The translations under genes and the position numbers were made by a program. From positions 1 through 62,874 of the forward strand of contig JAGCZI010000159.1 of assembly GCA_017960085.1 (NCBI GenBank): 62,874 bases of DNA. The letters run 5' to 3'. The notes beneath the pieces are model-generated. The model was not told where the DNA came from. It saw nothing but the letters and a program-made list of their open reading frames with translations, and did no database searches. Positions 1 to 62,874 of this stretch are shown here, piece after piece. How positions within the stretch are numbered: position 1 is the stretch's first letter; every line of letters starts with the position of its first letter. The stretch is from Bacteroidales bacterium. GTDB taxonomy: Bacteria > Bacteroidota > Bacteroidia > Bacteroidales > UBA932.

Positions 1-1557
1 AAAGAGGGTGACGAACATCATCGAAGTGTTGCGGCTGCACATACTGTCGTTGAGTTCCCTCATTATGGCGGCCGGACTGCCTTTGCTGTTGGACAGCGTG
101 CGGAACATAGCCCCGATGATGGACATTACCAGCGAAGCGGGAACCCCTTTGCCGGATACGTCTCCTATGCAGAAGAAAAGTTTGTCTTCCTTGATGAAGA
201 AGTCGTACAGGTCGCCTCCCACAGCCTTCGCAGGGGTGAGCCGCCCGGAGATGTCGAGCCTTTCGTGAGCTACGGAGTCATCCTTGGGAAGCATCGCCAT
301 CTGGATGTTGCGGGCGATGTCGAGTTCCTGCTCGATGGATGCCTGTCGGGCTGTGGCATCTTTCAACTCATCGACATAAGAGGCAAGAGACTTCTGCATA
401 TGCTCGAACGAATCGCGCAGCTGGTGGATTTCGTCGTTGTAGCGGAGTTTGGGCAGAGGCGTGTCAAAATGCCCCTGTGCAACCTGCTCTGCCGAGAGGG
501 CCAGATACTTCAAAGGTTTTGCGGTGCGGCGGATGGATCTTCGGATAAGAAGGCTGGCAATCAGCAGGCCGAGAGCCAGCAAGAGAAGGATTACCAGACC
601 CAGAATCTTTCCGGGTTTCCAGATGTTTTCGAAGGGCACCACTATGCCCATCGACCATCCTGTATCCTGCAGGGGGCCATAAAAAACATAAGACTTAATG
701 CCGTCAACCTCAGCGATCTTGACGTTGCTGCGGCCTTCCATCATCTCCTGGCCGATTGATACATATTTGTCGTTGTCTTTGCCGCCGGTGTGATTGAAAT
801 AGTTGTCCTGCAATATGCGTAAAGGGTCCGGATGGACGATGTAATCGCCTTTGCGGCTGAGTATGAAGCAGTATGCAGGAAGACTGAACGCAAGGGAGTC
901 GTTTGAAAACCCTAACTGTCCAGAGCGGGAAGTGATGTCGCTGATGCGTTCGGTGAGCCACGAGAGAGACATATCGGCCCCGAAGGTACCGGCAGCCCGG
1001 CCTGCAGTGTCAAGGACAGGCAAGGCGTAAGAACAAATCATATTGCCGGCTCCGGACTCGTCGAAATATGGCTCGGTCCAATAGCCGTTTTCACTGGCTA
1101 TACCTTGCTGGAACCACTCCAGGTTGAAATAGTCGTGGCTTTCGGAGCCGATCTGCTTCACGTCTATGCTGCCGTCATCAAGCCTCTTGACATAGGGCTC
1201 GAACCAATATCCTTTCTTGGGATAATAGTTGGGGATGAAACCCATTCCACAGCCGATGATGTGAGGGTTCAGCCGCAGTTCGTTGACCATCGCCTCCGTT
1301 ACCTGGTCGGGGTCCGAAAGGTGTTTGCCGATTTCATCGACATTGTTGGCAGATGAAGTTTCTACGACCTGGAACATTCCCGACGCCCTTTCGCTGACCA
1401 TAGAGAGGATATCGTAGTAATGGTCTTTGAGCAGAGTGACCGTACCGTTTGCTGAAAGCAGGAAAATCAGGGATGACGTGATGGCCATTGTGACGAGCAT
1501 CACCAGGATGATGCTTCGCATAAGCCGCCTTGAGAACGGATGGAACTGCTGTTTCAT
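1..1557 (-). CDS. Membrane sensor protein phosphatase with a Cache-like extracytoplasmic domain, HAMP and PP2C/SpoIIE domain; C-terminus cut by the window edge
   Basis: Absent from the ORF track because there is no stop inside the window. Manual minus-strand translation from ATG at 1557 stays open to base 1. It reads MKQQFHPFSRRLMRSIILVMLVTMAITSSLIFLL (TM1) ... GKILGLVILLLLALGLLIASLLI (TM2) RRSIRRTAKPLKYLALSAEQVAQGHFDTPLP (HAMP) ... IARNIQMAMLP ... AKAVGGDLYDFF ... FCIGDVSGKGVPASL (SpoIIE motifs). Colinear with 8308..10224. The plus-strand ORFs 8..268 and 265..759 are antisense shadows of it. Confidence 0.85.
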   Translation of the reverse strand, partial: MKQQFHPFSRRLMRSIILVMLVTMAITSSLIFLLSANGTVTLLKDHYYDILSMVSERASGMFQVVETSSANNVDEIGKHLSDPDQVTEAMVNELRLNPHIIGCGMGFIPNYYPKKGYWFEPYVKRLDDGSIDVKQIGSESHDYFNLEWFQQGIASENGYWTEPYFDESGAGNMICSYALPVLDTAGRAAGTFGADMSLSWLTERISDITSRSGQLGFSNDSLAFSLPAYCFILSRKGDYIVHPDPLRILQDNYFNHTGGKDNDKYVSIGQEMMEGRSNVKIAEVDGIKSYVFYGPLQDTGWSMGIVVPFENIWKPGKILGLVILLLLALGLLIASLLIRRSIRRTAKPLKYLALSAEQVAQGHFDTPLPKLRYNDEIHQLRDSFEHMQKSLASYVDELKDATARQASIEQELDIARNIQMAMLPKDDSVAHERLDISGRLTPAKAVGGDLYDFFIKEDKLFFCIGDVSGKGVPASLVMSIIGAMFRTLSNSKGSPAAIMRELNDSMCSRNTSMMFVTLF

Positions 1558-1772
1558 AGTTCAAATATAAATAATTCTTACACAATGGGAAAGCATCAAA
1601 ATGATTATATTTGCGAGGATGACAGAGCTGCCGATGGTACTGCTTATTCAAAAGAAGATTCAGTCAAGATAAGAGTTGTCAATCCCAATGCCGGCGATCC
1701 TAAAAAGACAAAGAAATCAAAGAGTAGGAACAATAATTGCAGGGAATCCGGCTCTGTTGAAATCCAGTTCCG

Positions 1773-4658
1773 ATGAAGAAATTCGTTTTCTTGATATTAG
1801 TGCTTTCGCTGCTGTGCACCAAGGCTCAGGCCCAGGTGATTATTTTGAATGAGAGTCTTTTCCAGGGCAGGATGTCTGAAATCAAGACAACTGTGCTGGA
1901 CTCACTGACCAGCGAGCCGATTCCCTTCGCATCTGTCTATGTCATCCCATCAAAGGATACGACCATAACCAATTTCACCCTTTCTGACGCCAAGGGCGAG
2001 GCAACGCTCGACGAAGTGCCTTACGGCAGCTATGTCTTCCATGTAGAGATGATGGGCTACAAGCCTTACGTGGCCGAACGCTACTTCCGTGAGAGCGAGG
2101 TAAACCTCGGGACAATCCGTCTGCAGCAGGACGAACTCTTCCTGCAGGCAGCCACGATTACCGATGTCGGCAATCCCATCGTCATCAAGCAGGACACCGT
2201 GGAGTTCAACGCCTCTTCCTTCCGCGTGGGAGCCAACGCCATGCTGAAAGACCTGCTGCAGCGCATGCCGGGCATGGAGATAACAGAAGACGGCAAGGTG
2301 AAATTCAACGGCGAGGAGATTGACAAACTCACGGTAGGCGGAAGGACCTTCTTCTTCAATGACCAGTCCACGGCCCTCAACAACCTTCCTGCGGCTATCG
2401 TGGACAAGATTCGCGTGATAGACCGCGAGTCGGAGGATACAAGGGCGACAGGCATTGAAGACGGCTCCCGCGAGAAGGTACTGGACGTGGCCCTGAAGAA
2501 GGAATATGAGAAAGGATGGTTCGGCAATGTGGGGTTGAAATTGGGCACTACGGTTGGCGACAAGGACGACGACAATCCCATGCGCGATGACCGCGGCCTT
2601 CTTTGGAACGGGAATGCGTTGCTGTCAGCCTACGGCGAGAAGGACCAGCTGACAGTCATCGCGAACGCGCAGAATATTGACGACTCCAACATTGTCATCT
2701 TTATGTCGGGCGATGACGGAGAGATGACACAGTTGAACCAGGGCCTTTCTTCTGCCGCCCAATTTGGCGTGAACGCCAATACTTCCCGCATCAAGGGGGT
2801 GGAATCCACGGCGGGCGTAAGCTACAAATATACCGACACCGATTCCGGATCTATGACCGACAGGACGACTTATCAGAATGACGGTAATCTGAAATCTTCC
2901 ACTGAGAACACCGGCAAGCAGTATTCAAATGCAGTGAGCGCCAACCTGGAGTTTGAAAAGGAAGAGGGCAATGTATGGTTCCACATCAGACCTACAATCT
3001 ATTTCACCAGGACGGAGAGCTCTGCGAACGCCTCCTCTGAAATTTTCCGGGAGGGAGCCTTTGTCAACAGCTCCGATAATTCATCGCACAGCCTGTCAGA
3101 AAGCTTATCCCCCGAGTATGATGCCGATATCACTTTCCGGAATCTTGGAGGAAAGAAAGGGCGCAGTCTGCAACTTAATTCATACGCCGATTTCGATATC
3201 AATAGAGGAAATAGCGCTGAGAATTCCCAACTGACGATGGTTGGCGGAAAAGACATCCGAACGATGAGGTATGATACCGACGGAACCAGTTCCTGGATAC
3301 AGGAATCTGTTACTTACACGGAGCCTCTCGGCGAGAAATGGACGCTGTCTCCTTCGGCGATGGTAGAGATCTCGAAGCGTGACAACATCAGGGACGCTTT
3401 TGACGCCGCCGGAAGGAACGACTATTACAGTTCGGTGAGCCGGAACAAATCGATTCAACAGCAATATGGCATGACCGTCCAGTACAAGTTCGGAGAACAA
3501 AGCTGGATTACACTCGGCGGCCGTGTATTGGGAATCCTGAACGAAACCTATTCAAAGAGTTACGGCATCGAAGAGACGACAGGAGAGGATGAATGGAACT
3601 GGCACATAGTTCCCAACTTCCGCTTCCAGCACAACAAGGGGATGGACCGTTTCTACCTGACAGTCACAGGCTATAGCGAACGTCCCTCTTCTTCCCGCAT
3701 GCTGCCGGTGCTGAACATCACTGACCCGTCGAGACTCAGCTTGGGTAATGTCTACCTGCGGCCATATACCCAGACATATTTCAGCAGCGACTGGACAAGG
3801 AACAACACGAAGAAATTCTCCACCCTGATGGTTTATCTCTTCGGTCAGCTGAATGATTCCCCTATCAGCTATGCCCGCTGGTACGATGCTGACGGCATAT
3901 TGTATTCTATTCCCGTGAATTCGCGAAAGCCGAGTCTTACGGCAACGTTCAATGCTAATTATACCACACCGCTGGACGCAAAGAAGAACTGGTCGCTGAC
4001 GCTGAGCGGATACGCGAATTATGTCTCATCAGTCAGCTACCAGGCCCGGACAACGCTGCCGGGGTTGGACAAGGACAACTTCGACTACTCTTCGTTCATG
4101 GCAGACTTCTGGGGCAATGCAGCAGGAGACCGCTTCTACAGCGGTAAGAGCGGTTTCGGAGAAAGTTTCACACGCTCCTTCAGCCCCAATGCAACCATCA
4201 GTGTCAGATACAACAAAGACCGTTATTCCTTCTCTTTAATGGCTAATACCAGTGGCTACATCGTTCGCTACTCCCTGGATCCGAGCGTTAACATGAATAC
4301 GCTGGACACCCACCTGACAGCTAGCGGCTCATATATTTCCAAACACGAATTCGAGTTTGATACAGATATTGCGTACGTCTTCTACAAGGGCTATGCTAAT
4401 GGATACGGCCAGCCGGAGTGGCGCTGGAACGCGGAAATCTCAAAGAACATAGGGGCCTTCAACCTGAGCCTCACAATCCATGACATCCTGAACCAGACGA
4501 CGAATCTTACCCACACGGTCACTGCCAACTACGAGGAAGACAGCTATCGCCTCATCATGGGCCGCTACTTCCTCTTCGGCATCAAGTGGAACTTCGGCAA
4601 GATGAATGCCTCCCACAGCCAGCGCGCTTCGGACGCAATGTGGAACATGCTGTTCTAA
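1773..4658 (+). CDS. Outer-membrane beta-barrel protein with N-terminal carboxypeptidase-regulatory-like domain (TonB-dependent-receptor-like)
   Basis: 961-aa ORF with signal peptide MKKFVFLILVLSLLCTKAQA. CarbopepD_reg-like segment ASVYVIPSKDTTITNFTLSDAKGEATLDEVPYGSYVFHVEMMGYKPY. Plug-like segment VEFNASSFRVGANAMLKDLLQRMPGMEITEDGKVKFNGEEIDKLTVGGRTFF. Long S/T/N/Y/G-rich barrel region ending in an aromatic residue (..MWNMLF). Confidence 0.85.
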   Translation: MKKFVFLILVLSLLCTKAQAQVIILNESLFQGRMSEIKTTVLDSLTSEPIPFASVYVIPSKDTTITNFTLSDAKGEATLDEVPYGSYVFHVEMMGYKPYVAERYFRESEVNLGTIRLQQDELFLQAATITDVGNPIVIKQDTVEFNASSFRVGANAMLKDLLQRMPGMEITEDGKVKFNGEEIDKLTVGGRTFFFNDQSTALNNLPAAIVDKIRVIDRESEDTRATGIEDGSREKVLDVALKKEYEKGWFGNVGLKLGTTVGDKDDDNPMRDDRGLLWNGNALLSAYGEKDQLTVIANAQNIDDSNIVIFMSGDDGEMTQLNQGLSSAAQFGVNANTSRIKGVESTAGVSYKYTDTDSGSMTDRTTYQNDGNLKSSTENTGKQYSNAVSANLEFEKEEGNVWFHIRPTIYFTRTESSANASSEIFREGAFVNSSDNSSHSLSESLSPEYDADITFRNLGGKKGRSLQLNSYADFDINRGNSAENSQLTMVGGKDIRTMRYDTDGTSSWIQESVTYTEPLGEKWTLSPSAMVEISKRDNIRDAFDAAGRNDYYSSVSRNKSIQQQYGMTVQYKFGEQSWITLGGRVLGILNETYSKSYGIEETTGEDEWNWHIVPNFRFQHNKGMDRFYLTVTGYSERPSSSRMLPVLNITDPSRLSLGNVYLRPYTQTYFSSDWTRNNTKKFSTLMVYLFGQLNDSPISYARWYDADGILYSIPVNSRKPSLTATFNANYTTPLDAKKNWSLTLSGYANYVSSVSYQARTTLPGLDKDNFDYSSFMADFWGNAAGDRFYSGKSGFGESFTRSFSPNATISVRYNKDRYSFSLMANTSGYIVRYSLDPSVNMNTLDTHLTASGSYISKHEFEFDTDIAYVFYKGYANGYGQPEWRWNAEISKNIGAFNLSLTIHDILNQTTNLTHTVTANYEEDSYRLIMGRYFLFGIKWNFGKMNASHSQRASDAMWNMLF

Positions 4659-4683
4659 ACTGTTGCCACAGAAGGAAATTGAT

Positions 4684-4691
4684 TATCTTTG
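4684..4691 (+). promoter_or_regulatory. Candidate Bacteroidetes -7 promoter box TAnnTTTG (TATCTTTG)
   Basis: Exact match to TAnnTTTG, 5 nt upstream of the ATG at 4697. This would imply a near-leaderless transcript for the oxidoreductase operon. Confidence 0.35.
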
Positions 4692-4696
4692 CAGAG

Positions 4697-5464
4697 ATGA
4701 CTGCACTGATAACAGGTGGAAGCTCCGGGATGGGGCTGGAATTCGCACGGCAACTCGCGGAGCGAGGGTATGATCTGATTCTGGTGAGCAACCGGCAAGA
4801 AGAGCTGGACGCCGCCGCAGAATCGCTGCGCAAACAGTATGCTGTCGCAGTTACCACCCGTTTCCAGGACTTGGCGCAGACAGACTCCGCAGACCTTCTC
4901 TATGCCTGGTGCACAGAAGAGGCAGGAATACTTCCCGACATCGTGGTGAACGACGCCGGGATGTTCTTTTTCAAAGAACTGGAGACTGCCGACCTGGACC
5001 GCGTGCAGGCTATGCTGAATCTGCACGTGACGACGGTGACCCGCGCCTGCATCCTCTTTGGCAACGCCATGAAGGAGCGCGGCAGCGGCTACATCCTGAA
5101 CATGTCGTCGATGGCCGCGCGCTTACCCACGCCCGGTATTACTGTCTATTCCGCCACGAAAGCCTATCTCAAAAGCTTCGGTCATTCCCTCTGGTTCGAA
5201 ATGAAACCCTACGGCGTAGGAGTGACAACAGTCTGCCCTGCAGCCATCGCTACGCCGCTTTACCGTCTCAGCGAAAAGTGGCTGCGCCGGGGCGTACGAA
5301 TCGGCGTCATCCGCACCCCGAAATGGCTTGTAAAAAGGGCCCTCAGGGCGATGTTCCGTGGCCGCCGTGTCATCAGTCCTTCCTTTATGAATATATATCT
5401 TCCTTTCCTCATAGCACTGCTTCCCGCTCCGGTCGAGGCGGCTCTGTGGAAAAAGCTAAAGTAG
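4697..5464 (+). CDS. Short-chain dehydrogenase/reductase (SDR), candidate hydroxysteroid dehydrogenase
   Basis: I chose the internal ATG at 4697 (MTALITGGSSGMGLEFARQLAERGYDLILVSNR, which carries the TGxxxGxG Rossmann motif) rather than the ORF-track start 4586, which overlaps the upstream gene. Catalytic YSATKAYLKSF (YxxxK). Confidence 0.9.
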   Translation: MTALITGGSSGMGLEFARQLAERGYDLILVSNRQEELDAAAESLRKQYAVAVTTRFQDLAQTDSADLLYAWCTEEAGILPDIVVNDAGMFFFKELETADLDRVQAMLNLHVTTVTRACILFGNAMKERGSGYILNMSSMAARLPTPGITVYSATKAYLKSFGHSLWFEMKPYGVGVTTVCPAAIATPLYRLSEKWLRRGVRIGVIRTPKWLVKRALRAMFRGRRVISPSFMNIYLPFLIALLPAPVEAALWKKLK

Positions 5465-5468
5465 CCTT

Positions 5469-6239
5469 ATGTTCAATCCCCACACATTCAACCTCTTCCT
5501 GATAGGTATGGCCATCGTGGCCGCAGTAGTGTTCGTGTCGTTGTTCTTTGTGGACGCCGGCTACGGCAAGTTCTACACAGCCAAGTGGGGCCCGTCGCTT
5601 GACAACCATCTCGGCTGGTTCCTTATGGAAGTGCCGGTGTTTATCGCGATGCTGGCACTCTGGTGGTTCTCCGACCGTCGCGGCGACGGCATCAGGCTGC
5701 TTTTCCTGCTGATCTTCGAACTGCACTATTTCCACCGTTCCTTCATCTTCCCGCTTCAGCTGCGAGGGCACAGCCGTATGCCGCTGAGCATCGTGCTGAT
5801 GGGGGCTGTCTTCAATACCCTCAACGCCTTTATGCAGGGCGGCTGGCTGTTCTACGTCTCGCCTGCCGATTTCTACCCGGCCGGATGGGTCAGAAGCCTT
5901 CCCTTCCTGGCAGGTGTCGTCATTTTCGCAGCGGGGATGTATATAAACATCCAGTCAGACGGCATAATCCGCAACCTGCGCAAGCCCGGAGACACCGCCC
6001 ACTACCTGCCCAAAGACGGTATGTTCCGCTATGTGACCAGCGCCAACTACTTCGGCGAGTTTATGGAGTGGGTGGGCTTCGCCATCCTGACCTGGTCCTG
6101 GGCCGGAGCAGTCTTCGCGCTCTGGACCTTCGCCAACCTGGCTCCGCGTGCCGCCCGTATCTATGACCTCTACAGCCGGGAGTTCCCCGACGAGCTCGAT
6201 ACGAGCCGCGTGAAGCGGATACTGCCGTTCATTTACTGA
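5469..6239 (+). CDS. Steroid 5-alpha-reductase family membrane protein (3-oxo-5-alpha-steroid 4-dehydrogenase-like)
   Basis: 256 aa and polytopic. The C-terminal family signature reads ..RKPGDTAHYLPKDGMFRYVTSANYFGEFMEWVGFAILTWSWAGAVFALWTFANLAPRA. The size matches SRD5A-type enzymes. Only 4 nt separate it from the upstream SDR. Confidence 0.85.
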   Translation: MFNPHTFNLFLIGMAIVAAVVFVSLFFVDAGYGKFYTAKWGPSLDNHLGWFLMEVPVFIAMLALWWFSDRRGDGIRLLFLLIFELHYFHRSFIFPLQLRGHSRMPLSIVLMGAVFNTLNAFMQGGWLFYVSPADFYPAGWVRSLPFLAGVVIFAAGMYINIQSDGIIRNLRKPGDTAHYLPKDGMFRYVTSANYFGEFMEWVGFAILTWSWAGAVFALWTFANLAPRAARIYDLYSREFPDELDTSRVKRILPFIY

Positions 6240-6249
6240 TATCTGCGCT

Positions 6250-7500
6250 ATGAACAATACCGACCCCCAGTCTTCTCCCATTTTTACTCCTGTAACAATC
6301 GGTCCGGTGACGCTGCGAAACCGCGTAATCCGCTCGGCCGCTTTCGAGAATATGGCCTACGGCAACAGCCCTACAAAAGATCTTTATGATTATCACGTGG
6401 CTGTAGCCCGCGGAGGAGTGGGAATGACCACTCTTGCTTATGCCTCGGTGAACCGCAGCGGCCTGTCGTTCGACGGCCAGCTCTGGATGCGCGAGGAGAT
6501 AGTCCCCGGCTTGAAGAAGATAACTGACGACGTCCACGCCGCCGGGGCCAAGTGCTCCATCCAGCTGGGCCACTGCGGCAATATGACCCACCGCGCCACT
6601 TGCGGATGTATGCCCGTAGGCGCGTCGAGCGGGTTCAATCTATATTCTCCTACTTTCGTGCGAGGTCTCAGGAAGGATGAGATAGACTCTCTGGTGGAGG
6701 ATTTCGGCAAGGCGGTGAACCTTGCCCGTGAGGCCGGTTTCGACTGTGTAGAGATCCACGCTGGCCACGGCTATCTGATCAGCCAGTTCCTGTCACCTTA
6801 CACCAACCATCGTCACGATGAGTACGGAGGCTCGCTGGACAACCGTATGCGCCTTATGAGGCGTGTGATAACGAAGGTCCTTGAGGTTGCCGGGGACGAT
6901 ATGGGAGTGATTGTGAAAATGAATATGCACGACGGTTTCCGCCGCGGTATGCAGCAGGCCGAGTGCCTTGAGGTCGCCCGTGAGCTGGAGCGGCTGGGAG
7001 TGCACGCAATAGTGCTTTCGGCGGGATTCGTGAGCAAGGCGCCGATGGAGGTGATGCGCGGGGCGATGCCGCTCAAGACACTGGCCCACTATATGGATAT
7101 GCGCAAGTTCTGGTGGCTGAAAGCCCTGGTCCGCCTTTTCGGCCGGATTATGATTCCCACAGTGCCATACAAGGAAGGCTATTTCCTGGACGATGCGAAG
7201 CAGTTCCGTGCGGCTGTGAAGCTGCCGCTGATATATGTCGGAGGACTGGTGTCGCGCGCAAAGATGGAAGAAGTGCTTGAGGCGGGATTCCAGGGCCTGC
7301 AGGTCGCCCGTGCGCTGGTGCGGGATACGGATTTCGTGAAGAAGCTGCAAAGAGGAGAGATCGACTGCAGCCCCTGCGGCCATTCCAACTACTGCATAGG
7401 CCGTATGTACACTCTCGAAATGAAATGCAACCGCTGTGTCGCAGACCTGCCCCGCAATCTCAGCCGTGAAGTAGAAAAGGCAGAAGAGCGATGGAAATGA
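6250..7500 (+). CDS. Old Yellow Enzyme-family NADH:flavin oxidoreductase with a C-terminal Cys cluster (BaiCD / 2,4-dienoyl-CoA reductase N-terminal-domain-like); candidate 3-oxo-delta4-steroid reductase
   Basis: FTPVTIGPVTLRNRVIRSAAFE and EIHAGHGYLISQFLSPYTNHRHDEYGGSLDNRMR are OYE TIM-barrel motifs. The C-terminal DCSPCGHSNYCIGRMYTLEMKCNRC resembles the 4Fe-4S motif of DCR/Bai enzymes. The protein ends at 416 aa, so it has no FAD/NAD(P) domain. Confidence 0.85.
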   Translation: MNNTDPQSSPIFTPVTIGPVTLRNRVIRSAAFENMAYGNSPTKDLYDYHVAVARGGVGMTTLAYASVNRSGLSFDGQLWMREEIVPGLKKITDDVHAAGAKCSIQLGHCGNMTHRATCGCMPVGASSGFNLYSPTFVRGLRKDEIDSLVEDFGKAVNLAREAGFDCVEIHAGHGYLISQFLSPYTNHRHDEYGGSLDNRMRLMRRVITKVLEVAGDDMGVIVKMNMHDGFRRGMQQAECLEVARELERLGVHAIVLSAGFVSKAPMEVMRGAMPLKTLAHYMDMRKFWWLKALVRLFGRIMIPTVPYKEGYFLDDAKQFRAAVKLPLIYVGGLVSRAKMEEVLEAGFQGLQVARALVRDTDFVKKLQRGEIDCSPCGHSNYCIGRMYTLEMKCNRCVADLPRNLSREVEKAEERWK

Positions 7501-8303
7501 AGGGCAGGGTCATAGTCACCGGAGCGACCGGCAGTATGGGCGCAGCCGCTGTCGAGGCTCTGTCGCTGAAGGGCATCCCAGTCTTAATGGCCTGCCGAAA
7601 CCTTAAGAAAGCCGAGGCGGTGCGAGCTGCAATTGTCGGAAAAGTGCCGTCGGCAGACATTGAAATCCGGCTTGTAGATATGGCTTCAATGGCTTCTGTC
7701 CGCAGCTTTGCCGAAGGCGTCGAGGCGGGAAGCGCAGCAGCCCTTTTCAACAATGCGGGAGTCATCTCAAAAGGCTACAGCATCACGGCAGACGGATTTG
7801 AAAACACATTTTCAGTGAATTATTACGGACCCTGGCTGCTGACGCAGCTGCTGCTGCCCAAGCTGCCCGAGGATGCGCGAATAGTGAATATGATATCGCT
7901 TACCTGCCGTTTCGCACCTCTGGACGAGCAGACACTGCACCCTACGGAGAAAGATTTCACCCAGCTGGGGACATATGCTCGCTCCAAGCGTGCTCTCATT
8001 TCTTACTCTATGGAGCTGGCGCGGCGCCATCCTTCGCTGAGGGTGAATCTTGCGGATCCGGGAATCGTAGCCTCCGATATGATCGACCTCGGGCACTGGT
8101 ACGATCCGCTTGCGGATGCCATCTTCAAGCCTTTTTGCAGGAGGCCGGAGGCAGGCGTTCAGCCAGCCCTCCGCGCTCTTTCCTCGGATGTGCGCAGCAG
8201 ATTCTTCATAGGGAAAAGGGACAGGGCCATCCCTGCCCGCTATCTCGATTCCGAGCTTGACGCCCGTATCTGGGATGCAACAGAGAAAGCCCTGGCGCTT
8301 TGA
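7491..8303 (+). CDS. Short-chain dehydrogenase/reductase (SDR), second copy in the operon
   Basis: MEMKGRVIVTGATGSMGAAAVEALSLKGIPVLMACRN (Rossmann motif) and YARSKRALISYS (YxxxK). The start is either 7491 or 7497. The latter gives an ATGA overlap with the upstream stop at 7498..7500. Confidence 0.9.
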   Translation: MEMKGRVIVTGATGSMGAAAVEALSLKGIPVLMACRNLKKAEAVRAAIVGKVPSADIEIRLVDMASMASVRSFAEGVEAGSAAALFNNAGVISKGYSITADGFENTFSVNYYGPWLLTQLLLPKLPEDARIVNMISLTCRFAPLDEQTLHPTEKDFTQLGTYARSKRALISYSMELARRHPSLRVNLADPGIVASDMIDLGHWYDPLADAIFKPFCRRPEAGVQPALRALSSDVRSRFFIGKRDRAIPARYLDSELDARIWDATEKALAL

Positions 8304-8307
8304 AAGA

Positions 8308-10224
8308 CTAGCTGAGCTTCAGGCACAGCAAGGTCATATCGTCATTGGGGTCAGAGCCGTCGCGATGCTTCTCGACGGCAGCCTTTATCATATCGATGAC
8401 TTCGCTTGAGTTGCGTTTTCCGGCCTGGGCCATCAGATTGATGATCTGCTGGTCACCGAACAGCTCCTTGGCGGGATTCTCAGCTTCGTTGAGACCGTCG
8501 GTATAGAGGAGCATCATCTTCCCGCGGATGTCATCGATGCTTTCCTCCTCGAATTCAAAGCCTTTGAAAAGACCCAGAGGGAGATTGGCGTGCTTCATAT
8601 CGAGGAAAGCGTCGTTGAGGACGGGAGCATTGTGACCGCAGTTGCAGTATTCGAGCTTGCCGCTGTCGAGGTGCAGAAGTGCGATGAACATCGTGACGAA
8701 CATATTGGCGTCATTGTTCTCGGACAGTTCGTTGTTCATATAGGTAGCGATGTCCGAAGTTGACCTGCCCTCTGCTGCCAGGACGCGGAAGAGCTGTGCG
8801 CTCTGCGCCATAAAGAGAGATGCGGGAACTCCCTTGCCGCTCACGTCACCTACGCAGAAATAGATGCTGTTATCCTTTTCGACGTAACCGTAGAGGTCGC
8901 CTCCGACTTCCTTCGCAGGAGTCATCGAAGCGGACAGGTCAAGGTCTTTGTGTTCGGGGAAGACACGGGGCAGCATACTCATCTGGATGTCGCTGGCCAC
9001 TTTAAGCTCATTCTCGAGAGATGCCGTCATCGCGGTGGTCCTCTTCAGCTCTTCGATATAGTTCACCAGAGAATGCTGCATATTGCCGAACGACTGGCTC
9101 AACTGGCCGATTTCATCGACACGTCCGTCATCCGGCAGGGTCTGGTCGAAATGTCCTTCGGCGATTGTTCCGGTCTGATGGGCAAGCTTTTTCAAAGGCT
9201 CCAGCTCTTTGCTGACGATGCGCACAAAGACGAACAGCATCAGCAGCAAGCCGAACATCACGATTCCGACGACGATGCGTTTCAGGCGGGTATAGCCGCT
9301 GAATATGTCGCTTTCAGGGCAGACGATGGCCACGCTCCATCCGGTATTGCCGAGAGGCCTGAAGAATACATAGCTGTCGGCACCGTCGATGAAGAGCTGG
9401 CGCATACCTTCTTCTCCCCTGAGCATCGCGTGTCCGAGTTCTGAAATCGCAGGATTCGGTTTTTCCAGGGTTTCCGTAAAGATGGTCTGGTAGAACAACT
9501 TTGACTTGTCGGGATGGACGAAGTAGGTGCCGCCTTCACCGATCATTATGGTGTAGGAGTTCGGGTAAGGCTTGACGGCCGAGATTGTATTTGACAGCCA
9601 GTCCAGAGAGATGTCCACAGACAAGGTGCCGATGAAAATGCCGAAGTCGTCTTTCAGGGGCTTGCAGTAGGACGCGATCATCGCTTCGTAGGTAACATCA
9701 TCGGGATTGTAGTCAAAGAACGGTTCAGTCCAGACAGGGCGGTCCAGGAGTTTCGGCATCATGAACCAGTCCATATAGAAATATTCGTAGTGGTCGTTGC
9801 CTTCCTGAGTAGTCGAAATCACCCCGTTGTCATTCAGGGAGAATGCAGAGAAGTAAAGCCCGCGGTCACGGTAGTAGTAAGGTTCGAAGGCGATGGAGCA
9901 TCCGTTCAAGAAAGGATTGTTCAGCAGGATCTGTCTTGAATAGACAAACATCGAATCGGGTTCGTTGATATGCGCCTTGATCTCCCATTCCATATTGTCT
10001 GTGGCAATCTCCACCTTCTCAAGAATCGAATTCACGCGGAGGTTGGTGTTTTCAAGCACCTGGGTGGCGCGGTTGACAGCCTCGCGCCGCACGGTGGTGA
10101 GTGACTGCGAGAACATAAATCCCAAAGAGATAAGGAAGATGAGAGCCGCGAAAGATACGATCCAGAGACTCAGCTTCCTGGAGAGAGACTGTTTGATGTA
10201 ATCTGATATCTGGGAACGGGCCAT
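8308..10224 (-). CDS. Membrane sensor protein phosphatase: Cache-like domain, HAMP and PP2C/SpoIIE
   Basis: 638 aa with two TM helices flanking a ~280-aa extracytoplasmic domain. HAMP segment KELEPLKKLAHQTGTIAEGHFDQTLP. SpoIIE motifs ASDIQMSMLP, AKEVGGDLYGY, FCVGDVSGKGVPASLFMA and TDGLNEA. Confidence 0.9.
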   Translation of the reverse strand: MARSQISDYIKQSLSRKLSLWIVSFAALIFLISLGFMFSQSLTTVRREAVNRATQVLENTNLRVNSILEKVEIATDNMEWEIKAHINEPDSMFVYSRQILLNNPFLNGCSIAFEPYYYRDRGLYFSAFSLNDNGVISTTQEGNDHYEYFYMDWFMMPKLLDRPVWTEPFFDYNPDDVTYEAMIASYCKPLKDDFGIFIGTLSVDISLDWLSNTISAVKPYPNSYTIMIGEGGTYFVHPDKSKLFYQTIFTETLEKPNPAISELGHAMLRGEEGMRQLFIDGADSYVFFRPLGNTGWSVAIVCPESDIFSGYTRLKRIVVGIVMFGLLLMLFVFVRIVSKELEPLKKLAHQTGTIAEGHFDQTLPDDGRVDEIGQLSQSFGNMQHSLVNYIEELKRTTAMTASLENELKVASDIQMSMLPRVFPEHKDLDLSASMTPAKEVGGDLYGYVEKDNSIYFCVGDVSGKGVPASLFMAQSAQLFRVLAAEGRSTSDIATYMNNELSENNDANMFVTMFIALLHLDSGKLEYCNCGHNAPVLNDAFLDMKHANLPLGLFKGFEFEEESIDDIRGKMMLLYTDGLNEAENPAKELFGDQQIINLMAQAGKRNSSEVIDMIKAAVEKHRDGSDPNDDMTLLCLKLS

Positions 10225-10228
10225 AATA

Positions 10229-11176
10229 TTACTTTGCCAATAATTGTTCGTATGTCACTTCTTTCTCCAGCATTCCGTACTCGACCATCATATCGCTGGC
10301 CAGCTTCACCATATCAGGGCGCAGGCGGAACTCGAGTTTGCCGGTCAGCTTGTCTTCAAGCATACTCAGCACTTCCTTAAGCATAAGCTTCTGAAGAATC
10401 CTGTTGGTGGCGATATGGTTTTCCTGGACATATTTCATCACTATGTCCAGCGTCTCATTGGGGTGCTCTGCCGCCCATTCCCAACCTTTACGGCTGGCTG
10501 CGGCGAACTTGCGGGCTTGTTCCTTATGCTTGTTGTAGTAATCTACAGTCATATACACGCCGTCTTCCTGGACATTGTAACCAGAATCGCGGAAGCGGAA
10601 CACCTCCTCATCAGAAAGCTCATAGCCAGCCTGGATGATCTGATAATATTCATTATAGCTCATAGCCAGCGTAGCGTCCAGACCTCCTTTGATGAACAGG
10701 TTGACATTTGTAGCAAACGGAGTCCAGTCGTAGTCCAGTCCTTCCTTTATGCTCATACACTTGGCGAGCTGGCCGAAGCCTGCGCTCCAGATGCCCACGC
10801 GCTCACCTTTCTGCGTGAGAGGATTCTTGCCGCGGCGGGATACGAGGACCATCGCATTGTTCATCGAGGTCTGAAGTATGTTCACCAAGGGAATGCCCCT
10901 GTCAATGATTTCCATAGCCTGGCAGAGCTGCAGTGTAGTTGCCTGGCTTTCATTGTCGCGGATTCGGTTGATGGCAGTCAGCGTCGCCGTGGGGTGAACG
11001 ATTTCGACGTCCAGGCCGGCCTCTTTGTAGAAGCCCATTTCCTTGGCGACGTAATACCCGGCGAACTGGGCCTGCGCAGTCCATTGAGGAGTAAATACCA
11101 GCCGTTCCTGGGCATATAATGCTACAGAAACGGCAGAAAGAAGGATAGCAGTGGCTGCGTGTTTGAGGAACTTCAT
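10229..11176 (-). CDS. Periplasmic substrate-binding protein, NMT1/THI5 (SsuA/TauA-like) family; no cognate ABC permease or ATPase nearby
   Basis: 315 aa with a signal peptide. QWTAQAQFAGYYVAKEMGFYKEAGLDVEIVHP is typical of the NMT1/SsuA fold. Its start overlaps the upstream permease stop by 4 nt, and 4 nt separate it from the downstream phosphatase. Confidence 0.75.
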   Translation of the reverse strand: MKFLKHAATAILLSAVSVALYAQERLVFTPQWTAQAQFAGYYVAKEMGFYKEAGLDVEIVHPTATLTAINRIRDNESQATTLQLCQAMEIIDRGIPLVNILQTSMNNAMVLVSRRGKNPLTQKGERVGIWSAGFGQLAKCMSIKEGLDYDWTPFATNVNLFIKGGLDATLAMSYNEYYQIIQAGYELSDEEVFRFRDSGYNVQEDGVYMTVDYYNKHKEQARKFAAASRKGWEWAAEHPNETLDIVMKYVQENHIATNRILQKLMLKEVLSMLEDKLTGKLEFRLRPDMVKLASDMMVEYGMLEKEVTYEQLLAK

Positions 11177-12489
11177 TTTTCTTCTGGTGTATCAGCGTTG
11201 AATTCGTAGTCCTTGCCGGGCAGGATGGCATTGAGGATAACTCCTACCAATGCGGCTGTTGCGAGGCCTGAGAGAGTGGTGAAACCGATAGGAAGAGCGT
11301 CGTTCGCACCGTACTTGATGCCGATGGCGAGCACGAGTATGAGGGCGGCGACGATTACGTTGCGTGAAGAGGTGAAGTCCACGTGGTTATCAACCATATT
11401 GCGTACGCCGACAGCCGAAATCATACCGTAGAGCACGAGAGAGACACCGCCGATGGTTGAGGCGGGCATTGCTCCGATGAGTGCGGAGAACTTAGGGCAG
11501 AACGACAGTATGATGGCGAAGATTGCCGCAAGTCTGATGACTCTGGGGTCAAAAACTTTTGTAAGGTTGAGTACGCCTGTGTTCTCACCGTATGTTGTAT
11601 TTGCGGGAGCTCCGAACAGGGAAGCCAGCATAGTGGCAAGACCGTCGCCCATAAGGGTGCGGTGGAGACCCGGGTCGCCAAGATAATTCTTGCCGACGGT
11701 TGAGGAAATGGCGCAGATGTCACCGATATGCTCCATCATTGTGGCCAGTGAGATCGGCACTATGGTGATGATTGCGCTCACCAGAAGGCCCCAGTTGGGA
11801 TTTTTGAAGACAGCGAAAACTGTATCCTGCATCTTGAAGGGGAATCCGATCCAGGCGGCTTCCTTGACGGCGGAGAAGTCGCACAGGCCGAAGCAGGCCG
11901 CAACGATGTATGAGCCGAGCACTCCCAGAAGGATGGGGAGGATTTTTATCATTCCTTTACCCCAGATGTTGCAGACGATGATGATGACGATGGCAAGCAA
12001 AGCAATCCACCAGTTGGTCTGACAGTTGTTTATAGCGGAACCGGAAAGGGTCAGACCGATGGCGATGATGATGGGGCCGGTGACGATGGGAGGGAAGAAA
12101 CGCATAACTTTCTTGACTCCGAACGCTGCGATGAGGGCGGCAAGGATGAAATAAAGGATGCCGGCGCAGAAGACGCCGAAGCAGGCATACGGCAGCGACT
12201 GGGCTGCACTCATACCCTGGTCTGCTCCCATAGCGACTACCGAAGCGTAGCCACCGAGGAATGCGAAAGACGATCCCAGGAATGCCGGGACTTTCATCTT
12301 GGTGAGAAGATGGAAAATCAATGTGCCGACGCCTGCGAACAACAATGTGGCAGACATTGACAGCCCGGTGAGGACGGGGACCAGGACGGTGGCTCCGAAC
12401 ATAGCGAACATATGCTGGAGACCGAGGGTTAGCATCTTGCCCCGGCCAAGCGTCTGGGCGTCATAAATAGGTTGGTGAGAGTGTTTCAT
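11173..12489 (-). CDS. uraA: NCS2-family nucleobase permease (uracil permease-like)
   Basis: 438 aa. GLQHMFAMFGATVLVPVLTG, VPAFLGSSFAF and GDPGLHRTLMGDGLATMLASLFGAPANTTYGENTGV are colinear with E. coli UraA signature blocks. Confidence 0.8.
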   Translation of the reverse strand: MKHSHQPIYDAQTLGRGKMLTLGLQHMFAMFGATVLVPVLTGLSMSATLLFAGVGTLIFHLLTKMKVPAFLGSSFAFLGGYASVVAMGADQGMSAAQSLPYACFGVFCAGILYFILAALIAAFGVKKVMRFFPPIVTGPIIIAIGLTLSGSAINNCQTNWWIALLAIVIIIVCNIWGKGMIKILPILLGVLGSYIVAACFGLCDFSAVKEAAWIGFPFKMQDTVFAVFKNPNWGLLVSAIITIVPISLATMMEHIGDICAISSTVGKNYLGDPGLHRTLMGDGLATMLASLFGAPANTTYGENTGVLNLTKVFDPRVIRLAAIFAIILSFCPKFSALIGAMPASTIGGVSLVLYGMISAVGVRNMVDNHVDFTSSRNVIVAALILVLAIGIKYGANDALPIGFTTLSGLATAALVGVILNAILPGKDYEFNADTPEEK

Positions 12490-12513
12490 AGTTTAAGCGT
12501 TTAGTATTCGGTC

Positions 12514-14256
12514 TTACTTGACATCCTTGGCTGCCAAAGTGCTCTGTGAGATATTGATGATGAAGTCACCCATCTTCTCGAGGCCGTTGACGACGTCCAT
12601 ATAGAAGGAACCGGTCTCGTAAGGATAGCTGCGGTCCTCAAGGCTGGCCAGATGCTCTTCCCTGAGAAGGTCGCGGTACGAGTTGATACGTTCCTCGGCG
12701 CGCTCTGCGTTCGAAATGTCCTTCAGTTTGACCAGGGGCGTCTCGAGATTGTAGTGCATCTGCTCGAAGGCTTCGTCTACCAGAGTGGCCATACGGTCGA
12801 TCTTTGTGACCATATCGGGAGTGAAAGGTTTCTTGTGAGCCCAGGCCCTTGCAATCGACCGGCCGATGCTCTCTCCGCTGTCGCCCAGGGATTCCATCTC
12901 ACCGATGATGCGGTAGAAACTGCGCACCCTGACGATACCTTCGTAGCTGGTATCACCCTTCGAAACCTGGGACAGATATGTGGCGATTTCCTTCTCCACC
13001 TGGTCGGTTATTTCCTCATATTTTATGAGTTTGGCGTTCCACTGCTCGAAGTCGCTCTCGCTGGTGGCATCGGCGGCACTCTTGATGAAACCTACAACCC
13101 GCCGGCACAAGTCGCCGTAGCGTACGATCTCCAGCTTCGCGGAGTTGAGGGCGAGGTCACCGGTCTGCATAACGGCGTTGGCTCCGATATACTTGAGCCG
13201 GTAGGTCTCTTCCTCTGATTCCTTGTTGGGTACCATCCACTTCACGATCTTCTCTATCTGAGGGATGAACCACACGAGGATGAGGGTGTTTATGATGTTG
13301 AACAGGGTGTGCAGGGTGGCCACACTGTAGGGCAGGGAGGCTACGAGAGCCTCGCGGGTGGCTGCATCTGCCATCGTGAAATCAGTCAGATAAGGATTGG
13401 GAAAGCCGAACAGGGTCACTATCTTGCCTATGAAGCCCAAAAAAGGTTTGAAGAGACAGGTGACCCACATAACTCCGAATAAGTTGAACAGCAAATGGGC
13501 GCGGGCAGTGCGTCGGGCGCTGACATTTGCCACTGAAGCAGCGATGTTTGAAGTAATGGTGGTTCCGATGTTCTCGCCGAGCACCATAGCAGCAGCCATA
13601 GTGAACGGAATGTAGCCCTGGGCAACCAGCACCATCGTGATGGCCATCGTGGCTGCTGAAGACTGCAGCATCAGGGTCATACAGGCGCCTGCGACCATAA
13701 ACAGCAGGATGCTGCCGAAACCCCAGCCGGTCAGTCCCCCGAGGAAATGTCTCACGGGATCGTTGTCGAGCAGGACGGTTGAGGTCTCCCTCAGAGTGGC
13801 AAGACCAAGGAACAACAGTGCGAAACCCATCAGGAATTCACCCATATCCGTGCGCTTCTTGCTCTTCGACACGAAAAGCAGGTAGGCGAAGAACATCAGG
13901 GGAACGGCGATGGCTCCCAGGCTGAAGCTGCCTCCGCCGAAGCTGAGGGCGAAGATCCACGCGGTCACCGTGGTGCCGATGTTTGCACCCATAATCACGG
14001 AAATCGCAGTGGCCAGTCCCAGCAGACCGGCGTTCACGAAGCTGACGAGCATCAGGGTCGTGGCGGTTGAACTTTGTACGAGGGCTGTGACTCCGATACC
14101 GGTGAGGATACCTTTGAAAGTGTTTGAAGTCATCTTGGCCATAAAGTGACGCATCCGGTCACCGGCCATTTTCTGCAAACCTCCGCTCATCAGGGACATT
14201 CCGTAAAGGAACATTCCCAAAGAGCCGAGAAGGGTCAGAATCTGCAGTACTAACAT
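12514..14256 (-). CDS. Na+/phosphate cotransporter family protein (NptA-like) with C-terminal PhoU-like repeats
   Basis: 580 aa. The N-terminal half is polytopic with duplicated QSSTATT / QSSAATMA motifs. The C-terminal half is a soluble helical domain. Confidence 0.85.
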   Translation of the reverse strand: MLVLQILTLLGSLGMFLYGMSLMSGGLQKMAGDRMRHFMAKMTSNTFKGILTGIGVTALVQSSTATTLMLVSFVNAGLLGLATAISVIMGANIGTTVTAWIFALSFGGGSFSLGAIAVPLMFFAYLLFVSKSKKRTDMGEFLMGFALLFLGLATLRETSTVLLDNDPVRHFLGGLTGWGFGSILLFMVAGACMTLMLQSSAATMAITMVLVAQGYIPFTMAAAMVLGENIGTTITSNIAASVANVSARRTARAHLLFNLFGVMWVTCLFKPFLGFIGKIVTLFGFPNPYLTDFTMADAATREALVASLPYSVATLHTLFNIINTLILVWFIPQIEKIVKWMVPNKESEEETYRLKYIGANAVMQTGDLALNSAKLEIVRYGDLCRRVVGFIKSAADATSESDFEQWNAKLIKYEEITDQVEKEIATYLSQVSKGDTSYEGIVRVRSFYRIIGEMESLGDSGESIGRSIARAWAHKKPFTPDMVTKIDRMATLVDEAFEQMHYNLETPLVKLKDISNAERAEERINSYRDLLREEHLASLEDRSYPYETGSFYMDVVNGLEKMGDFIINISQSTLAAKDVK

Positions 14257-14299
14257 CCTGTTTATGTTTATTTAGGTATTTACGAATATAGTATAATTA

Positions 14300-16639
14300 T
14301 CAGAAAATGTATCCAGCGTTAACATAGACCTCTGTGCGGTGCCAAAGAGATGACCAGTGCAGCTGTATGCTGAGAGGTCCGATGAATGAATCGTAAGACA
14401 GCTTCAGTCCCGCGCCGTGGACATCGTATTGGCTGTGACTCTTATTGGCGTAGTTGAAGTCGGTCGCCGTGATGCCGTAGTTGTACATAGCGTAGGCGTA
14501 GAACTTGGGAGAGAGTTTCACCCTCGCGTCAAGCCTTGCGGCCGCAAGCCAGTCGTATGCCAGGGCGGCATCCACCATACCTACGAACGGAACCTGGGTT
14601 TCAAAGTACCTGCCGGAGAAATCTCCTCCGATGGCATTGCCTAAAGGAGTGCCGTAAAGCCCGTTGTGGTCATTCATTATGGATCTCAGGTAGAATGACG
14701 TCTCAAAGGCAAACCGTTCTCCTATGGGGATAGCGCCCAGGAAATCATAGGCTACCGTGAACGGACCGCCTGCAGATGCGGGATCTTCAAAGAAGTCCTG
14801 CATAAGCGAATACTTGAGAGCCAGGCTGGTCTTTATTCCGCGGGTGGGATAATAAGCGTTGTCCAGCACGTCATAGTCCAGCTTGCCGTGAAGTTCCAAT
14901 GTATGGTTTTGTGGCTCTTTCATAACGTCTGCCATAAGCTCGTCGGTACTTTGGTACAATTTATAGCGGCTGTACCTCAGGCCCAGATTCGCGGTGAAGA
15001 ATTTCGAATAGGTCTCCTTGATGAAAATATCCGACTGCGTGCGGTGGTATCCGTCGAAACTTGCGAAAGGAGTGGTGCCGGGGATAGTATAGTTCAGTCC
15101 GAGATTCTTGAATGAGTAGCTTACGCCTACCGTAGGGAAATAATAAGGTACATACAGCAACTGTGCCTCGTATTTAGGATAATATCCGAGCCTGCCGTTG
15201 AGATTGAGCCTTACGGTATTCATCCTGTGGGCGTTCAGCCCGGCTTCGACAAGGATGTTTGCCGCCTCGTCGTTGTCGTAGCGTATTCCGAGTCCGAGCT
15301 GGTGGGGCGGTCTCTTGTTGAGGTCGAATACCAGCCTGTACTTGTCCCCGTCGTTCTCAAAATGATAGGAAATATCTCTGTAAACGCCAGTTCCGGAAAA
15401 GATGGAGAGAGCCCTGTCGACATCCTCGCCTGTAATGGTGGTCTTGTCCTTGAGGCGGGTCTTGAGCAGGAGCCATTTGCGGTCACGCTCAGTTACGCCG
15501 TTGATGACTATGTCAGACAGATCGAAAGAGGTCTTGTACATATTGACTGCCTTCGGAATATCCTTGCGGGAATAGTCGGGGGCATATTTGTCGATAATCT
15601 GCTTGACCTTGAGGAGCTCGGGCATATGCTTCAGCGCTGCGGTGTATCCTCTGTCAATCAGAGTGTCTATAGAGGCGCTGTCAAAACTCAGTGAACCGTA
15701 ACCGCTTATGTCGGGGACGATGAGCACGTCGCACATTTCAGAGTGCTCCACGTGGGACTCGTTTGTCGAAATGTTGAGGAACTGCTGCAGGATCTGGGGC
15801 AGGGAGCGGGTGTTGTCCGCCTCGTGCACGCCCTTGTCACTCACGTCCACTCCGATGATGATGTCGGCTCCCATTGCCTTGCAGACATCAGTCGGGAAAT
15901 TGTTGCGGAAACCTCCGTCGATCAGAATCATATCGCCCATATTGACGGGAGCGAAGACACCGGGGATCGCCATAGAAGCCCTGATGGCCGTAGGCAGCTT
16001 GCCGCTGCGGAATACAATCTCATTGTTGGTGATAAGGTCGACGGCAACGCAGGCAAAAGGAATAGGCAGGTCGGCGAAGTCGATTGAGTCCTGGTATCCG
16101 ACGCTGAGGCCTGTAAACAGGTTGAGGACATTCTGCCCGTTGATCACTCCGGCGGGAAGGCTTGTGGTGAAGTCCCTCATACTGGAGGCATTGCTCTCCT
16201 TGTGGCTGTCAAGATTGTCGAGCAGGCCGAGGCCGGTGCTGAAAGGGACGTCCAGCAGGATATGTTCGTTAGTCCATTTTCTCTGGGTCGACAGTTCGCT
16301 GCGCTGGACTGTGTTGCTCATATATATCGACCAGTCCATACCGCGGATGATGGTGTCCATCTCCGCTGCGCTGTATCCGAGGGAATACATACTGCCCATT
16401 ATGGAGCCCATACTGGTGCCGGTGACATAGTCAACCTGGATGCCGAGGTCCTCGAGAACCTTCAGGACACCGATGTGGGCCGAACCTTTGGCGCCGCCGC
16501 CACTGAGCACGAGACCTATCTTAGGCCTGGCGACGCTGTTGTTCAACAGAGAGTCAAGTCTTTCCGCAGCATTGCCGCTGATGGCACACGTTAACGATAT
16601 CAGCAGTACAGCGAAGAGTTTTGCGGAAACAGATTTCAT
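14300..16639 (-). CDS. Patatin-like phospholipase fused to an Omp85/BamA-type beta-barrel (type Vd autotransporter-like, PlpD-like)
   Basis: Signal peptide, then GLVLSGGGAKGSAHIGVL (oxyanion GGGxxG), GTSMGS (GxSxG) and LIDGGFRNNFP (catalytic Asp). The C-terminal ~350 aa is Y/G-rich beta-barrel ending ..VNAGYIF. Confidence 0.85.
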   Translation of the reverse strand: MKSVSAKLFAVLLISLTCAISGNAAERLDSLLNNSVARPKIGLVLSGGGAKGSAHIGVLKVLEDLGIQVDYVTGTSMGSIMGSMYSLGYSAAEMDTIIRGMDWSIYMSNTVQRSELSTQRKWTNEHILLDVPFSTGLGLLDNLDSHKESNASSMRDFTTSLPAGVINGQNVLNLFTGLSVGYQDSIDFADLPIPFACVAVDLITNNEIVFRSGKLPTAIRASMAIPGVFAPVNMGDMILIDGGFRNNFPTDVCKAMGADIIIGVDVSDKGVHEADNTRSLPQILQQFLNISTNESHVEHSEMCDVLIVPDISGYGSLSFDSASIDTLIDRGYTAALKHMPELLKVKQIIDKYAPDYSRKDIPKAVNMYKTSFDLSDIVINGVTERDRKWLLLKTRLKDKTTITGEDVDRALSIFSGTGVYRDISYHFENDGDKYRLVFDLNKRPPHQLGLGIRYDNDEAANILVEAGLNAHRMNTVRLNLNGRLGYYPKYEAQLLYVPYYFPTVGVSYSFKNLGLNYTIPGTTPFASFDGYHRTQSDIFIKETYSKFFTANLGLRYSRYKLYQSTDELMADVMKEPQNHTLELHGKLDYDVLDNAYYPTRGIKTSLALKYSLMQDFFEDPASAGGPFTVAYDFLGAIPIGERFAFETSFYLRSIMNDHNGLYGTPLGNAIGGDFSGRYFETQVPFVGMVDAALAYDWLAAARLDARVKLSPKFYAYAMYNYGITATDFNYANKSHSQYDVHGAGLKLSYDSFIGPLSIQLHWSSLWHRTEVYVNAGYIF

Positions 16640-16654
16640 AGCACTTCCTATTTA

Positions 16655-17821
16655 TTATATCAGAAGATTATAGATAAAGAACCCCAGATAATTACCCAAT
16701 GCAAAGCCTATGATGCCGACTGTGATGCCGGGCACGAGCACTTTCTTGTTGTTCATTGCAGAAACTACGATAGGGACGAAAGGCGGCGAGTTGATGAGAG
16801 ATACCGAAGTGGCTATCATCATATCGGCGTCGACCTTGAGCAGCTTCGACAGGATCACCTGCAGCAGCAGCGACACGAAAATAACGAAGAACAGGAAGAG
16901 GAAAGCATAAAGACCTTCGCGTATGTTCAGCTTCGTGACATCGGCCATCGAGGCTATCGTGATGGAGAATATGTATATGAGGTAAAGACCGAGGTCGTAA
17001 CTTAATGTCAGTTTCTTGACGGGTTTGGTGTTGGCGGCAATCAGGGCGAAGGTGCTTATGCCGAGGATGAATATCGGCATAAACCATCCCTTCGGGAACA
17101 GCTTGGTGAGCAGGAATGCCAGACCTACGCAGATTATGACGGCAACCAGGATCCTCCATACCTGGCCCCAGCCTTTGGCGGTCTTCAGGGCAGCGTACGG
17201 ATTCTTGTTCCCCTCGATGATCTGCTCGTTGACTTCCACTTTGGCACCGGCCTTGGCTGCATCGTCGCCGTGCGACTTATTCTTCAGGAATTTGCGGAAG
17301 AGGCGGATTCCGAAGCTCAGAAGGAATACGAAATAGAGGAAGCAGACGAGCATATCGTAGCTGTTGAGCATCACGAAAGTCTCGCTGGGCACATTGAGCA
17401 GAAGCTGCAGGGATGCCATATTGATGGTGCCTCCCGTCTCGCAGCCGGTAATCAGCGCGGCTATCTCAGGCGCCTGTGTTCCGACGTGTCTTCCGAAGAG
17501 CCAGTATCCGAGGAAGATGGAAGTGATTATGGCCACCAGGCCGGCAATCAAGGAACGGAAGATACCCTTGAGGCTGTCCCTTGTGAGCGCGCAGGCGAAC
17601 AGCATCATAGGGAGGGCTACGGGGATGAGGGCGTTGGTCAGGGTCTCTTTAAGCCCGTAGTTGCCTTCGTTGATCCAAGGCAGGTTGCCGATGATGACAC
17701 CCAGGATGTAAAGGATCAGGATGGGACCGATCTTGCCAAGGAACGGAACCTTGTTGCACAGACGCAGGATGAGTGCCGGGGTCAGGCAGAAGATCAGGAC
17801 AAGGATGATTTTTGAAACCAT
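16655..17821 (-). CDS. Polytopic integral membrane protein (DUF819/YjcL-like, putative transporter)
   Basis: 388-aa hydrophobic ORF with more than 10 predicted TM helices. The family name comes from memory of N-terminal similarity only. Confidence 0.7.
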   Translation of the reverse strand: MVSKIILVLIFCLTPALILRLCNKVPFLGKIGPILILYILGVIIGNLPWINEGNYGLKETLTNALIPVALPMMLFACALTRDSLKGIFRSLIAGLVAIITSIFLGYWLFGRHVGTQAPEIAALITGCETGGTINMASLQLLLNVPSETFVMLNSYDMLVCFLYFVFLLSFGIRLFRKFLKNKSHGDDAAKAGAKVEVNEQIIEGNKNPYAALKTAKGWGQVWRILVAVIICVGLAFLLTKLFPKGWFMPIFILGISTFALIAANTKPVKKLTLSYDLGLYLIYIFSITIASMADVTKLNIREGLYAFLFLFFVIFVSLLLQVILSKLLKVDADMMIATSVSLINSPPFVPIVVSAMNNKKVLVPGITVGIIGFALGNYLGFFIYNLLI

Positions 17822-17843
17822 TTGAGATGATATTGTGACAGGA

Positions 17844-18458
17844 TCAGAAGAGCCCGTGGAGCTGGGCGTCGATCATATCGGTTACGGTATTGAAGTCATC
17901 GACGTTCTCTCCGAAGCGGAGGCGGTCGACATCAACGATCAGCAGTTTGCCGTCGTTGTATTCGTTGATCCACTTCTCATAGCGCTCGTGGAGGCCGGTG
18001 AGGTAGTCGATGCGGATGCTGTTTTCGTATTCGCGTCCGCGTTTGTGGATGTTGTTGACTATGTTGGGAATGCTGCTGCGCAGGTATATAAGCAGGTCGG
18101 GCGGATTCACCAGGGAGATCATAAGTTCGAAGAGCTCCTGATAGTTGTCGAAGTCGCGGGTCGACATCAGGCCCATATCGTGGAGGTTGGGGGCGAAGAT
18201 GCACGCATCCTCATATATGGTGCGGTCCTGCACGATGACATCTTTGCTCTTGCTGATTTCGACTATGTCGCGGAAACGCTTGTTCAAAAAATAAATCTGG
18301 AGGTTGAAAGACCACCGCTCCATATCTTCGTAGAAGTCTGCCAGATAGGGGTTGAAATCAACGGGTTCGAAACGGGCAGTCCAGTGATAATGGTTGGCAA
18401 GAAGCTGGGTCAGGGTAGTCTTTCCGCTGCCGATGTTGCCGGCTATCGCAATGTGCAT
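17844..18458 (-). CDS. Deoxynucleoside kinase
   Basis: The real start is ATG at 18458 (MHIAIAGNIGSGKTTLTQLLANHYHW.. with a P-loop). ERWSFNLQIYFLNKRF and DRTIYEDACIFA are dNK motifs. The ORF-track version (to 19310) is an N-terminal over-extension that runs antisense through the next gene. Confidence 0.9.
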   Translation of the reverse strand: MHIAIAGNIGSGKTTLTQLLANHYHWTARFEPVDFNPYLADFYEDMERWSFNLQIYFLNKRFRDIVEISKSKDVIVQDRTIYEDACIFAPNLHDMGLMSTRDFDNYQELFELMISLVNPPDLLIYLRSSIPNIVNNIHKRGREYENSIRIDYLTGLHERYEKWINEYNDGKLLIVDVDRLRFGENVDDFNTVTDMIDAQLHGLF

Positions 18459-18487
18459 GGCGAATAGTGTTTGTATTTTGTTATTCA

Positions 18488-18495
18488 CAAATTTA
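18488..18495 (-). promoter_or_regulatory. Candidate -7 promoter box (TAAATTTG on the minus strand)
   Basis: The plus strand reads CAAATTTA. It lies 29 nt upstream of the dNK ATG at 18458. Confidence 0.45.
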
Positions 18496-18508
18496 CAAAC
18501 TCTTTTCG

Positions 18509-18516
18509 TATTTTTG
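18509..18516 (+). promoter_or_regulatory. Candidate -7 promoter box (TATTTTTG)
   Basis: Lies in the divergent intergenic region, 20 nt upstream of the ATG at 18537. This argues against the ORF-track start 18471. Confidence 0.45.
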
Positions 18517-18536
18517 TGAAAATGGAAGAGCCGAAA

Positions 18537-19175
18537 ATGCGCGAACTGAAAACTTTTTACGTCAACTCTCTGAGGGAGTGCCTGTATGTACTTTCCTCCG
18601 CAGACAAGGAATGTGTGATAGTGGATCCCGGTTGCCAGAACGACAGGGAGCGGGCCAGAGTGGATGACTACATCGCCGAAGAAGGACTGTCGCCGGTATG
18701 TATACTGCTGACTCACGCGCATTTCGACCACGTGCTGTCCGTCCCCCACTTCGCTGCGAAGTACGGCATCCCGGCCGTGATGAATGCGGCAGACTGCGGA
18801 CTGCTGTCCCACCTCAGGGACTACACCAACCTCTTCGGTCTGGAGTACCTGCCGATGGACAAAGTGGAGTTCCGATATGTCTGCGACGGCGACGAAATCT
18901 CCTATGCCGGCTTTACTTTCAAGGTCGTCGGCACCCCCGGACATACCAACGGAGGAGTCTGCTACCTTGAGGAAAAGGAGAGGGTGATGTTCAGCGGGGA
19001 TACTCTTTTCCAGGGCAGTATCGGCCGTACCGATTTCGAAGAGAGCGGAGAAGATGATATGTGTATGTCTCTGGAGAAACTCAAGCGGCTTGACAGGGAC
19101 ATCGCCGTATATCCCGGCCACGGCTATCCCACTACAATAGATGAAGAGCTGAAGACCAACCCATACCTGCGCTGA
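18537..19175 (+). CDS. MBL-fold metallo-hydrolase (hydroxyacylglutathione hydrolase-like)
   Basis: LLTHAHFDHV (HxHxDH), GTPGHTNGG and PGHG motifs. Start chosen at MRELKTFYV (18537). The ATG at 18522 is an alternative. Confidence 0.85.
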   Translation: MRELKTFYVNSLRECLYVLSSADKECVIVDPGCQNDRERARVDDYIAEEGLSPVCILLTHAHFDHVLSVPHFAAKYGIPAVMNAADCGLLSHLRDYTNLFGLEYLPMDKVEFRYVCDGDEISYAGFTFKVVGTPGHTNGGVCYLEEKERVMFSGDTLFQGSIGRTDFEESGEDDMCMSLEKLKRLDRDIAVYPGHGYPTTIDEELKTNPYLR

Positions 19176-19176
19176 A

Positions 19177-21981
19177 ATGGATTTCATTGAGATTACGGGT
19201 GCCAAGTCCCACAATCTGAAGAACATATCCCTCAAGATTCCGAGGGACAGGCTCGTAGTGGTCACGGGGCTTTCCGGCAGCGGCAAATCCTCCCTGGCAT
19301 TCGACACCATATATGCCGAAGGCCAGCGCCGCTATATGGATACCCTGTCTCCCTACGCCAGGCAGTTTATGGGTATGATGGAGCGGCCCGACGTCGATGA
19401 CGTGCGCGGGCTCAGCCCTATCATAGCCATCGAGCAGAAGACCACCGGCCGCAACCCTCGATCCACCGTAGGCACGATGACGGAGATTTACGATTTCTTC
19501 CGCCTGCTCTATGCAAGGGCCGCAACAGCCTATTCTCCTGCCACGGGCAAGGAGATGGTGAAGTACACCGACGATATGATAGTCGACCTGATCATCAACG
19601 AATACGAAGGTTGCAAGCTGTTGCTGCTCGCTCCGGTAGTGAGAGGACGCAAGGGCCACTACAAAGAGCTTTTCGAGCAACTGGTCAAGCGCGGCTATTC
19701 CCAGGTGCGCATCGACGGTGAAATCTTCTACCTGCGCGACGTCGAACCTCTCGACCGCTACAAGACCCATTTCATAGAACTGGTGGTTGACAAGCTGGTG
19801 CCGAGTGCCGACGACCGCAAGCGGATACGCTCATCGGTGGTCACCGCCTTGTCCCAGGGCAAGGGCTCTCTGGCCCTGCTGAGGGTCGACGGCGACGGGA
19901 CGTTGAGGTATCTGAGCAAGAATCTCATCTGTGCGGACACCGGCATCTCATTCTCGCTGCCGGCTCCATATACCTTCTCGTTCAACTCCCCGCAGGGTGC
20001 CTGTCCCCACTGCAACGGTCTCGGAGTGGTGGCCCAGCTGGATATGTCAAAGGTCATCCCGAACGACAAGGTGTCGATAGCAGACGGTGGCATAGTTTCC
20101 CTCGGAAGTATGAGAAGCAACTCCACCTTCGAAGTACTGGAGTCCATTGCCAGAAAATACTCTTTCTCGCTTCACGACCCGATAAAAGATATTCCTCCCC
20201 AGGCCCTTTCAACCATCCTCTACGGCTCCCAGGAGCTGTTCCGGGTTGGCAGCGGGCCGACTGCGCAGATGGTGACGTTCGACGGTGTGCTTGCCCGCAC
20301 GCGCATCACCGGTGATGAGAGCGAAGAATCTCTCGAGAAGAAGGACAGTTTTATGAATATGGTGGTCTGCCCTGTCTGCAACGGCACGAGGCTTAAAAAG
20401 GAAGCCCTCCACTTCAAGATAGCGGGGCTGGACATCGCGCAGGTGGCGGCTATGGACGTCAATGACCTGTACGACTGGGTGCTGGAGCTGCCTTCCAAGC
20501 TGAACGACAGGCAGATGGCAATCGCGAACGACATCCTCAAGGAACTGGTCGACAGGATAGGATTCCTCAAGGAAGTAGGTCTCGGATACCTGTCGCTCGA
20601 CCGGGCGACTGCCACCTTGAGCGGCGGCGAAAGCCAGCGCATAAGGCTGGCGACACAGATCGGTTCTAAACTGGTTAATGTGCTTTACATCCTTGACGAG
20701 CCCTCGATAGGCCTACACCAGCGGGACAACCGCAAGCTCATCGATTCTTTGAAGAAGCTGCGTGACGAAGGCAACTCTGTGATGGTGGTGGAGCACGACA
20801 GCGAGATGATGGAAAGCGCAGACTGGCTCATCGACCTCGGCCCCGGAGCCGGGGAACTCGGAGGAGAACTCCTCTACAATGGTGAACCGTCGGCTATTTC
20901 AGACGTTCCCGAGGGTGCCAGCCTGACCATCGACTATCTTCTGAAGAGGAAATCCATACCCGTGCCTGAATTCCGCCGCAGGGGCAACGGATTGAAACTG
21001 AAACTGCACGGAGCCCGCGGCAACAACCTGAAAGATGTGGACCTGACGCTGCCTTTGGGCACTCTGATAGGAGTCAGCGGAGTAAGCGGCAGCGGCAAGT
21101 CGTCGCTCATCAACGAGACTCTTATGCCCATCGTCTCATCGGCTCTTTACCGTTCCCTCGACAGGCCGCTGGCATACACTTCCATCGAAGGCCTCGAGAA
21201 TATCGACAAAGTCATAGAGGTAGACCAGTCACCCATCGGACGTTCTCCCCGCAGCAATCCTGCCACATATACCAATGTCTTCGGAGCAATCAGGGAACTC
21301 TTCGGGCAGACCCCGGACGCTAAGATCCGCGGGTTCAAGGCCAGCCGTTTCTCCTTCAACGTGCGTTCAGGCCGCTGCGAAGCCTGCAAGGGAGCCGGCA
21401 TACAGGAGATAGAGATGCATTTCCTGCCGCCTGCCCACGTCACTTGCAAGGAGTGCGGCGGCAAACGTTACAAGCCGGACACCCTGGCTGTCCATTACAA
21501 GGGCAAGAACATCAGCGACGTGCTGGATATGACAGTTTCAGCAGCAGCGGAATTCTTCAAGTCGAATCCGTTCATATATCCCAAGATCAAGGCTATGGAA
21601 GATGTGGGCCTGGGTTATGTACGCCTCGGCCAGCCTTCCACCACCCTCAGCGGCGGTGAGAGCCAGAGGGTCAAGCTTGCTGCCGAACTGGCACGCAAGA
21701 GCACCGGCAACACCCTGTATCTGCTGGACGAGCCTACCACCGGCCTGCATTTCGACGACATAAAGAATCTGCTCGAAGTGCTCCAGAAGCTGGTGGACCA
21801 GGGGAACACGGTCCTGATCATCGAGCATAACCTGGATGTGCTCAAGAGCGTGGACTATCTCATCGATATGGGTCCGGAGGGAGGCCGCGACGGCGGCAGG
21901 ATCATAGCGGAGGGTACGCCGGAGCAGGTGGCGGCAAATCCTGCTTCTTACACGGGACAGTATCTGAAAGAGATGCTGTAG
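19177..21981 (+). CDS. uvrA: Excinuclease ABC subunit A
   Basis: 934 aa. MDFIEITGAKSHNLKNISLKIPRDRLVVVTGLSGSGKSSLAFDTIYAEGQRRY, two ABC modules (LSGGESQRIRLA and LSGGESQRVKLA) and zinc-finger cysteines. Confidence 0.97.
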   Translation: MDFIEITGAKSHNLKNISLKIPRDRLVVVTGLSGSGKSSLAFDTIYAEGQRRYMDTLSPYARQFMGMMERPDVDDVRGLSPIIAIEQKTTGRNPRSTVGTMTEIYDFFRLLYARAATAYSPATGKEMVKYTDDMIVDLIINEYEGCKLLLLAPVVRGRKGHYKELFEQLVKRGYSQVRIDGEIFYLRDVEPLDRYKTHFIELVVDKLVPSADDRKRIRSSVVTALSQGKGSLALLRVDGDGTLRYLSKNLICADTGISFSLPAPYTFSFNSPQGACPHCNGLGVVAQLDMSKVIPNDKVSIADGGIVSLGSMRSNSTFEVLESIARKYSFSLHDPIKDIPPQALSTILYGSQELFRVGSGPTAQMVTFDGVLARTRITGDESEESLEKKDSFMNMVVCPVCNGTRLKKEALHFKIAGLDIAQVAAMDVNDLYDWVLELPSKLNDRQMAIANDILKELVDRIGFLKEVGLGYLSLDRATATLSGGESQRIRLATQIGSKLVNVLYILDEPSIGLHQRDNRKLIDSLKKLRDEGNSVMVVEHDSEMMESADWLIDLGPGAGELGGELLYNGEPSAISDVPEGASLTIDYLLKRKSIPVPEFRRRGNGLKLKLHGARGNNLKDVDLTLPLGTLIGVSGVSGSGKSSLINETLMPIVSSALYRSLDRPLAYTSIEGLENIDKVIEVDQSPIGRSPRSNPATYTNVFGAIRELFGQTPDAKIRGFKASRFSFNVRSGRCEACKGAGIQEIEMHFLPPAHVTCKECGGKRYKPDTLAVHYKGKNISDVLDMTVSAAAEFFKSNPFIYPKIKAMEDVGLGYVRLGQPSTTLSGGESQRVKLAAELARKSTGNTLYLLDEPTTGLHFDDIKNLLEVLQKLVDQGNTVLIIEHNLDVLKSVDYLIDMGPEGGRDGGRIIAEGTPEQVAANPASYTGQYLKEML

Positions 21982-21984
21982 CTG

Positions 21985-23145
21985 TTATTTTCTCATCCAG
22001 CTTTCGGGATTCTGTTTGTCGGTGCCTTTCCAGATCTGGAAATGGAGTACTGACGAGCCGTCTGTCACATCCAGGGTGCCCAGGCTGTCACCCGCATTTA
22101 CTTTCTGTCCGGCTTTAACAGACACTTTACCGAGACGGCAGTAGAAGGTGTAATAGGTTCCGTGCTGCACGAGGACGCACTGGCTGTAACCGGGCATCAC
22201 GAGCACCTGCTTCACCGTTCCGTCGAATACGCACCTCACTGTTGCGCTGCGGGCTGCCGTTATGTCGACGCCGTTGTTCGTGGGCAGCTGGATATTTTTG
22301 TATACAGGGTGGTTGTGGTTGCCGAACTTGCCAGTGATGACACCCTGCACGGGCCAGGGAAGTTTGCCTTTGTTGTCTTCGAAGCGGCCTGCGAGCGTGT
22401 AGTCGATGGATTCCTGCTTCTGCTCCTTGACAGCCTTGGTCAGGATCCTTTCAATCTCCTTGTTGAGGGCGTCGACCTGCTTCTTTTTGGCCTGCAGGTC
22501 CTTTGTATATTGATTTTTGCTCTTGTTGAGGCTGTTTACGAGCGAACGGGACTTCTGTTCGTCGGCCTTCATATTGTTATATTCCCGTTGCCGCTGCTGC
22601 CTGGTGGCGGTGGCTACGGCGACCAGAGAGTCCAGGTTGGCCTTCTCCTTGCGGAGCTGTTCCTGAGTCTGGAGGATGTTGTCTGCCTGGGCGGCAGCCG
22701 ATTCTGACAGGTTGCCGAGATAGGAGAAGCGCCGGTAGCCCTGGCCAATGTTTTCACTGCCGAGGATATACATAAACCACACTTTGTTGTCGCGGTTCTT
22801 GTAGGCATTGTATATGAGGTCGTTGTAATAGTACTGGAGGGTGTCGAGATTAGCCTGCAGGGCGTTGATCTGCGCAGTGGCTGCATTGATACGGGTGCGC
22901 AGTTCCCTGATTTCGGCGTCCGCCTCGTCGACCAGTTTCTTGCGGTTGCTTACCTGTTTCTGGACTATCGTCAGCTGCTGGGTCGAAGCCTTCTGACGGC
23001 TGATGATGTCCTTGAGCTGGTTGTCGATGAACGCTATCTCCTCTTCCAGTTTCCTTTTGGCTTCCCTTTGTGCGGAGACATCCTGGGCGGCGGCCTCCAG
23101 GACGGAGGCAGCAGCGATCAACAGAATGGCCAAAAGTCTTTTCAC
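21985..23145 (-). CDS. M23/LytM-family peptidoglycan hydrolase activator with N-terminal coiled coil (EnvC-like)
   Basis: The C-terminal LytM domain reads GKLPWPVQGVITGKFGNH...GVDITAARSATVRCVFDGTV...VLVQHGTYYTFYCRL...LHFQIW. I place the start at GTG 23145 (VKRLLAILLIAAASVLEAAAQ signal), 1 nt after the upstream stop. The ORF-track start 23238 would overlap the upstream gene by 92 nt. Confidence 0.8.
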   Translation of the reverse strand: MKRLLAILLIAAASVLEAAAQDVSAQREAKRKLEEEIAFIDNQLKDIISRQKASTQQLTIVQKQVSNRKKLVDEADAEIRELRTRINAATAQINALQANLDTLQYYYNDLIYNAYKNRDNKVWFMYILGSENIGQGYRRFSYLGNLSESAAAQADNILQTQEQLRKEKANLDSLVAVATATRQQRQREYNNMKADEQKSRSLVNSLNKSKNQYTKDLQAKKKQVDALNKEIERILTKAVKEQKQESIDYTLAGRFEDNKGKLPWPVQGVITGKFGNHNHPVYKNIQLPTNNGVDITAARSATVRCVFDGTVKQVLVMPGYSQCVLVQHGTYYTFYCRLGKVSVKAGQKVNAGDSLGTLDVTDGSSVLHFQIWKGTDKQNPESWMRK

Positions 23146-23146
23146 T

Positions 23147-24790
23147 TTATTCGTCAGGTAAGGCCTGGGCCTGCTTGAAATATACGTTCGCCAGGTCGTT
23201 CTCTCCAAGTGTCGAGAGCACGGTGGCATAGTGTTCAAGGATGGTGCGGTTTTCCTTGCCGCCGTAGAGCATCGCGTGCTTGAACATAGCCTTGGCTTCC
23301 ACGTCCCGTCCGACGAGGTGCAGCAGCCAGGCGTAGGTGTCCACGTAAGTCGGATTGTCAGGCTCCTGCTGGATGGTCTTGAGGCTCATCTGCATTGCTT
23401 TGCGCAATGTGGCGTCGGGTCTTTTGCGGGGCTGGGTGTAGCCTTCGGTCAAGTAGTATGCGTAGTTGTTGAGCACAGGTGCGTGGTCGGGATTTATGCG
23501 CAGGGCCTTGTCGTAGCATTTGTATGCCTGCTTCGAGTCTCCGGCAATATGGTACAGGTCCCCCATAGCTGTGTAGCAGTTCAAGGCGACCGCGCTGTCC
23601 TTCGGCGCAAGAGCCAGCATTGTACGGTAATCCTCCATCGAACTGTCGTACTCCTTCAGCTGCCAGAACGCTATCCCGCGCAGCTGCAGGAAATCCACCG
23701 GCATATCGAAACGCTGTATGGCGGTGGTGGCGTAGGTGATGACGTTGTCCCAGTCCTGAGCGTAATAATAAATGAGGCAGTGGTTGAAAGCTGCACCCAT
23801 ATCGTCGGGATTGATTTCAATCAGCGATGAATAAACGTCGAGGGCCTTGTCGATCTGTCCTGTCTGGTAATAGTAGGCTGCGGTCAGGCCGGTGACGGTG
23901 CTGTCGGTGGGGTTAGAAAGGTACATCTCCGTCATCAGGGAGTCGACCTGGGGGGCGAACACCTGGGCGAACTGGCCGCTGCCGAGCACATCCTGCATAT
24001 ATTCCACCTTGGTCTGAGGAGGCACCAAGCCGCTCTTGATGAAATCGCCGATGTTCTTGAAGTACATATCGTACTTGCCCTGGGCGCGGTATATATGGGC
24101 TGCGCCATAGGAGGCCTCGACGCAGTCGGGATCCATAGCCAGAGCTTCTTCGTAATAGCCGAGAGCCTCCTGCTCCTGGTACAGGCTGCCGTAATAATCT
24201 CCCAGGATGCACGCCAGCCGGGGAGAACGGTATTCCTTGTAATATTGCTGCAGGAAGTCGAAGGCTTGTTTCTGCTGCCCCTTCTGCATATATATCTGCA
24301 TACGCGCCATAGCGAGAGGTTCGCTCTTTCCTGTCTGGCTTTCAATGACGTCCAGCGCTTCCATTGCCTTGTCGGAATCGCCGTTCGCCATATAGACGTT
24401 CACCACATCGTAGTAGAGGGATGTCTTGCGCGGATTCTCGGCAATCAGTTCTTCAAACAGCTTCAGGGCGCTGGCGGCATCCTTGTTGGTCATATAGTCA
24501 GATGCCAGGGCGTATTTATACCAGTAGTTGCCCGGGTCAAGGGCTATGGCCTGCTTGAAATTGGCTTCCCTCTCAAGGAAATCTTCCGAAAGGATGGCGA
24601 GATAGTAATAAGCGGCATCGTTGTCAGGCTCTGTCCTGACAAGCTGCCGGAACATTTCGTAGGCTTGCTTATTGCCTGAATTGTAAGCTTCAAGCGCATC
24701 GAAATAAGCCTGGGACTGCGCGTTGGCACTGATGCCTGCGAGCAGGAATATAAGGGCAGAAAACAGCTTTCTGATGAGTTTCATCTTCAC
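23147..24790 (-). CDS. Tetratricopeptide-repeat protein, secreted
   Basis: 547 aa with signal peptide MKMKLIRKLFSALIFLLAGISANA. Repeated A-x-x-Y-Y / ALxxDP TPR-like units run throughout. Confidence 0.85.
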   Translation of the reverse strand: MKMKLIRKLFSALIFLLAGISANAQSQAYFDALEAYNSGNKQAYEMFRQLVRTEPDNDAAYYYLAILSEDFLEREANFKQAIALDPGNYWYKYALASDYMTNKDAASALKLFEELIAENPRKTSLYYDVVNVYMANGDSDKAMEALDVIESQTGKSEPLAMARMQIYMQKGQQKQAFDFLQQYYKEYRSPRLACILGDYYGSLYQEQEALGYYEEALAMDPDCVEASYGAAHIYRAQGKYDMYFKNIGDFIKSGLVPPQTKVEYMQDVLGSGQFAQVFAPQVDSLMTEMYLSNPTDSTVTGLTAAYYYQTGQIDKALDVYSSLIEINPDDMGAAFNHCLIYYYAQDWDNVITYATTAIQRFDMPVDFLQLRGIAFWQLKEYDSSMEDYRTMLALAPKDSAVALNCYTAMGDLYHIAGDSKQAYKCYDKALRINPDHAPVLNNYAYYLTEGYTQPRKRPDATLRKAMQMSLKTIQQEPDNPTYVDTYAWLLHLVGRDVEAKAMFKHAMLYGGKENRTILEHYATVLSTLGENDLANVYFKQAQALPDE

Positions 24791-24803
24791 GGACCTCCAC
24801 CCG

Positions 24804-24811
24804 CAAAAATA
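24804..24811 (-). promoter_or_regulatory. Candidate -7 promoter box (TATTTTTG on the minus strand)
   Basis: The plus strand reads CAAAAATA, 13 nt upstream of the ATG at 24790. Confidence 0.4.
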
Positions 24812-24854
24812 ATCAATCCAGCAAAAATTTACTATTCAATGCAGCATTTTGGAC

Positions 24855-24862
24855 TAAATTTG
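24855..24862 (+). promoter_or_regulatory. Candidate -7 promoter box (TAAATTTG)
   Basis: Lies 21 nt upstream of the GTG start of the ECF sigma gene at 24884. Confidence 0.45.
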
Positions 24863-24883
24863 CATCATTAATCCAGTAGCCCT

Positions 24884-25426
24884 GTGAAGAACACTCTCGA
24901 GTCTCTCATAGAAGGATGCAAGCAGCACGACCCTAAGGCCCAGAAGGGCCTTTATGATCTGTTGTCTCCAGCTATGCTGGCGGTGTGCATACGATATTTG
25001 AAAGACGCGGAGGCGGCGAAAGATACGATGCAGGACGGCTTTGTTACGTTGTTTGATAAAATATCGAGTTACAAGGGCGAAGGCTCTTTCGGAGGATGGG
25101 CGCGCAGGATATTCGTGAACACGGCGCTGATGCAGCTCCGTCGCAACGATGCGTTGAAATTCTCCGAGAACATAGAAGATTCCCAGGCGATGCAGATGAC
25201 CCAGAGCAACACGCTCGAGAAAATCGGCGCCGATGAGATCTTCAAGCTGGTCAACTCGATGCCGGACGGTTTCCGGACGGTTTTCAACCTTTACGTAATA
25301 GAGGGCTATTCGCACGAAGAAATTGCGAAGATGCTCTCAATAACGGTAGGGGGTTCACGCTCGCAGCTCAGCAGGGCGCGTGCGTGGCTCCAGAGTAAGA
25401 TAAAGACGAATGATAAATATGACTGA
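24884..25426 (+). CDS. RNA polymerase ECF-type sigma-70 factor
   Basis: 180 aa with a GTG start. Region 2 reads LYDLLSPAMLAVCIRYLKDAEAAKDTMQDGF. Region 4 HTH reads YVIEGYSHEEIAKMLSITVGGSRSQLSRARAWL. Confidence 0.9.
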   Translation: MKNTLESLIEGCKQHDPKAQKGLYDLLSPAMLAVCIRYLKDAEAAKDTMQDGFVTLFDKISSYKGEGSFGGWARRIFVNTALMQLRRNDALKFSENIEDSQAMQMTQSNTLEKIGADEIFKLVNSMPDGFRTVFNLYVIEGYSHEEIAKMLSITVGGSRSQLSRARAWLQSKIKTNDKYD

Positions 25427-26612
25427 TTCACAATTTGATCAGATTATCAGGGAGAAGCTTCTAAGCTACGAATGTGAGGCGCCGGACGAGTCGGTGTGGG
25501 AAGGCATCGTAGCCAAGATGGCTGCCCAGCGCCGCCGCAAGGTAGTGCTGCGCTATGTGTATGGCGCGGTCGCCGCTGCTGCGTGCGTGGCCCTGGGCTT
25601 GTTCCTCTTCGATGGCAGTGACGCTCCCAGCCAGCTTCAGACCGCTCCGACTGTGGCTGTTGCCGACGATGTGGTTCCCCAGGAGCTTGACACCCCCGAA
25701 GACGTTCAGGACATTCCTTCTATAGCAGACCAGATAAAGGCCCTCCGTTCAGGCAACGCCGTCGCCGAAGTCCTGCCTTTAGAGGTGGAGAAAGTGCTGG
25801 AAGCCGTTTCAGAGAAAATATCCGAGCCGGCTGCCGCCGACCGGGATGAAGTCCAGCAGGAAGCTGCCGGCAGTCAGGATTCCGACAAAGGCGCCGTCAA
25901 GCCCTCAAATAACGGCTACCGCACGCCTTCCGGATCTCAGCTTATGGACGACTACTATCTTTTCGAAGAAGATGAGGAAGCCCCTAAAAAGCACACACAT
26001 TCAAGTATATCTATATCATCAAACGTTTCAGGGATAGCAAAGCAGGACGGTTTCATCTACCAGATGGCCCCTTCCCACGCATCTTCTGCCACAGGACGCT
26101 CAGTAGGAGCAGTGGTAGAAGAACTGTCTGAGTCCTCATATTCTATCCCCCTGTCATTCGGTATCCAGTTCCGTTATCCCCTCGCCCCGAAGTTCTCTTT
26201 GGGAGCAGGCGTCAATTACACCTATCTGCAACGCAGTTTCAGCGCATTGGTGAACAAGACGAAGTATGACAATGTCACTTCCCAGCTGCACTATGTCGGC
26301 CTGACCGCATCAGCCTTCTATAACTTCATCGAAGGGGACAGGCTGACTGTCTACGGCCGAGTCGGCGGTGCCGTTGACAAGAGCGTATCCGCACGCTTTG
26401 TCTTCGGAGGCCAGGCTCTTGCCCAGGATGCTTCCGGAGTGCAGTGGTCTGTCAATGCAGGCGTAGGTCTGGAGTACAAGATTGCCAAACCCTTTTCGAT
26501 TTTCATCGATCCTTCAGCCTCATACTATTTCGACTGCGCACAGCCGAAGAGCATCCGCACGGAGCAGCCTCTTATGTTCAGCCTCGAGGGCGGCGTGAGG
26601 TTCAGTTTCTAA
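25419..26612 (+). CDS. Putative anti-sigma-like membrane protein fused to a C-terminal outer-membrane beta-barrel domain
   Basis: Its start overlaps the sigma-factor stop (ATG 25410 or 25419). The layout is a ~45-aa cytoplasmic segment, TM helix VVLRYVYGAVAAAACVALGLFLF, a ~150-aa acidic low-complexity linker, then ~190 aa of alternating beta-strand pattern ending ..LEGGVRFSF (OMP-type C-terminal Phe). Confidence 0.7.
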   Translation: MTDSQFDQIIREKLLSYECEAPDESVWEGIVAKMAAQRRRKVVLRYVYGAVAAAACVALGLFLFDGSDAPSQLQTAPTVAVADDVVPQELDTPEDVQDIPSIADQIKALRSGNAVAEVLPLEVEKVLEAVSEKISEPAAADRDEVQQEAAGSQDSDKGAVKPSNNGYRTPSGSQLMDDYYLFEEDEEAPKKHTHSSISISSNVSGIAKQDGFIYQMAPSHASSATGRSVGAVVEELSESSYSIPLSFGIQFRYPLAPKFSLGAGVNYTYLQRSFSALVNKTKYDNVTSQLHYVGLTASAFYNFIEGDRLTVYGRVGGAVDKSVSARFVFGGQALAQDASGVQWSVNAGVGLEYKIAKPFSIFIDPSASYYFDCAQPKSIRTEQPLMFSLEGGVRFSF

Positions 26613-26669
26613 TTTTTTGCACATTGCCTCAAAAGTGAGTACCTTCAAAGGTTGAAAACAATCAGCCTT

Positions 26670-28418
26670 ATGACTCGCTATTTCCTGTCCGTTATCCTAT
26701 GCCTTTCTCTTGCGGCCGGCTGTTGTACGCCACGCATCCGGGAGAGTCTCGACGGCGAAGGCAATTATGCCGCTGCCCTCAAAGCAAATAAAACATATAT
26801 CCTTATCCCTTCCTCCTATTCAGGAAAACCTTCCAAGATGGACCTGGAAGTTGCCGGAGCCAGTGTCTTCGAATATGTCCAGGACGTAACTCTGGCAAAG
26901 GATGCCGTCGACTACTGGATACCAGTCGACGTGTCTGCTTATAAAGGCCGCGAAGTCACCCTCAGGCTGACAGGTGTTTCTCAGACCGACCCTGTCTATG
27001 GCGGTATCAAACTGTCCGACACCATCGATATGGATTACGACGAGCCGTTGAGGATGGTGTATCATTTCACTCCGGTCTTCGGCTGGAACAACGACCCTAA
27101 CGGACTGTTCTGCAAGGACGGTATCTGGCATATGTATTTCCAGCACAACCCCTATTCGGTCTTCTGGGGAAATATGACCTGGGGCCACGCCACTTCGAAA
27201 GACCTCATCCACTGGAAGCAACACGACAATGTCCTGCACCCTGACCCGATCGGGGCCATCTTTTCAGGAAGTGCAGTAATAGACTCTGACAACACCGCCG
27301 GATTCGGGAAGGATGCCGTAGTGGCCATATACACTTCTGACCGTAAGGGGGAGCGCCAGAGCATAGCATACTCGACTGACGGCGGATATACTTTCACCAA
27401 GTACTCCGGCAACCCGGTGCTGCCGGACAATCCCGCCACAAGAGACTTCCGCGACCCGAAGGTTTACTGGATCGGCGGCCAGTGGGTGATGGCGATTTCT
27501 GCCAGGCAGGTTGTTGAGTTCTACGGCTCGCCCGACCTCAAGAACTGGCATCTGCTGAGCAGTTTCGGCGAAGGTATCGGTTCCCACCGGAGCGTCTGGG
27601 AGTGCCCGGACCTGCGCAAGTTCGAATATGAGGGGAAGGAAAAATGGGTGCTCTTCGTCACCATCGGCCAGGATCCCAACCACGCCAACAATACCCAATA
27701 TTTCATAGGAGACTTCGACGGGGAGCGTTTCACCGCCGACCCGCTGCCTTATCCTCTCTGGGTCGACCAGGGTGTCAACCAGTATGCCGGCCAGACGTAC
27801 TTCAATGCGCCCGACGGGCGGACCGTCTTCCTGGCCTGGCTTACAAGTTCGGCCTTCTCGTCGACTATGCCCGCCACGAAGTTCTTCACCGGGGGTATGA
27901 CTCTTCCCCGCGAGCTGTCGCTCAAGAGCAACGGCCGGCATCTCGTTGTAGCCAGCGTGCCGTCTCCCGAAGTCTTTGCGGCCAGGGGCAAGGCCTCTGC
28001 ACTCTCTCTCAAGGCCGGCGGCAGGACGCTCATCCCGGATTCGGCCGACGGTGCGTACGAGATAGACCTCAGCTTCACTCCGGCAGGCGAGGAGACTTTC
28101 GGCTTCATCCTCAGCAATGATGCCGGAGAGAAGGTCGTGTACACGTTCAAGCCCGCCGAAGGCATACTTACCACCGACCGTACGGCCAGCGGCCTGCAGG
28201 CCTTTCCGAAGGAAGTGGCATCTCCGGTTGTGTCTGTCATCCCGGTCCGTGATTCCTACAAGGTGCAGCTCTTTTACGACCGTATGGTGTCGGAAATGTT
28301 CGTGAACGACGGTGATGCGGTCGTCACCAACTGCGTGTATCCTTCGGCATACTATGACCATATCGAAATCTTCGGCTCCGCCGCGGTCAGCAGTGCGATG
28401 TCCTATGAAATGAAATAA
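26670..28418 (+). CDS. Glycoside hydrolase family 32 (beta-fructofuranosidase / fructan hydrolase), lipoprotein
   Basis: GH32 catalytic motifs FGWNNDPNGLF, FRDPKVYW and WECPDL. The ATG at 26670 gives lipobox MTRYFLSVILCLSLAAGC. The ORF-track start 26652 is a TTG. Confidence 0.92.
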   Translation: MTRYFLSVILCLSLAAGCCTPRIRESLDGEGNYAAALKANKTYILIPSSYSGKPSKMDLEVAGASVFEYVQDVTLAKDAVDYWIPVDVSAYKGREVTLRLTGVSQTDPVYGGIKLSDTIDMDYDEPLRMVYHFTPVFGWNNDPNGLFCKDGIWHMYFQHNPYSVFWGNMTWGHATSKDLIHWKQHDNVLHPDPIGAIFSGSAVIDSDNTAGFGKDAVVAIYTSDRKGERQSIAYSTDGGYTFTKYSGNPVLPDNPATRDFRDPKVYWIGGQWVMAISARQVVEFYGSPDLKNWHLLSSFGEGIGSHRSVWECPDLRKFEYEGKEKWVLFVTIGQDPNHANNTQYFIGDFDGERFTADPLPYPLWVDQGVNQYAGQTYFNAPDGRTVFLAWLTSSAFSSTMPATKFFTGGMTLPRELSLKSNGRHLVVASVPSPEVFAARGKASALSLKAGGRTLIPDSADGAYEIDLSFTPAGEETFGFILSNDAGEKVVYTFKPAEGILTTDRTASGLQAFPKEVASPVVSVIPVRDSYKVQLFYDRMVSEMFVNDGDAVVTNCVYPSAYYDHIEIFGSAAVSSAMSYEMK

Positions 28419-28427
28419 TCCTTCAAT

Positions 28428-29591
28428 ATGGAAAAGAGACAAAACAATATAAGCAAGCTGGTGCCCATAATGTTCGCGTTCTTCGCGATGGGTTTCGTGG
28501 ATATGGTGGGGACGGCCACCAACTATGTGAAAGCAGATTTCAACCTCAGCGACACGATGGCCAACTTCCTGCCGTCGATGGTGTTCCTGTGGTTCTTCTT
28601 CCTGTCGGTGCCGACGAGCCTGCTGATGAATCGCATAGGAAAGAGGAGGACGGTAGTTCTCAGCCTCGTCGTTACGGCGTCGGCCCTCGTGCTGCCTCTA
28701 TGCGGCTACAATTACCCTGTGATGCTGATATCCTTCTGTCTGCTCGGTATAGGCAACACGTTGATGCAGGTGTCTCTCAACCCCCTGATTTCCTGCGTGG
28801 TCAAAGGTGACAAGCTGGCCAGCTCCCTCACCTTCGGGCAGTTCGTCAAAGCCATCGCATCTTTCAGCGCTCCGCTCATAGCCAGCTGGGCTGCGGTGCG
28901 TTTCGGAAACTGGAGGATATTGTACGGCACTTTCCTGGTTATTGGTGTGATTGCCACCCTCTATGTATGGTTTACCAAAATCGAGGAGGACGCACCTGCC
29001 GAAAAGACATCGAAATTCAAAGATGTGCTCAAACTTCTCGGGATTCCGTCCGTGCTGATGCTTTTCTTCGGCATTGTGGCTCACGTCGGCATCGATGTCG
29101 GAGTCAACACCTGCGCCCCGAAGATATTGATGGAAAGGCTGGGCATCCCGCTCACGGAAGCTGCCATCGCCACCAGCGTGTACTTCCTTTTCAGGACGAT
29201 TGGCTGCCTCACCGGTTCGCTCATCCTGGCAAGGTGGGACCTCCGCAAATTCTTCGCATTGAGCGTCGTGCTGATGGTTCTTTCGATGGTGGGCCTGTTC
29301 GTTTTCCATAGCAAGGCAGGAATCTATGTGGCGATCGCCCTGGTAGGTTACGGCAACTCCAATATGTTCTCGATGATATTCTCTAAGGCTCTGCTGTTTA
29401 TGCCAGAACGTCGCAACGAGATGTCAGGCCTGATGATAATGGGCCTCATCGGCGGCACCATCTTCCCTATCCTGATGGGAGCCCTCTCAGATGTCATCGG
29501 CTCACAGGCCGGCTCAGTGCTTGTCATCAGCCTGGGAGTTGCATATATGATTTTCCTCGCATACAGATTTCTTAAAACAGATAAAGAATGA
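28428..29591 (+). CDS. MFS sugar transporter (FucP / glucose-galactose transporter-like)
   Basis: 387 aa with 12 predicted TM helices. It sits between the GH32 and fructokinase genes, as in Bacteroides fructan loci. Confidence 0.85.
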   Translation: MEKRQNNISKLVPIMFAFFAMGFVDMVGTATNYVKADFNLSDTMANFLPSMVFLWFFFLSVPTSLLMNRIGKRRTVVLSLVVTASALVLPLCGYNYPVMLISFCLLGIGNTLMQVSLNPLISCVVKGDKLASSLTFGQFVKAIASFSAPLIASWAAVRFGNWRILYGTFLVIGVIATLYVWFTKIEEDAPAEKTSKFKDVLKLLGIPSVLMLFFGIVAHVGIDVGVNTCAPKILMERLGIPLTEAAIATSVYFLFRTIGCLTGSLILARWDLRKFFALSVVLMVLSMVGLFVFHSKAGIYVAIALVGYGNSNMFSMIFSKALLFMPERRNEMSGLMIMGLIGGTIFPILMGALSDVIGSQAGSVLVISLGVAYMIFLAYRFLKTDKE

Positions 29592-30457
29592 GCAAGACGG
29601 AAAGACCTGTTGTCGGAATAGGTGAGATCCTTTTCGATCTGCTGCCGGGCGGAGCCCAGCTTGGCGGAGCACCCGCGAATTTCGCTTATCACGTATGCTG
29701 TCTCGGTGGTCGCGGTGTTGCGGTCAGCGCCATAGGCAAAGATCCCCGCGGAGCTGAAATCAAGTCTATCCTTACATCAAAAAAGCTTGAAGCTGTGCTT
29801 CCTCAGGTGGATTATCCCACCGGAGTAGTGAAGGTGTCGCTCGACGGGCAGGGAGTCCCCGAGTACACTATTATTGAGGACGTGGCTTGGGACAATGTGC
29901 CTTACACGGCTGAGATGAAGGCTCTGGCTGAGAATGCCGCCGCCGTGTGCTTCGGTACTCTGGCGCAGCGCAGCGCCGTCACCAGGGCGACGATAATGAG
30001 CTTTATTGCTGATATGCCGGACGATGGCCTCAAGGTTTATGACATCAATCTGCGGCAGCATTTCTACAGCCGCGAAATCATCGAGGCCTCCCTGAAGGTA
30101 GCGGATATCCTGAAAATCAACGACGAAGAGATCGGCATAGTAGGGAAACTTTTCGGAATGGAAGGTGAGAATGAGGCTGTCTGCAGAGTGCTCATCGAGA
30201 GTTTCGGCCTCCGTCTGGTAATCCTTACCAAAGGGGCTGAAGGCAGCGATGTAATCACGATGCAAGAAAAATTCAGTGTTGAATGTCCAAAAGTCAAAAT
30301 TGCCGATACCGTCGGTGCCGGAGATTCGTTCACTGCTGCTTTTGTCCACGCATATCTGAGAGGCGACCCGATAGAGGAGTGTCATATGCTCGCGAACCGC
30401 ATTTCAGCGTTCGTCTGCTCCCGCAGCGGTGCGATGCCTGATTACGACCGGGCCTGA
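29588..30457 (+). CDS. PfkB-family carbohydrate kinase (fructokinase)
   Basis: GIGEILFDLLPGGAQLGGAPANFAYH and DTVGAGDSFTAAF (PfkB signature 2). ATGA overlap with the transporter stop. Confidence 0.88.
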   Translation: MSKTERPVVGIGEILFDLLPGGAQLGGAPANFAYHVCCLGGRGVAVSAIGKDPRGAEIKSILTSKKLEAVLPQVDYPTGVVKVSLDGQGVPEYTIIEDVAWDNVPYTAEMKALAENAAAVCFGTLAQRSAVTRATIMSFIADMPDDGLKVYDINLRQHFYSREIIEASLKVADILKINDEEIGIVGKLFGMEGENEAVCRVLIESFGLRLVILTKGAEGSDVITMQEKFSVECPKVKIADTVGAGDSFTAAFVHAYLRGDPIEECHMLANRISAFVCSRSGAMPDYDRA

Positions 30458-30566
30458 AAAATCTGTATTCTGCCTGCTTGTTTCCGTAGTCGGAAAAAAC
30501 GCTGCCCGCCGTCGTTTTCTGTAAGTCTTATTGTTGTCCGTCAGGCTAACTTGGCGGCAAAAAACG

Positions 30567-32102
30567 ATGCTTTGCAAGACTTATTGTGCAACCTGTCTGG
30601 GACTGACAGTGGTTGCGATCACGGTGGAAACCGACATTTCAAACGGAATAGGCATACAGCTCGTCGGGCTTCCCGACAGTGCGGTGAAGGAAAGCCTGAC
30701 AAGGGTGCTGACGGCAATCAGAAGCTACGGATATCGCATTCCCGGGAAGAGAATAGTTATCAATCTTGCCCCCGCGGACATCAAGAAGCAGGGCTCTTCG
30801 TTCGACCTTGCCATAGCGATGACGCTGATCTGCGCCATAAAAGAGATAGAGCCGGCAAGGCTGAGGGACCATATGTTCCTGGGCGAACTTGCACTGGACG
30901 GTTCCATAAGGGATGTGCCCGGGGCCTTGCCGATTGCAGTATATGCCCGTGACAACGGCTTTTCGGGCTGCATTCTGCCCTTTGAATCAGCCAAGGAGGC
31001 CGTGGATATCGAAGGTGTCAATATATATGGCGTGAGGAGCCTGGCGGATGTGCTGCGGATCCTTCTGGAAGATGACGACAAGGAGTTCCTGATGCAACGT
31101 GGCCAGGCCGAAGAAGTGCAGGTGACAGGCAAAAGTGCCTGCCCTGACTTCAAGGTGGTCAAAGGTCAGCAGCACGCCAAGCGTGGTTTTGAAATTGCTG
31201 CAGCCGGCGGCCACAACATAATCCTCATAGGCAGTCCGGGCTGCGGAAAGACTCTGATGGCAAGCTGCCTGCCTTCGATCCTCCCTCCGATGGAGACAGA
31301 AGAGTCCATAGAAACCAGCAAGATCTATTCAGTGGCAGGCAAGTCCATAGGTAGCTATGGACTGCTGAAGACTAGGCCGTTCCGCACTCCGCACAACAGT
31401 GCCAGCCGTGTCTCCCTGCTTGGCGGAGGGCCGGACGCGCTTCCCGGAGAAATCTCTCTCGCTCATAACGGCGTGTTGTACTTGGATGAGATCGCGCAGT
31501 TCAGCAAGGTTACTCTCGATCTGCTGCGTCAGCCTCTGGAGGACGGCAAGATAGTGATCAGCCGTGCCCGCTACAGGATTGAGTATCCCTGCTCATATAT
31601 GCTCGTGGCATCAATGAATCCGTGCCCCTGCGGATATTATGGCGACCCTTCCGGCCGCTGCCGCTGCACCCAGTCGATGGTAGACAATTATATGGCGCGG
31701 ATTTCAGGGCCGCTGATGGACCGTATAGATATGCATATTTACGTGGATAGAGTTGCTGCTGACGACCTGACTGCCGTGCAGTTGGCGGAACCCAGCGCTG
31801 CCATAGCCGAAAGGGTCAGCCGCGCCAGGAAGGTGCAGCTGGAAAGGTTCAGGAACGAGCAGGGGGTGTATACCAACTCGAAGATGAATGCAGAAATGAT
31901 GACTCGCTACTGCAAGGTCGGCAGCTGCGAGCAGGATTTCCTCTGCACCCTTATAGACAAGCTGAGTCTGTCGGCAAGGGCCTACGGCAGGGTGCTGAAA
32001 CTTGCAAGGACCATCGCCGACCTTGCCGGCGAGGCTCAAATCAATATGCAGGCCATATCGGAAGCCATCCAGTACCGCAACCTCGACCGCCTTGAGAGAT
32101 AA
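30567..32102 (+). CDS. yifB: YifB/ComM-family Mg-chelatase-like AAA+ ATPase
   Basis: ATG at 30567 (MLCKTYCATCLGLTVVAITVETDIS). Walker A LIGSPGCGKTLMA, then GVLYLDEIAQF and the MNPCPCGYYG zinc motif. The ORF-track start 30531 is a TTG extension. Confidence 0.92.
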   Translation: MLCKTYCATCLGLTVVAITVETDISNGIGIQLVGLPDSAVKESLTRVLTAIRSYGYRIPGKRIVINLAPADIKKQGSSFDLAIAMTLICAIKEIEPARLRDHMFLGELALDGSIRDVPGALPIAVYARDNGFSGCILPFESAKEAVDIEGVNIYGVRSLADVLRILLEDDDKEFLMQRGQAEEVQVTGKSACPDFKVVKGQQHAKRGFEIAAAGGHNIILIGSPGCGKTLMASCLPSILPPMETEESIETSKIYSVAGKSIGSYGLLKTRPFRTPHNSASRVSLLGGGPDALPGEISLAHNGVLYLDEIAQFSKVTLDLLRQPLEDGKIVISRARYRIEYPCSYMLVASMNPCPCGYYGDPSGRCRCTQSMVDNYMARISGPLMDRIDMHIYVDRVAADDLTAVQLAEPSAAIAERVSRARKVQLERFRNEQGVYTNSKMNAEMMTRYCKVGSCEQDFLCTLIDKLSLSARAYGRVLKLARTIADLAGEAQINMQAISEAIQYRNLDRLER

Positions 32103-32129
32103 TTTTTTGTCAAATAGTAGTGTTTTTCC

Positions 32130-32137
32130 TACTTTTG
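32130..32137 (+). promoter_or_regulatory. Candidate -7 promoter box (TACTTTTG)
   Basis: Lies only 2 nt upstream of the hicA ATG at 32140. If it is functional, the mRNA is leaderless or the start is mis-set. Confidence 0.3.
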
Positions 32138-32139
32138 CT

Positions 32140-32328
32140 ATGAGGTACAGTGAGTTGGAAAGGAAGCTGAAAGGGATTGGCTGTTACTATTCAGGAGTAT
32201 GCCGCAACGGACATCCTCGATGGTACAGCCCTCGAACTGGTCAATACTTCTTGATGAGTCACCATTCAAATGAAGAGGTGGCATCAGGCACATTGAGAAA
32301 AATTAAAAAAGTATCGGGACTTACATAG
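32140..32328 (+). CDS. hicA: Type II toxin HicA (mRNA interferase)
   Basis: 62 aa. MRYSELERKLKGIGCYYSGVCRNGHPRWYSPRTGQYFLMSHHSNEEVASGTLRKIKK fits the HicA/YcfA pattern (..G-x-H....P......HH..E.. G.L..I.K). The ORF-track 32002 start runs back into yifB. Confidence 0.8.
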   Translation: MRYSELERKLKGIGCYYSGVCRNGHPRWYSPRTGQYFLMSHHSNEEVASGTLRKIKKVSGLT

Positions 32329-32334
32329 ATTGAT

Positions 32335-32736
32335 ATGAAAAAAATAAAGGTGTTTATAGAAATGTCGTCATATGGCTATTCAGCTTATATGGATGACACT
32401 CCTTTGGACTACAGTTGTATAGGAGAAGGCAAGACGGTACAAGAGACCATCGACGATTTCAACGTATCTTACGATGAAATGAGGCAGTATTATCATTCAA
32501 TCGGAAAATATTTTGAAGAGGTTGAGTATGATTTTTACTACGATACTGCCAGTTTCTTACAATACTACGGGAAAGCATTCAGTCTTGCCGGGCTTGAAGT
32601 GATTACTGGTGTGAACCAGACGCAGCTTGGTCATTATCTTCACGGCCGTCGAAAGCCCAGGCGCAAGACAATAGACAAGATCCAGCAAGGAGTGGAGCGT
32701 TTCGCGCAGGAACTGACCGTAGTCCGTTTCTCATAG
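32335..32736 (+). CDS. hicB: Type II antitoxin HicB with C-terminal HTH
   Basis: 133 aa, 6 nt downstream of hicA. The N-terminal HicB fold reads KVFIEMSSYGYSAYMDDTPLDYSCIGEGKTVQETIDDF. The C-terminal XRE-like HTH reads ITGVNQTQLGHYLHGRRKPRRKTIDKIQ. Confidence 0.75.
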   Translation: MKKIKVFIEMSSYGYSAYMDDTPLDYSCIGEGKTVQETIDDFNVSYDEMRQYYHSIGKYFEEVEYDFYYDTASFLQYYGKAFSLAGLEVITGVNQTQLGHYLHGRRKPRRKTIDKIQQGVERFAQELTVVRFS

Positions 32737-32766
32737 GTCAGACTTTGCATATACATCGCGAAATCG

Positions 32767-32774
32767 TATATTTG
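32767..32774 (+). promoter_or_regulatory. Candidate -7 promoter box (TATATTTG)
   Basis: Lies 17 nt upstream of the GH10 ATG at 32792. Confidence 0.45.
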
Positions 32775-32791
32775 TCCAAACACTTTTTCCT

Positions 32792-33949
32792 ATGAAGACG
32801 AAAGTTTTATTCCTCCTTGCAATTGCAGTTGTTTTGTCAGTTTCGTGTGAATCTCCGGAGCCTGAGGCCGGTTCTCTGAAAGAGGCCTATTCCGGCAGTT
32901 TCAAGATGGGTTGCGCTATCAGCCCGTTTATGGTCAGCGGACGCAATCCCCAGGCTGTCGACCTTCTGCTTTCCCAATTCAATGCGTTGTCGCCTGACAA
33001 CTGTATGAAGCCTGAGAGTCTGCATCCCGGCCCCGAAGTCTGGAACTTCGGCCCTGCGGACGCGTATGTGCAGTTCGGCAAGGAACACGGAATGTTCGTG
33101 CTCGGCCACACCCTGTGCTGGCACAACCAGACCCCTTCTTTCTTCTGGGAGAGGCCGGACGGTACGCCCAAGAGCCGTGCAGAACTTGTCGAGACTCTCC
33201 GCAGCTACATCGAAACTGTTGTGACGCATTTCGCCGGCAAGGTGGATGCCTGGGATGTGGTGAATGAAATAGTGGCCGAAGACGGCGGCTTCCGTGACCT
33301 TGGCTGGGTCAAGGCTTTCGGCGGCGACGGATATGAAGTTGCGAAGCTGGCCTTCCAGTTCGCCAACGAATATGCTCCCGAAGGAACAGAATTCTATTAC
33401 AATGAGTTCAATGTATGGCGTCCTTCAAAACTCGAAGGTGTCGTGAATCTTGTCCGCAGGCTGCGCGCAGACGGTTTGAAAGTGGACGGAGTCGGCATCC
33501 AGGCTCACTGGGGCCTCAACTACCCCAAGACAGAATACATCGAGAGCGCCATCGAGCAGCTGGCCGACCTCGGCGTCAAGGTTATGATCACCGAGCTTGA
33601 TGTCGACGTTCTTCCCATATCGAAGGAAGGTCAGGTGATAGGCAAGTCCCTCCAGGACCCTCAGTATCAGCTTGAAGAATTCGAAGAATTCCTGGATCCG
33701 TACAAAGACGGTCTGCCGGAAGAAGTCGAAGACCAGCTTGCCGCAAGATATGAGGAACTCTTCAAGATATTCTACAACCACCGCGATCAGATAGACCGCG
33801 TCACTTTCTGGGGCCTTCACGACGGCGCGTCTTGGAAGAATGGCTCTCCCATCCCCGGCAGGACCAACTACCCGTTGCTGTTCAAGCGTGACCTCACACC
33901 TCATAAAGCTTTGGAAGCAGTGCTGTCAGTTCCCGTAAAGGGGGAATAA
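32792..33949 (+). CDS. Glycoside hydrolase family 10 endo-1,4-beta-xylanase, lipoprotein
   Basis: GHTLCWHNQTP, WDVVNE (acid/base Glu) and ITELDV (nucleophile Glu). Signal plus Cys: MKTKVLFLLAIAVVLSVSC. Confidence 0.92.
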   Translation: MKTKVLFLLAIAVVLSVSCESPEPEAGSLKEAYSGSFKMGCAISPFMVSGRNPQAVDLLLSQFNALSPDNCMKPESLHPGPEVWNFGPADAYVQFGKEHGMFVLGHTLCWHNQTPSFFWERPDGTPKSRAELVETLRSYIETVVTHFAGKVDAWDVVNEIVAEDGGFRDLGWVKAFGGDGYEVAKLAFQFANEYAPEGTEFYYNEFNVWRPSKLEGVVNLVRRLRADGLKVDGVGIQAHWGLNYPKTEYIESAIEQLADLGVKVMITELDVDVLPISKEGQVIGKSLQDPQYQLEEFEEFLDPYKDGLPEEVEDQLAARYEELFKIFYNHRDQIDRVTFWGLHDGASWKNGSPIPGRTNYPLLFKRDLTPHKALEAVLSVPVKGE

Positions 33950-33973
33950 TTGCAAGATTCTGTATAAAAACTC

Positions 33974-34001
33974 AAAAAACCGGCCCGATGCCGGTTTTTT
34001 T
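33974..34001 (+). terminator. Rho-independent terminator after the GH10 gene
   Basis: AAAAAACCGGC-CCGAT-GCCGGTTTTTTT. A GC stem (ACCGGC/GCCGGT) is followed by a T7 run. Confidence 0.8.
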
Positions 34002-34091
34002 ATGCCCCGAGCTATAGGAATTACCGTTTTTTATGCTTAAATTGCAAAGCGAATTTTTTGTTTTTCACCCCTCTCTTAATACATATTTATT

Positions 34092-36311
34092 ATGCAACAC
34101 GTTCCAGCCATTTTCTGGTTTGTACCTGCTGCTTCCATCATTGCGCTTTGTTTCGCCTTTTTCTTCTACAGGTCGATGAAGCGTGAAGATGAGGGTACTG
34201 ACCGTATCAAACAAGTTGCAATGTACATAAGACAAGGTGCAATGGCTTATCTGCGTCAGCAGTATAAAGTCGTAATCATCGTGTTTATATGCCTTGCGGT
34301 CTTCTTTGCCTTCCTGGCGTACGGACTCCACGTTCAGAACAACTGGGTTCCCTTCGCTTTCCTCACCGGAGGTATCTTCTCCGGTCTGGCCGGTTTCTTC
34401 GGTATGAAGTCAGCGACCTATGCATCATCCCGTACCGCCCACGCGGCAACGAAATCTCTTAACAAAGCCCTCACCGTCGCTTTCAGGAGCGGAGCTGTGA
34501 TGGGACTCACAGTAGTCGGCCTGGGAATGCTCGATATCGCTCTGTGGTATCTCATCCTCAATCGTTTTGTCGATATAGACGGAACGCAGAAACTGATTGT
34601 CATCACCACTACAATGCTGACATTCGGTATGGGTGCTTCCACCCAGGCATTGTTCGCCCGTGTCGGCGGCGGTATTTACACAAAAGCGGCTGATGTCGGA
34701 GCCGACCTTGTGGGAAAGGTCGAAGCCGGAATCCCTGAAGATGACCCCCGCAACCCTGCGACCATAGCAGATAATGTCGGCGACAATGTCGGCGACGTCG
34801 CCGGTCTGGGTGCTGACCTTTATGAAAGTTACGTCGGATCGGTCCTTGCCGCCGTTTCTCTCGGTGCGGCAGCCTTTGCCCCTCAGGGGGAAGGGATGCA
34901 GGTAAAGGCCGTGATGGCTCCTATGCTGATAGCAGCAATAGGAGTCTTCCTTTCAATCATCGGAATATTCCTGGTCAAGACCAAAGAGAATGCATCGATG
35001 AAGGACCTTCTCGGCTCAATCAGCCGTGGAGTGAACTTCAGCGCTGTCCTCATTGCCGCCTGCTCGTTCGTCATCCTTTATCTTCTCGGCATCCCCAACT
35101 GGTATCTGCTTGCCACGGCAGTAGTGATCGGCCTGCTCGCCGGTGTCATTATCGGAAAGGTTACGGAATATTACACCTCACATTCGTACAAACCGACCAG
35201 GGCCATAGCCAAGAGTGCTGATACAGGCGGATCTGCAACAGTCATCATTAACGGTATCGGCACCGGAATGATTTCTACGGCGATCCCTGTGACCGTAATC
35301 GGTGTGTCGATCATCCTGTCGTACCTGTGCGCCATCAATTTCGATATCCATAATCTTCTTACCGCTACCAATGTGCAGCATGGTCTTTATGGTATCGCAA
35401 TAGCTTCTGTGGGTATGCTTTCAACCCTCGGCATCACTCTGGCTACCGATGCTTACGGTCCCGTGGCCGACAATGCCGGCGGTATTGCAGAGATGTCAAA
35501 ACTTCCCGAAGAAGTCCGCCACCGCACAGACAGCCTCGATGCTCTTGGTAACACCACGGCTGCTACCGGAAAGGGCTTCGCCATCGGTTCCGCATCGATG
35601 ACCGCCCTTGCCCTCGTCGCTTCTTACCTTGAAGAGATCAAGATAGCCTTCAGCCACATCGGGCAGAACGTGCTTGAGTTCGCAGACGGAACCTCTGTGG
35701 CATTGAGCGATGCATCCATCATAGATATTGTCAAGTACTATGACATAAGTCTGATGAATCCCATCGTGCTGGTATGCATCTTCCTCGGCGCTATGGTGGC
35801 ATTCTTCTTCAGCGGCCTGACCATCAATGCGGTGGGACGTGCTGCTGAGAATATGGTCACTGAGGTCCGCCGCCAGTTCCGCGAGATCAAAGGTATCCTC
35901 ACCGGTGAAGCAGTTCCTGATTATCAGCGCTGCGTCCAGATTTCCACCAAGGGAGCCCAGAAAGAAATGACAGTTCCGGCATTGCTTGCCATAATCATCC
36001 CCATCGTGATAGGTCTCATATTCGGCGTGGCCGGCGTTGTCGGCCTTCTTGTCGGCGGCCTGAGCACGGCGATCGTCCTTGCGGTATATATGGCCAATGC
36101 GGGCGGTGCCTGGGACAATGCCAAGAAGTACATCGAAGAAGGCAACTATGGAGGCAAAGGCTCTGATGCCCATAAAGCTTCCGTAGTGGGAGACACTGTC
36201 GGCGACCCGTTCAAGGATACTACCGGTCCTTCGCTCGACATCCTCATCAAACTGATGTCGATGGTTTCAATCGTAGTCGCAGGACTTGTGGTGGCTTACA
36301 GCATCTTCTAA
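34092..36311 (+). CDS. hppA: Membrane-integral pyrophosphate-energised cation pump (K+-dependent-type signature)
   Basis: 739 aa. DNVGDNVGDVAGLGADLYESY, GGAWDNAKKYIE and DTVGDPFKDT motifs. GNTTAATGKGFAIGSA has Ala rather than Lys at the position known to distinguish K+-dependent pumps. Confidence 0.95.
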   Translation: MQHVPAIFWFVPAASIIALCFAFFFYRSMKREDEGTDRIKQVAMYIRQGAMAYLRQQYKVVIIVFICLAVFFAFLAYGLHVQNNWVPFAFLTGGIFSGLAGFFGMKSATYASSRTAHAATKSLNKALTVAFRSGAVMGLTVVGLGMLDIALWYLILNRFVDIDGTQKLIVITTTMLTFGMGASTQALFARVGGGIYTKAADVGADLVGKVEAGIPEDDPRNPATIADNVGDNVGDVAGLGADLYESYVGSVLAAVSLGAAAFAPQGEGMQVKAVMAPMLIAAIGVFLSIIGIFLVKTKENASMKDLLGSISRGVNFSAVLIAACSFVILYLLGIPNWYLLATAVVIGLLAGVIIGKVTEYYTSHSYKPTRAIAKSADTGGSATVIINGIGTGMISTAIPVTVIGVSIILSYLCAINFDIHNLLTATNVQHGLYGIAIASVGMLSTLGITLATDAYGPVADNAGGIAEMSKLPEEVRHRTDSLDALGNTTAATGKGFAIGSASMTALALVASYLEEIKIAFSHIGQNVLEFADGTSVALSDASIIDIVKYYDISLMNPIVLVCIFLGAMVAFFFSGLTINAVGRAAENMVTEVRRQFREIKGILTGEAVPDYQRCVQISTKGAQKEMTVPALLAIIIPIVIGLIFGVAGVVGLLVGGLSTAIVLAVYMANAGGAWDNAKKYIEEGNYGGKGSDAHKASVVGDTVGDPFKDTTGPSLDILIKLMSMVSIVVAGLVVAYSIF

Positions 36312-36331
36312 ATCACAGTCCGTCAATAATC

Positions 36332-36365
36332 AAAAGACCGCAAGCTTCACAACTTGCGGTCTTTT
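36332..36365. terminator. Bidirectional rho-independent terminator between convergent hppA and the thioredoxin-like gene
   Basis: AAAAGACCGCAAG-cttcacaa-CTTGCGGTCTTTT. A 13-bp stem has an A-run on one side and a T-run on the other. Confidence 0.85.
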
Positions 36366-36386
36366 GTTTCAGGACGCTGAGAAGGA

Positions 36387-36890
36387 TCAGTAGGCCAGCT
36401 TCTCCAGGGCGGCGGCCAACGACTCGGCGGTGATGTATGCGCCGATGACCTTTCCTTTCTTGTTTATCAGGTAGAAAGTAGGGATCCAGTTGACACCGTA
36501 GTCCTTGGATATCTGTGTCTCCTTCCATTTGACGAGGGAGCTGACCTGCGTCCAGTTGAGGGAATCGCTCTCAATGCCGCGCAGCCAGGCATCGCGCTCA
36601 GTGTCGAAGGACACTCCGAGGAATGCCACTCCCTTGGGAGCATACTTGGCGTGAATCTTAACCAGCTCAGGATTCTCCTTGCGGCAGTCGGGACACCAGG
36701 ATGCCCAGAAATCTATGACGAGATACCTGTCCTTGAAGTCGCTGAGCGAAACAAGCTTTCCGTCGGGGGTTGGCAGCTTGAATGCGGGAGCTTTCTTGCC
36801 GGCCTTGATGACGGCGCTCATATCTTGTGCAGAAAGACCGATGCCGCTGATGAATAAGGCGGCAATGATCATGGTAACTATGCGTTTCAC
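36387..36890 (-). CDS. TlpA/AhpC-family thiol:disulfide oxidoreductase (secreted thioredoxin-like protein)
   Basis: 167 aa with a signal peptide. Active site FWASWCPDC (CxxC). Starts 2 nt after the stop of the upstream URO-D-family gene. Confidence 0.88.
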   Translation of the reverse strand: MKRIVTMIIAALFISGIGLSAQDMSAVIKAGKKAPAFKLPTPDGKLVSLSDFKDRYLVIDFWASWCPDCRKENPELVKIHAKYAPKGVAFLGVSFDTERDAWLRGIESDSLNWTQVSSLVKWKETQISKDYGVNWIPTFYLINKKGKVIGAYITAESLAAALEKLAY

Positions 36891-36892
36891 GG

Positions 36893-37954
36893 CTATAATG
36901 TTTTATTAATGTCAGCAACTGCGGCAATGAGGGCGTCGATGTTCTCTTTTTTCGCGCCCATCGGCAGGCCGCCTCCGGTGCTGAGGAGCAGGCCGTGGTG
37001 GCTTCCGTTGCCGGCTATATATTTCTCTACTATATCCTTGGTGGCTTTGTAGACGTTCTCGGGAGTGTCATTGACGAGAAGCATCGGCGGAACGTTACCC
37101 ATCAGGACGACTTTGTCTCCTGCAAGTTTACGGCTTGCAACTATGTCTTCCATATGGGTGAAGTTGAAGGCGTCTACGCCCATCTCCTCGAGATGTGAAT
37201 AGCACGAATTCGAGGTGAAGTCATTGTGGAAGAAATGACGGTATCCGGGGAAGGCGTCGAAAACCCTCTGCATATAGGGCTGGCAGAGAGTCTGGAAATC
37301 GTCGGGGCTGAAGTATCCGCACACGTCGTCCAGAACCATTATGGCCTTGGCGGTCTTGACGTTCTCCAGCTGGGCGTTCAGCCAGTCGATGACCATCTGG
37401 GTGCTCTTCTCCAGAAGGACGGATGCGGTGTCGGGATCCATCATCATAAGCATCAGCAGCTGGGTGACTGTGAACATATGGGAGGCGACAGTGAAAGGAC
37501 CGCGGGCGCAGACCATATAGACTTCTTCACCCTGGGCTTCCATAATCGGCTGGTATATCCGCTGCTGATTGAGCAGCAGGGGCATCACACCGTCGACGCG
37601 GGGGTCGGGAGTATGGATGTTGCCGAACACTTCGCGGGCTTTGTCGAGGTCCTCGGTCAAGGGGCGCAGATGGGGAAGGTTGTCATCGTAGAAGCAAAGC
37701 GAGCATCCGAAGCCGGAAGGCTCTGCGGTCATTCCGTACTCAACCCACCATCCGGGGATGAAGATAGCGTCCGGGAAGTCCTTGGTGATTTTCTGGTTGT
37801 CCTCGATGAACAACTTGGTGTTGGCGTAATAATCAATGAAAGTATGTCCGCAGTACCCGGGAATCCAGGGGCTGTCGGCGATAAGTGCTACGGGGATCTT
37901 GGCGTTTTTGTGGTCCAAGGTTTCTTCAATCAGCTTTATTTGATCGGCATTCAT
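36893..37954 (-). CDS. Uroporphyrinogen-decarboxylase (URO-D)/MtaA-family methyltransferase, copy A (lacks the HxC..C zinc triad)
   Basis: Real start is ATG at 37954 (MNADQIKLIEETLDHK..), giving 353 aa. URO-D-fold blocks FIPGWWVEYGMTAEPSGFGC and ARGPFTVASHMF. The Zn-site position reads FFHNDFTS and the later site reads LLSTGGGLP. The ORF-track version to 38182 overlaps the divergent corrinoid gene. Confidence 0.75.
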   Translation of the reverse strand: MNADQIKLIEETLDHKNAKIPVALIADSPWIPGYCGHTFIDYYANTKLFIEDNQKITKDFPDAIFIPGWWVEYGMTAEPSGFGCSLCFYDDNLPHLRPLTEDLDKAREVFGNIHTPDPRVDGVMPLLLNQQRIYQPIMEAQGEEVYMVCARGPFTVASHMFTVTQLLMLMMMDPDTASVLLEKSTQMVIDWLNAQLENVKTAKAIMVLDDVCGYFSPDDFQTLCQPYMQRVFDAFPGYRHFFHNDFTSNSCYSHLEEMGVDAFNFTHMEDIVASRKLAGDKVVLMGNVPPMLLVNDTPENVYKATKDIVEKYIAGNGSHHGLLLSTGGGLPMGAKKENIDALIAAVADINKTL

Positions 37955-37996
37955 TATAAAAAGAGATAAAGGTTTTACAAAAGGGCGATATTTTCT

Positions 37997-38004
37997 CAAA
38001 GTTA
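37997..38004 (-). promoter_or_regulatory. Candidate -7 promoter box (TAACTTTG on the minus strand)
   Basis: The plus strand reads CAAAGTTA, 42 nt upstream of the ATG at 37954. Confidence 0.4.
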
Positions 38005-38066
38005 ATGATTTTTCTTTTGCTTTTTTGTAAATTCGAAACCCAACAACAATAATAATATCACTTATA

Positions 38067-38696
38067 ATGGCAGAATTTCCCCAACTACACGATGCAATCC
38101 TTACAGGCAACCTGAATAATGCAGTTGCCGCCACCAAAGAAGCGATTGCAGCCGGTGCTGAGCCTGGTGACCTGGTCAACAATTATATGATCAAAGCCAT
38201 GGAAGACATCGGTGCAAAGTTCGAAGCCGGACAGGCTTATGTTCCCAACCTGCTGATGGCTGCACGCGCAATGAAAGGTTCACTTGAACTTCTCAAGCCA
38301 ATGATGCAGGGTTCAGGTGTCACCTCGATGGGCAAGATAGTCATAGCTACAGTCAAAGGTGACCTGCACGACATCGGAAAGAACCTCGTAGCCTCGATGC
38401 TCGAAGGCTGCGGATTCGAAGTCATCAACCTTGGTGTAGACCAGTCTGACCAGAAAATAGTCGATGCAGTGAACCAGCATCACCCTGACATCCTTGCGCT
38501 TTCAGCCCTGCTCACCACCACTATGGGCAATATGAAAGTCGTCATCGACGCGCTGACTGCCGCCGGCCTGCGCAACAGCGTCAAGATAATGGTCGGAGGC
38601 GCTCCCATCAGCGAGGCTTTCGCCAAAGAGATAGGCGCCGATGGATACAGCGCCAATGCAAACGAAGCTGTAGCACTGGCAAAATCCCTCGTCTGA
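38067..38696 (+). CDS. Corrinoid (cobalamin)-binding protein of methyltransferase systems (MtaC/MtbC-like)
   Basis: 209 aa. N-terminal helical cap, then a B12-binding Rossmann domain with GDLHDIGKNLV (DxHxxG), SALLTTT (SxL) and MVGGAPI (GG). Confidence 0.88.
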   Translation: MAEFPQLHDAILTGNLNNAVAATKEAIAAGAEPGDLVNNYMIKAMEDIGAKFEAGQAYVPNLLMAARAMKGSLELLKPMMQGSGVTSMGKIVIATVKGDLHDIGKNLVASMLEGCGFEVINLGVDQSDQKIVDAVNQHHPDILALSALLTTTMGNMKVVIDALTAAGLRNSVKIMVGGAPISEAFAKEIGADGYSANANEAVALAKSLV

Positions 38697-38699
38697 GCT

Positions 38700-39350
38700 A
38701 TGGATTTCCGCAGGATGACAATGTCGGACATTTCGCTCGACCTCTATGAGATATACCGTTCAATGGGCTATCCTGACCCGGATTTTCCTCCGGAAGATAT
38801 GAAGTCCATAGTTGAAGGGCTGCTCGAGAGGTTCGCTCCGATTTGCCATCCTCAGTTCCATTACATCGAATCTACTGTCGACGGTCTCTCGCCGAAGGGA
38901 ATAATTATGAAAGGCCTTTCCGGCGCTGAGAAATACATCCTGTTCATCGCGACCGCGGGGTTGGAGTTCCAGGAAGAAATCAACAAGATTTCCGAGGAGG
39001 GCGACATAGTTAAAGTCTATGCTGCGGACCTTATCGGGAGTGAAATAGCCGAGGCCACTGTCAGAGAGTGTGCCAAAGCTATAGAGGCTGATTATCCGGA
39101 TCAGGGGGTCAGCAATTCCTACAGTCCCGGCTATTGCGGCTGGGTGCTGTCCGACCAGAGGGAGATTTTCTCGCGTTTCAAAGGTGCCACCTGCGGCGTG
39201 ACCCTCAATGATTCCTGCCTGATGTATCCCATCAAATCCGTGAGCGGGATCATCTCGGTCGGGGCCGAAGTACAAAAAAGAGAATACGGCTGCGCCATCT
39301 GCGGCCGCAAAGATTGTTATAAGAACCGTTTGAAAATTAAAAAGAAATGA
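38700..39350 (+). CDS. Methionine-synthase activation-domain-like protein (Met_synt_B12-like, putative corrinoid reactivation module)
   Basis: 216 aa. SYSPGYCGWVLSDQ resembles the RPAPGYPACPDH AdoMet-site motif of the MetH activation domain. C-terminal CAICGRKDCYKNR. Sits between the corrinoid protein and a methyltransferase. The family assignment is from memory and is moderately secure. Confidence 0.6.
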   Translation: MDFRRMTMSDISLDLYEIYRSMGYPDPDFPPEDMKSIVEGLLERFAPICHPQFHYIESTVDGLSPKGIIMKGLSGAEKYILFIATAGLEFQEEINKISEEGDIVKVYAADLIGSEIAEATVRECAKAIEADYPDQGVSNSYSPGYCGWVLSDQREIFSRFKGATCGVTLNDSCLMYPIKSVSGIISVGAEVQKREYGCAICGRKDCYKNRLKIKKK

Positions 39351-40348
39351 ATGTCAACGACTGGAAGAAGGAAATAATCGCATGCCCTGCAAGGGCTGCC
39401 GTTCCCGTAATGACACATCCGGGCATCGAGATGCTCGGCTACAACGTAAAAGAGGCCGTCAGCTCCGGCCAGATTCACTATGAGGCCGTCAAGGCATTGT
39501 GCGAAAAGTATCCTCAGTCTGCAGCTCTCACCACCATTATGGACCTCAGTGTAGAGGCCCAGGCTTTCGGCGCCAGCGTATCTTTCAGTTATGAAGCCAT
39601 CCCTTCTATTGAAGGCCGTCTGGTAGAAGATGCAGCCGCTATCGAGGCTTTGGAAGTGCCGTCCCTGGAGGCTGGCAGGATTCCCGAATATCTTAAGGCA
39701 GACAAACTTGCCGCCACATTGCCCAAACCTGTTTTTGCAGGATGCATAGGCCCGTTCTCCCTGGCAGGCCGCCTCTACGGTATGACGGAGATTATGATGG
39801 GAATCTACATCGAGCCCGAGGCTATGCAGGTGCTGCTTGACAAATGCACCGAATTCCTCCTCAAATATGTGAAGGCGATCAAAGAAACAGGATGTCCTGC
39901 TGTTCTTATGGCAGAGCCGGCTTCCGGCCTTCTGTCAAACGAGGACAACCTGATGTGGTGCACTCCGTATGTGAAGAAGATCATCGACGCCGTGCAGGAT
40001 GAAAGTTTTGCCGTGGTGCTCCACAACTGCGGAAACACCGGCCACTGCACCGAAGCGATGGTTGCCACCGGTGCCTGGGGCTTCCATTTCGGCAACAAGA
40101 TCGATATGGTCCAGGCTGTTGAAGGCTGTCCTGCCGATGCGCTTGCTTTCGGCAACGTAGACCCTGTTTCCGTTTTCAAGCAGGCAAGTCCCGAAGAAAT
40201 GTACAAAGTCACCAGCGAACTTCTTCAAGCAACGGCAAAATATCCTAACTTTGTGCTGTCATCCGGCTGCGATACGCCTCCCGGTGTGTCACCTGCCAAT
40301 ATTGAAGCCTTCTACAAGGCTTTGGAGGATTTTAACAAAGGGAAATGA
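39347..40348 (+). CDS. URO-D/MtaA-family methylcobamide:thiol-type methyltransferase, copy B (retains the HxC..C zinc motif)
   Basis: 333 aa. VVLHNCGNTGH (H-x-C) and VLSSGCDTPPG (Cys) fall at the positions of the MtaA/MT2 zinc ligands. ATGA overlap with the upstream gene. Confidence 0.78.
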   Translation: MNVNDWKKEIIACPARAAVPVMTHPGIEMLGYNVKEAVSSGQIHYEAVKALCEKYPQSAALTTIMDLSVEAQAFGASVSFSYEAIPSIEGRLVEDAAAIEALEVPSLEAGRIPEYLKADKLAATLPKPVFAGCIGPFSLAGRLYGMTEIMMGIYIEPEAMQVLLDKCTEFLLKYVKAIKETGCPAVLMAEPASGLLSNEDNLMWCTPYVKKIIDAVQDESFAVVLHNCGNTGHCTEAMVATGAWGFHFGNKIDMVQAVEGCPADALAFGNVDPVSVFKQASPEEMYKVTSELLQATAKYPNFVLSSGCDTPPGVSPANIEAFYKALEDFNKGK

Positions 40349-40767
40349 GAACGATAACCATAAAAAGCCTTGAGGAAATAGATGCTGCAGCGAAAGAATT
40401 TGCCGCTGCTTTGGGAGAGGACAGGATAGTGGCTTTTTATGGCAGTATGGGAGCTGGGAAGACTACTTTCATCAGCGCCCTGTGCAAGTTTTTCGGCGCG
40501 GAAGATGACGTCTGCAGCCCGACATTCACAATTGTCAACGAATATCGCGCTGCAGACGGAGACAGCATCTTCCATTTCGACTTCTACCGCATAGACTCTC
40601 TCAAGGAGGCTGTGGATATCGGTTTTGAGGAGTACCTCTATTCGGGCAGCCTCTGTCTGATAGAGTGGCCTGAAAAAGTCGAACCGTTGCTCCCGGAGGA
40701 GACATTGAGAGTGCATATCACCGTCGCTGACGACGGAAGCAGGACTTTAGACCTGGAAAACGATTAA
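40345..40767 (+). CDS. tsaE: tRNA t6A37 biosynthesis ATPase TsaE
   Basis: 140 aa. FYGSMGAGKTTFISAL P-loop, SPTFTIVNEY, HFDFYRI and IEWPE. ATGA overlap with the upstream stop. Confidence 0.92.
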   Translation: MRTITIKSLEEIDAAAKEFAAALGEDRIVAFYGSMGAGKTTFISALCKFFGAEDDVCSPTFTIVNEYRAADGDSIFHFDFYRIDSLKEAVDIGFEEYLYSGSLCLIEWPEKVEPLLPEETLRVHITVADDGSRTLDLEND

Positions 40768-40779
40768 ATACGATATATT

Positions 40780-41151
40780 ATGGGCATCAGTTTTTTACCT
40801 ACACCCAAGCACAGGGTATTCCATTACGAACCCCGCTACTGGAATGAGAAGGAAGAGAAGATGAAGGAGCGCTACGCCAAGTACGGCAAAGAGTATGACC
40901 CCAAGGCTCCTTGGGAAGGCAAAGGCGCGGATGAAACCGAAGATGGAAAAGGCGAGGTGAAGAATCATCTCAGGGACGGATATGTGCCCGGCATCCTTAT
41001 TCGTGACGCATACCGCAACGGTATCGACAGCAACCGGCGCAAGACCACCAACACCAAGCTGAGGACTATCATCATCATCGTATCTCTGCTGCTGGCTGTC
41101 ATCGCAGTCTACTATTTCACTATGGGTATCAACGTTCTTCTTCAGCAGTAA
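40780..41151 (+). CDS. Hypothetical protein with a C-terminal TM anchor
   Basis: 123-aa ORF with coding-like composition. The single C-terminal helix reads LRTIIIIVSLLLAVIAVYYF. Its stop overlaps the mutL start (TAATG). Confidence 0.6.
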   Translation: MGISFLPTPKHRVFHYEPRYWNEKEEKMKERYAKYGKEYDPKAPWEGKGADETEDGKGEVKNHLRDGYVPGILIRDAYRNGIDSNRRKTTNTKLRTIIIIVSLLLAVIAVYYFTMGINVLLQQ

Positions 41152-42872
41152 TGATAAATGTTCTGCCGGGCAATATAGCCAATCTGATAGCAGCGGGAGA
41201 AGTAGTCAACCGTCCGGCATCTGCTCTCAAAGAATTGTTGGAGAACAGCATCGATGCTGGTGCTGACGATATATCCGTGGTCGTCGAAGATTCCGGGCGT
41301 ACATCTATCCGTGTCGTTGACAACGGCTCCGGTATGAGCCCCGAAGATGCGAAACTTTGTTTCGAGCGGCACGCCACCTCCAAGATCTCCACTGCAGAAG
41401 ACCTTGAAAGCATCATCACATACGGATTCAGGGGAGAAGCCCTGGCTTCCATAGCAGCAGTGTCCAGGGTGACTCTGCGCACCCGCAGGCAGGAAGACGA
41501 GGTGGGCTTCGAGGTCCGTTGCTCCGAATCGAAGATTACCTATGCCGAGCCTGCTTCCACCCCCAAGGGTTGCAGCATAGAAGTCAGGGATCTTTTCTAT
41601 AACACTCCCGCACGGCGAAAGTTCCTGAAGTCGGACGCTGCAGAGCTGAGGCATCTGGTGCAGGAGTTTTCCCGCGTTGTCATAGTGCATCCTTCGATTT
41701 CCTTCACTTTCATCCATAACGGGAAAACACTCTATAACCTGCGTGCAGTAAACAATGCAAAACAGCGCATAGTCGACTTCGGCGGAGCAGCCCTCGCGAA
41801 GGAGCTTGTTGACATTTCCGTTGAAACATCCCTGGTGAAAATCAACGGCTACGTCGGTGCCCCTGCAGAAGCCCGCAAGGTGCAGAACAACCAGTATTTC
41901 TTCGTAAACGGCCGTTATTTCCGGAGTCCATACTTTTACAAGGCTGTCTGCAAGCCTTACGAACATCTGCTGAAAGATGGTTTTGCTCCTTCGTATTTCA
42001 TATTCCTTGAAGTCGACCCTTCGACGGTCGATGTCAATATACATCCGGCAAAGACTGAAGTCAAGTTCGAAGACGAGGCGATGATTTTCGAAATATTGAG
42101 CGTTACAGTGCGCAAAGCCTTGGGCCAGAATGCATTCACTCCGAGTTTTGATTTCGACCAGGTGCCTTCGATAGAGTTCCCCGCGATGACGAAGGAGACG
42201 TCAGGCTACACTCCGCCTCCCAAGATCAACTATGACCCGCTTTTTGACCCGTTCGAGATGGAAAGCCGGGTTAGGGAGGATATCCCGGTGCGTGTCAGCG
42301 GCGGGAGCGTCAGTGCACTGCAACCAGCAATCGTGTTCGGTTCCAGATATATCGCAGTGCCGGTGGACAAAGGCCTTATGGTGGTAGACATACCCAGGGC
42401 CAGGGAGAGGGTCCTCTATGAAGAGTATTTCCCCCAGCTGGCCGAGAAGCAGCCCGTGACGGAACAGTCTCTCTATCCATTGAGCCTTGACCTCAGCCCG
42501 GAAGACCACGAGATTACTTTAGACAACGCAGATCTCTTCGGACGGCTGGGCTTTGACCTCAGAGACCTCGGCCAGAATTCAATCGTCATTTACGGCCTTC
42601 CTGCCGGAATGAACACAGACAGCAAAGGTGTTGAAGAGGCAATATCGATGATAATAGATGACATCAGGCACGGCACTTTGGGAGACGATGCTGCAAGAGA
42701 TGCTGTCACTTTGGCACATTCAGTGGCTTTCGGAGACCAAAAAAGGGTCGATGCCGCCGGGGCACAATTGTTGGTGAAGCAGCTGCTTGACTGCCGTCAG
42801 AGCGAAACTGCTCCTTCCGGCGGCAGGACATTCACAATCTTGACTGATGAAGATATAGAAAAGAAGCTATGA
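41151..42872 (+). CDS. mutL: DNA mismatch repair protein MutL (endonuclease motifs degenerate)
   Basis: The N-terminal GHKL ATPase reads MINVLPGNIANLIAAGEVVNRPASALKELLENSIDAGA.. DNGSGM.. GFRGEALASI. The C-terminal dimerisation domain is present, but it has DIPRARERVLYE where DQHAxxExxxxE is expected. Confidence 0.93.
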   Translation: MINVLPGNIANLIAAGEVVNRPASALKELLENSIDAGADDISVVVEDSGRTSIRVVDNGSGMSPEDAKLCFERHATSKISTAEDLESIITYGFRGEALASIAAVSRVTLRTRRQEDEVGFEVRCSESKITYAEPASTPKGCSIEVRDLFYNTPARRKFLKSDAAELRHLVQEFSRVVIVHPSISFTFIHNGKTLYNLRAVNNAKQRIVDFGGAALAKELVDISVETSLVKINGYVGAPAEARKVQNNQYFFVNGRYFRSPYFYKAVCKPYEHLLKDGFAPSYFIFLEVDPSTVDVNIHPAKTEVKFEDEAMIFEILSVTVRKALGQNAFTPSFDFDQVPSIEFPAMTKETSGYTPPPKINYDPLFDPFEMESRVREDIPVRVSGGSVSALQPAIVFGSRYIAVPVDKGLMVVDIPRARERVLYEEYFPQLAEKQPVTEQSLYPLSLDLSPEDHEITLDNADLFGRLGFDLRDLGQNSIVIYGLPAGMNTDSKGVEEAISMIIDDIRHGTLGDDAARDAVTLAHSVAFGDQKRVDAAGAQLLVKQLLDCRQSETAPSGGRTFTILTDEDIEKKL

Positions 42873-43516
42873 ACAATTTCTGGAGGATGACCACACCTGT
42901 GGTCAAAAACCTTATAGTCATAAATACGATCATACTGCTGGGCACAATGCTCATCGGTGACAGGGCTTATGAATATCTTGCCCTTTTCCCGTTCGAATCT
43001 CCTCTTTTCAAGTGGTATCAGATGGTGACCCATATGTTTATGCACGGCGGTTTCTGGCACCTGTTCTTCAATATGTATACCCTGATGATCTTCGGAACCT
43101 CACTGGAGAGAATGTGGGGAGGCAAGAAGTTCCTCCTGTTCTATTTCGTCACAGGACTTGGAGCAGCGCTCTGCCACAATCTCGTGCTGCATCTCCAGAT
43201 AGAGCATTTTCAGGCTATAGGTGATATGGCCAAGGCCACATCACTGATGGCAATACCTACCGTAGGCGCGTCAGGTGCCATCTATGGCGTGCTGTTGGGA
43301 TATGCTATGCTTTTCCCCAACCATATCCTCCAGCTTATCTTCCCCCCGGTTGCAATGAAGGCAAAATGGTTCGTCGTGATTTTCGGCGCTATCGAGCTTG
43401 TCACCGGCATCACCGGGATGGGCGGCAATATCGCACATTTCGCACATCTGGGCGGTATGCTCTTCGGCCTGCTGCTGATCCTTTACTGGAAGAAGAAAAA
43501 CAGGATGTATTACTAG
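42869..43516 (+). CDS. Rhomboid-family intramembrane serine protease
   Basis: 215 aa. HMFMHGGFWHLFFNM and GASGAIYGVL (catalytic Ser), with AHLGGMLFG (catalytic His). Confidence 0.9.
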   Translation: MNNFWRMTTPVVKNLIVINTIILLGTMLIGDRAYEYLALFPFESPLFKWYQMVTHMFMHGGFWHLFFNMYTLMIFGTSLERMWGGKKFLLFYFVTGLGAALCHNLVLHLQIEHFQAIGDMAKATSLMAIPTVGASGAIYGVLLGYAMLFPNHILQLIFPPVAMKAKWFVVIFGAIELVTGITGMGGNIAHFAHLGGMLFGLLLILYWKKKNRMYY

Positions 43517-43519
43517 CCT

Positions 43520-44650
43520 ATGCCCAGGGTCCGCAAATACAAAAACGTGACAGAACCCAAATGGGGAAAGTCGGAGAAGAAGAAACCCCGTTCCGTCCGT
43601 TTCTCTTTCGGCGACTTTCTGCTGAAACTCTTTGCTCTTGCGGGAGCTGCAGCGCTGTTGCTGGCGTACGTGTCCGTGTACCTGAAACCCTCTGACCTGT
43701 CGTCGGTGCTGATGTTTTTCGGTCTGTATTTCATCCCTATACTGGCCTTCAACCTGATTGTTTTCATCGTAGCTCTGGTACGGCTCCGCTACATAGCATT
43801 CCTGTCTTTCCTTGTGATGCTGCCTACTCTGTTCTATGCCGACCTTTTCGTCAAGCTGGGCGGCGAAGAGACGGTTCCGGAAGGGAAGCCGTTCAAGATA
43901 CTGACATATAATGTAGGCAAGATGGAGCTCTCGCTTGACAAGCAGACTGCGGCGGCAAACACTGCCAGAGTGGAAGACTTCCTCAAGCAGGAAAATCCCG
44001 ACATTGTCTGCCTTCAGGAGTTTTCGATGCCAGGTATGGACGGCTATGAGAGTTTTCTCTCTAAGCTGCCCAACCGCTTCCAGTATTTCGTGACCAGCAA
44101 GCCTTTGTACGGAAATGTTATCCTGAGCCGTTATCCTGTCCTTGACGGAGGCCATATCAAGTTCGAGAAAAGCAGCAATATGTGCATCTGGGCAGACCTG
44201 GACATAGACGGTGAGATACTCAGGGTTTATAACTGCCACCTCCAGTCAAATTCCATCTCCTTCACCAACCTGATACAGCGTATGGCCACCAAAGGCGAGT
44301 TGAAATCAGAAGTCCGTGAGGTGCACGACAAACTCAGAGGTTCAAACAAGGTCCGTGCGCAGCAGGTGGAAGACATCCTCGAGCATTGCAGCCAGTGTGA
44401 GTATCCGGTGATAATCTGCGGAGATTTCAACGACACACCCGTTTCGCATACATACTATAAGCTCCATAAGGGGCGCAAAGACAGTTTCGCGGAGGCTGGA
44501 GAGGGCTTCGGAGCGAGCTATGCTTATTTCTGGCCTTTTTTGAGGATTGATTATATCTTGTTCCCCAAGGAGTACAGCGCCTACAGGAACGAGATTAAAA
44601 GAGAGCAATATTCTGACCACTATCCGGTCATTACGCATATTTACAGATAA
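43520..44650 (+). CDS. Endonuclease/exonuclease/phosphatase (EEP)-family protein with an N-terminal membrane domain
   Basis: 376 aa with 3-4 N-terminal TM helices. EEP motifs ILTYNV, IVCLQE, ICGDFNDTP and SDHYPV. Confidence 0.85.
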   Translation: MPRVRKYKNVTEPKWGKSEKKKPRSVRFSFGDFLLKLFALAGAAALLLAYVSVYLKPSDLSSVLMFFGLYFIPILAFNLIVFIVALVRLRYIAFLSFLVMLPTLFYADLFVKLGGEETVPEGKPFKILTYNVGKMELSLDKQTAAANTARVEDFLKQENPDIVCLQEFSMPGMDGYESFLSKLPNRFQYFVTSKPLYGNVILSRYPVLDGGHIKFEKSSNMCIWADLDIDGEILRVYNCHLQSNSISFTNLIQRMATKGELKSEVREVHDKLRGSNKVRAQQVEDILEHCSQCEYPVIICGDFNDTPVSHTYYKLHKGRKDSFAEAGEGFGASYAYFWPFLRIDYILFPKEYSAYRNEIKREQYSDHYPVITHIYR

Positions 44651-44653
44651 ATT

Positions 44654-45229
44654 ATGGAAGAAGATCTCAAACAGGAAATAGATGCCGCCGTCAAGGTTCT
44701 CAAGGAAGGGGGCGTGATATTGTATCCTACCGATACTGTGTGGGGCATCGGATGTGATGCCACCGACAAGGATGCGGTAGCGAGAGTTTTTGAAATCAAG
44801 CAGCGCAGCGACGCCAAGAGCCTTATAACCCTTGTGGCTGACGCAGATATGATAGGCCGCTACGTCAAGGTTATACCTCAGATGGCCATAGAGCTGATCG
44901 AGGTTAATGATAAGCCGATGACCATCATCTATCCCGGCGCTATGGGCCTGGCGGAGAATGTTGTGGCGGAAGACGGAAGTGTCGGTATCAGGGTTCCCCA
45001 GAGTGAATTCTGCAGACAGCTCTGCCGCCGTTTCGGCGGTGCTATAGTCTCTACATCCGCCAATATTTCCGGGGAGGAGGCGCCGGCATCTTTTGAAGAT
45101 ATCAATGCAGCCATCCTTGACGAAGTCGACCATATCGTGGACCCCTGCTATGAGGAGGGCGCTACGGGTATCTCTTCGCAGATAATCAAAGTCGGACTGG
45201 ACGGCGAGGTCAAGGTCATCAGGGAATAA
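44654..45229 (+). CDS. tsaC: L-threonylcarbamoyladenylate synthase (YrdC/TsaC type)
   Basis: 191 aa. ILYPTDTVWGIGCDA, IKQRSDAKSLI and VSTSANISGE. Confidence 0.9.
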   Translation: MEEDLKQEIDAAVKVLKEGGVILYPTDTVWGIGCDATDKDAVARVFEIKQRSDAKSLITLVADADMIGRYVKVIPQMAIELIEVNDKPMTIIYPGAMGLAENVVAEDGSVGIRVPQSEFCRQLCRRFGGAIVSTSANISGEEAPASFEDINAAILDEVDHIVDPCYEEGATGISSQIIKVGLDGEVKVIRE

Positions 45230-45239
45230 TACAAATAAT

Positions 45240-45968
45240 ATGGAACTCTTTTACTCGAGGGACATAGCAACTGGCGGCCGCACGCTCGACCAGGAGGAAA
45301 GCAACCACTGCATAAGGGTGCTCAGGCACGTCGCGGGAGACATAATCCACATCGTCGACGGCCGCGGCAGTATGTATGAGTGCCGCCTTGATGATGCCAA
45401 TGCCAAAGCAGTCGGATTCACTGTCCTGAAGGTTGAAGAGTCTTACGGTTCCCATCCTTACGAGCTTTGGATGGCAGTCGCTCCCCCTAAGAATATAGAC
45501 CGTTTCGAATGGTTCGCCGAAAAGGCGACGGAAATAGCCGTCGACAGGATCACTCCGCTGTTCGGAGATTACTCGGAGCGGAAGGTTTTCAAGAAGGAAC
45601 GCTGTGAACGTATAGTAGTATCTGCCGCGAAGCAGTCTCACAAGGGTGCGGTGCCCCAGGTAGATGATGCGGTTAAGGTCAAAGATTTCCTTTCAGGGCC
45701 ATTTGATGCGGATGTGTCGAAGTTCATCTGCTACTGCGACGATACGGAGTTCCTCGGTGTCAAGAAAATTTCTATCAGTGATGCTTTGGCTGAAGCCAGG
45801 AGTGACCGATACGCGATAATGATCGGCCCCGAAGGGGACTTTAGCCGGGAAGAGATGCGCCTGGCTGTGGAGAAGGGCTGGCAGCCGGTCTCCCTGGGCA
45901 CATCAAGGTTGCGCATCGAGACGGCTGCACTCACGGCAGTGGCAGCGATATATCTGAATTACATTTAA
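45240..45968 (+). CDS. rsmE: 16S rRNA (uracil1498-N3)-methyltransferase
   Basis: 242 aa. HCIRVLRH.. PUA-like N-terminus. KNIDRFEWFAEKATEIAVDRITPL, IGPEGDFSREE and LGTSRLRIETAA. Confidence 0.9.
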   Translation: MELFYSRDIATGGRTLDQEESNHCIRVLRHVAGDIIHIVDGRGSMYECRLDDANAKAVGFTVLKVEESYGSHPYELWMAVAPPKNIDRFEWFAEKATEIAVDRITPLFGDYSERKVFKKERCERIVVSAAKQSHKGAVPQVDDAVKVKDFLSGPFDADVSKFICYCDDTEFLGVKKISISDALAEARSDRYAIMIGPEGDFSREEMRLAVEKGWQPVSLGTSRLRIETAALTAVAAIYLNYI

Positions 45969-45981
45969 CAATCGAATTATT

Positions 45982-46464
45982 ATGAGCAGTTTCAGAATTG
46001 GCAACGGTTATGATGTACACGTGCTTGCGACGGGATATCGCCTTGTTCTGGGAGGAGTCGAGATTCCGAACCCTAAAGGATGTGTGGCTCATTCGGACGG
46101 AGATGTGATATTGCACGCTTTGTGCGATGCAATGCTCGGGGCAGTGGCTCTTGAGGATATCGGCCATCATTTCCCGGATACCGACCCGCAGTATTCGAAC
46201 ATCGACAGCACCATCCTGCTGTCCAGGGTTGCAGACCTTGTGGCGGAGCAAGGCTACAGTCTGGTCAATGCCGACATAACACTTTTGCTCCAGAGGCCGA
46301 AAATAGCTCCTTACATACAACAAATGCGCGAGAAAATCGCAGAAGTACTGAAGGTTGACAAGGATTGCATTTCTGTCAAGGCGACCACTACCGAGAAGCT
46401 GGGATTTGTGGGAAGAGAAGAAGGAGTTGCATCTTATGCAACAGTTTTGTTGGAGAAACAATAA
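45982..46464 (+). CDS. ispF: 2-C-methyl-D-erythritol 2,4-cyclodiphosphate synthase
   Basis: 160 aa. FRIGNGYDVHVL, AHSDGDVILHALCDAMLGA and HFPDTDPQY. Confidence 0.95.
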   Translation: MSSFRIGNGYDVHVLATGYRLVLGGVEIPNPKGCVAHSDGDVILHALCDAMLGAVALEDIGHHFPDTDPQYSNIDSTILLSRVADLVAEQGYSLVNADITLLLQRPKIAPYIQQMREKIAEVLKVDKDCISVKATTTEKLGFVGREEGVASYATVLLEKQ

Positions 46465-46471
46465 TTTTTTA

Positions 46472-46479
46472 TACCTTTG
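46472..46479 (+). promoter_or_regulatory. Candidate -7 promoter box (TACCTTTG) for tRNA-Gln
   Basis: Lies 10 nt upstream of the mature tRNA 5' end at 46490. Confidence 0.45.
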
Positions 46480-46489
46480 CGGACGCTCT

Positions 46490-46560
46490 TGAGGTATGGT
46501 GTAATGGCAGCACAAGAGATTCTGGTCCTCTTAGTGGCGGTTCGAGCCCGTCTACCTCAA
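46490..46560 (+). tRNA. tRNA-Gln (anticodon CUG)
   Basis: Hand-folded cloverleaf. Acceptor TGAGGTA/TACCTCA, with the U1-A72 pair typical of bacterial tRNA-Gln. D arm GTG..CAC. Anticodon stem AGAGA/CCTCT (one A-C mismatch) with loop TTCTGGT. T arm GGCGG-TTCGAGC-CCGTC. No encoded CCA. Confidence 0.8.
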
Positions 46561-46567
46561 CAAAAAA

Positions 46568-46599
46568 AGCAATCGGCATCTGCCGGTTGCTTTTTTTTT
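46568..46599 (+). terminator. Rho-independent terminator after tRNA-Gln
   Basis: AGCAATCGGC-atct-GCCGGTTGCT, a 10-bp stem with one G-U pair, followed by a T9 run. Confidence 0.85.
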
Positions 46600-46618
46600 G
46601 AGGTATTTCCTCACCCCC

Positions 46619-46800
46619 TGTCGCTTCGCGACATCCCCCTCGAGGGGGATATGCTCTTTGTTACTGGGGCCCTGCCCCAAACCCCGCCGCTACGGCCTGC
46701 TATCAGCACATACCTCGCCTCACGGCCTTCGCTAGCGCCTGCAGGCGCCTTGTCCTGTCCTCCGTACACATCGCACACTGCGCCACGGCGCTGCAGCGCC
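46619..46800. repeat. Cluster of five short GC-rich perfect palindromes/hairpins in a non-coding gap
   Basis: TGTCGC-ttc-GCGACA (46619..46633). CCCCCTCGAGGGGG (46635..46648). TGGGGC-cct-GCCCCA (46665..46679). GCGCCTGCAGGCGC (46735..46748). GGCGCTGCAGCGCC (46787..46800). By eye the local GC content is far above the flanks. Confidence 0.7.
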
Positions 46801-46868
46801 CTGTTAGTAATTTTGAACTCAGTTTCTCCGAAAAAAATTGCTAACTTCAAACATCTAAAAACTTCCGT

Positions 46869-49178
46869 ATGAAGGCTTTTAACCGTTATATACTATATCA
46901 GGCCTGCTTGTACGCTGTTCTTGCGGCTGGATGTACTTCCCGAAGCGAAAAAGAAATAATCTCTGCGTTTGACAATCCTCCGCAGGAAGCCAAGCCGGTA
47001 ATGATCTGGCAGTGGATGGACGGCTGGGTCACCAAAGAGGGCATCACTCACGATCTTGAAGCATACGCGGCAGCTGGACTCGGCGGTGTGCAGAACTTCC
47101 AGGTAGGAGGCCCCGAGCAGACAGAATTCCTGTACGAAAAGAATCCGATCGCTTCCCCGGAGTGGAAGGAACTTATGCGCTTCGCTATGCAGGAATGCGC
47201 ACGCCTGGGGCTCACTTTCGGCACTCATAACTGCCCCGGCTGGTCATCGAGCGCTTATGTCGACATTACACCTGAATATGCGATGCATGCTCTGGTCTGG
47301 ACGGCAACAAAGGTACAGGCCGCTCAGACTGGCGTGCGCCTGGCGCAGCCGGAAACAAATCTGGATTTCTACCGGGACATCTGCGTGCTGGCCGTGCCGG
47401 ATGGCAAGACCGCTGTAGCGACAGCAGACGTTGTGGACCTTACTGGAAAGATGGACTCGTCTGGAAGGCTTGACTGGGCGCCGGAGAGCGGACGCTGGAC
47501 TGTCCTGCGTTTCGGTTATACTCCGTCCGGAAGGCGGAATGCCTCCACATCCCCCGCATCCGGTGCAGGTCTCGAATGCGACAAAATGAACCGTGAAGCA
47601 GTGCACCGTTTCTTTGAAGGTTATCCCACGATGATTCTTGAAATAGCAGGTGAACTGGCCGGGAAGACTCTGGTGAATTTCGAGATTGACAGTTATGAGC
47701 AGCACAGCCAGAACTGGACTCCGCGTATGGAGGAGGAGTTCGCCGCACATCGCGGCTATGCGCTGCGCAGCTGGCTGCCTGCGCTCGCCGGAATCCCGAT
47801 GGAGGGCAAGGAACAGTTCGAGGAAGACTGGAAGGCCACTATCGAGGACCTCTTCGCCGAGAACTATTACGCATATATGTCTGAACTGGTGAAACAGACT
47901 CCCGGTATGAGGCTTCTGATCCAGCCCTACGGAGACCCGCTCAATCCGGAAAAGGTCGCAATGCAGGATGAGGATTTCATACTCTGCGGTGAGTTCTGGA
48001 CCAACCCTCCTACCTGGGGCGGACGCAGCATCTACCAGATATCCGAACTGGCTCATAAGATGGGCCGCCGCGAGGTCTATGCCGAAGGTTTCACCTGCTG
48101 GCCGCTGAATGCCTGGGAAGATGATCCCTTCAGTCTCAAGGTGATGGCCGACAAGGTGTTCTGCGTAGGAATCAACCGGCTGATGCTGCACGCCGGCGCA
48201 GCCAATCCCTGGCCGTGGGCAGAACCCGGTATGACCTTCGGCCAGTGGGGCACGCAGTTCACTCCCGGCAGCACCTGGTGGAAGGCTGGCGGGGCAAAAG
48301 TTCTCTTCAACTATTTTGCAAAGTGCCAGGCTTTGCTTCAGCGGGGAGATTTCGTCGACAATCAGGTCGAAGGAGACATCCTTTGGATCCATCGCCGTGA
48401 CGCGGACATAGATATCTATTTCGTTTCCAACCAGGATGCCGAAAAGGCAGTGACGGCAGACCTGCCGTTCATAAAGGGACTAGTGTTGGATCCGGGCGGC
48501 TCTGAGTTCGTCGTCCTTCACGGCGATAAACGGCTGCCTGTGACTCTCAATCCGGGCGGAGCGCCTTCATCCCTGGCGCTCACTCCCCGACAGACGCTCG
48601 AAGGTCCCTGGACAGTGAACTTTCCCGAAGGACTCGGAGCACCCGCTCAGATATCTATGGAAAGTCTTACGGACTGGAAGGACAACCCTGAGCCTGGAGT
48701 GAAGTATTTCTCCGGCACTGCAACCTACTGCAAGACATTCCAGGCAACAAAGCCTTCACGGGGACAAAAGACCTTCCTTGTCCTCGGTGAGGTGCACAAT
48801 CTGGCTGAAGTCTTCATCAACGGCGTTTCGTGCGGACTGTTGTGGCGTCCGCCCTTCGTGGCTGATGTAAGCGCTGCGCTGAAGGATGGGGACAATGAAC
48901 TGGAAATCCGTGTCACCAATCTATGGGTAAACCGTATGATCGGGGATGAATTCGAACCTGACGACATTGTCTGGGGTGAACCTTTCAGGTATTCCCACGC
49001 TCCGGGCAGTCCGATGGTGGGCAGTATGATGAAGGAAGTTCCGCAGTGGCTTGAAAACAATCAGCCCCGCCCATCACAAGGACGCTACGCCATCGTCAAT
49101 TTCAAGTTTTTCAGCCGTTACGCTCCGCTTCAGCCTTCCGGACTGATGGGTCCTGTGAGGTTAATGTCTTTGAATTAA
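46869..49178 (+). CDS. Glycoside hydrolase, GH106-like (PF17132-type alpha-L-rhamnosidase-like) with a C-terminal galactose-binding-like domain
   Basis: 769 aa with a lipoprotein-like signal (..VLAAGC). The N-terminal block FDNPPQEAKPVMIWQWMDGWVTKEGITHDLEAYAAAGLGGVQNFQVGG matches my memory of the GH106 family start. C-terminal LAEVFINGVSCGLLWRPPF is a jelly-roll motif. The family call is tentative; the CDS call is firm. Confidence 0.7.
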   Translation: MKAFNRYILYQACLYAVLAAGCTSRSEKEIISAFDNPPQEAKPVMIWQWMDGWVTKEGITHDLEAYAAAGLGGVQNFQVGGPEQTEFLYEKNPIASPEWKELMRFAMQECARLGLTFGTHNCPGWSSSAYVDITPEYAMHALVWTATKVQAAQTGVRLAQPETNLDFYRDICVLAVPDGKTAVATADVVDLTGKMDSSGRLDWAPESGRWTVLRFGYTPSGRRNASTSPASGAGLECDKMNREAVHRFFEGYPTMILEIAGELAGKTLVNFEIDSYEQHSQNWTPRMEEEFAAHRGYALRSWLPALAGIPMEGKEQFEEDWKATIEDLFAENYYAYMSELVKQTPGMRLLIQPYGDPLNPEKVAMQDEDFILCGEFWTNPPTWGGRSIYQISELAHKMGRREVYAEGFTCWPLNAWEDDPFSLKVMADKVFCVGINRLMLHAGAANPWPWAEPGMTFGQWGTQFTPGSTWWKAGGAKVLFNYFAKCQALLQRGDFVDNQVEGDILWIHRRDADIDIYFVSNQDAEKAVTADLPFIKGLVLDPGGSEFVVLHGDKRLPVTLNPGGAPSSLALTPRQTLEGPWTVNFPEGLGAPAQISMESLTDWKDNPEPGVKYFSGTATYCKTFQATKPSRGQKTFLVLGEVHNLAEVFINGVSCGLLWRPPFVADVSAALKDGDNELEIRVTNLWVNRMIGDEFEPDDIVWGEPFRYSHAPGSPMVGSMMKEVPQWLENNQPRPSQGRYAIVNFKFFSRYAPLQPSGLMGPVRLMSLN

Positions 49179-49190
49179 AAAGCGAATGCA

Positions 49191-49418
49191 ATGAAATATC
49201 GTAGTATTGTTCTTTCTGTAGCAATTCTTTCAATCTTGTGCGCCTGCAGCAGGGGTGCATTCATAATTGACGGGAACTCACGGGTGACAGTCTCGGTCGG
49301 TATTGACGATCCGGTCGTCGGGACTGCCTTGGAAATCTTCTCCGGAAAACATACCCTGACCATCACGGCTCTGGACGAGGGAGAAATCCTCGACAGGATT
49401 CTGATTTGCGCAAAATAA
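49191..49418 (+). CDS. Small lipoprotein-like ORF, possibly the N-terminal remnant of a larger glycosidase
   Basis: 75 aa. MKYRSIVLSVAILSILCAC lipobox followed by a beta-rich segment. It ends just before a promoter box for the next gene. No recognisable domain. Confidence 0.3.
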   Translation: MKYRSIVLSVAILSILCACSRGAFIIDGNSRVTVSVGIDDPVVGTALEIFSGKHTLTITALDEGEILDRILICAK

Positions 49419-49422
49419 AACT

Positions 49423-49430
49423 TATATTTG
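49423..49430 (+). promoter_or_regulatory. Candidate -7 promoter box (TATATTTG)
   Basis: Lies 40 nt upstream of the GH43 ATG at 49471. Confidence 0.45.
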
Positions 49431-49470
49431 TAGAAACGCTCCATATCTGTAAGAATCAACTTTATTTATT

Positions 49471-50442
49471 ATGAAAACTCCGAAATACATCTTCCCTTCT
49501 GATTATATGGCAGACCCGTCAGTGCACGTGTTCGACGGCAGACTTTATGTGTATCCCTCACACGACTGGGATTCAGGCGTGCCCGAGGACGATCTCGGCA
49601 ACCATTTCAATATGAAAGATTATCACGTGCTCAGCACTGATGACGTGGAAAACGGCGAATTCAAGGATCACGGCGTAATCTTGAAACTGGAAGATATTCC
49701 CTGGGCTAAATGCCATCTGTGGGACTGCGACATCGCCAAGAAGGGTGACAAGTACTACCTCTACTTCCCGGCAAAGGACAAGACCCACATCTTCCGCTGT
49801 GGCGTCGCTGTCGCTGACAGTCCGGTAGGCCCGTTCATCCCTCAACCCGATCCGATAAGGGGATCTTACAGCATCGACTACTGCATACTGGAAGACAAGG
49901 GCGAGTATTATTTCTATTTCGGAGGAATCTGGGGAGGTCAGCTGCAGCGCTACCGCAACAACGACGCCATCGAGCCCATCAAACTTCCGGCCGATGACGA
50001 GCCTGCTCTCTGCCCCAAGATAGCAAAGCTTTCTGACGATATGCTGCAGTTCGCCGAGGCTCCTCGGGACGTGCAGATTCTGGATGCTGACGGCAATCCT
50101 CTCAAGCACGGCGATCCTCACCGCTTCTTCGAGGCCACCTGGGTCCACAAATACAATGGGAAATACTATCTTTCATACTCTACCGGAGACACCCACTTCC
50201 TCTGCTATGCCATAGGTGACAATCCTTACGGTCCCTTCACATATCAGGGAGTAATCCTTACTCCTGTAGTAGGCTGGACGACCCACCACGGCATCGTGGA
50301 GTTCAAGGGCAAATGGTATCTCTTCCATCACGACTGCGTTCCGAGCAACGGTGTCACTTGGCTCCGCAGCCTCAAGGTAGTAGAGCTCGAGTACGAACCC
50401 GACGGCCGCATCAAGACCATCAAGGGAACGGCCGACGTATAA
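49471..50442 (+). CDS. Glycoside hydrolase family 43 beta-xylosidase / alpha-L-arabinofuranosidase (cytoplasmic, Xsa-like)
   Basis: 323 aa with no signal peptide. YMADPSVHVFDGRLYVYPSHD (catalytic Asp block), LWDCDIAKKGDKYYLYF and FFEATWVHKYNGKYYLSYS (Glu). Confidence 0.9.
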   Translation: MKTPKYIFPSDYMADPSVHVFDGRLYVYPSHDWDSGVPEDDLGNHFNMKDYHVLSTDDVENGEFKDHGVILKLEDIPWAKCHLWDCDIAKKGDKYYLYFPAKDKTHIFRCGVAVADSPVGPFIPQPDPIRGSYSIDYCILEDKGEYYFYFGGIWGGQLQRYRNNDAIEPIKLPADDEPALCPKIAKLSDDMLQFAEAPRDVQILDADGNPLKHGDPHRFFEATWVHKYNGKYYLSYSTGDTHFLCYAIGDNPYGPFTYQGVILTPVVGWTTHHGIVEFKGKWYLFHHDCVPSNGVTWLRSLKVVELEYEPDGRIKTIKGTADV

Positions 50443-50452
50443 GTGCCGGATA

Positions 50453-50689
50453 TTATGCTGACTTGCGATAATCGATATAGGAAACTATATCGTTGATCGT
50501 AGTGAAGTTTTTCAGGTCGATGTTGGGAATTGAGATTCCGAATCGGTCTTCGATGCTGCCAACCATTTCTATGAATACGAATGAATCCACACCGGCAGTA
50601 GCCTTGAATGATTTGTCGGTTTCGATTTCTTCAACAGGATAGTCAACATAATCCTGAATGATATCCAGCAATTGGGTTTTAGTATCCAT
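50453..50689 (-). CDS. Acyl/peptidyl carrier protein (phosphopantetheine attachment site)
   Basis: 78 aa from ATG 50689 (MDTKTQLLDIIQDYV..). FKATAGVDSFVFIEMVGSIEDRFGI contains the G-x-DS Ppant serine motif. Starts 2 nt after the stop of the ligase gene. Confidence 0.85.
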   Translation of the reverse strand: MDTKTQLLDIIQDYVDYPVEEIETDKSFKATAGVDSFVFIEMVGSIEDRFGISIPNIDLKNFTTINDIVSYIDYRKSA

Positions 50690-50691
50690 TA

Positions 50692-52425
50692 TTACATAAG
50701 GTTCAGGCCGTTTCCGGAGCAAGTCGAAGGCAGCTGAGTGCGCTTGATCTTGCGGGTCGATGTCTTCTCATATCCGGATTCCGGCAGTTCAACATATTCT
50801 ATTCTCTTGTAATCGGGAAGCTCCGCATTGACCTTCTCCATATCAGCCTTGATGGCGCTAAGGTCTGCGCGGCGTTCAGCGTCGCTGATATACAGTCCGG
50901 CGCAGAGGACTTCGCGGGGAGCGTGTCCCGAATTGTATTCACATTGATAGACGACGATGTCGTCTGCATAGTCGAGATGTTTCTCGATAACGTTCTCCAC
51001 TTCTTCCGGGCAGACATTCTTGCCGTTCTGGAGTACGATTGTGTTCTTCTTGCGGCCCATCAGGAAGATGCGGCCCTCGCTGTCAATGCGGGCGCTGTCG
51101 CCGGTGTTGAAGAAACCGTCCTTTCCGAACACAGCTGCTGTTGCCTCGGGATCTTTGTAATATCCTTTCGCCACGCTCTTTCCCTTTACGCACAGTTCTC
51201 CTATGCCATTCTCATCCACATTGGCGAGTTTCACCTCAAGCCCGGGGCACTGGCGGCCGACACTCAGGTGCTCCTTAAGGGTTTCGGAATTCATTGAGAT
51301 AAGCGGGCCGCACTCGGTGATGCCATAGCCGTTCTGAATGCCGATGCCCAGGTCGTTCAGGCCTTTGATCACGACGGGATTGAGCATCGATCCGCCGCAG
51401 ACAAGCATTGTAAGGCGGCCGCCGAACGGTTCAAATACATCCTTGAACAATTCGTGAGTCTTGTCGATTCCGAACTTGCGGAGCAGGTTGCACAACTTGA
51501 TGCCCTTGCGGAGCTTTTCATCCTTGCCGGCCTTTTTTGCGGCAGCCCAGATGTTGCGGTAGAAAGCAGTGGCTATCATCGGCACGACTGTCACGATATC
51601 AGGCTGGAAGAACTTGATATTCGTCATCATATTGCGCATATTGTCGTTGATGTAGGTCAGTCTGCCGCAACCAATACGGGTCATAATATGTGTGTTGATC
51701 TCCGTCGCGTGATGCATCGGCAGCACGCTCATCGAAGTTTGCTCGCCGACTGTGTGGATGACATCCATACAGTTGATCATATTGGCGGTCAGGTTGGCGT
51801 TTGTCAGCACGATGGCCTTGTTGGCGCCTGTTGTGCCGCTGGTAAACAGTATCTTCGCCGGGGCGTCCAGGTCGAGGTCGATGTTGCGGTATACGCTGTT
51901 CTTTTTAAGTGCCGCTCCTGCCGCTACAAGTTCTTCATAGAAGGGATAGCCTTCGACCTTGCGGTCAATGGTAATGATTGTCTTAAGTTTGCTGCAGGCT
52001 GAGCGGGCCTTCACCAGACGGTCGAGATGGCCGGCGCCGCACATCACGGCGGTTGCATCGCATTTGTCCAGCAGCGTTTCCAGCAGTTCCTGCGGGGCGT
52101 TGACGTCGATGGGGGTGACGACTCCCACTCCGGAAGATATGGTTATGTCGGCTATGACGTATCTCACGCAATTGTCGCTGACAATGGCTACGTGAGCTCC
52201 TGCAAGCCCGGCTGCGAGCAGCCCGTCACCGAGATTCATCACCTCCTCATACAAGTCGTGACAGGTATGATACCTGATTTCTTTGTTTTTGTCGAGTTCG
52301 GCCAGGACAAGTTTGTCGGGAATAATGCTGTTTATGCGCCCCAGCATATCACGGATGCTGCGGTAATCCCCATCCTTGAGGAGGAAGTCGGCTTGTATTT
52401 CACGCTCGGACCTTAACTTTTTCAT
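50692..52425 (-). CDS. AMP-binding (ANL-superfamily) adenylating enzyme, long-chain fatty-acyl-AMP/CoA ligase-like
   Basis: 577 aa. ILFTSGTTGANKAIVL (A3 core), GYGITECGP (A5), FFNTGDSARIDSEGRIFLMGRKKNTIVLQNGKNVCPEEVE (A7/A8) and TSTRKIKR (A10 Lys). ATGA overlap with the upstream condensation gene. Confidence 0.88.
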   Translation of the reverse strand: MKKLRSEREIQADFLLKDGDYRSIRDMLGRINSIIPDKLVLAELDKNKEIRYHTCHDLYEEVMNLGDGLLAAGLAGAHVAIVSDNCVRYVIADITISSGVGVVTPIDVNAPQELLETLLDKCDATAVMCGAGHLDRLVKARSACSKLKTIITIDRKVEGYPFYEELVAAGAALKKNSVYRNIDLDLDAPAKILFTSGTTGANKAIVLTNANLTANMINCMDVIHTVGEQTSMSVLPMHHATEINTHIMTRIGCGRLTYINDNMRNMMTNIKFFQPDIVTVVPMIATAFYRNIWAAAKKAGKDEKLRKGIKLCNLLRKFGIDKTHELFKDVFEPFGGRLTMLVCGGSMLNPVVIKGLNDLGIGIQNGYGITECGPLISMNSETLKEHLSVGRQCPGLEVKLANVDENGIGELCVKGKSVAKGYYKDPEATAAVFGKDGFFNTGDSARIDSEGRIFLMGRKKNTIVLQNGKNVCPEEVENVIEKHLDYADDIVVYQCEYNSGHAPREVLCAGLYISDAERRADLSAIKADMEKVNAELPDYKRIEYVELPESGYEKTSTRKIKRTQLPSTCSGNGLNLM

Positions 52426-53762
52426 AATATGTCAGAGAGTATGCCGGTCGGGTCAGCCAAAACAGCTTCAATGACGTGGATATAGCTGTTATGGAATTCA
52501 ATGAGTTGCTCCGGAGTCACCATACGGGTCTGTACGTCGTAGGAAACTTGTATCTCGTCGGTGTTCACGTCGTGAATCAGTGCCATATAGGTTACAAGTG
52601 CGCCCTTGCCATTGCTGTAGACCTGCATACTGACGCCTTTGGGTGTCGCCATCGGTATGAATGAGAAGCAGAAATTGGTGATCTGGCTCAGCATTGAATA
52701 TTTCCACAACTTGTGCTGCATTGCTTCAACTTCCAGATATGACAGGCGGGTATGCCGGTAGAGTTCATTCTGGTCGGCGTAGAAGTCTGCTATGTTATCG
52801 TTGAATGAGCGGGAGTAATCAACTGTGGTATATACGCTGAGGCTCTGGACTTTGGTGCCGGCGGCACGGCGGTCTGCGACGGTGCCGCGGCAGTTGAGGA
52901 GTTCAAGCGGAAGCTGGTAGGGGGCGCGGCCGTTGCACAGGGACGCAGCGATGGCGCAGGTGTAGAAGAAGAACGAATTCATTGTTACGGAGTTCTCTTC
53001 ACACCACTTCTGGGCAAGACGTGAGATAGCTGCAGGAATTACGAAGCGGTAACCCTTAGTGTCGCAGCGTATCATAAGGTAAGGCAGCGATATGTTCCCT
53101 TTGCGTTTGAACTTGAGCCAGCGGTCATTCGCGTCACCGTGGATTCCGCAATACATAGGCGCCTTGTTGTGGCGGTTCTCATAGTAGTCCTTGAAGAATT
53201 CGTAATCTTTCTTGGTGGCAGCTTCGTCAGCGCGGTACTCATTGTCTTTCTTCAGGACAGTTTCAAAACTGCCGGGTGCTGCGGGGAGTTCAGTACCGTT
53301 GCACAGGGCGTTGTATATGCCCATAAGGTCGTTTACGAGCACTCCGATGCCGTATGTGTCCGCAACCATATGGCTTATCTTGAAAAGGACCATTTCGGCC
53401 CCTGACGGATCAGTGACATACACGGGTTCGAGAACGCGTCCCTTGAAGGCGTCGGTGGGTTTTTTGCGGAAACTCCTCATAAACGAATCCATTGAACTGA
53501 CGCTGTCGAATCTGACAACGGGAATGTTGCCTATCTTACGCTCTGCATCAATGGTCTGAAGGGTTTCCTTCCCTTTTTTGAAGAAACGGATTCGCAAGCA
53601 GTCGTTACGTTCTATTAACAGATTGATCGAACGTGTCATCAGCTCCTTGTCGAAGCCTCCGTCTATGGTAAGTGAGAATAATATGTTAAGGACACGCTTG
53701 AAAAGCGAATATTTCGTCTGCAGGTCTATTATGTCCTGCGAGTAGTTGAATTTCAATTCCAT
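52422..53762 (-). CDS. Stand-alone condensation (C)-domain protein (NRPS C / PapA5-type acyltransferase fold)
   Basis: 446 aa. VLFKISHMVADTYGIGVLVNDL falls at the position of the HHxxxDG catalytic motif (here S-H-M-V-A-D-T). The size and two-lobe layout are typical of C domains. Its start overlaps the upstream gene by 10 nt. Confidence 0.75.
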   Translation of the reverse strand: MELKFNYSQDIIDLQTKYSLFKRVLNILFSLTIDGGFDKELMTRSINLLIERNDCLRIRFFKKGKETLQTIDAERKIGNIPVVRFDSVSSMDSFMRSFRKKPTDAFKGRVLEPVYVTDPSGAEMVLFKISHMVADTYGIGVLVNDLMGIYNALCNGTELPAAPGSFETVLKKDNEYRADEAATKKDYEFFKDYYENRHNKAPMYCGIHGDANDRWLKFKRKGNISLPYLMIRCDTKGYRFVIPAAISRLAQKWCEENSVTMNSFFFYTCAIAASLCNGRAPYQLPLELLNCRGTVADRRAAGTKVQSLSVYTTVDYSRSFNDNIADFYADQNELYRHTRLSYLEVEAMQHKLWKYSMLSQITNFCFSFIPMATPKGVSMQVYSNGKGALVTYMALIHDVNTDEIQVSYDVQTRMVTPEQLIEFHNSYIHVIEAVLADPTGILSDIL

Positions 53763-54598
53763 TTATTCTTGAGTTTTACCAATTCCATATAATCCTGTCT
53801 GTCTACTGGAGTTTTTCCCGTCCTGGAGTTATATTTTGACTCTGCGTATCGGATGATGGCCCGCGCTTCTTCCCTGTCGGAAAGCACTTTCTGCGATGAA
53901 TCCAGCCACGGGACTGAAGCGTTGCCTTCGAAGTACGCGTATTTTGCAGTATTGGATTTGGCCACGGCTGCGTATTTTTCCCTGTTGGACTTGATTATCT
54001 TTTCGCGGTCGGAGGCGTCTTTGTTCCGGTCATAGAGGAGGTTTGCCAGCCAGACAAGAGTCGATATCCTTATTTCGTCCTTGGGGATTTTCAAGGCAGC
54101 CATATATGCATAGCTTATTCCGGCATCGTCTGACTTGAGAGGATGCGGGATGTATACCTGTGACAGGGCCTCCCAGGCTTCGGAGTAATCTGTACGGCCC
54201 AGTTTGTCCAGAATCGTTTCCAGATCGGAAAGGATCTGGCTGGACGCTGCGGCTTGCTGGGGCAGCGGCTTGGTCTGGCAGTCACGGCCTCGGTTGGCGC
54301 TGCGCCACATATAACATTTGTAATTTGAAGGATTGGCCGCTATGCCCTGGTCTGCGGCGGCAATGCCTTGGGCGAACAGGTTGCGTTTGGCGTCCTTGCC
54401 CTCAGCCGCATCGCCGAGCATCAGATATGCCCGAGCAATCCGCCAGCACACTTCAGCTTTCTCTTTGCTGTCGGCAGCTGCAGGCAACATCTTCTGCAGT
54501 TCATCGAGGCTTGCCTTGTAGTCTGCCTTTTGCGAAAACAGGTAGTCCGCATTGGAGAAGTTCAGGGCAAGAAGCACTATGGCCATAATTGTTTTCAC
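53753..54598 (-). CDS. Secreted all-alpha (TPR-like) protein of unknown function, first gene of the C-A-T operon
   Basis: 281 aa. Signal peptide MKTIMAIVLLALNFSNA. Helical repeats such as AEVCWRIARAYLMLGD.. and ..AQGIAAADQGIAANPSNYKCYMW. No catalytic motif recognised. Confidence 0.7.
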   Translation of the reverse strand: MKTIMAIVLLALNFSNADYLFSQKADYKASLDELQKMLPAAADSKEKAEVCWRIARAYLMLGDAAEGKDAKRNLFAQGIAAADQGIAANPSNYKCYMWRSANRGRDCQTKPLPQQAAASSQILSDLETILDKLGRTDYSEAWEALSQVYIPHPLKSDDAGISYAYMAALKIPKDEIRISTLVWLANLLYDRNKDASDREKIIKSNREKYAAVAKSNTAKYAYFEGNASVPWLDSSQKVLSDREEARAIIRYAESKYNSRTGKTPVDRQDYMELVKLKNKWN

Positions 54599-54603
54599 GG
54601 TGG

Positions 54604-54611
54604 CAAAATTA
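54604..54611 (-). promoter_or_regulatory. Candidate -7 promoter box (TAATTTTG on the minus strand) for the C-A-T operon
   Basis: The plus strand reads CAAAATTA. It lies 5 nt upstream of ATG 54598 and 17 nt upstream of the in-frame ATG at 54586. Confidence 0.35.
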
Positions 54612-54674
54612 GCCTATGCTCTCTGCTCGCTTATAAAGATTTGGTAGAAAAGCGCAATATTGTGATAAAAATGT

Positions 54675-54682
54675 TATATTTG
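54675..54682 (+). promoter_or_regulatory. Candidate -7 promoter box (TATATTTG) for the LytTR gene
   Basis: Lies 27 nt upstream of the ATG at 54710. It sits inside the alternative start region (ATG 54671), which favours 54710 as the start. Confidence 0.4.
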
Positions 54683-54709
54683 GGGCCAATTGCAGACAAC
54701 TGGGACGAA

Positions 54710-55537
54710 ATGAGCGCACAGAAGCAAATCACCACAAACTCTTTAAAGCTGCCGGAGCTATATGGGAAATTTACCACTCATCTGTGGTATATGCTTTTCC
54801 CGGCTGTATTTTTCTTCACATTCATAGTGGTTTACAGGCCCTTCGGCAGTGAAGAGATGTTGGATATGGGCAGATCGCTGTTCTTTTTCAACACGGCCAT
54901 AATGATGTGCATCGTGCTTGTTACGACGATAGTTACAAGACTGGTCTATTTCCTTCTGTACAAGTTTGTCAACCACACCTGGTGGGAGTTTTCCGGTTTC
55001 TGTATGCTGGAAATGGTTATCATCACCTACTTTCTTGCACTTTATCTGTTCCTGATGCGCCACGACGGCCGCATTTACTTCGAATATGTCGGCTTGTGCA
55101 CACAGTATTCATTCCTTGTGCTGCTGTTCCCTTATTTCGGGATAACCATAGTGTGCGCCCTGGTCGGCAAAAGAGAGTCAAATCTTGCAGAGCAGAAGGG
55201 ACTTATCCGTTTCAGCGATACTTCCCGTCAGGTCAAGGCGGTGCTTGACAACAAGTCTATTCTGTACATAGAGGCGAAGGACAACTACGTCATCATCTAT
55301 TATCTCGACAACGGCAAGGTCAAGAACTACCAGTTGCGCAATACGATGAATGCGATAGCTCCTCTGGTGGAACCTTATAATATTTTCCGCTGCCAGCGCT
55401 CATATTACGTCAACCTCTCTCACATAAACGCCCTTCGCAAGGACCCCAACGATATGATCAGCGCCGAACTGGACGCTGAAAATATCGTTGTTCCCGTCTC
55501 CCGCAAACTCTACCGCGACATCTCCGCGAAGCTGTAG
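54710..55537 (+). CDS. Membrane-anchored LytTR-family DNA-binding protein (no receiver domain)
   Basis: About 275 aa from MSAQKQITTN.. with four or five TM helices (LWYMLFPAVFFFTFIVVY, FFFNTAIMMCIVLVTTIV, FSGFCMLEMVIITYFLALYLFL, YSFLVLLFPYFGITIVCALV). The C-terminal LytTR domain reads ILYIEAKDNYVIIYYLDNGKVKNYQLRNTMNAIAPLV..FRCQRSYYVNLSHI. The ORF-track start 54368 runs antisense into the neighbouring gene. Confidence 0.82.
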   Translation: MSAQKQITTNSLKLPELYGKFTTHLWYMLFPAVFFFTFIVVYRPFGSEEMLDMGRSLFFFNTAIMMCIVLVTTIVTRLVYFLLYKFVNHTWWEFSGFCMLEMVIITYFLALYLFLMRHDGRIYFEYVGLCTQYSFLVLLFPYFGITIVCALVGKRESNLAEQKGLIRFSDTSRQVKAVLDNKSILYIEAKDNYVIIYYLDNGKVKNYQLRNTMNAIAPLVEPYNIFRCQRSYYVNLSHINALRKDPNDMISAELDAENIVVPVSRKLYRDISAKL

Positions 55538-55571
55538 GGAGGCTGTTGGTGTGGACCTGTCGTCCAAGTCA

Positions 55572-56168
55572 TCAGAATCCGAAACCGCCGCCGAAATCTC
55601 CGCCGAAACCACCGCCGAAACCATCACCGCCGAAGCTGGCGCTCATCTTATTGAAATTGATGGCGAATTCCTGCTCCATACGAAGACGCTGCTCGGTCTC
55701 ATAGTGTCTTTTGTCCTTTTTCCAAGCCTTCAGTTGTTTCTTGTCCAGGATAGTCTGGAGGGCAGTTTCATATTTATCCTGATTCTCCTCCATCTGAGCC
55801 ATCAGGTCCTCCATATCTGCCATCATCGACATCATATTCTGGAAATCATCGTCAGACATCTTTGTGGGGTCGAATTCAGCAGTGCGTGCTTCCTGCCCGC
55901 TACCATCGGCATCCTGCTCAGCTTCCTTGAATTCGTCGGGAACAACTACGGGGTATTTAATCTTGCCGAGGTAAATCTTGTTGAGTCTGAGCAAGCGGGA
56001 AGCCTGATCTTCGTCAAGACCGTATGCGGCTGCCATCTGGTCTGTCTGAGAAGATATTGCCTGATCTGAAAGTTCCTGGGGAGCGGGCATGTTCATGCCA
56101 ATGGGCATCTGCGCATTCGTTACAAACGGAAGAGAAATAAGCGCGAGAATCAAAAATACTTTTTTCAT
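55572..56168 (-). CDS. Secreted protein (DUF4890-like) with an acidic/Met-rich core and a Gly-Phe repeat tail
   Basis: ATG at 56168 gives MKKVFLILALISLPFVTNAQ. The middle is Met/Asp/Glu-rich (DDDFQNMMSMMADMEDLMAQMEENQ). The C-terminus reads SFGGDGFGGGFGGDFGGGFGF. Confidence 0.75.
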   Translation of the reverse strand: MKKVFLILALISLPFVTNAQMPIGMNMPAPQELSDQAISSQTDQMAAAYGLDEDQASRLLRLNKIYLGKIKYPVVVPDEFKEAEQDADGSGQEARTAEFDPTKMSDDDFQNMMSMMADMEDLMAQMEENQDKYETALQTILDKKQLKAWKKDKRHYETEQRLRMEQEFAINFNKMSASFGGDGFGGGFGGDFGGGFGF

Positions 56169-56247
56169 GGTAATAATTTTTATATCTATTGTTTCATTTC
56201 GTTTGCTATAATAGACAAGCGCTTGTGCCGAAAGTTTAAACAAATGC

Positions 56248-56281
56248 AAAAAAAAGAGACACCTGCATCTGCAAGTGTCTC
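56248..56281 (-). terminator. Rho-independent terminator downstream of the tRNA (minus strand)
   Basis: The plus strand reads AAAAAAAA-GAGACACCTGCA-tc-TGCAAGTGTCTC. On the minus strand this is a ~11-bp stem with one mismatch, followed by a T8 run. Confidence 0.75.
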
Positions 56282-56290
56282 ATTTTCAGG

Positions 56291-56364
56291 TAGCGGGACC
56301 CAGGATTGAACTGGGGACCTCATGATTATGAATCATGCGCTCTAACCAGCTGAGCTATCCCGCC
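56291..56364 (-). tRNA. tRNA with CAU anticodon (elongator Met, or Ile2 if lysidinylated)
   Basis: The reverse complement folds as GGCGGGA-TA-GCTC-AGCTGGTTA-GAGC-G-CATGA-TTCATAA-TCATG-AGGTC-CCCAG-TTCAATC-CTGGG-TCCCGCT-A. It is not initiator type, because the anticodon stem has no three G-C pairs. The acceptor closes with a G1-U72 wobble. CC is encoded but not CCA. Confidence 0.85.
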
Positions 56365-56390
56365 ATCATATATAGCGCCGAAGCGGACGA

Positions 56391-56398
56391 CAAAAGTA
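56391..56398 (-). promoter_or_regulatory. Candidate -7 promoter box (TACTTTTG on the minus strand) for the tRNA
   Basis: The plus strand reads CAAAAGTA, 26 nt upstream of the tRNA 5' end. A second match (TAATTTTG) lies at 56408..56415. Confidence 0.35.
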
Positions 56399-56422
56399 GA
56401 GAAAAAACTGTAATACGCAAAA

Positions 56423-58462
56423 TTATTTTGTCCCGGCGCTCAGACCGTTCTGCTCGAGAAGGGCTTCAGGGCGCGGGTCGCGGCCTCTGAATTTGCGGTA
56501 GAGGACATCAGCATCTTCAAGATTTCCCTTAGAAAGGATGTTCTCCCTGAATGAGGAGGCTGCTTCTTTGTTGAAGATGCCCTTCTCCTTGAAGAGGGAG
56601 AAGGCGTCTGCTTCCAGTACCTCAGCCCATTTGTAAGAATAGTAGCCGGCTGAGTATCCTCCTGAGAATATGTGGGTGAACTGGGGAGATATGGCAGTAC
56701 CTTCGATGACGGGCAGAACTTCGGCCTGCGCGAGTATCCTGTGTTCAAAATCGGCGGCGCTTTCTTCGGGGGCGCACTGTGCGGTGTACCACGCCATATC
56801 GAGGGTGCCGAAGCGCAGCTGGCGTACGAAGGCGTAGCCTGCCTGGAAGTTCTTGGCGGCAACTAGTTTGTCGATCAGGTCCTGGGGTATGGCTTCCCCG
56901 GTTCTGTAGTGCCTTGCGAATGAGTTGAGCCACTGGGGTTCATAGCCCCAGTTTTCCATAAACTGTGACGGAAGTTCCACGAAATCTCTTGCTACTGCGG
57001 TGCCGGTGAGTGAGGCGTATGAGCCTTCGGCAAGCAGGCCGTGAAGGCAGTGGCCGAATTCGTGAAGGAATGTCGTGACTTCATAGTGGGTCAGAAGCGA
57101 AGGTGTGTCTCCGGCAGGTTTTGAAAAGTTAGTGACCAGTTGGACCAGAGGTCTGGTCTCGACGCCGTCCCTGATGCTCAGGTCGCGGAAAGAGGTCATC
57201 CAGGCGCCGCCCCGTTTGCTTTCGCGGGGGAAGAAATCCATATAGAGCAGGCCCAGGTGCCGGTCGCCGTCCTTGACTTCGTAGACCTGGACGTCGGGAT
57301 GGTAGACGGGTATGTCTTCGCGGCGGATGAATGACAGGCCGTAGAGTGTTCCGGCAAGGCCGAATATGGCGTCCCGGACGGCTTCGAGCTGGAAATAGGG
57401 TTTGAGCAGTTCGTCATTTACGGAATATTTCTCAGTGCGCAGCTTTTCTCCCCAGTAGCTGAAATCCCAGGGCATCAGCTGTCCTTCGAATCCGTTGGCT
57501 TCGGCGTAGGCCTGCAGGTCCGCAATCTCTGTGCGGGCGAACGGCAGGCATTTGGCCATCATATCGGCGATGAAGTTGTTTACTGTCTCTTTTGTCTTTG
57601 CCATCCTGTCTTCGATGGCATAGTCGGCGTATGTCCCGTAGCCCAGCATCTGCGCCCTGCGCATATTCAGATCCACTATCTGATGTATGTTGGCGTCGTT
57701 GTCGAAGTTGTCTGCTATGCAGCGGGAGCTGTAGGCTCTCCACAGTTTTTCGCGAAGGTCGCGGTTTGCACTGTACTGCATAAAGGGCATAAATGAGGGA
57801 CGGTCCAGAGTGAAGACCCAGCCTGTCTTGCCGCGGCTTGCCGCTTCGGCCGCCGCTGATTCTTTCACGAAGTCGGGCAGGCCTGCTGTCTGGGCTTCAT
57901 CTGTCAGGTCGAGTGTATATGCGTTTGTGGCTCCGAGGACGTTCTTGCCGAAGCGCAGGGATGCGAGCGATAGTTCTTCCGACATCTTGCTGAATGCCTG
58001 TTTGTCTTCTGCCGGGAGGTTGGCGCCGTTGCGGGCGTATGCCTTGTAGGTTTCGCTGAGCAGCCGGCTGTCTTCTTCATTCAGGCCGAGGCTGTCCTTT
58101 TTTTCATATACGGCCTTGATCTTGGAGAACAGTTTCTCGTTCAGCGACACATACATACTGAATTCGGTCAGTTTGGGGGTTATATCCTCCGCGATCTGCT
58201 GCATTTCGCTGTCTGTGCAGGCTTCGTTGAGGTTGAAGAATATTTCCTCCACTGCGTTGAGCTGCTTCCCGCAGAATTCCAGGGCCTGCACCGTGTTTTC
58301 AAAATCAGGCTCGGCGCTGTTTTCAATAATTGCATCCACCTCGGCCTTCGCCTGTTTCAGCGCTTCTTCGAATGCGGGAATGTAGTGTCTGTTTTCAATT
58401 CTGTCAAAAGCCGGAGCCCCGAAGGGAAGTTCCGACTCCGTCAGCAAAGGATTTTCGTTCAT
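56423..58462 (-). CDS. dcp: M3-family zinc metallopeptidase (peptidyl-dipeptidase Dcp-like)
   Basis: 679 aa. TFLHEFGHCLHG (HExxH) with a downstream glutamate in ..ARDFVELPSQFMENW. The N-terminus NPLLTESELPFGAPAFDRIENRHYIPAFEEAL is typical of Dcp/OpdA. Confidence 0.9.
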   Translation of the reverse strand: MNENPLLTESELPFGAPAFDRIENRHYIPAFEEALKQAKAEVDAIIENSAEPDFENTVQALEFCGKQLNAVEEIFFNLNEACTDSEMQQIAEDITPKLTEFSMYVSLNEKLFSKIKAVYEKKDSLGLNEEDSRLLSETYKAYARNGANLPAEDKQAFSKMSEELSLASLRFGKNVLGATNAYTLDLTDEAQTAGLPDFVKESAAAEAASRGKTGWVFTLDRPSFMPFMQYSANRDLREKLWRAYSSRCIADNFDNDANIHQIVDLNMRRAQMLGYGTYADYAIEDRMAKTKETVNNFIADMMAKCLPFARTEIADLQAYAEANGFEGQLMPWDFSYWGEKLRTEKYSVNDELLKPYFQLEAVRDAIFGLAGTLYGLSFIRREDIPVYHPDVQVYEVKDGDRHLGLLYMDFFPRESKRGGAWMTSFRDLSIRDGVETRPLVQLVTNFSKPAGDTPSLLTHYEVTTFLHEFGHCLHGLLAEGSYASLTGTAVARDFVELPSQFMENWGYEPQWLNSFARHYRTGEAIPQDLIDKLVAAKNFQAGYAFVRQLRFGTLDMAWYTAQCAPEESAADFEHRILAQAEVLPVIEGTAISPQFTHIFSGGYSAGYYSYKWAEVLEADAFSLFKEKGIFNKEAASSFRENILSKGNLEDADVLYRKFRGRDPRPEALLEQNGLSAGTK

Positions 58463-58486
58463 CGGTCAAAAGATTTTTCAACTGAC

Positions 58487-58494
58487 CAAAAATA
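58487..58494 (-). promoter_or_regulatory. Candidate -7 promoter box (TATTTTTG on the minus strand)
   Basis: The plus strand reads CAAAAATA, 24 nt upstream of the dcp ATG at 58462. Confidence 0.45.
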
Positions 58495-58509
58495 GCAAAA
58501 AAAGCTCAG

Positions 58510-58851
58510 TCAGTCTTTTTCGATAGTGATGTTGTTGTGTTTGTCTGAGGAATATGTGAATTCATAACAGCGGTAGGTTGTCCTGCCCAGCCTGTTTTTG
58601 CTGGATGACGTATAATACCCGAAATCGAACCTTTCCTCTTCCAGCAGGCTTTTTGAGACGGTCGTCCTGCCGTCAGAATACAGGCTGTCGAGAATCCGTC
58701 TGTTTGATGCAAGCCGCCTGTTTACATATGAGATAACATTTCTCGCTTTACGATACAGCTTGTTGTTATAAGTATTGCGGCACATATCGCTGCAGAATTT
58801 TTTATCGCTGCGTCCTTCCATTTCCGCTCCGCATTCAAGGCATTTTCTCAT
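58510..58851 (-). CDS. Small zinc-ribbon protein (DUF2116-like), function unknown
   Basis: MRKCLECGAEMEGRSDKKFCSDMCRNTYNNKLYRKARN carries a CxxC..CxxxC ribbon and a basic helix. Start at 58851, or 58872 if the MKKGGLI extension is used. Confidence 0.65.
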   Translation of the reverse strand: MRKCLECGAEMEGRSDKKFCSDMCRNTYNNKLYRKARNVISYVNRRLASNRRILDSLYSDGRTTVSKSLLEEERFDFGYYTSSSKNRLGRTTYRCYEFTYSSDKHNNITIEKD

Positions 58852-58883
58852 AATCAGTCCTCCTTTTTTCAAGTAATACTGTC

Positions 58884-58891
58884 CAAAGCTA
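58884..58891 (-). promoter_or_regulatory. Candidate -7 promoter box (TAGCTTTG on the minus strand)
   Basis: The plus strand reads CAAAGCTA. It lies 11 nt upstream of ATG 58872 and 32 nt upstream of ATG 58851. Confidence 0.35.
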
Positions 58892-59062
58892 TCCTTTTGG
58901 GCGGTCGTTTCAAATACGGGAACAGGCAGTTTTTCCGATGACGGAAATGTATGCGCGATTACGGATTTTCCGCATTGAAATTAAACGGATATAAATGCTT
59001 AGAGTATGGTTAGGCCCGTTTTGACGCATTTCCTTTGCCCTCGGACATAAAACAAAAGCATT

Positions 59063-59467
59063 ATGGAAAATTCAATCAACAGAGTGGAGCTTCTGGGCCG
59101 GATCGGCCAGAACCCGAAAATCATGACCTGCGGAGATTCGCAGATGGCGAGGTTCTCCATCGCTACCAATGAAAGATTCAAGGACCGGAGCGGTGTCTTG
59201 AAAGAAGAGACGACGTGGCACAATGTGACGGTATGGGCGTCGAGGAACACAGATGATTTCCGACTACTTAAAAAGGGAGTGCTGGTGCACGTAGTGGGAA
59301 AAATCAGAAATGCCAAGTACCAGAATGCCGAAGGCGAAGACCGATACTTCACTGAGGTGTCAGCTACCAGGATGAATATCCGCCGTGAAAACCTCCAGAG
59401 CGTCCAGGGGCCGATTCCTGATGTAATGATGCCGCAAGGCCTTGTTCCAGGCTATTCAATTAACTAA
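59063..59467 (+). CDS. ssb: Single-stranded DNA-binding protein (OB fold) lacking the canonical acidic C-terminal tip
   Basis: 134 aa. NRVELLGRIGQNPKI..ARFSIATNERFKDRSG..EETTWHNVTVW..LKKGVLVHVVGKIRNAKYQNAEGEDRYFTEVSA. The C-terminus is ..QGLVPGYSIN rather than D-(D/E)-x-P-F. Confidence 0.88.
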   Translation: MENSINRVELLGRIGQNPKIMTCGDSQMARFSIATNERFKDRSGVLKEETTWHNVTVWASRNTDDFRLLKKGVLVHVVGKIRNAKYQNAEGEDRYFTEVSATRMNIRRENLQSVQGPIPDVMMPQGLVPGYSIN

Positions 59468-59494
59468 ACAAACCATCCTGCCGGAAGTGGACCG

Positions 59495-60067
59495 ATGAAA
59501 AAAAGACTTGTACATACGTCAGCCGTGATACTTTGCATCTTGTGCTTTTCGTGGGGAGAAGCGTCAGCCCAGCGATGGTCTATTGGGACGAATGTCGTGG
59601 ATTACATCAATATGGGAACTTTAAATGCAGAGAGCAGTGTCGCAATCGCCCAGCATTATTCATTCAATGCAGGCATCAGGTTCAATCCCTGGACTTTTAA
59701 CTATGGTGATGTCGACAGACAATTTGAAAACAGGAAGAAGTGTCTGTATGCAGGCGTAAGGTTCTGGCCCTGGCATATCTATTCAGGATGGTGGGCAGCC
59801 CTCCAGCTGCAGTATCAGGAGTACAACCGCGGAGGGGCCTTCATCAAGCAATCCGAAGAGGGGGATGCTTACGGCGTAGGTTTCTCACTGGGATATACTC
59901 TGATGATCCACAAATCGATCAACATAGAGTTCGGAGCCGGAGCGTGGACTGGAGGTGCTGCGTATACGGCATACTCTTGTCCGCATTGCGGAAAGATAGT
60001 CGAACAGGGAACCAAGTTCTTCTTCTGGCCGAACAATGTTATGGTTTCATTGGTATACATCCTCTAG
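59495..60067 (+). CDS. DUF3575-family outer-membrane beta-barrel protein (accessory gene of type V pilus loci)
   Basis: 190 aa with a signal peptide. WSIGTNVVDYINMGTLNAESSVAIAQHYSFNAGIRFNPW. Ends ..MVSLVYIL. The family name is from memory of this conserved N-terminal block. Confidence 0.75.
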   Translation: MKKRLVHTSAVILCILCFSWGEASAQRWSIGTNVVDYINMGTLNAESSVAIAQHYSFNAGIRFNPWTFNYGDVDRQFENRKKCLYAGVRFWPWHIYSGWWAALQLQYQEYNRGGAFIKQSEEGDAYGVGFSLGYTLMIHKSINIEFGAGAWTGGAAYTAYSCPHCGKIVEQGTKFFFWPNNVMVSLVYIL

Positions 60068-60081
60068 CGAAAACACCACCC

Positions 60082-60582
60082 ATGAAAAAGACATACGTGA
60101 CATTATTATTCATTGTGTTAGCCATCAGTCTCTTTCCTCAAGAGTCCAGGGCCCAGTTCGTGTTCGGAATAAAGGGCGGGCTCACGACACTGGCCGGTCT
60201 TGACGGTTGTCTGGCAGGCGGGGCTGTGACGGTGGGAAAACAGATGAAGATGACATCGCTTCAGGCAGATTTCGGTTACTGTCCTGCTGCAGCCAATGTC
60301 GACCTGTCTTGTCTGTTGAGGATATACGGAAACAAAGATCACTCAACTGATGTATATCTCGGCGCGGGACTGACAGCAGAAATAAGGTTGCACGATGCAG
60401 GGAAGAATGAATTGATGGCAGGAGCATTCCCGGTATTGCAGGCAGAACAATTCATATCAAAGCGTATTTCCCTGTATGCAGATGTAAGGACGCCCTTTAT
60501 GTTTTTTATGGATGAAGACAGGATGTCTGCCCGTTTTGCTGCGGGAATCAGATGTCTTTTGTATAAGGAGGAAAAACGATGA
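60082..60582 (+). CDS. Small outer-membrane beta-barrel protein
   Basis: ATG at 60082 gives MKKTYVTLLFIVLAISLFPQESRAQFVFGIKGG.. (166 aa) with alternating hydrophobic strands. The ORF-track start 59740 overlaps the previous gene in another frame. Confidence 0.7.
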   Translation: MKKTYVTLLFIVLAISLFPQESRAQFVFGIKGGLTTLAGLDGCLAGGAVTVGKQMKMTSLQADFGYCPAAANVDLSCLLRIYGNKDHSTDVYLGAGLTAEIRLHDAGKNELMAGAFPVLQAEQFISKRISLYADVRTPFMFFMDEDRMSARFAAGIRCLLYKEEKR

Positions 60583-62639
60583 GCAGACTGTTTGATAATA
60601 TGATAATTGTCGTAATGCTGCTTGCAGTGTGCCTGCCTGCAGAAGCCCAGAGTGAAGGCTCTTCTGCCAGAGGCGGAAGGGATAGCTGGACCAGCGTCTA
60701 TGAATATTGCCGGGACAGCATCTATCGCGTCAGGAACCCCCAGGGGAAGCTCGATGCGATAAGGGAGAACAACACGAATGCCGGCATATCACTGACCAAT
60801 GAAAGCCAACTGCCGGATCTGGAGTACCGCTCAAAAATGAAGGATACACTTCAGATACTGGACATTTATGGCCGCCAGACTTTCCTGATGAAAGCTGTCA
60901 GGGATGATGAGACAGGTGAAATGCTGGCCAATGAAGTTCTTGATGCCGCAGTTGTTTCCGCCCGTTTCAGAAATGTGGCTGAACGTAACGGCAAGGTTGC
61001 AATCCGGTTCGACATCCTGGTTCCGCACAGTATGATGGACAACAAATGGCAACTCCGCTTCGATCCTGATTTGTATATTCTTGACGACAGCGTGCGCCTC
61101 GCCCCTGTGATTATAACGGGCGAAGGATATCGGAAGGCACAGCTGCGGGGGTATCAGCAATATGAGCGATTCCTTTCCAGAATCGTTTCGGACACAACGG
61201 CATTCATCAACATCCGGCAGCTTGAGCTGTTCATCGAACGTAACATACCTCAGTTGTATGCTTTCAAGAAAGATTCGTCAGAGGTGTCAGATGAGTTGTT
61301 CTATTCGTATTACGGCATCAGCGAGGCTAAGGCTGTTGAACATTATACCAACAAACTGGCCCGCAAAAGGAATCACTATCGTATGCTTATGAAGCAGAGG
61401 ATGTACGAAAAGTATGTGAAAGCGCCTATCGTTACAGAAGGAATCCGTCTGGATACGGTGCTGGTTGATATGAACGGCGATTTCACTTACTGCTATTCCC
61501 AGCAGATAGACACAAGGCCGAAGCTGAGAAAGGTGGATATAGTCTTGTCCGGGGCGATTTATGAGCAGGAGAAAAAACTGTATTCCATCCCACGGGGCGA
61601 ACCGCTTTCTTTTTACATCTCTTCTGTCTCTATGTTTGCCGACCAGACGGAAAGATACCTGACTAAAGTGGTGGAAAGGAAGGTCAGTGCAAGTGCTTCG
61701 TATGATATAGTTTTTCAAGTCGCAAAAGCAGATGTGAGAAGTGACCTTGCAGGCAATGCAGAGGAGATAGGCAATATCAAGCAGCAGCTGGTCAGTCTGA
61801 TTGGGAACGAGGTTTTCGAGCTGGATTCGATACGGGTGACGGCAACGGCTTCACCGGAAGGGAAGTACAGGCAGAATGAAAAGCTTTCCCAGAGGCGTTC
61901 TGAATCCGTTTCGAAATACTTCCGCTCGTGGATGAGACACTATCGGGACTCCCTTGAGTCAGCAAGGGGATTCAGCGTCGATGAAAACGGCAGGATGGTC
62001 AAAGAATCAGTGCCTGAAATTGCTTTCCAGAGTGACATATATGCGGAAAACTGGAAAGGACTTGACGAACTGGTCGGTACCGATGTAAACCTGTCAGAAG
62101 AAGATAAACGGAATTATTACAGTCTGGCAGAAATCGAAGATTCTGACGACAGGGAGTCAAGGATGAAGCAGCAAGCTTATTACAAATATCTCAAGGATGA
62201 GCTGTATCCTAAGTTGCGTACCGTTTCGTTTGATTTCTATCTGCACCGCAAAAGTATGGCGAAGGACACTGTTCACACAACAGTTCTGGACACAGTCTAT
62301 ATGCAAGGTGTGGAAGCTATCAGAGAGCGCGATTATGAGGTTGCCCTGATGTTGCTGGCGCCTTACCAGGATTACAATACGGCAGTGGCATATGTCGCGT
62401 TGGACCGGAACCGGAGTGCACTGGACATACTGAGCAAGTGCGAGCAGACTGCGCAAGTCAATTATCTGCTTGCCCTGCTCTATTCCAGGCTTGGAGATGA
62501 GACGAAAGCAGTACAACACTATATGACTTCCTGCAGCCAGGATCAGTCATTTGTCCACAGGGGTAATCTTGACCCTGAAATATCAGCGCTGATTGCGCTT
62601 TATGGTCTGAACAAAAGAGAAGACGAAGACATTTATTAA
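60579..62639 (+). CDS. DUF3868-like protein with an OmpA-like peptidoglycan-binding motif and C-terminal TPR-like repeats
   Basis: 686 aa with a signal peptide. VTATASPEGKYRQNEKLSQRRSESVSKYF matches the OmpA-C-like pattern (ASPEG..N..LS.RR...V). The C-terminal helical repeats read ..AIRERDYEVALMLLAPYQDYNTAVAYVAL.. ATGA overlap with the upstream gene. Confidence 0.75.
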   Translation: MSRLFDNMIIVVMLLAVCLPAEAQSEGSSARGGRDSWTSVYEYCRDSIYRVRNPQGKLDAIRENNTNAGISLTNESQLPDLEYRSKMKDTLQILDIYGRQTFLMKAVRDDETGEMLANEVLDAAVVSARFRNVAERNGKVAIRFDILVPHSMMDNKWQLRFDPDLYILDDSVRLAPVIITGEGYRKAQLRGYQQYERFLSRIVSDTTAFINIRQLELFIERNIPQLYAFKKDSSEVSDELFYSYYGISEAKAVEHYTNKLARKRNHYRMLMKQRMYEKYVKAPIVTEGIRLDTVLVDMNGDFTYCYSQQIDTRPKLRKVDIVLSGAIYEQEKKLYSIPRGEPLSFYISSVSMFADQTERYLTKVVERKVSASASYDIVFQVAKADVRSDLAGNAEEIGNIKQQLVSLIGNEVFELDSIRVTATASPEGKYRQNEKLSQRRSESVSKYFRSWMRHYRDSLESARGFSVDENGRMVKESVPEIAFQSDIYAENWKGLDELVGTDVNLSEEDKRNYYSLAEIEDSDDRESRMKQQAYYKYLKDELYPKLRTVSFDFYLHRKSMAKDTVHTTVLDTVYMQGVEAIRERDYEVALMLLAPYQDYNTAVAYVALDRNRSALDILSKCEQTAQVNYLLALLYSRLGDETKAVQHYMTSCSQDQSFVHRGNLDPEISALIALYGLNKREDEDIY

Positions 62640-62659
62640 AAACACTTAAACAATTAGAA

Positions 62660-62874
62660 ATGAAAAAACAATTATTGATTATCGCGGCTCTGGCCATGAT
62701 TACCTGTGCCTGCGACAAGGAAAATCAGTGCAAGACCTGTAAAGAAGGGAAACCCGTCGAGGTCACAGTCCAAATCAACGGAACATCGATGACCAAAGCC
62801 ACGGGAAACACTTATGCGAACGAATCCAAGGTAAACAGCCTCCAGGTGCTGGCATTTGACACAAATGGTGAGAT
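62660..62874 (+). CDS. FimB/Mfa2-family fimbrial (type V pilus) lipoprotein, N-terminal fragment (runs off the window)
   Basis: Manual translation gives MKKQLLIIAALAMITCACDKENQCKTCKEGKPVEVTVQINGTSMTKATGNTYANESKVNSLQVLAFDTNGE. It has a lipobox and the ..V.SL.VL.FD..G.. block typical of Mfa-type pilins. Not in the ORF track because there is no stop in the window. Confidence 0.7.
   Translation, partial: MKKQLLIIAALAMITCACDKENQCKTCKEGKPVEVTVQINGTSMTKATGNTYANESKVNSLQVLAFDTNGE

Follow-up and report, generated by a model that had tools for sequence, protein, structure and literature searches.

The window analysed here is a 62,874-nucleotide stretch of Bacteroidales DNA. Four adjacent genes on its minus strand encode an all-alpha protein of 281 aa, a condensation (C) protein of 446 aa, an AMP-ligase of 577 aa and a carrier protein of 78 aa. 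The sequence-only reading had described these genes as closely joined, and the open reading frames and junctions bear this out: read off the sequence, the 281-aa and 446-aa genes overlap by 10 nt (ATGGAATTGA), the 446-aa and 577-aa genes share an ATGA overlap, and a 2-nt gap (TAA-TA-ATG) separates the 577-aa and 78-aa genes. A convergent GH43 gene lies at 49471..50442, with 10 nt between its stop and the stop codon of the carrier-protein gene. A promoter box had been proposed at 54604 and is indeed present. What had been missed is a conserved divergent gene for a LytTR-family regulator, which belongs to the operon's unit and makes it one of five genes. The features are as follows.

50453..50689, minus strand: dedicated acyl carrier protein (ACP), 78 aa from its ATG (PF00550 PP-binding, E 8.3e-14)
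50692..52425, minus strand: ANL-family adenylating ligase, 577 aa (PF00501 AMP-binding, E 4.3e-54), with motifs A3 TSGTTGANK (residues 195-203), A5 GYGITE (366-371), A7 NTGD (440-443), A8 GRKKN (457-461) and A10 STRKIKR (556-562)
52422..53762, minus strand: free-standing condensation protein, 446 aa (PF00668, E 9.6e-23, residues 23-440)
53753..54598, minus strand: exported all-alpha TPR-like protein, 281 aa from GTG 54598 or 277 aa from ATG 54586
54599..54709, no strand: divergent control region, two -7 boxes with a phased element between them
54611..54604, minus strand: operon-facing Bacteroidota -7 box, TAATTTTG
between the -7 boxes: phased TTn(A/G)TCA(C) element, strict window copy TTTATCAC near 54660
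54675..54682, plus strand: LytTR-facing -7 box, TATATTTG
54710..55537 (start approximate), plus strand: membrane-bound LytTR-family regulator (Pfam LytTR, E 7e-15)

The impression that the operon is AT-richer than its surroundings did not survive measurement. Its GC content of 51.1% falls within the noise of same-size segments of the window (52.6 +/- 1.8%; 18th percentile), and only the small ACP gene, at 39.7% GC, is AT-rich.

The 446-aa protein is a condensation domain, as had been supposed; it matches PF00668 and carries the xHxxxD-type motif SHMVADT at residues 130-136. Its AF2 model (pLDDT 82.5) aligns with solved C domains at a TM of about 0.78. The best PDB sequence match is OaaC (12KH; E 4.5e-18, 68.7 bits, residues 22-442), to which it is 22% identical over 438 aa, and the second is PvdL, at 42.7 bits. 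In a quick neighbor-joining tree, midpoint-rooted and built with no bootstrap or curated subtype set, the smallest clade that encloses the window C protein and OaaC comprises 73 stand-alone C proteins, and all of the 41 modular C domains fall outside it. The catalytic motif follows a similar division, with stand-alone proteins reading xHxxxD(non-G) and 34 of the 41 modular domains reading HHxxxDG; in the alignment His131 and Asp135 of the window protein are invariant across the clade.

A fatty acid amide (FAA) pathway of gut Clostridia was reportedly described by Chang et al. in Nat Microbiol in 2021. This NRPS-like pathway is represented by OaaA, OaaACP and OaaC in Coprococcus eutactus and by the ecf and ebf clusters of Enterocloster (PMC13310621; PMC10871352; bioRxiv 10.64898/2026.08.24.746719). 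Biochemical work shows that OaaC joins the acyl group of acyl-ACP to free amines to give fatty acid amides, and the FAA C clade is reported to be sister to starter C domains (PMC13310621). The published Clostridial layout is hydrolase, C, ACP, PPTase, A (PMC10871352), and our OaaC-type comparison locus has the same layout. Judged from their sequences, all three core proteins of the window are homologous to the Clostridial trio of C, A and ACP. Both systems consist of three free-standing, adjacent proteins with no thioesterase or reductase. The description of the operon as a dissociated load-carry-condense system that lacks an elongation module holds. In both, the C protein belongs to the same stand-alone clade and has the first His and the final Gly of its motif replaced, the ligase is of the fatty-acid type, the carrier is of the ACP type and the habitat is the gut. 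They differ in their hosts, which are Bacteroidales of the rumen and herbivore gut on the one hand and Clostridia on the other, and in the first and last motif positions (SHxxxDT in the window, against a logo of (D/H)HxxxD(S/A/G)). The window ligase, in its 575-aa form, has an insertion of ~27 residues (about residues 293-320) that is absent from the 508-aa OaaC-type ligase. The window cluster does not include the PPTase, hydrolase and SCP2-like lipid-transfer protein of the FAA clusters; instead it has the exported TPR-like protein and the divergent membrane LytTR regulator, with Bacteroidota-type promoters, and no counterparts of these two proteins were found in the Clostridial loci examined. 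The sequence-only reading had offered analogues in logic only, namely AlmEFG, Dlt and FadD28/PapA5, all of which are more distant than the Clostridial trio. It was correct in placing the operon outside the characterised lipid pathways of Bacteroidota, but its interpretation holds only in part, as a precise relative of the system is already known.

All the ANL core motifs that had been attributed to the ligase are present. Its resemblance to acyl-CoA ligases and not to amino-acid adenylation domains was likewise well judged, but a FAAL-like character is not supported: the alignment shows nothing between A5 and A8 that corresponds to the FAAL-specific insertion. Of the NCBIfam models, that for the long-chain-fatty-acid-CoA ligase PRK06187 scores best, at 194 bits, and a further long-chain fatty-acid ligase model scores 157 bits; among the matches, acyl-CoA ligases and luciferases rank highest. 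Over its full length the enzyme shares 31% identity (E 1e-70) with its counterpart in the OaaC-type Clostridial locus, and it shares 57% with the ligase of a C-A-ACP trio with Clostridia MAG relatives. Its predicted role is to charge the neighbouring ACP with a fatty acid that it has activated. The 78-aa carrier (89 aa in the mechanical reading frame, which starts at an upstream TTG) has the expected G-x-DS phosphopantetheine site as GVDS, with Ser36, and in the PDB it resembles FAS/PKS-type ACPs. It is 51% identical to the ACP of locus L007 and 24% identical to that of the OaaC-type locus L010. We considered whether it is the housekeeping AcpP of primary fatty acid synthesis and rejected this, as it reaches 51.7 bits with the best ACP equivalog model, whose cut-off is 84, and lies under every AcpP equivalog cut-off.

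These properties bear on the possibility that the ligase loads an aromatic, short-chain, branched or amino acid, so that the product would be a non-lipid amide and the C protein would play a VibH-like or aminoacyl-transfer role. The ligase falls under the curated cut-off of every NCBIfam model and also scores against those for MenE, 4-coumarate ligase, malonyl-CoA synthetase and luciferase; overall similarity does not reveal the substrate range of an ANL enzyme, and phenyl-substituted and short-chain acids are abundant in the rumen. Nevertheless, the two top models are those for long-chain fatty-acid ligases, fatty acids are activated in the closest related system of known chemistry, the carrier is of the ACP and not the PCP, ArCP or DltC type, and the fold neighbours of the TPR-like accessory protein bind lipids. 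Aminoacylation, which had been entertained earlier, is unlikely, with the amino-acid adenylation model at 125 bits on the ligase against a cut-off of 317 and the DltC model at 25 bits on the carrier against 68. On balance we consider a non-fatty-acid substrate improbable.

Dozens of independent loci from metagenomes and MAGs have the same gene arrangement, with C identities of 55-96%, and this far exceeds chance. Across the homologous loci the ligase gene is syntenic in 31 of 32, the ACP gene in 29 of 31, the TPR-like gene in 30 of 34 and the LytTR gene in 27 of 32. A graded run of C-A-ACP trios bridges the Bacteroidales and Clostridial groups (C 36-40%, ligase 57%, ACP 51%), and the named relatives in the closest shell of trios are Clostridia MAGs. 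Some loci have duplicated the C gene, suggesting that the condensation step is under selection. This pattern is difficult to reconcile with a role of the ligase and ACP in salvaging exogenous fatty acids, as an acyl-ACP synthetase feeding membrane lipids, with the C protein inactive or incidental. The ligase does look like acyl-CoA/ACP ligases, and acyl-ACP synthetases, AasS for example, are known in the same superfamily (PMC12208996). But the C gene is a constant, tightly coupled member of the loci and is sometimes duplicated, the catalytic His and Asp of its product do not vary, and the ACP is a dedicated paralog; we regard salvage as very improbable.

The leading gene had been said to encode an exported TPR-like protein, and the model and the N-terminus agree. 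The AF2 model (pLDDT 93.2) is all-alpha, with 13 helices, and the N-terminus consists of M-K and a hydrophobic stretch ending at a conserved (A/V)-D boundary, with no lipobox Cys. A search of our local Pfam copy with hmmscan gave no significant family, and homologs bear precomputed PF21033 RMD1-3 tags. The best natural fold matches are the TPR domain of PTPIP51, or RMD3 (7cc7, E 4e-4), and the sterol-binding BstC (7t1s_B, TMt 0.67); such matches are marginal (E 4e-4 to 2e-3, TM 0.5-0.67), and many proteins match TPR folds. The protein has an all-helical TPR-like fold and a similar size in common with the BstC/TatT family and the PTPIP51 domain, but identity is only 12-14%, and the BstC gene accompanies a sterol-transport system whereas the 281-aa gene accompanies a biosynthetic operon. 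BstC, which is exported and outer-membrane-associated, has a hydrophobic tunnel at its centre where sterols bind (PMC10942540); for the PTPIP51 domain, binding and transfer of phospholipids are reported, although its lipid-transfer role is itself debated (PMC10243591). The gene occurs in the 30 Bacteroidales-clade loci counted above and in no non-Bacteroidales trio, and a homolog with 37-40% identity lies directly upstream of an ABC-2 exporter. From its modelled fold, the protein is a candidate periplasmic carrier of a lipid or other hydrophobic ligand. Because the four loci that do not have the gene retain LytTR-C-A-ACP, it is not essential to the chemistry.

An exported partner raises the alternative, close to the AlmEFG-, Dlt- and PapA5-like view taken earlier, that the module transfers the acyl group to a part of the envelope, such as lipid A, another amino- or hydroxy-lipid, a lipoprotein or a capsular sugar, and not to a small diffusible amine. 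The C protein would then be an O- or N-acyltransferase acting on a membrane-bound acceptor and the TPR-like protein a scaffold or chaperone for the modified molecule. C-family enzymes such as PapA5 do esterify lipids, the 10-nt overlap couples translation of the C gene to that of the exported protein, and the operon has no linked gene that would supply an amine. Further, the regulator is embedded in the membrane and could therefore sense the state of the envelope. On the other hand, OaaC, the closest characterised relative by sequence, takes free small amines; the translations of the C protein, ligase and ACP have no signal peptides, and the chemistry is therefore cytoplasmic. A DltB/DltD-like or AlmG-like partner and a flippase are absent from the locus, and the loci without the TPR-like gene count against it as well. 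An envelope acceptor thus appears unlikely.

The LytTR gene has an alternative start at ATG 54671, but 54710 is favoured because of the -7 box at 54675..54682. By hydropathy the predicted protein has four TM-like segments; its DNA-binding LytTR domain is C-terminal, and a receiver domain is lacking. In 27 of the 32 loci that could be tested the gene is present, adjacent and divergent, at 45-55% identity, in genomic contexts that otherwise differ. The offset between the two -7 boxes is constant, at 69-71 nt, in more than 30 loci. A total of 25 copies of TTnRTCA were counted over 17 control regions, compared with 1.75 +/- 1.3 in shuffles, an enrichment of about 14-fold for which shared descent of these related regions may account in part. 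The cores lie at fixed offsets of -4, +16, +36 and +48; the window's own control region has a single strict copy.

We infer from these comparisons that the substrates are a fatty acid and an amine and that the bond formed is an amide rather than an ester. In the proposed pathway the ligase would adenylate a fatty acid, probably of medium or long chain and possibly from outside the cell, and attach its acyl group to the ACP at the phosphopantetheine arm, which a PPTase encoded elsewhere would have added. The operon and its neighbourhood contain no gene for a PPTase, for an enzyme supplying the amine or for an exporter of the inner membrane. The C protein, predicted to form the amide, would take acyl-ACP as donor, with His131 catalysing attack by a freely diffusing small amine, and would set the product free without a thioesterase. 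In the periplasm, the TPR-like protein may take charge of either the hydrophobic product or the fatty acid on its way in. The membrane LytTR protein may bind the phased repeats between the promoters and so control its own gene and the operon. Where transfer of an acyl or aminoacyl group to an amine or hydroxyl had been envisaged, acyl transfer to an amine is the most likely.

Other systems share parts of this logic. VibH of vibriobactin synthesis is also a stand-alone C protein that joins a carrier-bound acyl donor to a free small-molecule amine. It differs in its aryl (dihydroxybenzoyl) donor, its aryl carrier protein and its siderophore NRPS pathway, and it was not found among the PDB sequence matches of the window C protein at E <= 0.01; OaaC has been set against VibH in PMC13310621. 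The starter C domains RzmA Cs and CDA-C1 and the acyl-accepting C domain of PvdL, which are the next-best sequence and fold neighbours behind OaaC, use a fatty-acyl donor, but they lie within multimodular NRPSs, have an aminoacyl-PCP acceptor and carry the canonical HHxxxDG. N-acyl amides of gut bacteria are also made by N-acyl synthases (NAS/hm-NAS), a route earlier tied to Bacteroidota and found in human-associated bacteria that include them (Cohen et al. 2015, 2017, cited by PMC10871352). The enzymology is unrelated, as a single acyltransferase uses acyl-ACP from fatty acid synthesis, with no ligase, dedicated ACP or C domain.

Taken together, the five-gene module probably makes a fatty acid amide, that is an N-acyl amine or N-acyl amino-compound, by free-standing NRPS-like logic in a double-membrane host. 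The locus is a rumen and gut Bacteroidales version of the FAA pathway, which had previously been described only in gut Clostridia.

The four genes lie on the minus strand, and open reading frames together with a reading of the sequence confirm the operon as it had been drawn from sequence alone, including its junctions, its promoter box and its convergent end. The genes are as follows.

Genes of the operon, in order of transcription
53753 to 54598, minus strand: TPR-like protein gene, 281 aa, an open reading frame
52422 to 53762, minus strand: C protein gene, 446 aa, matching Pfam Condensation over nearly its full length (E 9.6e-23)
50692 to 52425, minus strand: ligase gene, 577 aa, matching Pfam AMP-binding (E 4.3e-54)
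50453 to 50689, minus strand: ACP gene, 78 aa, matching Pfam PP-binding (E 8.3e-14), with GVDS at the phosphopantetheine site (Ser36)

Successive genes are joined by a 10-nt overlap, ATGGAATTGA, then by an ATGA overlap and then by a 2-nt gap. The stop codon of a convergent GH43 gene is located 10 nt from the end of the operon, and no intrinsic terminator was found at the operon's 3' end. The three Pfam families expected from the sequence-only reading were all matched, and the motifs it had pointed to are present: the ANL motifs A3, A5, A7, A8 and A10 in the ligase, the phosphopantetheine site in the carrier, and a C-type catalytic motif, SHMVADT, at residues 130-136 of the C protein. The description of a dissociated system also holds, in that a free-standing C protein, ligase and carrier are encoded side by side, without a thioesterase, a reductase domain or a second module. 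The impression that the operon is AT-richer than its surroundings was not borne out. Its GC content is 51.1%, compared with 52.6 +/- 1.8% for window segments of equal size, which places it at the 18th percentile, and its GC3 resembles that of the neighbouring genes; a horizontal transfer inferred from base composition is therefore unsupported. The ACP gene alone is AT-rich, with 39.7% GC and a GC3 of 0.47, against about 52% GC and a GC3 of about 0.6-0.68 elsewhere in the operon and in the window. A role in anti-phage defence was also considered and was rejected, as PADLOC gave no matches.

The C protein indicates the kind of pathway that is encoded. Among all PDB sequences its best match is 12KH (E 4.5e-18, residues 22-442), after which PvdL and other NRPS C domains score at most 43 bits, the top of these reaching 42.7 bits. 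12KH is OaaC, from Coprococcus eutactus (PMC13310621), the C protein of a fatty acid amide (FAA) pathway of gut Clostridia. The window protein and OaaC are 22% identical over 438 residues (E 1.7e-22), a value that we count within the range of 25-30% identity found between OaaC and most other stand-alone C proteins. An exhaustive representative search returned 4932 relatives of the window protein, 48 of them at E <= 1e-30, and these form graded shells of stand-alone proteins of about 450-470 aa, at 59%, 34-40%, 28-33% and 25-27% identity. In a neighbour-joining tree of 81 stand-alone C proteins and 41 C domains cut from multimodular NRPSs, built without bootstrap or a curated subtype set, the smallest clade that contains both the window protein and OaaC holds 73 stand-alone proteins and none of the 41 modular domains. 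The catalytic motifs divide along the same line. The stand-alone proteins carry xHxxxD followed by a residue other than Gly, with S or C commonest at the first position and SHxxxDT in 7 of the 81 sampled, whereas 34 of the 41 modular domains carry HHxxxDG. SHMVADT keeps the catalytic His and Asp and, like the C domains of FAA clusters, has other residues in place of the first His and the last Gly; its own S and T differ from the residues given for these positions in the published logo of those domains, (D/H)HxxxD(S/A/G), so that the window motif is a variant. The text of PMC13310621 names no FAA-specific residues that could be transferred to the window protein. The AF2 model (pLDDT 82.5) shows a complete two-lobed C fold, with TM-scores of about 0.78 to CDA-C1, the RzmA starter C, LgrA and SrfA-C.

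PapA5 had been among the analogues offered by the sequence-only reading. PapA5 and canonical C-type acyltransferases have HHxxxDG as their catalytic motif, and SHMVADT stands in its place here; moreover, no PapA5-like sequence was matched in the PDB, and a PapA5-type identity was rejected. At the level of the neighbour-joining tree, the window C protein appears to belong to the clade of stand-alone FAA-type C proteins, apart from the C domains of modular NRPSs.

If the C protein is of this type, the ligase and the carrier should resemble the A protein that activates the fatty acid in FAA clusters, and the ACP encoded with it. The comparison was made with the proteins of L010, a Clostridial locus of the OaaC type, in place of OaaA and OaaACP. 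The C protein of L010 (P0291) shares 38% identity with OaaC, and the layout of the locus is the published Clostridial one: hydrolase, C, ACP, PPTase and AMP-ligase, followed by an Orn/Lys decarboxylase. The window ligase matches that of L010 along its entire length with 31% identity (E 1e-70), a stronger match than any to a PDB ligase, and the two ACPs are 24% identical (E 2e-9). By these alignments, the ligase and carrier are homologs of their counterparts in FAA-type loci. The Orn/Lys/Arg decarboxylase gene, which directly follows the L010 cluster (L010 4509..6659), has no equivalent in the window; it plausibly supplies a diamine acceptor from within that cluster. Unlike L010, the window operon has no linked amine-supplying enzyme. 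A phmmer search with the L010 PPTase against every window ORF of 80 aa or more found no PPTase either, a weak test given how quickly enzymes of the Sfp type diverge.

Several other identities for the ligase and carrier were weighed. The best family models for the ligase are those of long-chain fatty-acid ligases, every one below its cut-off, and the amino-acid adenylation model is far weaker; among solved structures, luciferases, MenE, FadD5 and 4CL come closest. With this profile, use of a non-fatty acyl donor by the ligase seems to us improbable. The sequence-only reading had called the enzyme FAAL-like. In FAALs of the FadD32/FadD28 type, an insertion in the N-terminal domain, after A5, blocks the conformation that forms the CoA thioester. 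No such insertion is present between A5 and a point beyond A8 (residues 361-513 in an alignment with luciferase), where the window ligase is in fact 6 residues shorter, and no FAAL occurs among the PDB matches at E <= 1e-20; this part of the reading therefore falls. The only extra segment sits before A5: about 27 residues (approximately 293-320), between A4 and A5, which are absent from the 508-aa ligase of the OaaC type. This insertion is common to the 575-aa Clostridia-type ligases, and its site differs from that of the FAAL insertion.

A Dlt system combines a DltC-type carrier and a D-Ala-specific DltA with the membrane partners DltB and DltD. The window carrier is of the ACP type and scores far below the DltC cut-offs (25.2 bits against 68 and 17.6 bits against 52), the model scores of the ligase also speak against an aminoacyl substrate, and no DltB- or DltD-like gene occurs in the window neighbourhood of the operon. 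The remaining possibility, also raised earlier, was a plain acyl-CoA synthetase beside the housekeeping AcpP. All equivalog scores fall below cut-off, the best reaching 51.7 against 84 bits for the ACP and 194 against 476 bits for the ligase, and the conservation of these genes together with the C gene further excludes a housekeeping AcpP/FadD pair. A role in plain fatty-acid salvage is, in our judgement, very improbable. The operon is thus not a FAAL, Dlt, AlmEFG or PapA5 system. The earlier interpretation is supported in part: its load-carry-condense core stands, and the systems it had named as analogues are more distant than the FAA pathway.

The FAA pathway works with stand-alone proteins: the A protein charges the ACP with a fatty acid, which the C protein then joins to a free small amine (PMC13310621); the pathway is also treated in PMC10871352 and in an acyl-putrescine preprint. 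The window system has the same architecture of free-standing C, ligase and carrier with no thioesterase, reductase or second module, its C protein falls in the same stand-alone clade, and its ligase and ACP are homologous to those of the FAA type. Judged by sequence, it is homologous to the FAA NRPS-like pathway and is expected to work like it. By homology to that biochemically characterised system, the ligase would adenylate a fatty acid and load it onto the dedicated holo-ACP, the PPTase being encoded elsewhere, and the C protein, via His131, would pass the acyl group on to a free amine and so release an N-acyl amide.

To ask how widely this arrangement is shared, we compared 46 de-duplicated loci of the Bacteroidales clade, with 55-96% identity in the C protein, scoring each gene only where the flanking sequence sufficed. 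Close relatives come from MAGs of Bacteroidales sampled in the rumen, the omasum and other parts of herbivore guts, among them CAMVOD01, a complete MAG with a 96% identical locus. A single-protein scan of genome contigs gave three close relatives only, and the wider sampling comes from a metagenome scan with context look-ups.

Conservation of gene order around the C gene (loci with the gene / loci testable)
Ligase next to C: 31/32
ACP next to C: 29/31
TPR-like gene upstream of C: 30/34
LytTR gene, divergent, near C: 27/32
Second, paralogous C gene near C: 4/46

The trio thus recurs in 29-31 of the 31-32 testable loci. The module from the LytTR gene to the ACP gene is a conserved unit, because the genes outside it vary between lineages. 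Neither the TPR-like nor the LytTR gene was present in any of the non-Bacteroidales trios examined; these two conserved genes are additions on the Bacteroidales side. A closer shell of relatives (40% identity for C, 57% for the ligase, 51% for the ACP) consists of bare C-A-ACP trios, and the named relatives of these trios are all Clostridia MAGs; L008 is another such trio, with a C identity of 36-37%. In L012, a Sphaerochaetaceae MAG, a stand-alone C gene (6001..7350, 37% identical) lies beside an adenylate kinase gene, without an adjacent ligase or ACP.

Two variations occur within the module. Some loci have a second C gene, a paralog with 52-56% identity to the window C protein, before or after the TPR-like gene.

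Positions of paralogous C genes
L004: 4769..6118
L005: 1948..3297
L020: 1972..3300
L022: 3769..5094
L047: 700..1998 and 2940..3656

The presence of these paralogs suggests two acceptor specificities that draw on one acyl-ACP. In four further loci (L028, L031, L042 and L048) the module comprises LytTR, C, A and ACP only, so that in some lineages the core chemistry can do without the TPR-like protein.

Turning to this 281-aa protein, its N-terminus has M-K, about 12 hydrophobic residues and a conserved (A/V)-D boundary, without a lipobox Cys, and these features suggest that it is probably exported by Sec and cleaved by signal peptidase I. No significant sequence family was found by hmmscan against Pfam or by phmmer against the PDB, although homologs carry precomputed Pfam tags for PF21033 (RMD1-3, the PTPIP51 family) that are not significant in a local hmmscan. 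The AF2 model (pLDDT 93.2) has 13 helices, and the natural folds that match it best are those of the PTPIP51 TPR domain (7cc7, E 4e-4) and of BstC (7t1s_B, TMq 0.56 / TMt 0.67). Phospholipid binding and transfer by the PTPIP51 domain have been reported and are debated (PMC10243591); BstC, an all-helical TatT-family protein associated with the outer membrane, has a hydrophobic tunnel in which it binds sterols (PMC10942540). At L066 (6001..9795), a homolog with 37-40% identity lies 7 nt upstream of a gene for a 967-aa fused ABC_tran/ABC2_membrane transporter. This site and L006 (6019..10101), where the TPR-like gene precedes C-A, have the neighbours TK, TP_methylase and HHH_3 in common. The fold matches, the PF21033 tags and the pairing with an ABC transporter suggest that the protein is a candidate periplasmic carrier for a hydrophobic ligand, which could serve either in export of the product or in import of a substrate. 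Clostridial FAA clusters encode a protein that resembles mammalian lipid-transfer proteins and is unrelated to the TPR-like protein (PMC10871352); it may be its functional counterpart. That the C-A-ACP module instead acylates a molecule of the envelope, as the exported partner had hinted at first, we regard as rather unlikely beside the release of a free amide.

The divergent gene encodes a LytTR-family transcription regulator, whose C-terminal part is a LytTR domain (PF04397, E 7e-15) and in which four TM-like segments stand in place of a receiver domain. Between it and the TPR-like gene is a control region (54599..54709) with two TAnnTTTG boxes in opposite orientation, at 54611..54604 and 54675..54682. 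The first, TAATTTTG, is a -7 box of the Bacteroidota type that faces the operon; across loci its distance from the start codon is 12-26 nt, so the mRNA would have little or no leader. The two boxes keep a constant offset of 69-71 nt in over 30 loci, including those in which protein identity has dropped to about 40%. Between the boxes, 17 control regions contain 25 copies of a phased element, TTn(A/G)TCA(C), compared with 1.75 +/- 1.3 in shuffled sequences, with cores at -4, +16, +36 and +48 relative to the LytTR-facing box. The window control region has one strict copy only, and a repeat search of this region by itself found no direct repeats; the element becomes visible only across the 17 loci. 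LytTR domains typically bind direct repeats about 20 bp apart, and the phased direct repeats here have a spacing of about 20 bp. We infer that the phased repeats are a candidate operator array for the LytTR protein, which, on the evidence of gene linkage and conserved DNA architecture, would govern both divergent promoters from the membrane.

Just past the LytTR gene, 55572..56249 encodes a DUF4890 protein whose C-terminal tail, GGDGFGGGFGGDFGGGFGF, is rich in Gly and Phe; the protein is not conserved beside the module elsewhere. Farther on, at 59495..62639, a DUF3575 gene is followed by ORFs of 280 and 686 aa, neither of them matched in Pfam; the group may be a Bacteroidales cluster of surface or fimbrial type and is not linked to the operon.

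A bolder proposal is that the five genes form a self-contained lipid-signal circuit. The product of the operon would be a diffusible N-acyl amide, shuttled across the periplasm by the TPR-like protein; the TM domain of the LytTR protein would sense this lipid directly, or its fatty-acid or amine precursor, and feed back on the two divergent promoters of fixed spacing. We consider this scheme speculative and, taken as a whole, quite unlikely. If true, it would be an autoinducer-type, quorum-sensing-like system assembled in Bacteroidales from NRPS-like parts, and would provide rumen and gut Bacteroidales with a way to make host-active lipids that resemble GPCR ligands.

As for the FAA-type pathway, fatty acid amides made by free-standing C, A and ACP proteins act as potent human GPCR ligands, and they have been associated with inflammatory bowel disease. 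The literature searched makes no mention of an FAA-type cluster from Bacteroidota or from the rumen and describes the pathway from Clostridia only. The chemistry encoded by the core is explained by that known pathway; what is new is the presence of the same core in another phylum, together with two conserved added parts. The value for further work lies in this extension to the Bacteroidales, in the candidate periplasmic lipid carrier and in the conserved LytTR circuit. With its length of about 4.1 kb (about 5 kb if the regulator is included), the operon is easily synthesised and expressed, and the conserved layout of promoters and repeats offers a ready handle for regulatory experiments. The TPR-like and LytTR parts bear on points left open by the Clostridial systems, namely how a hydrophobic amide leaves a cell with two membranes and how its synthesis is regulated. 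If the assignment is true, the Bacteroidales module would carry FAA chemistry into the rumen and into the other dominant phylum of the gut, and the Bacteroidota would have, besides the N-acyl synthases, a second way of making N-acyl amides.
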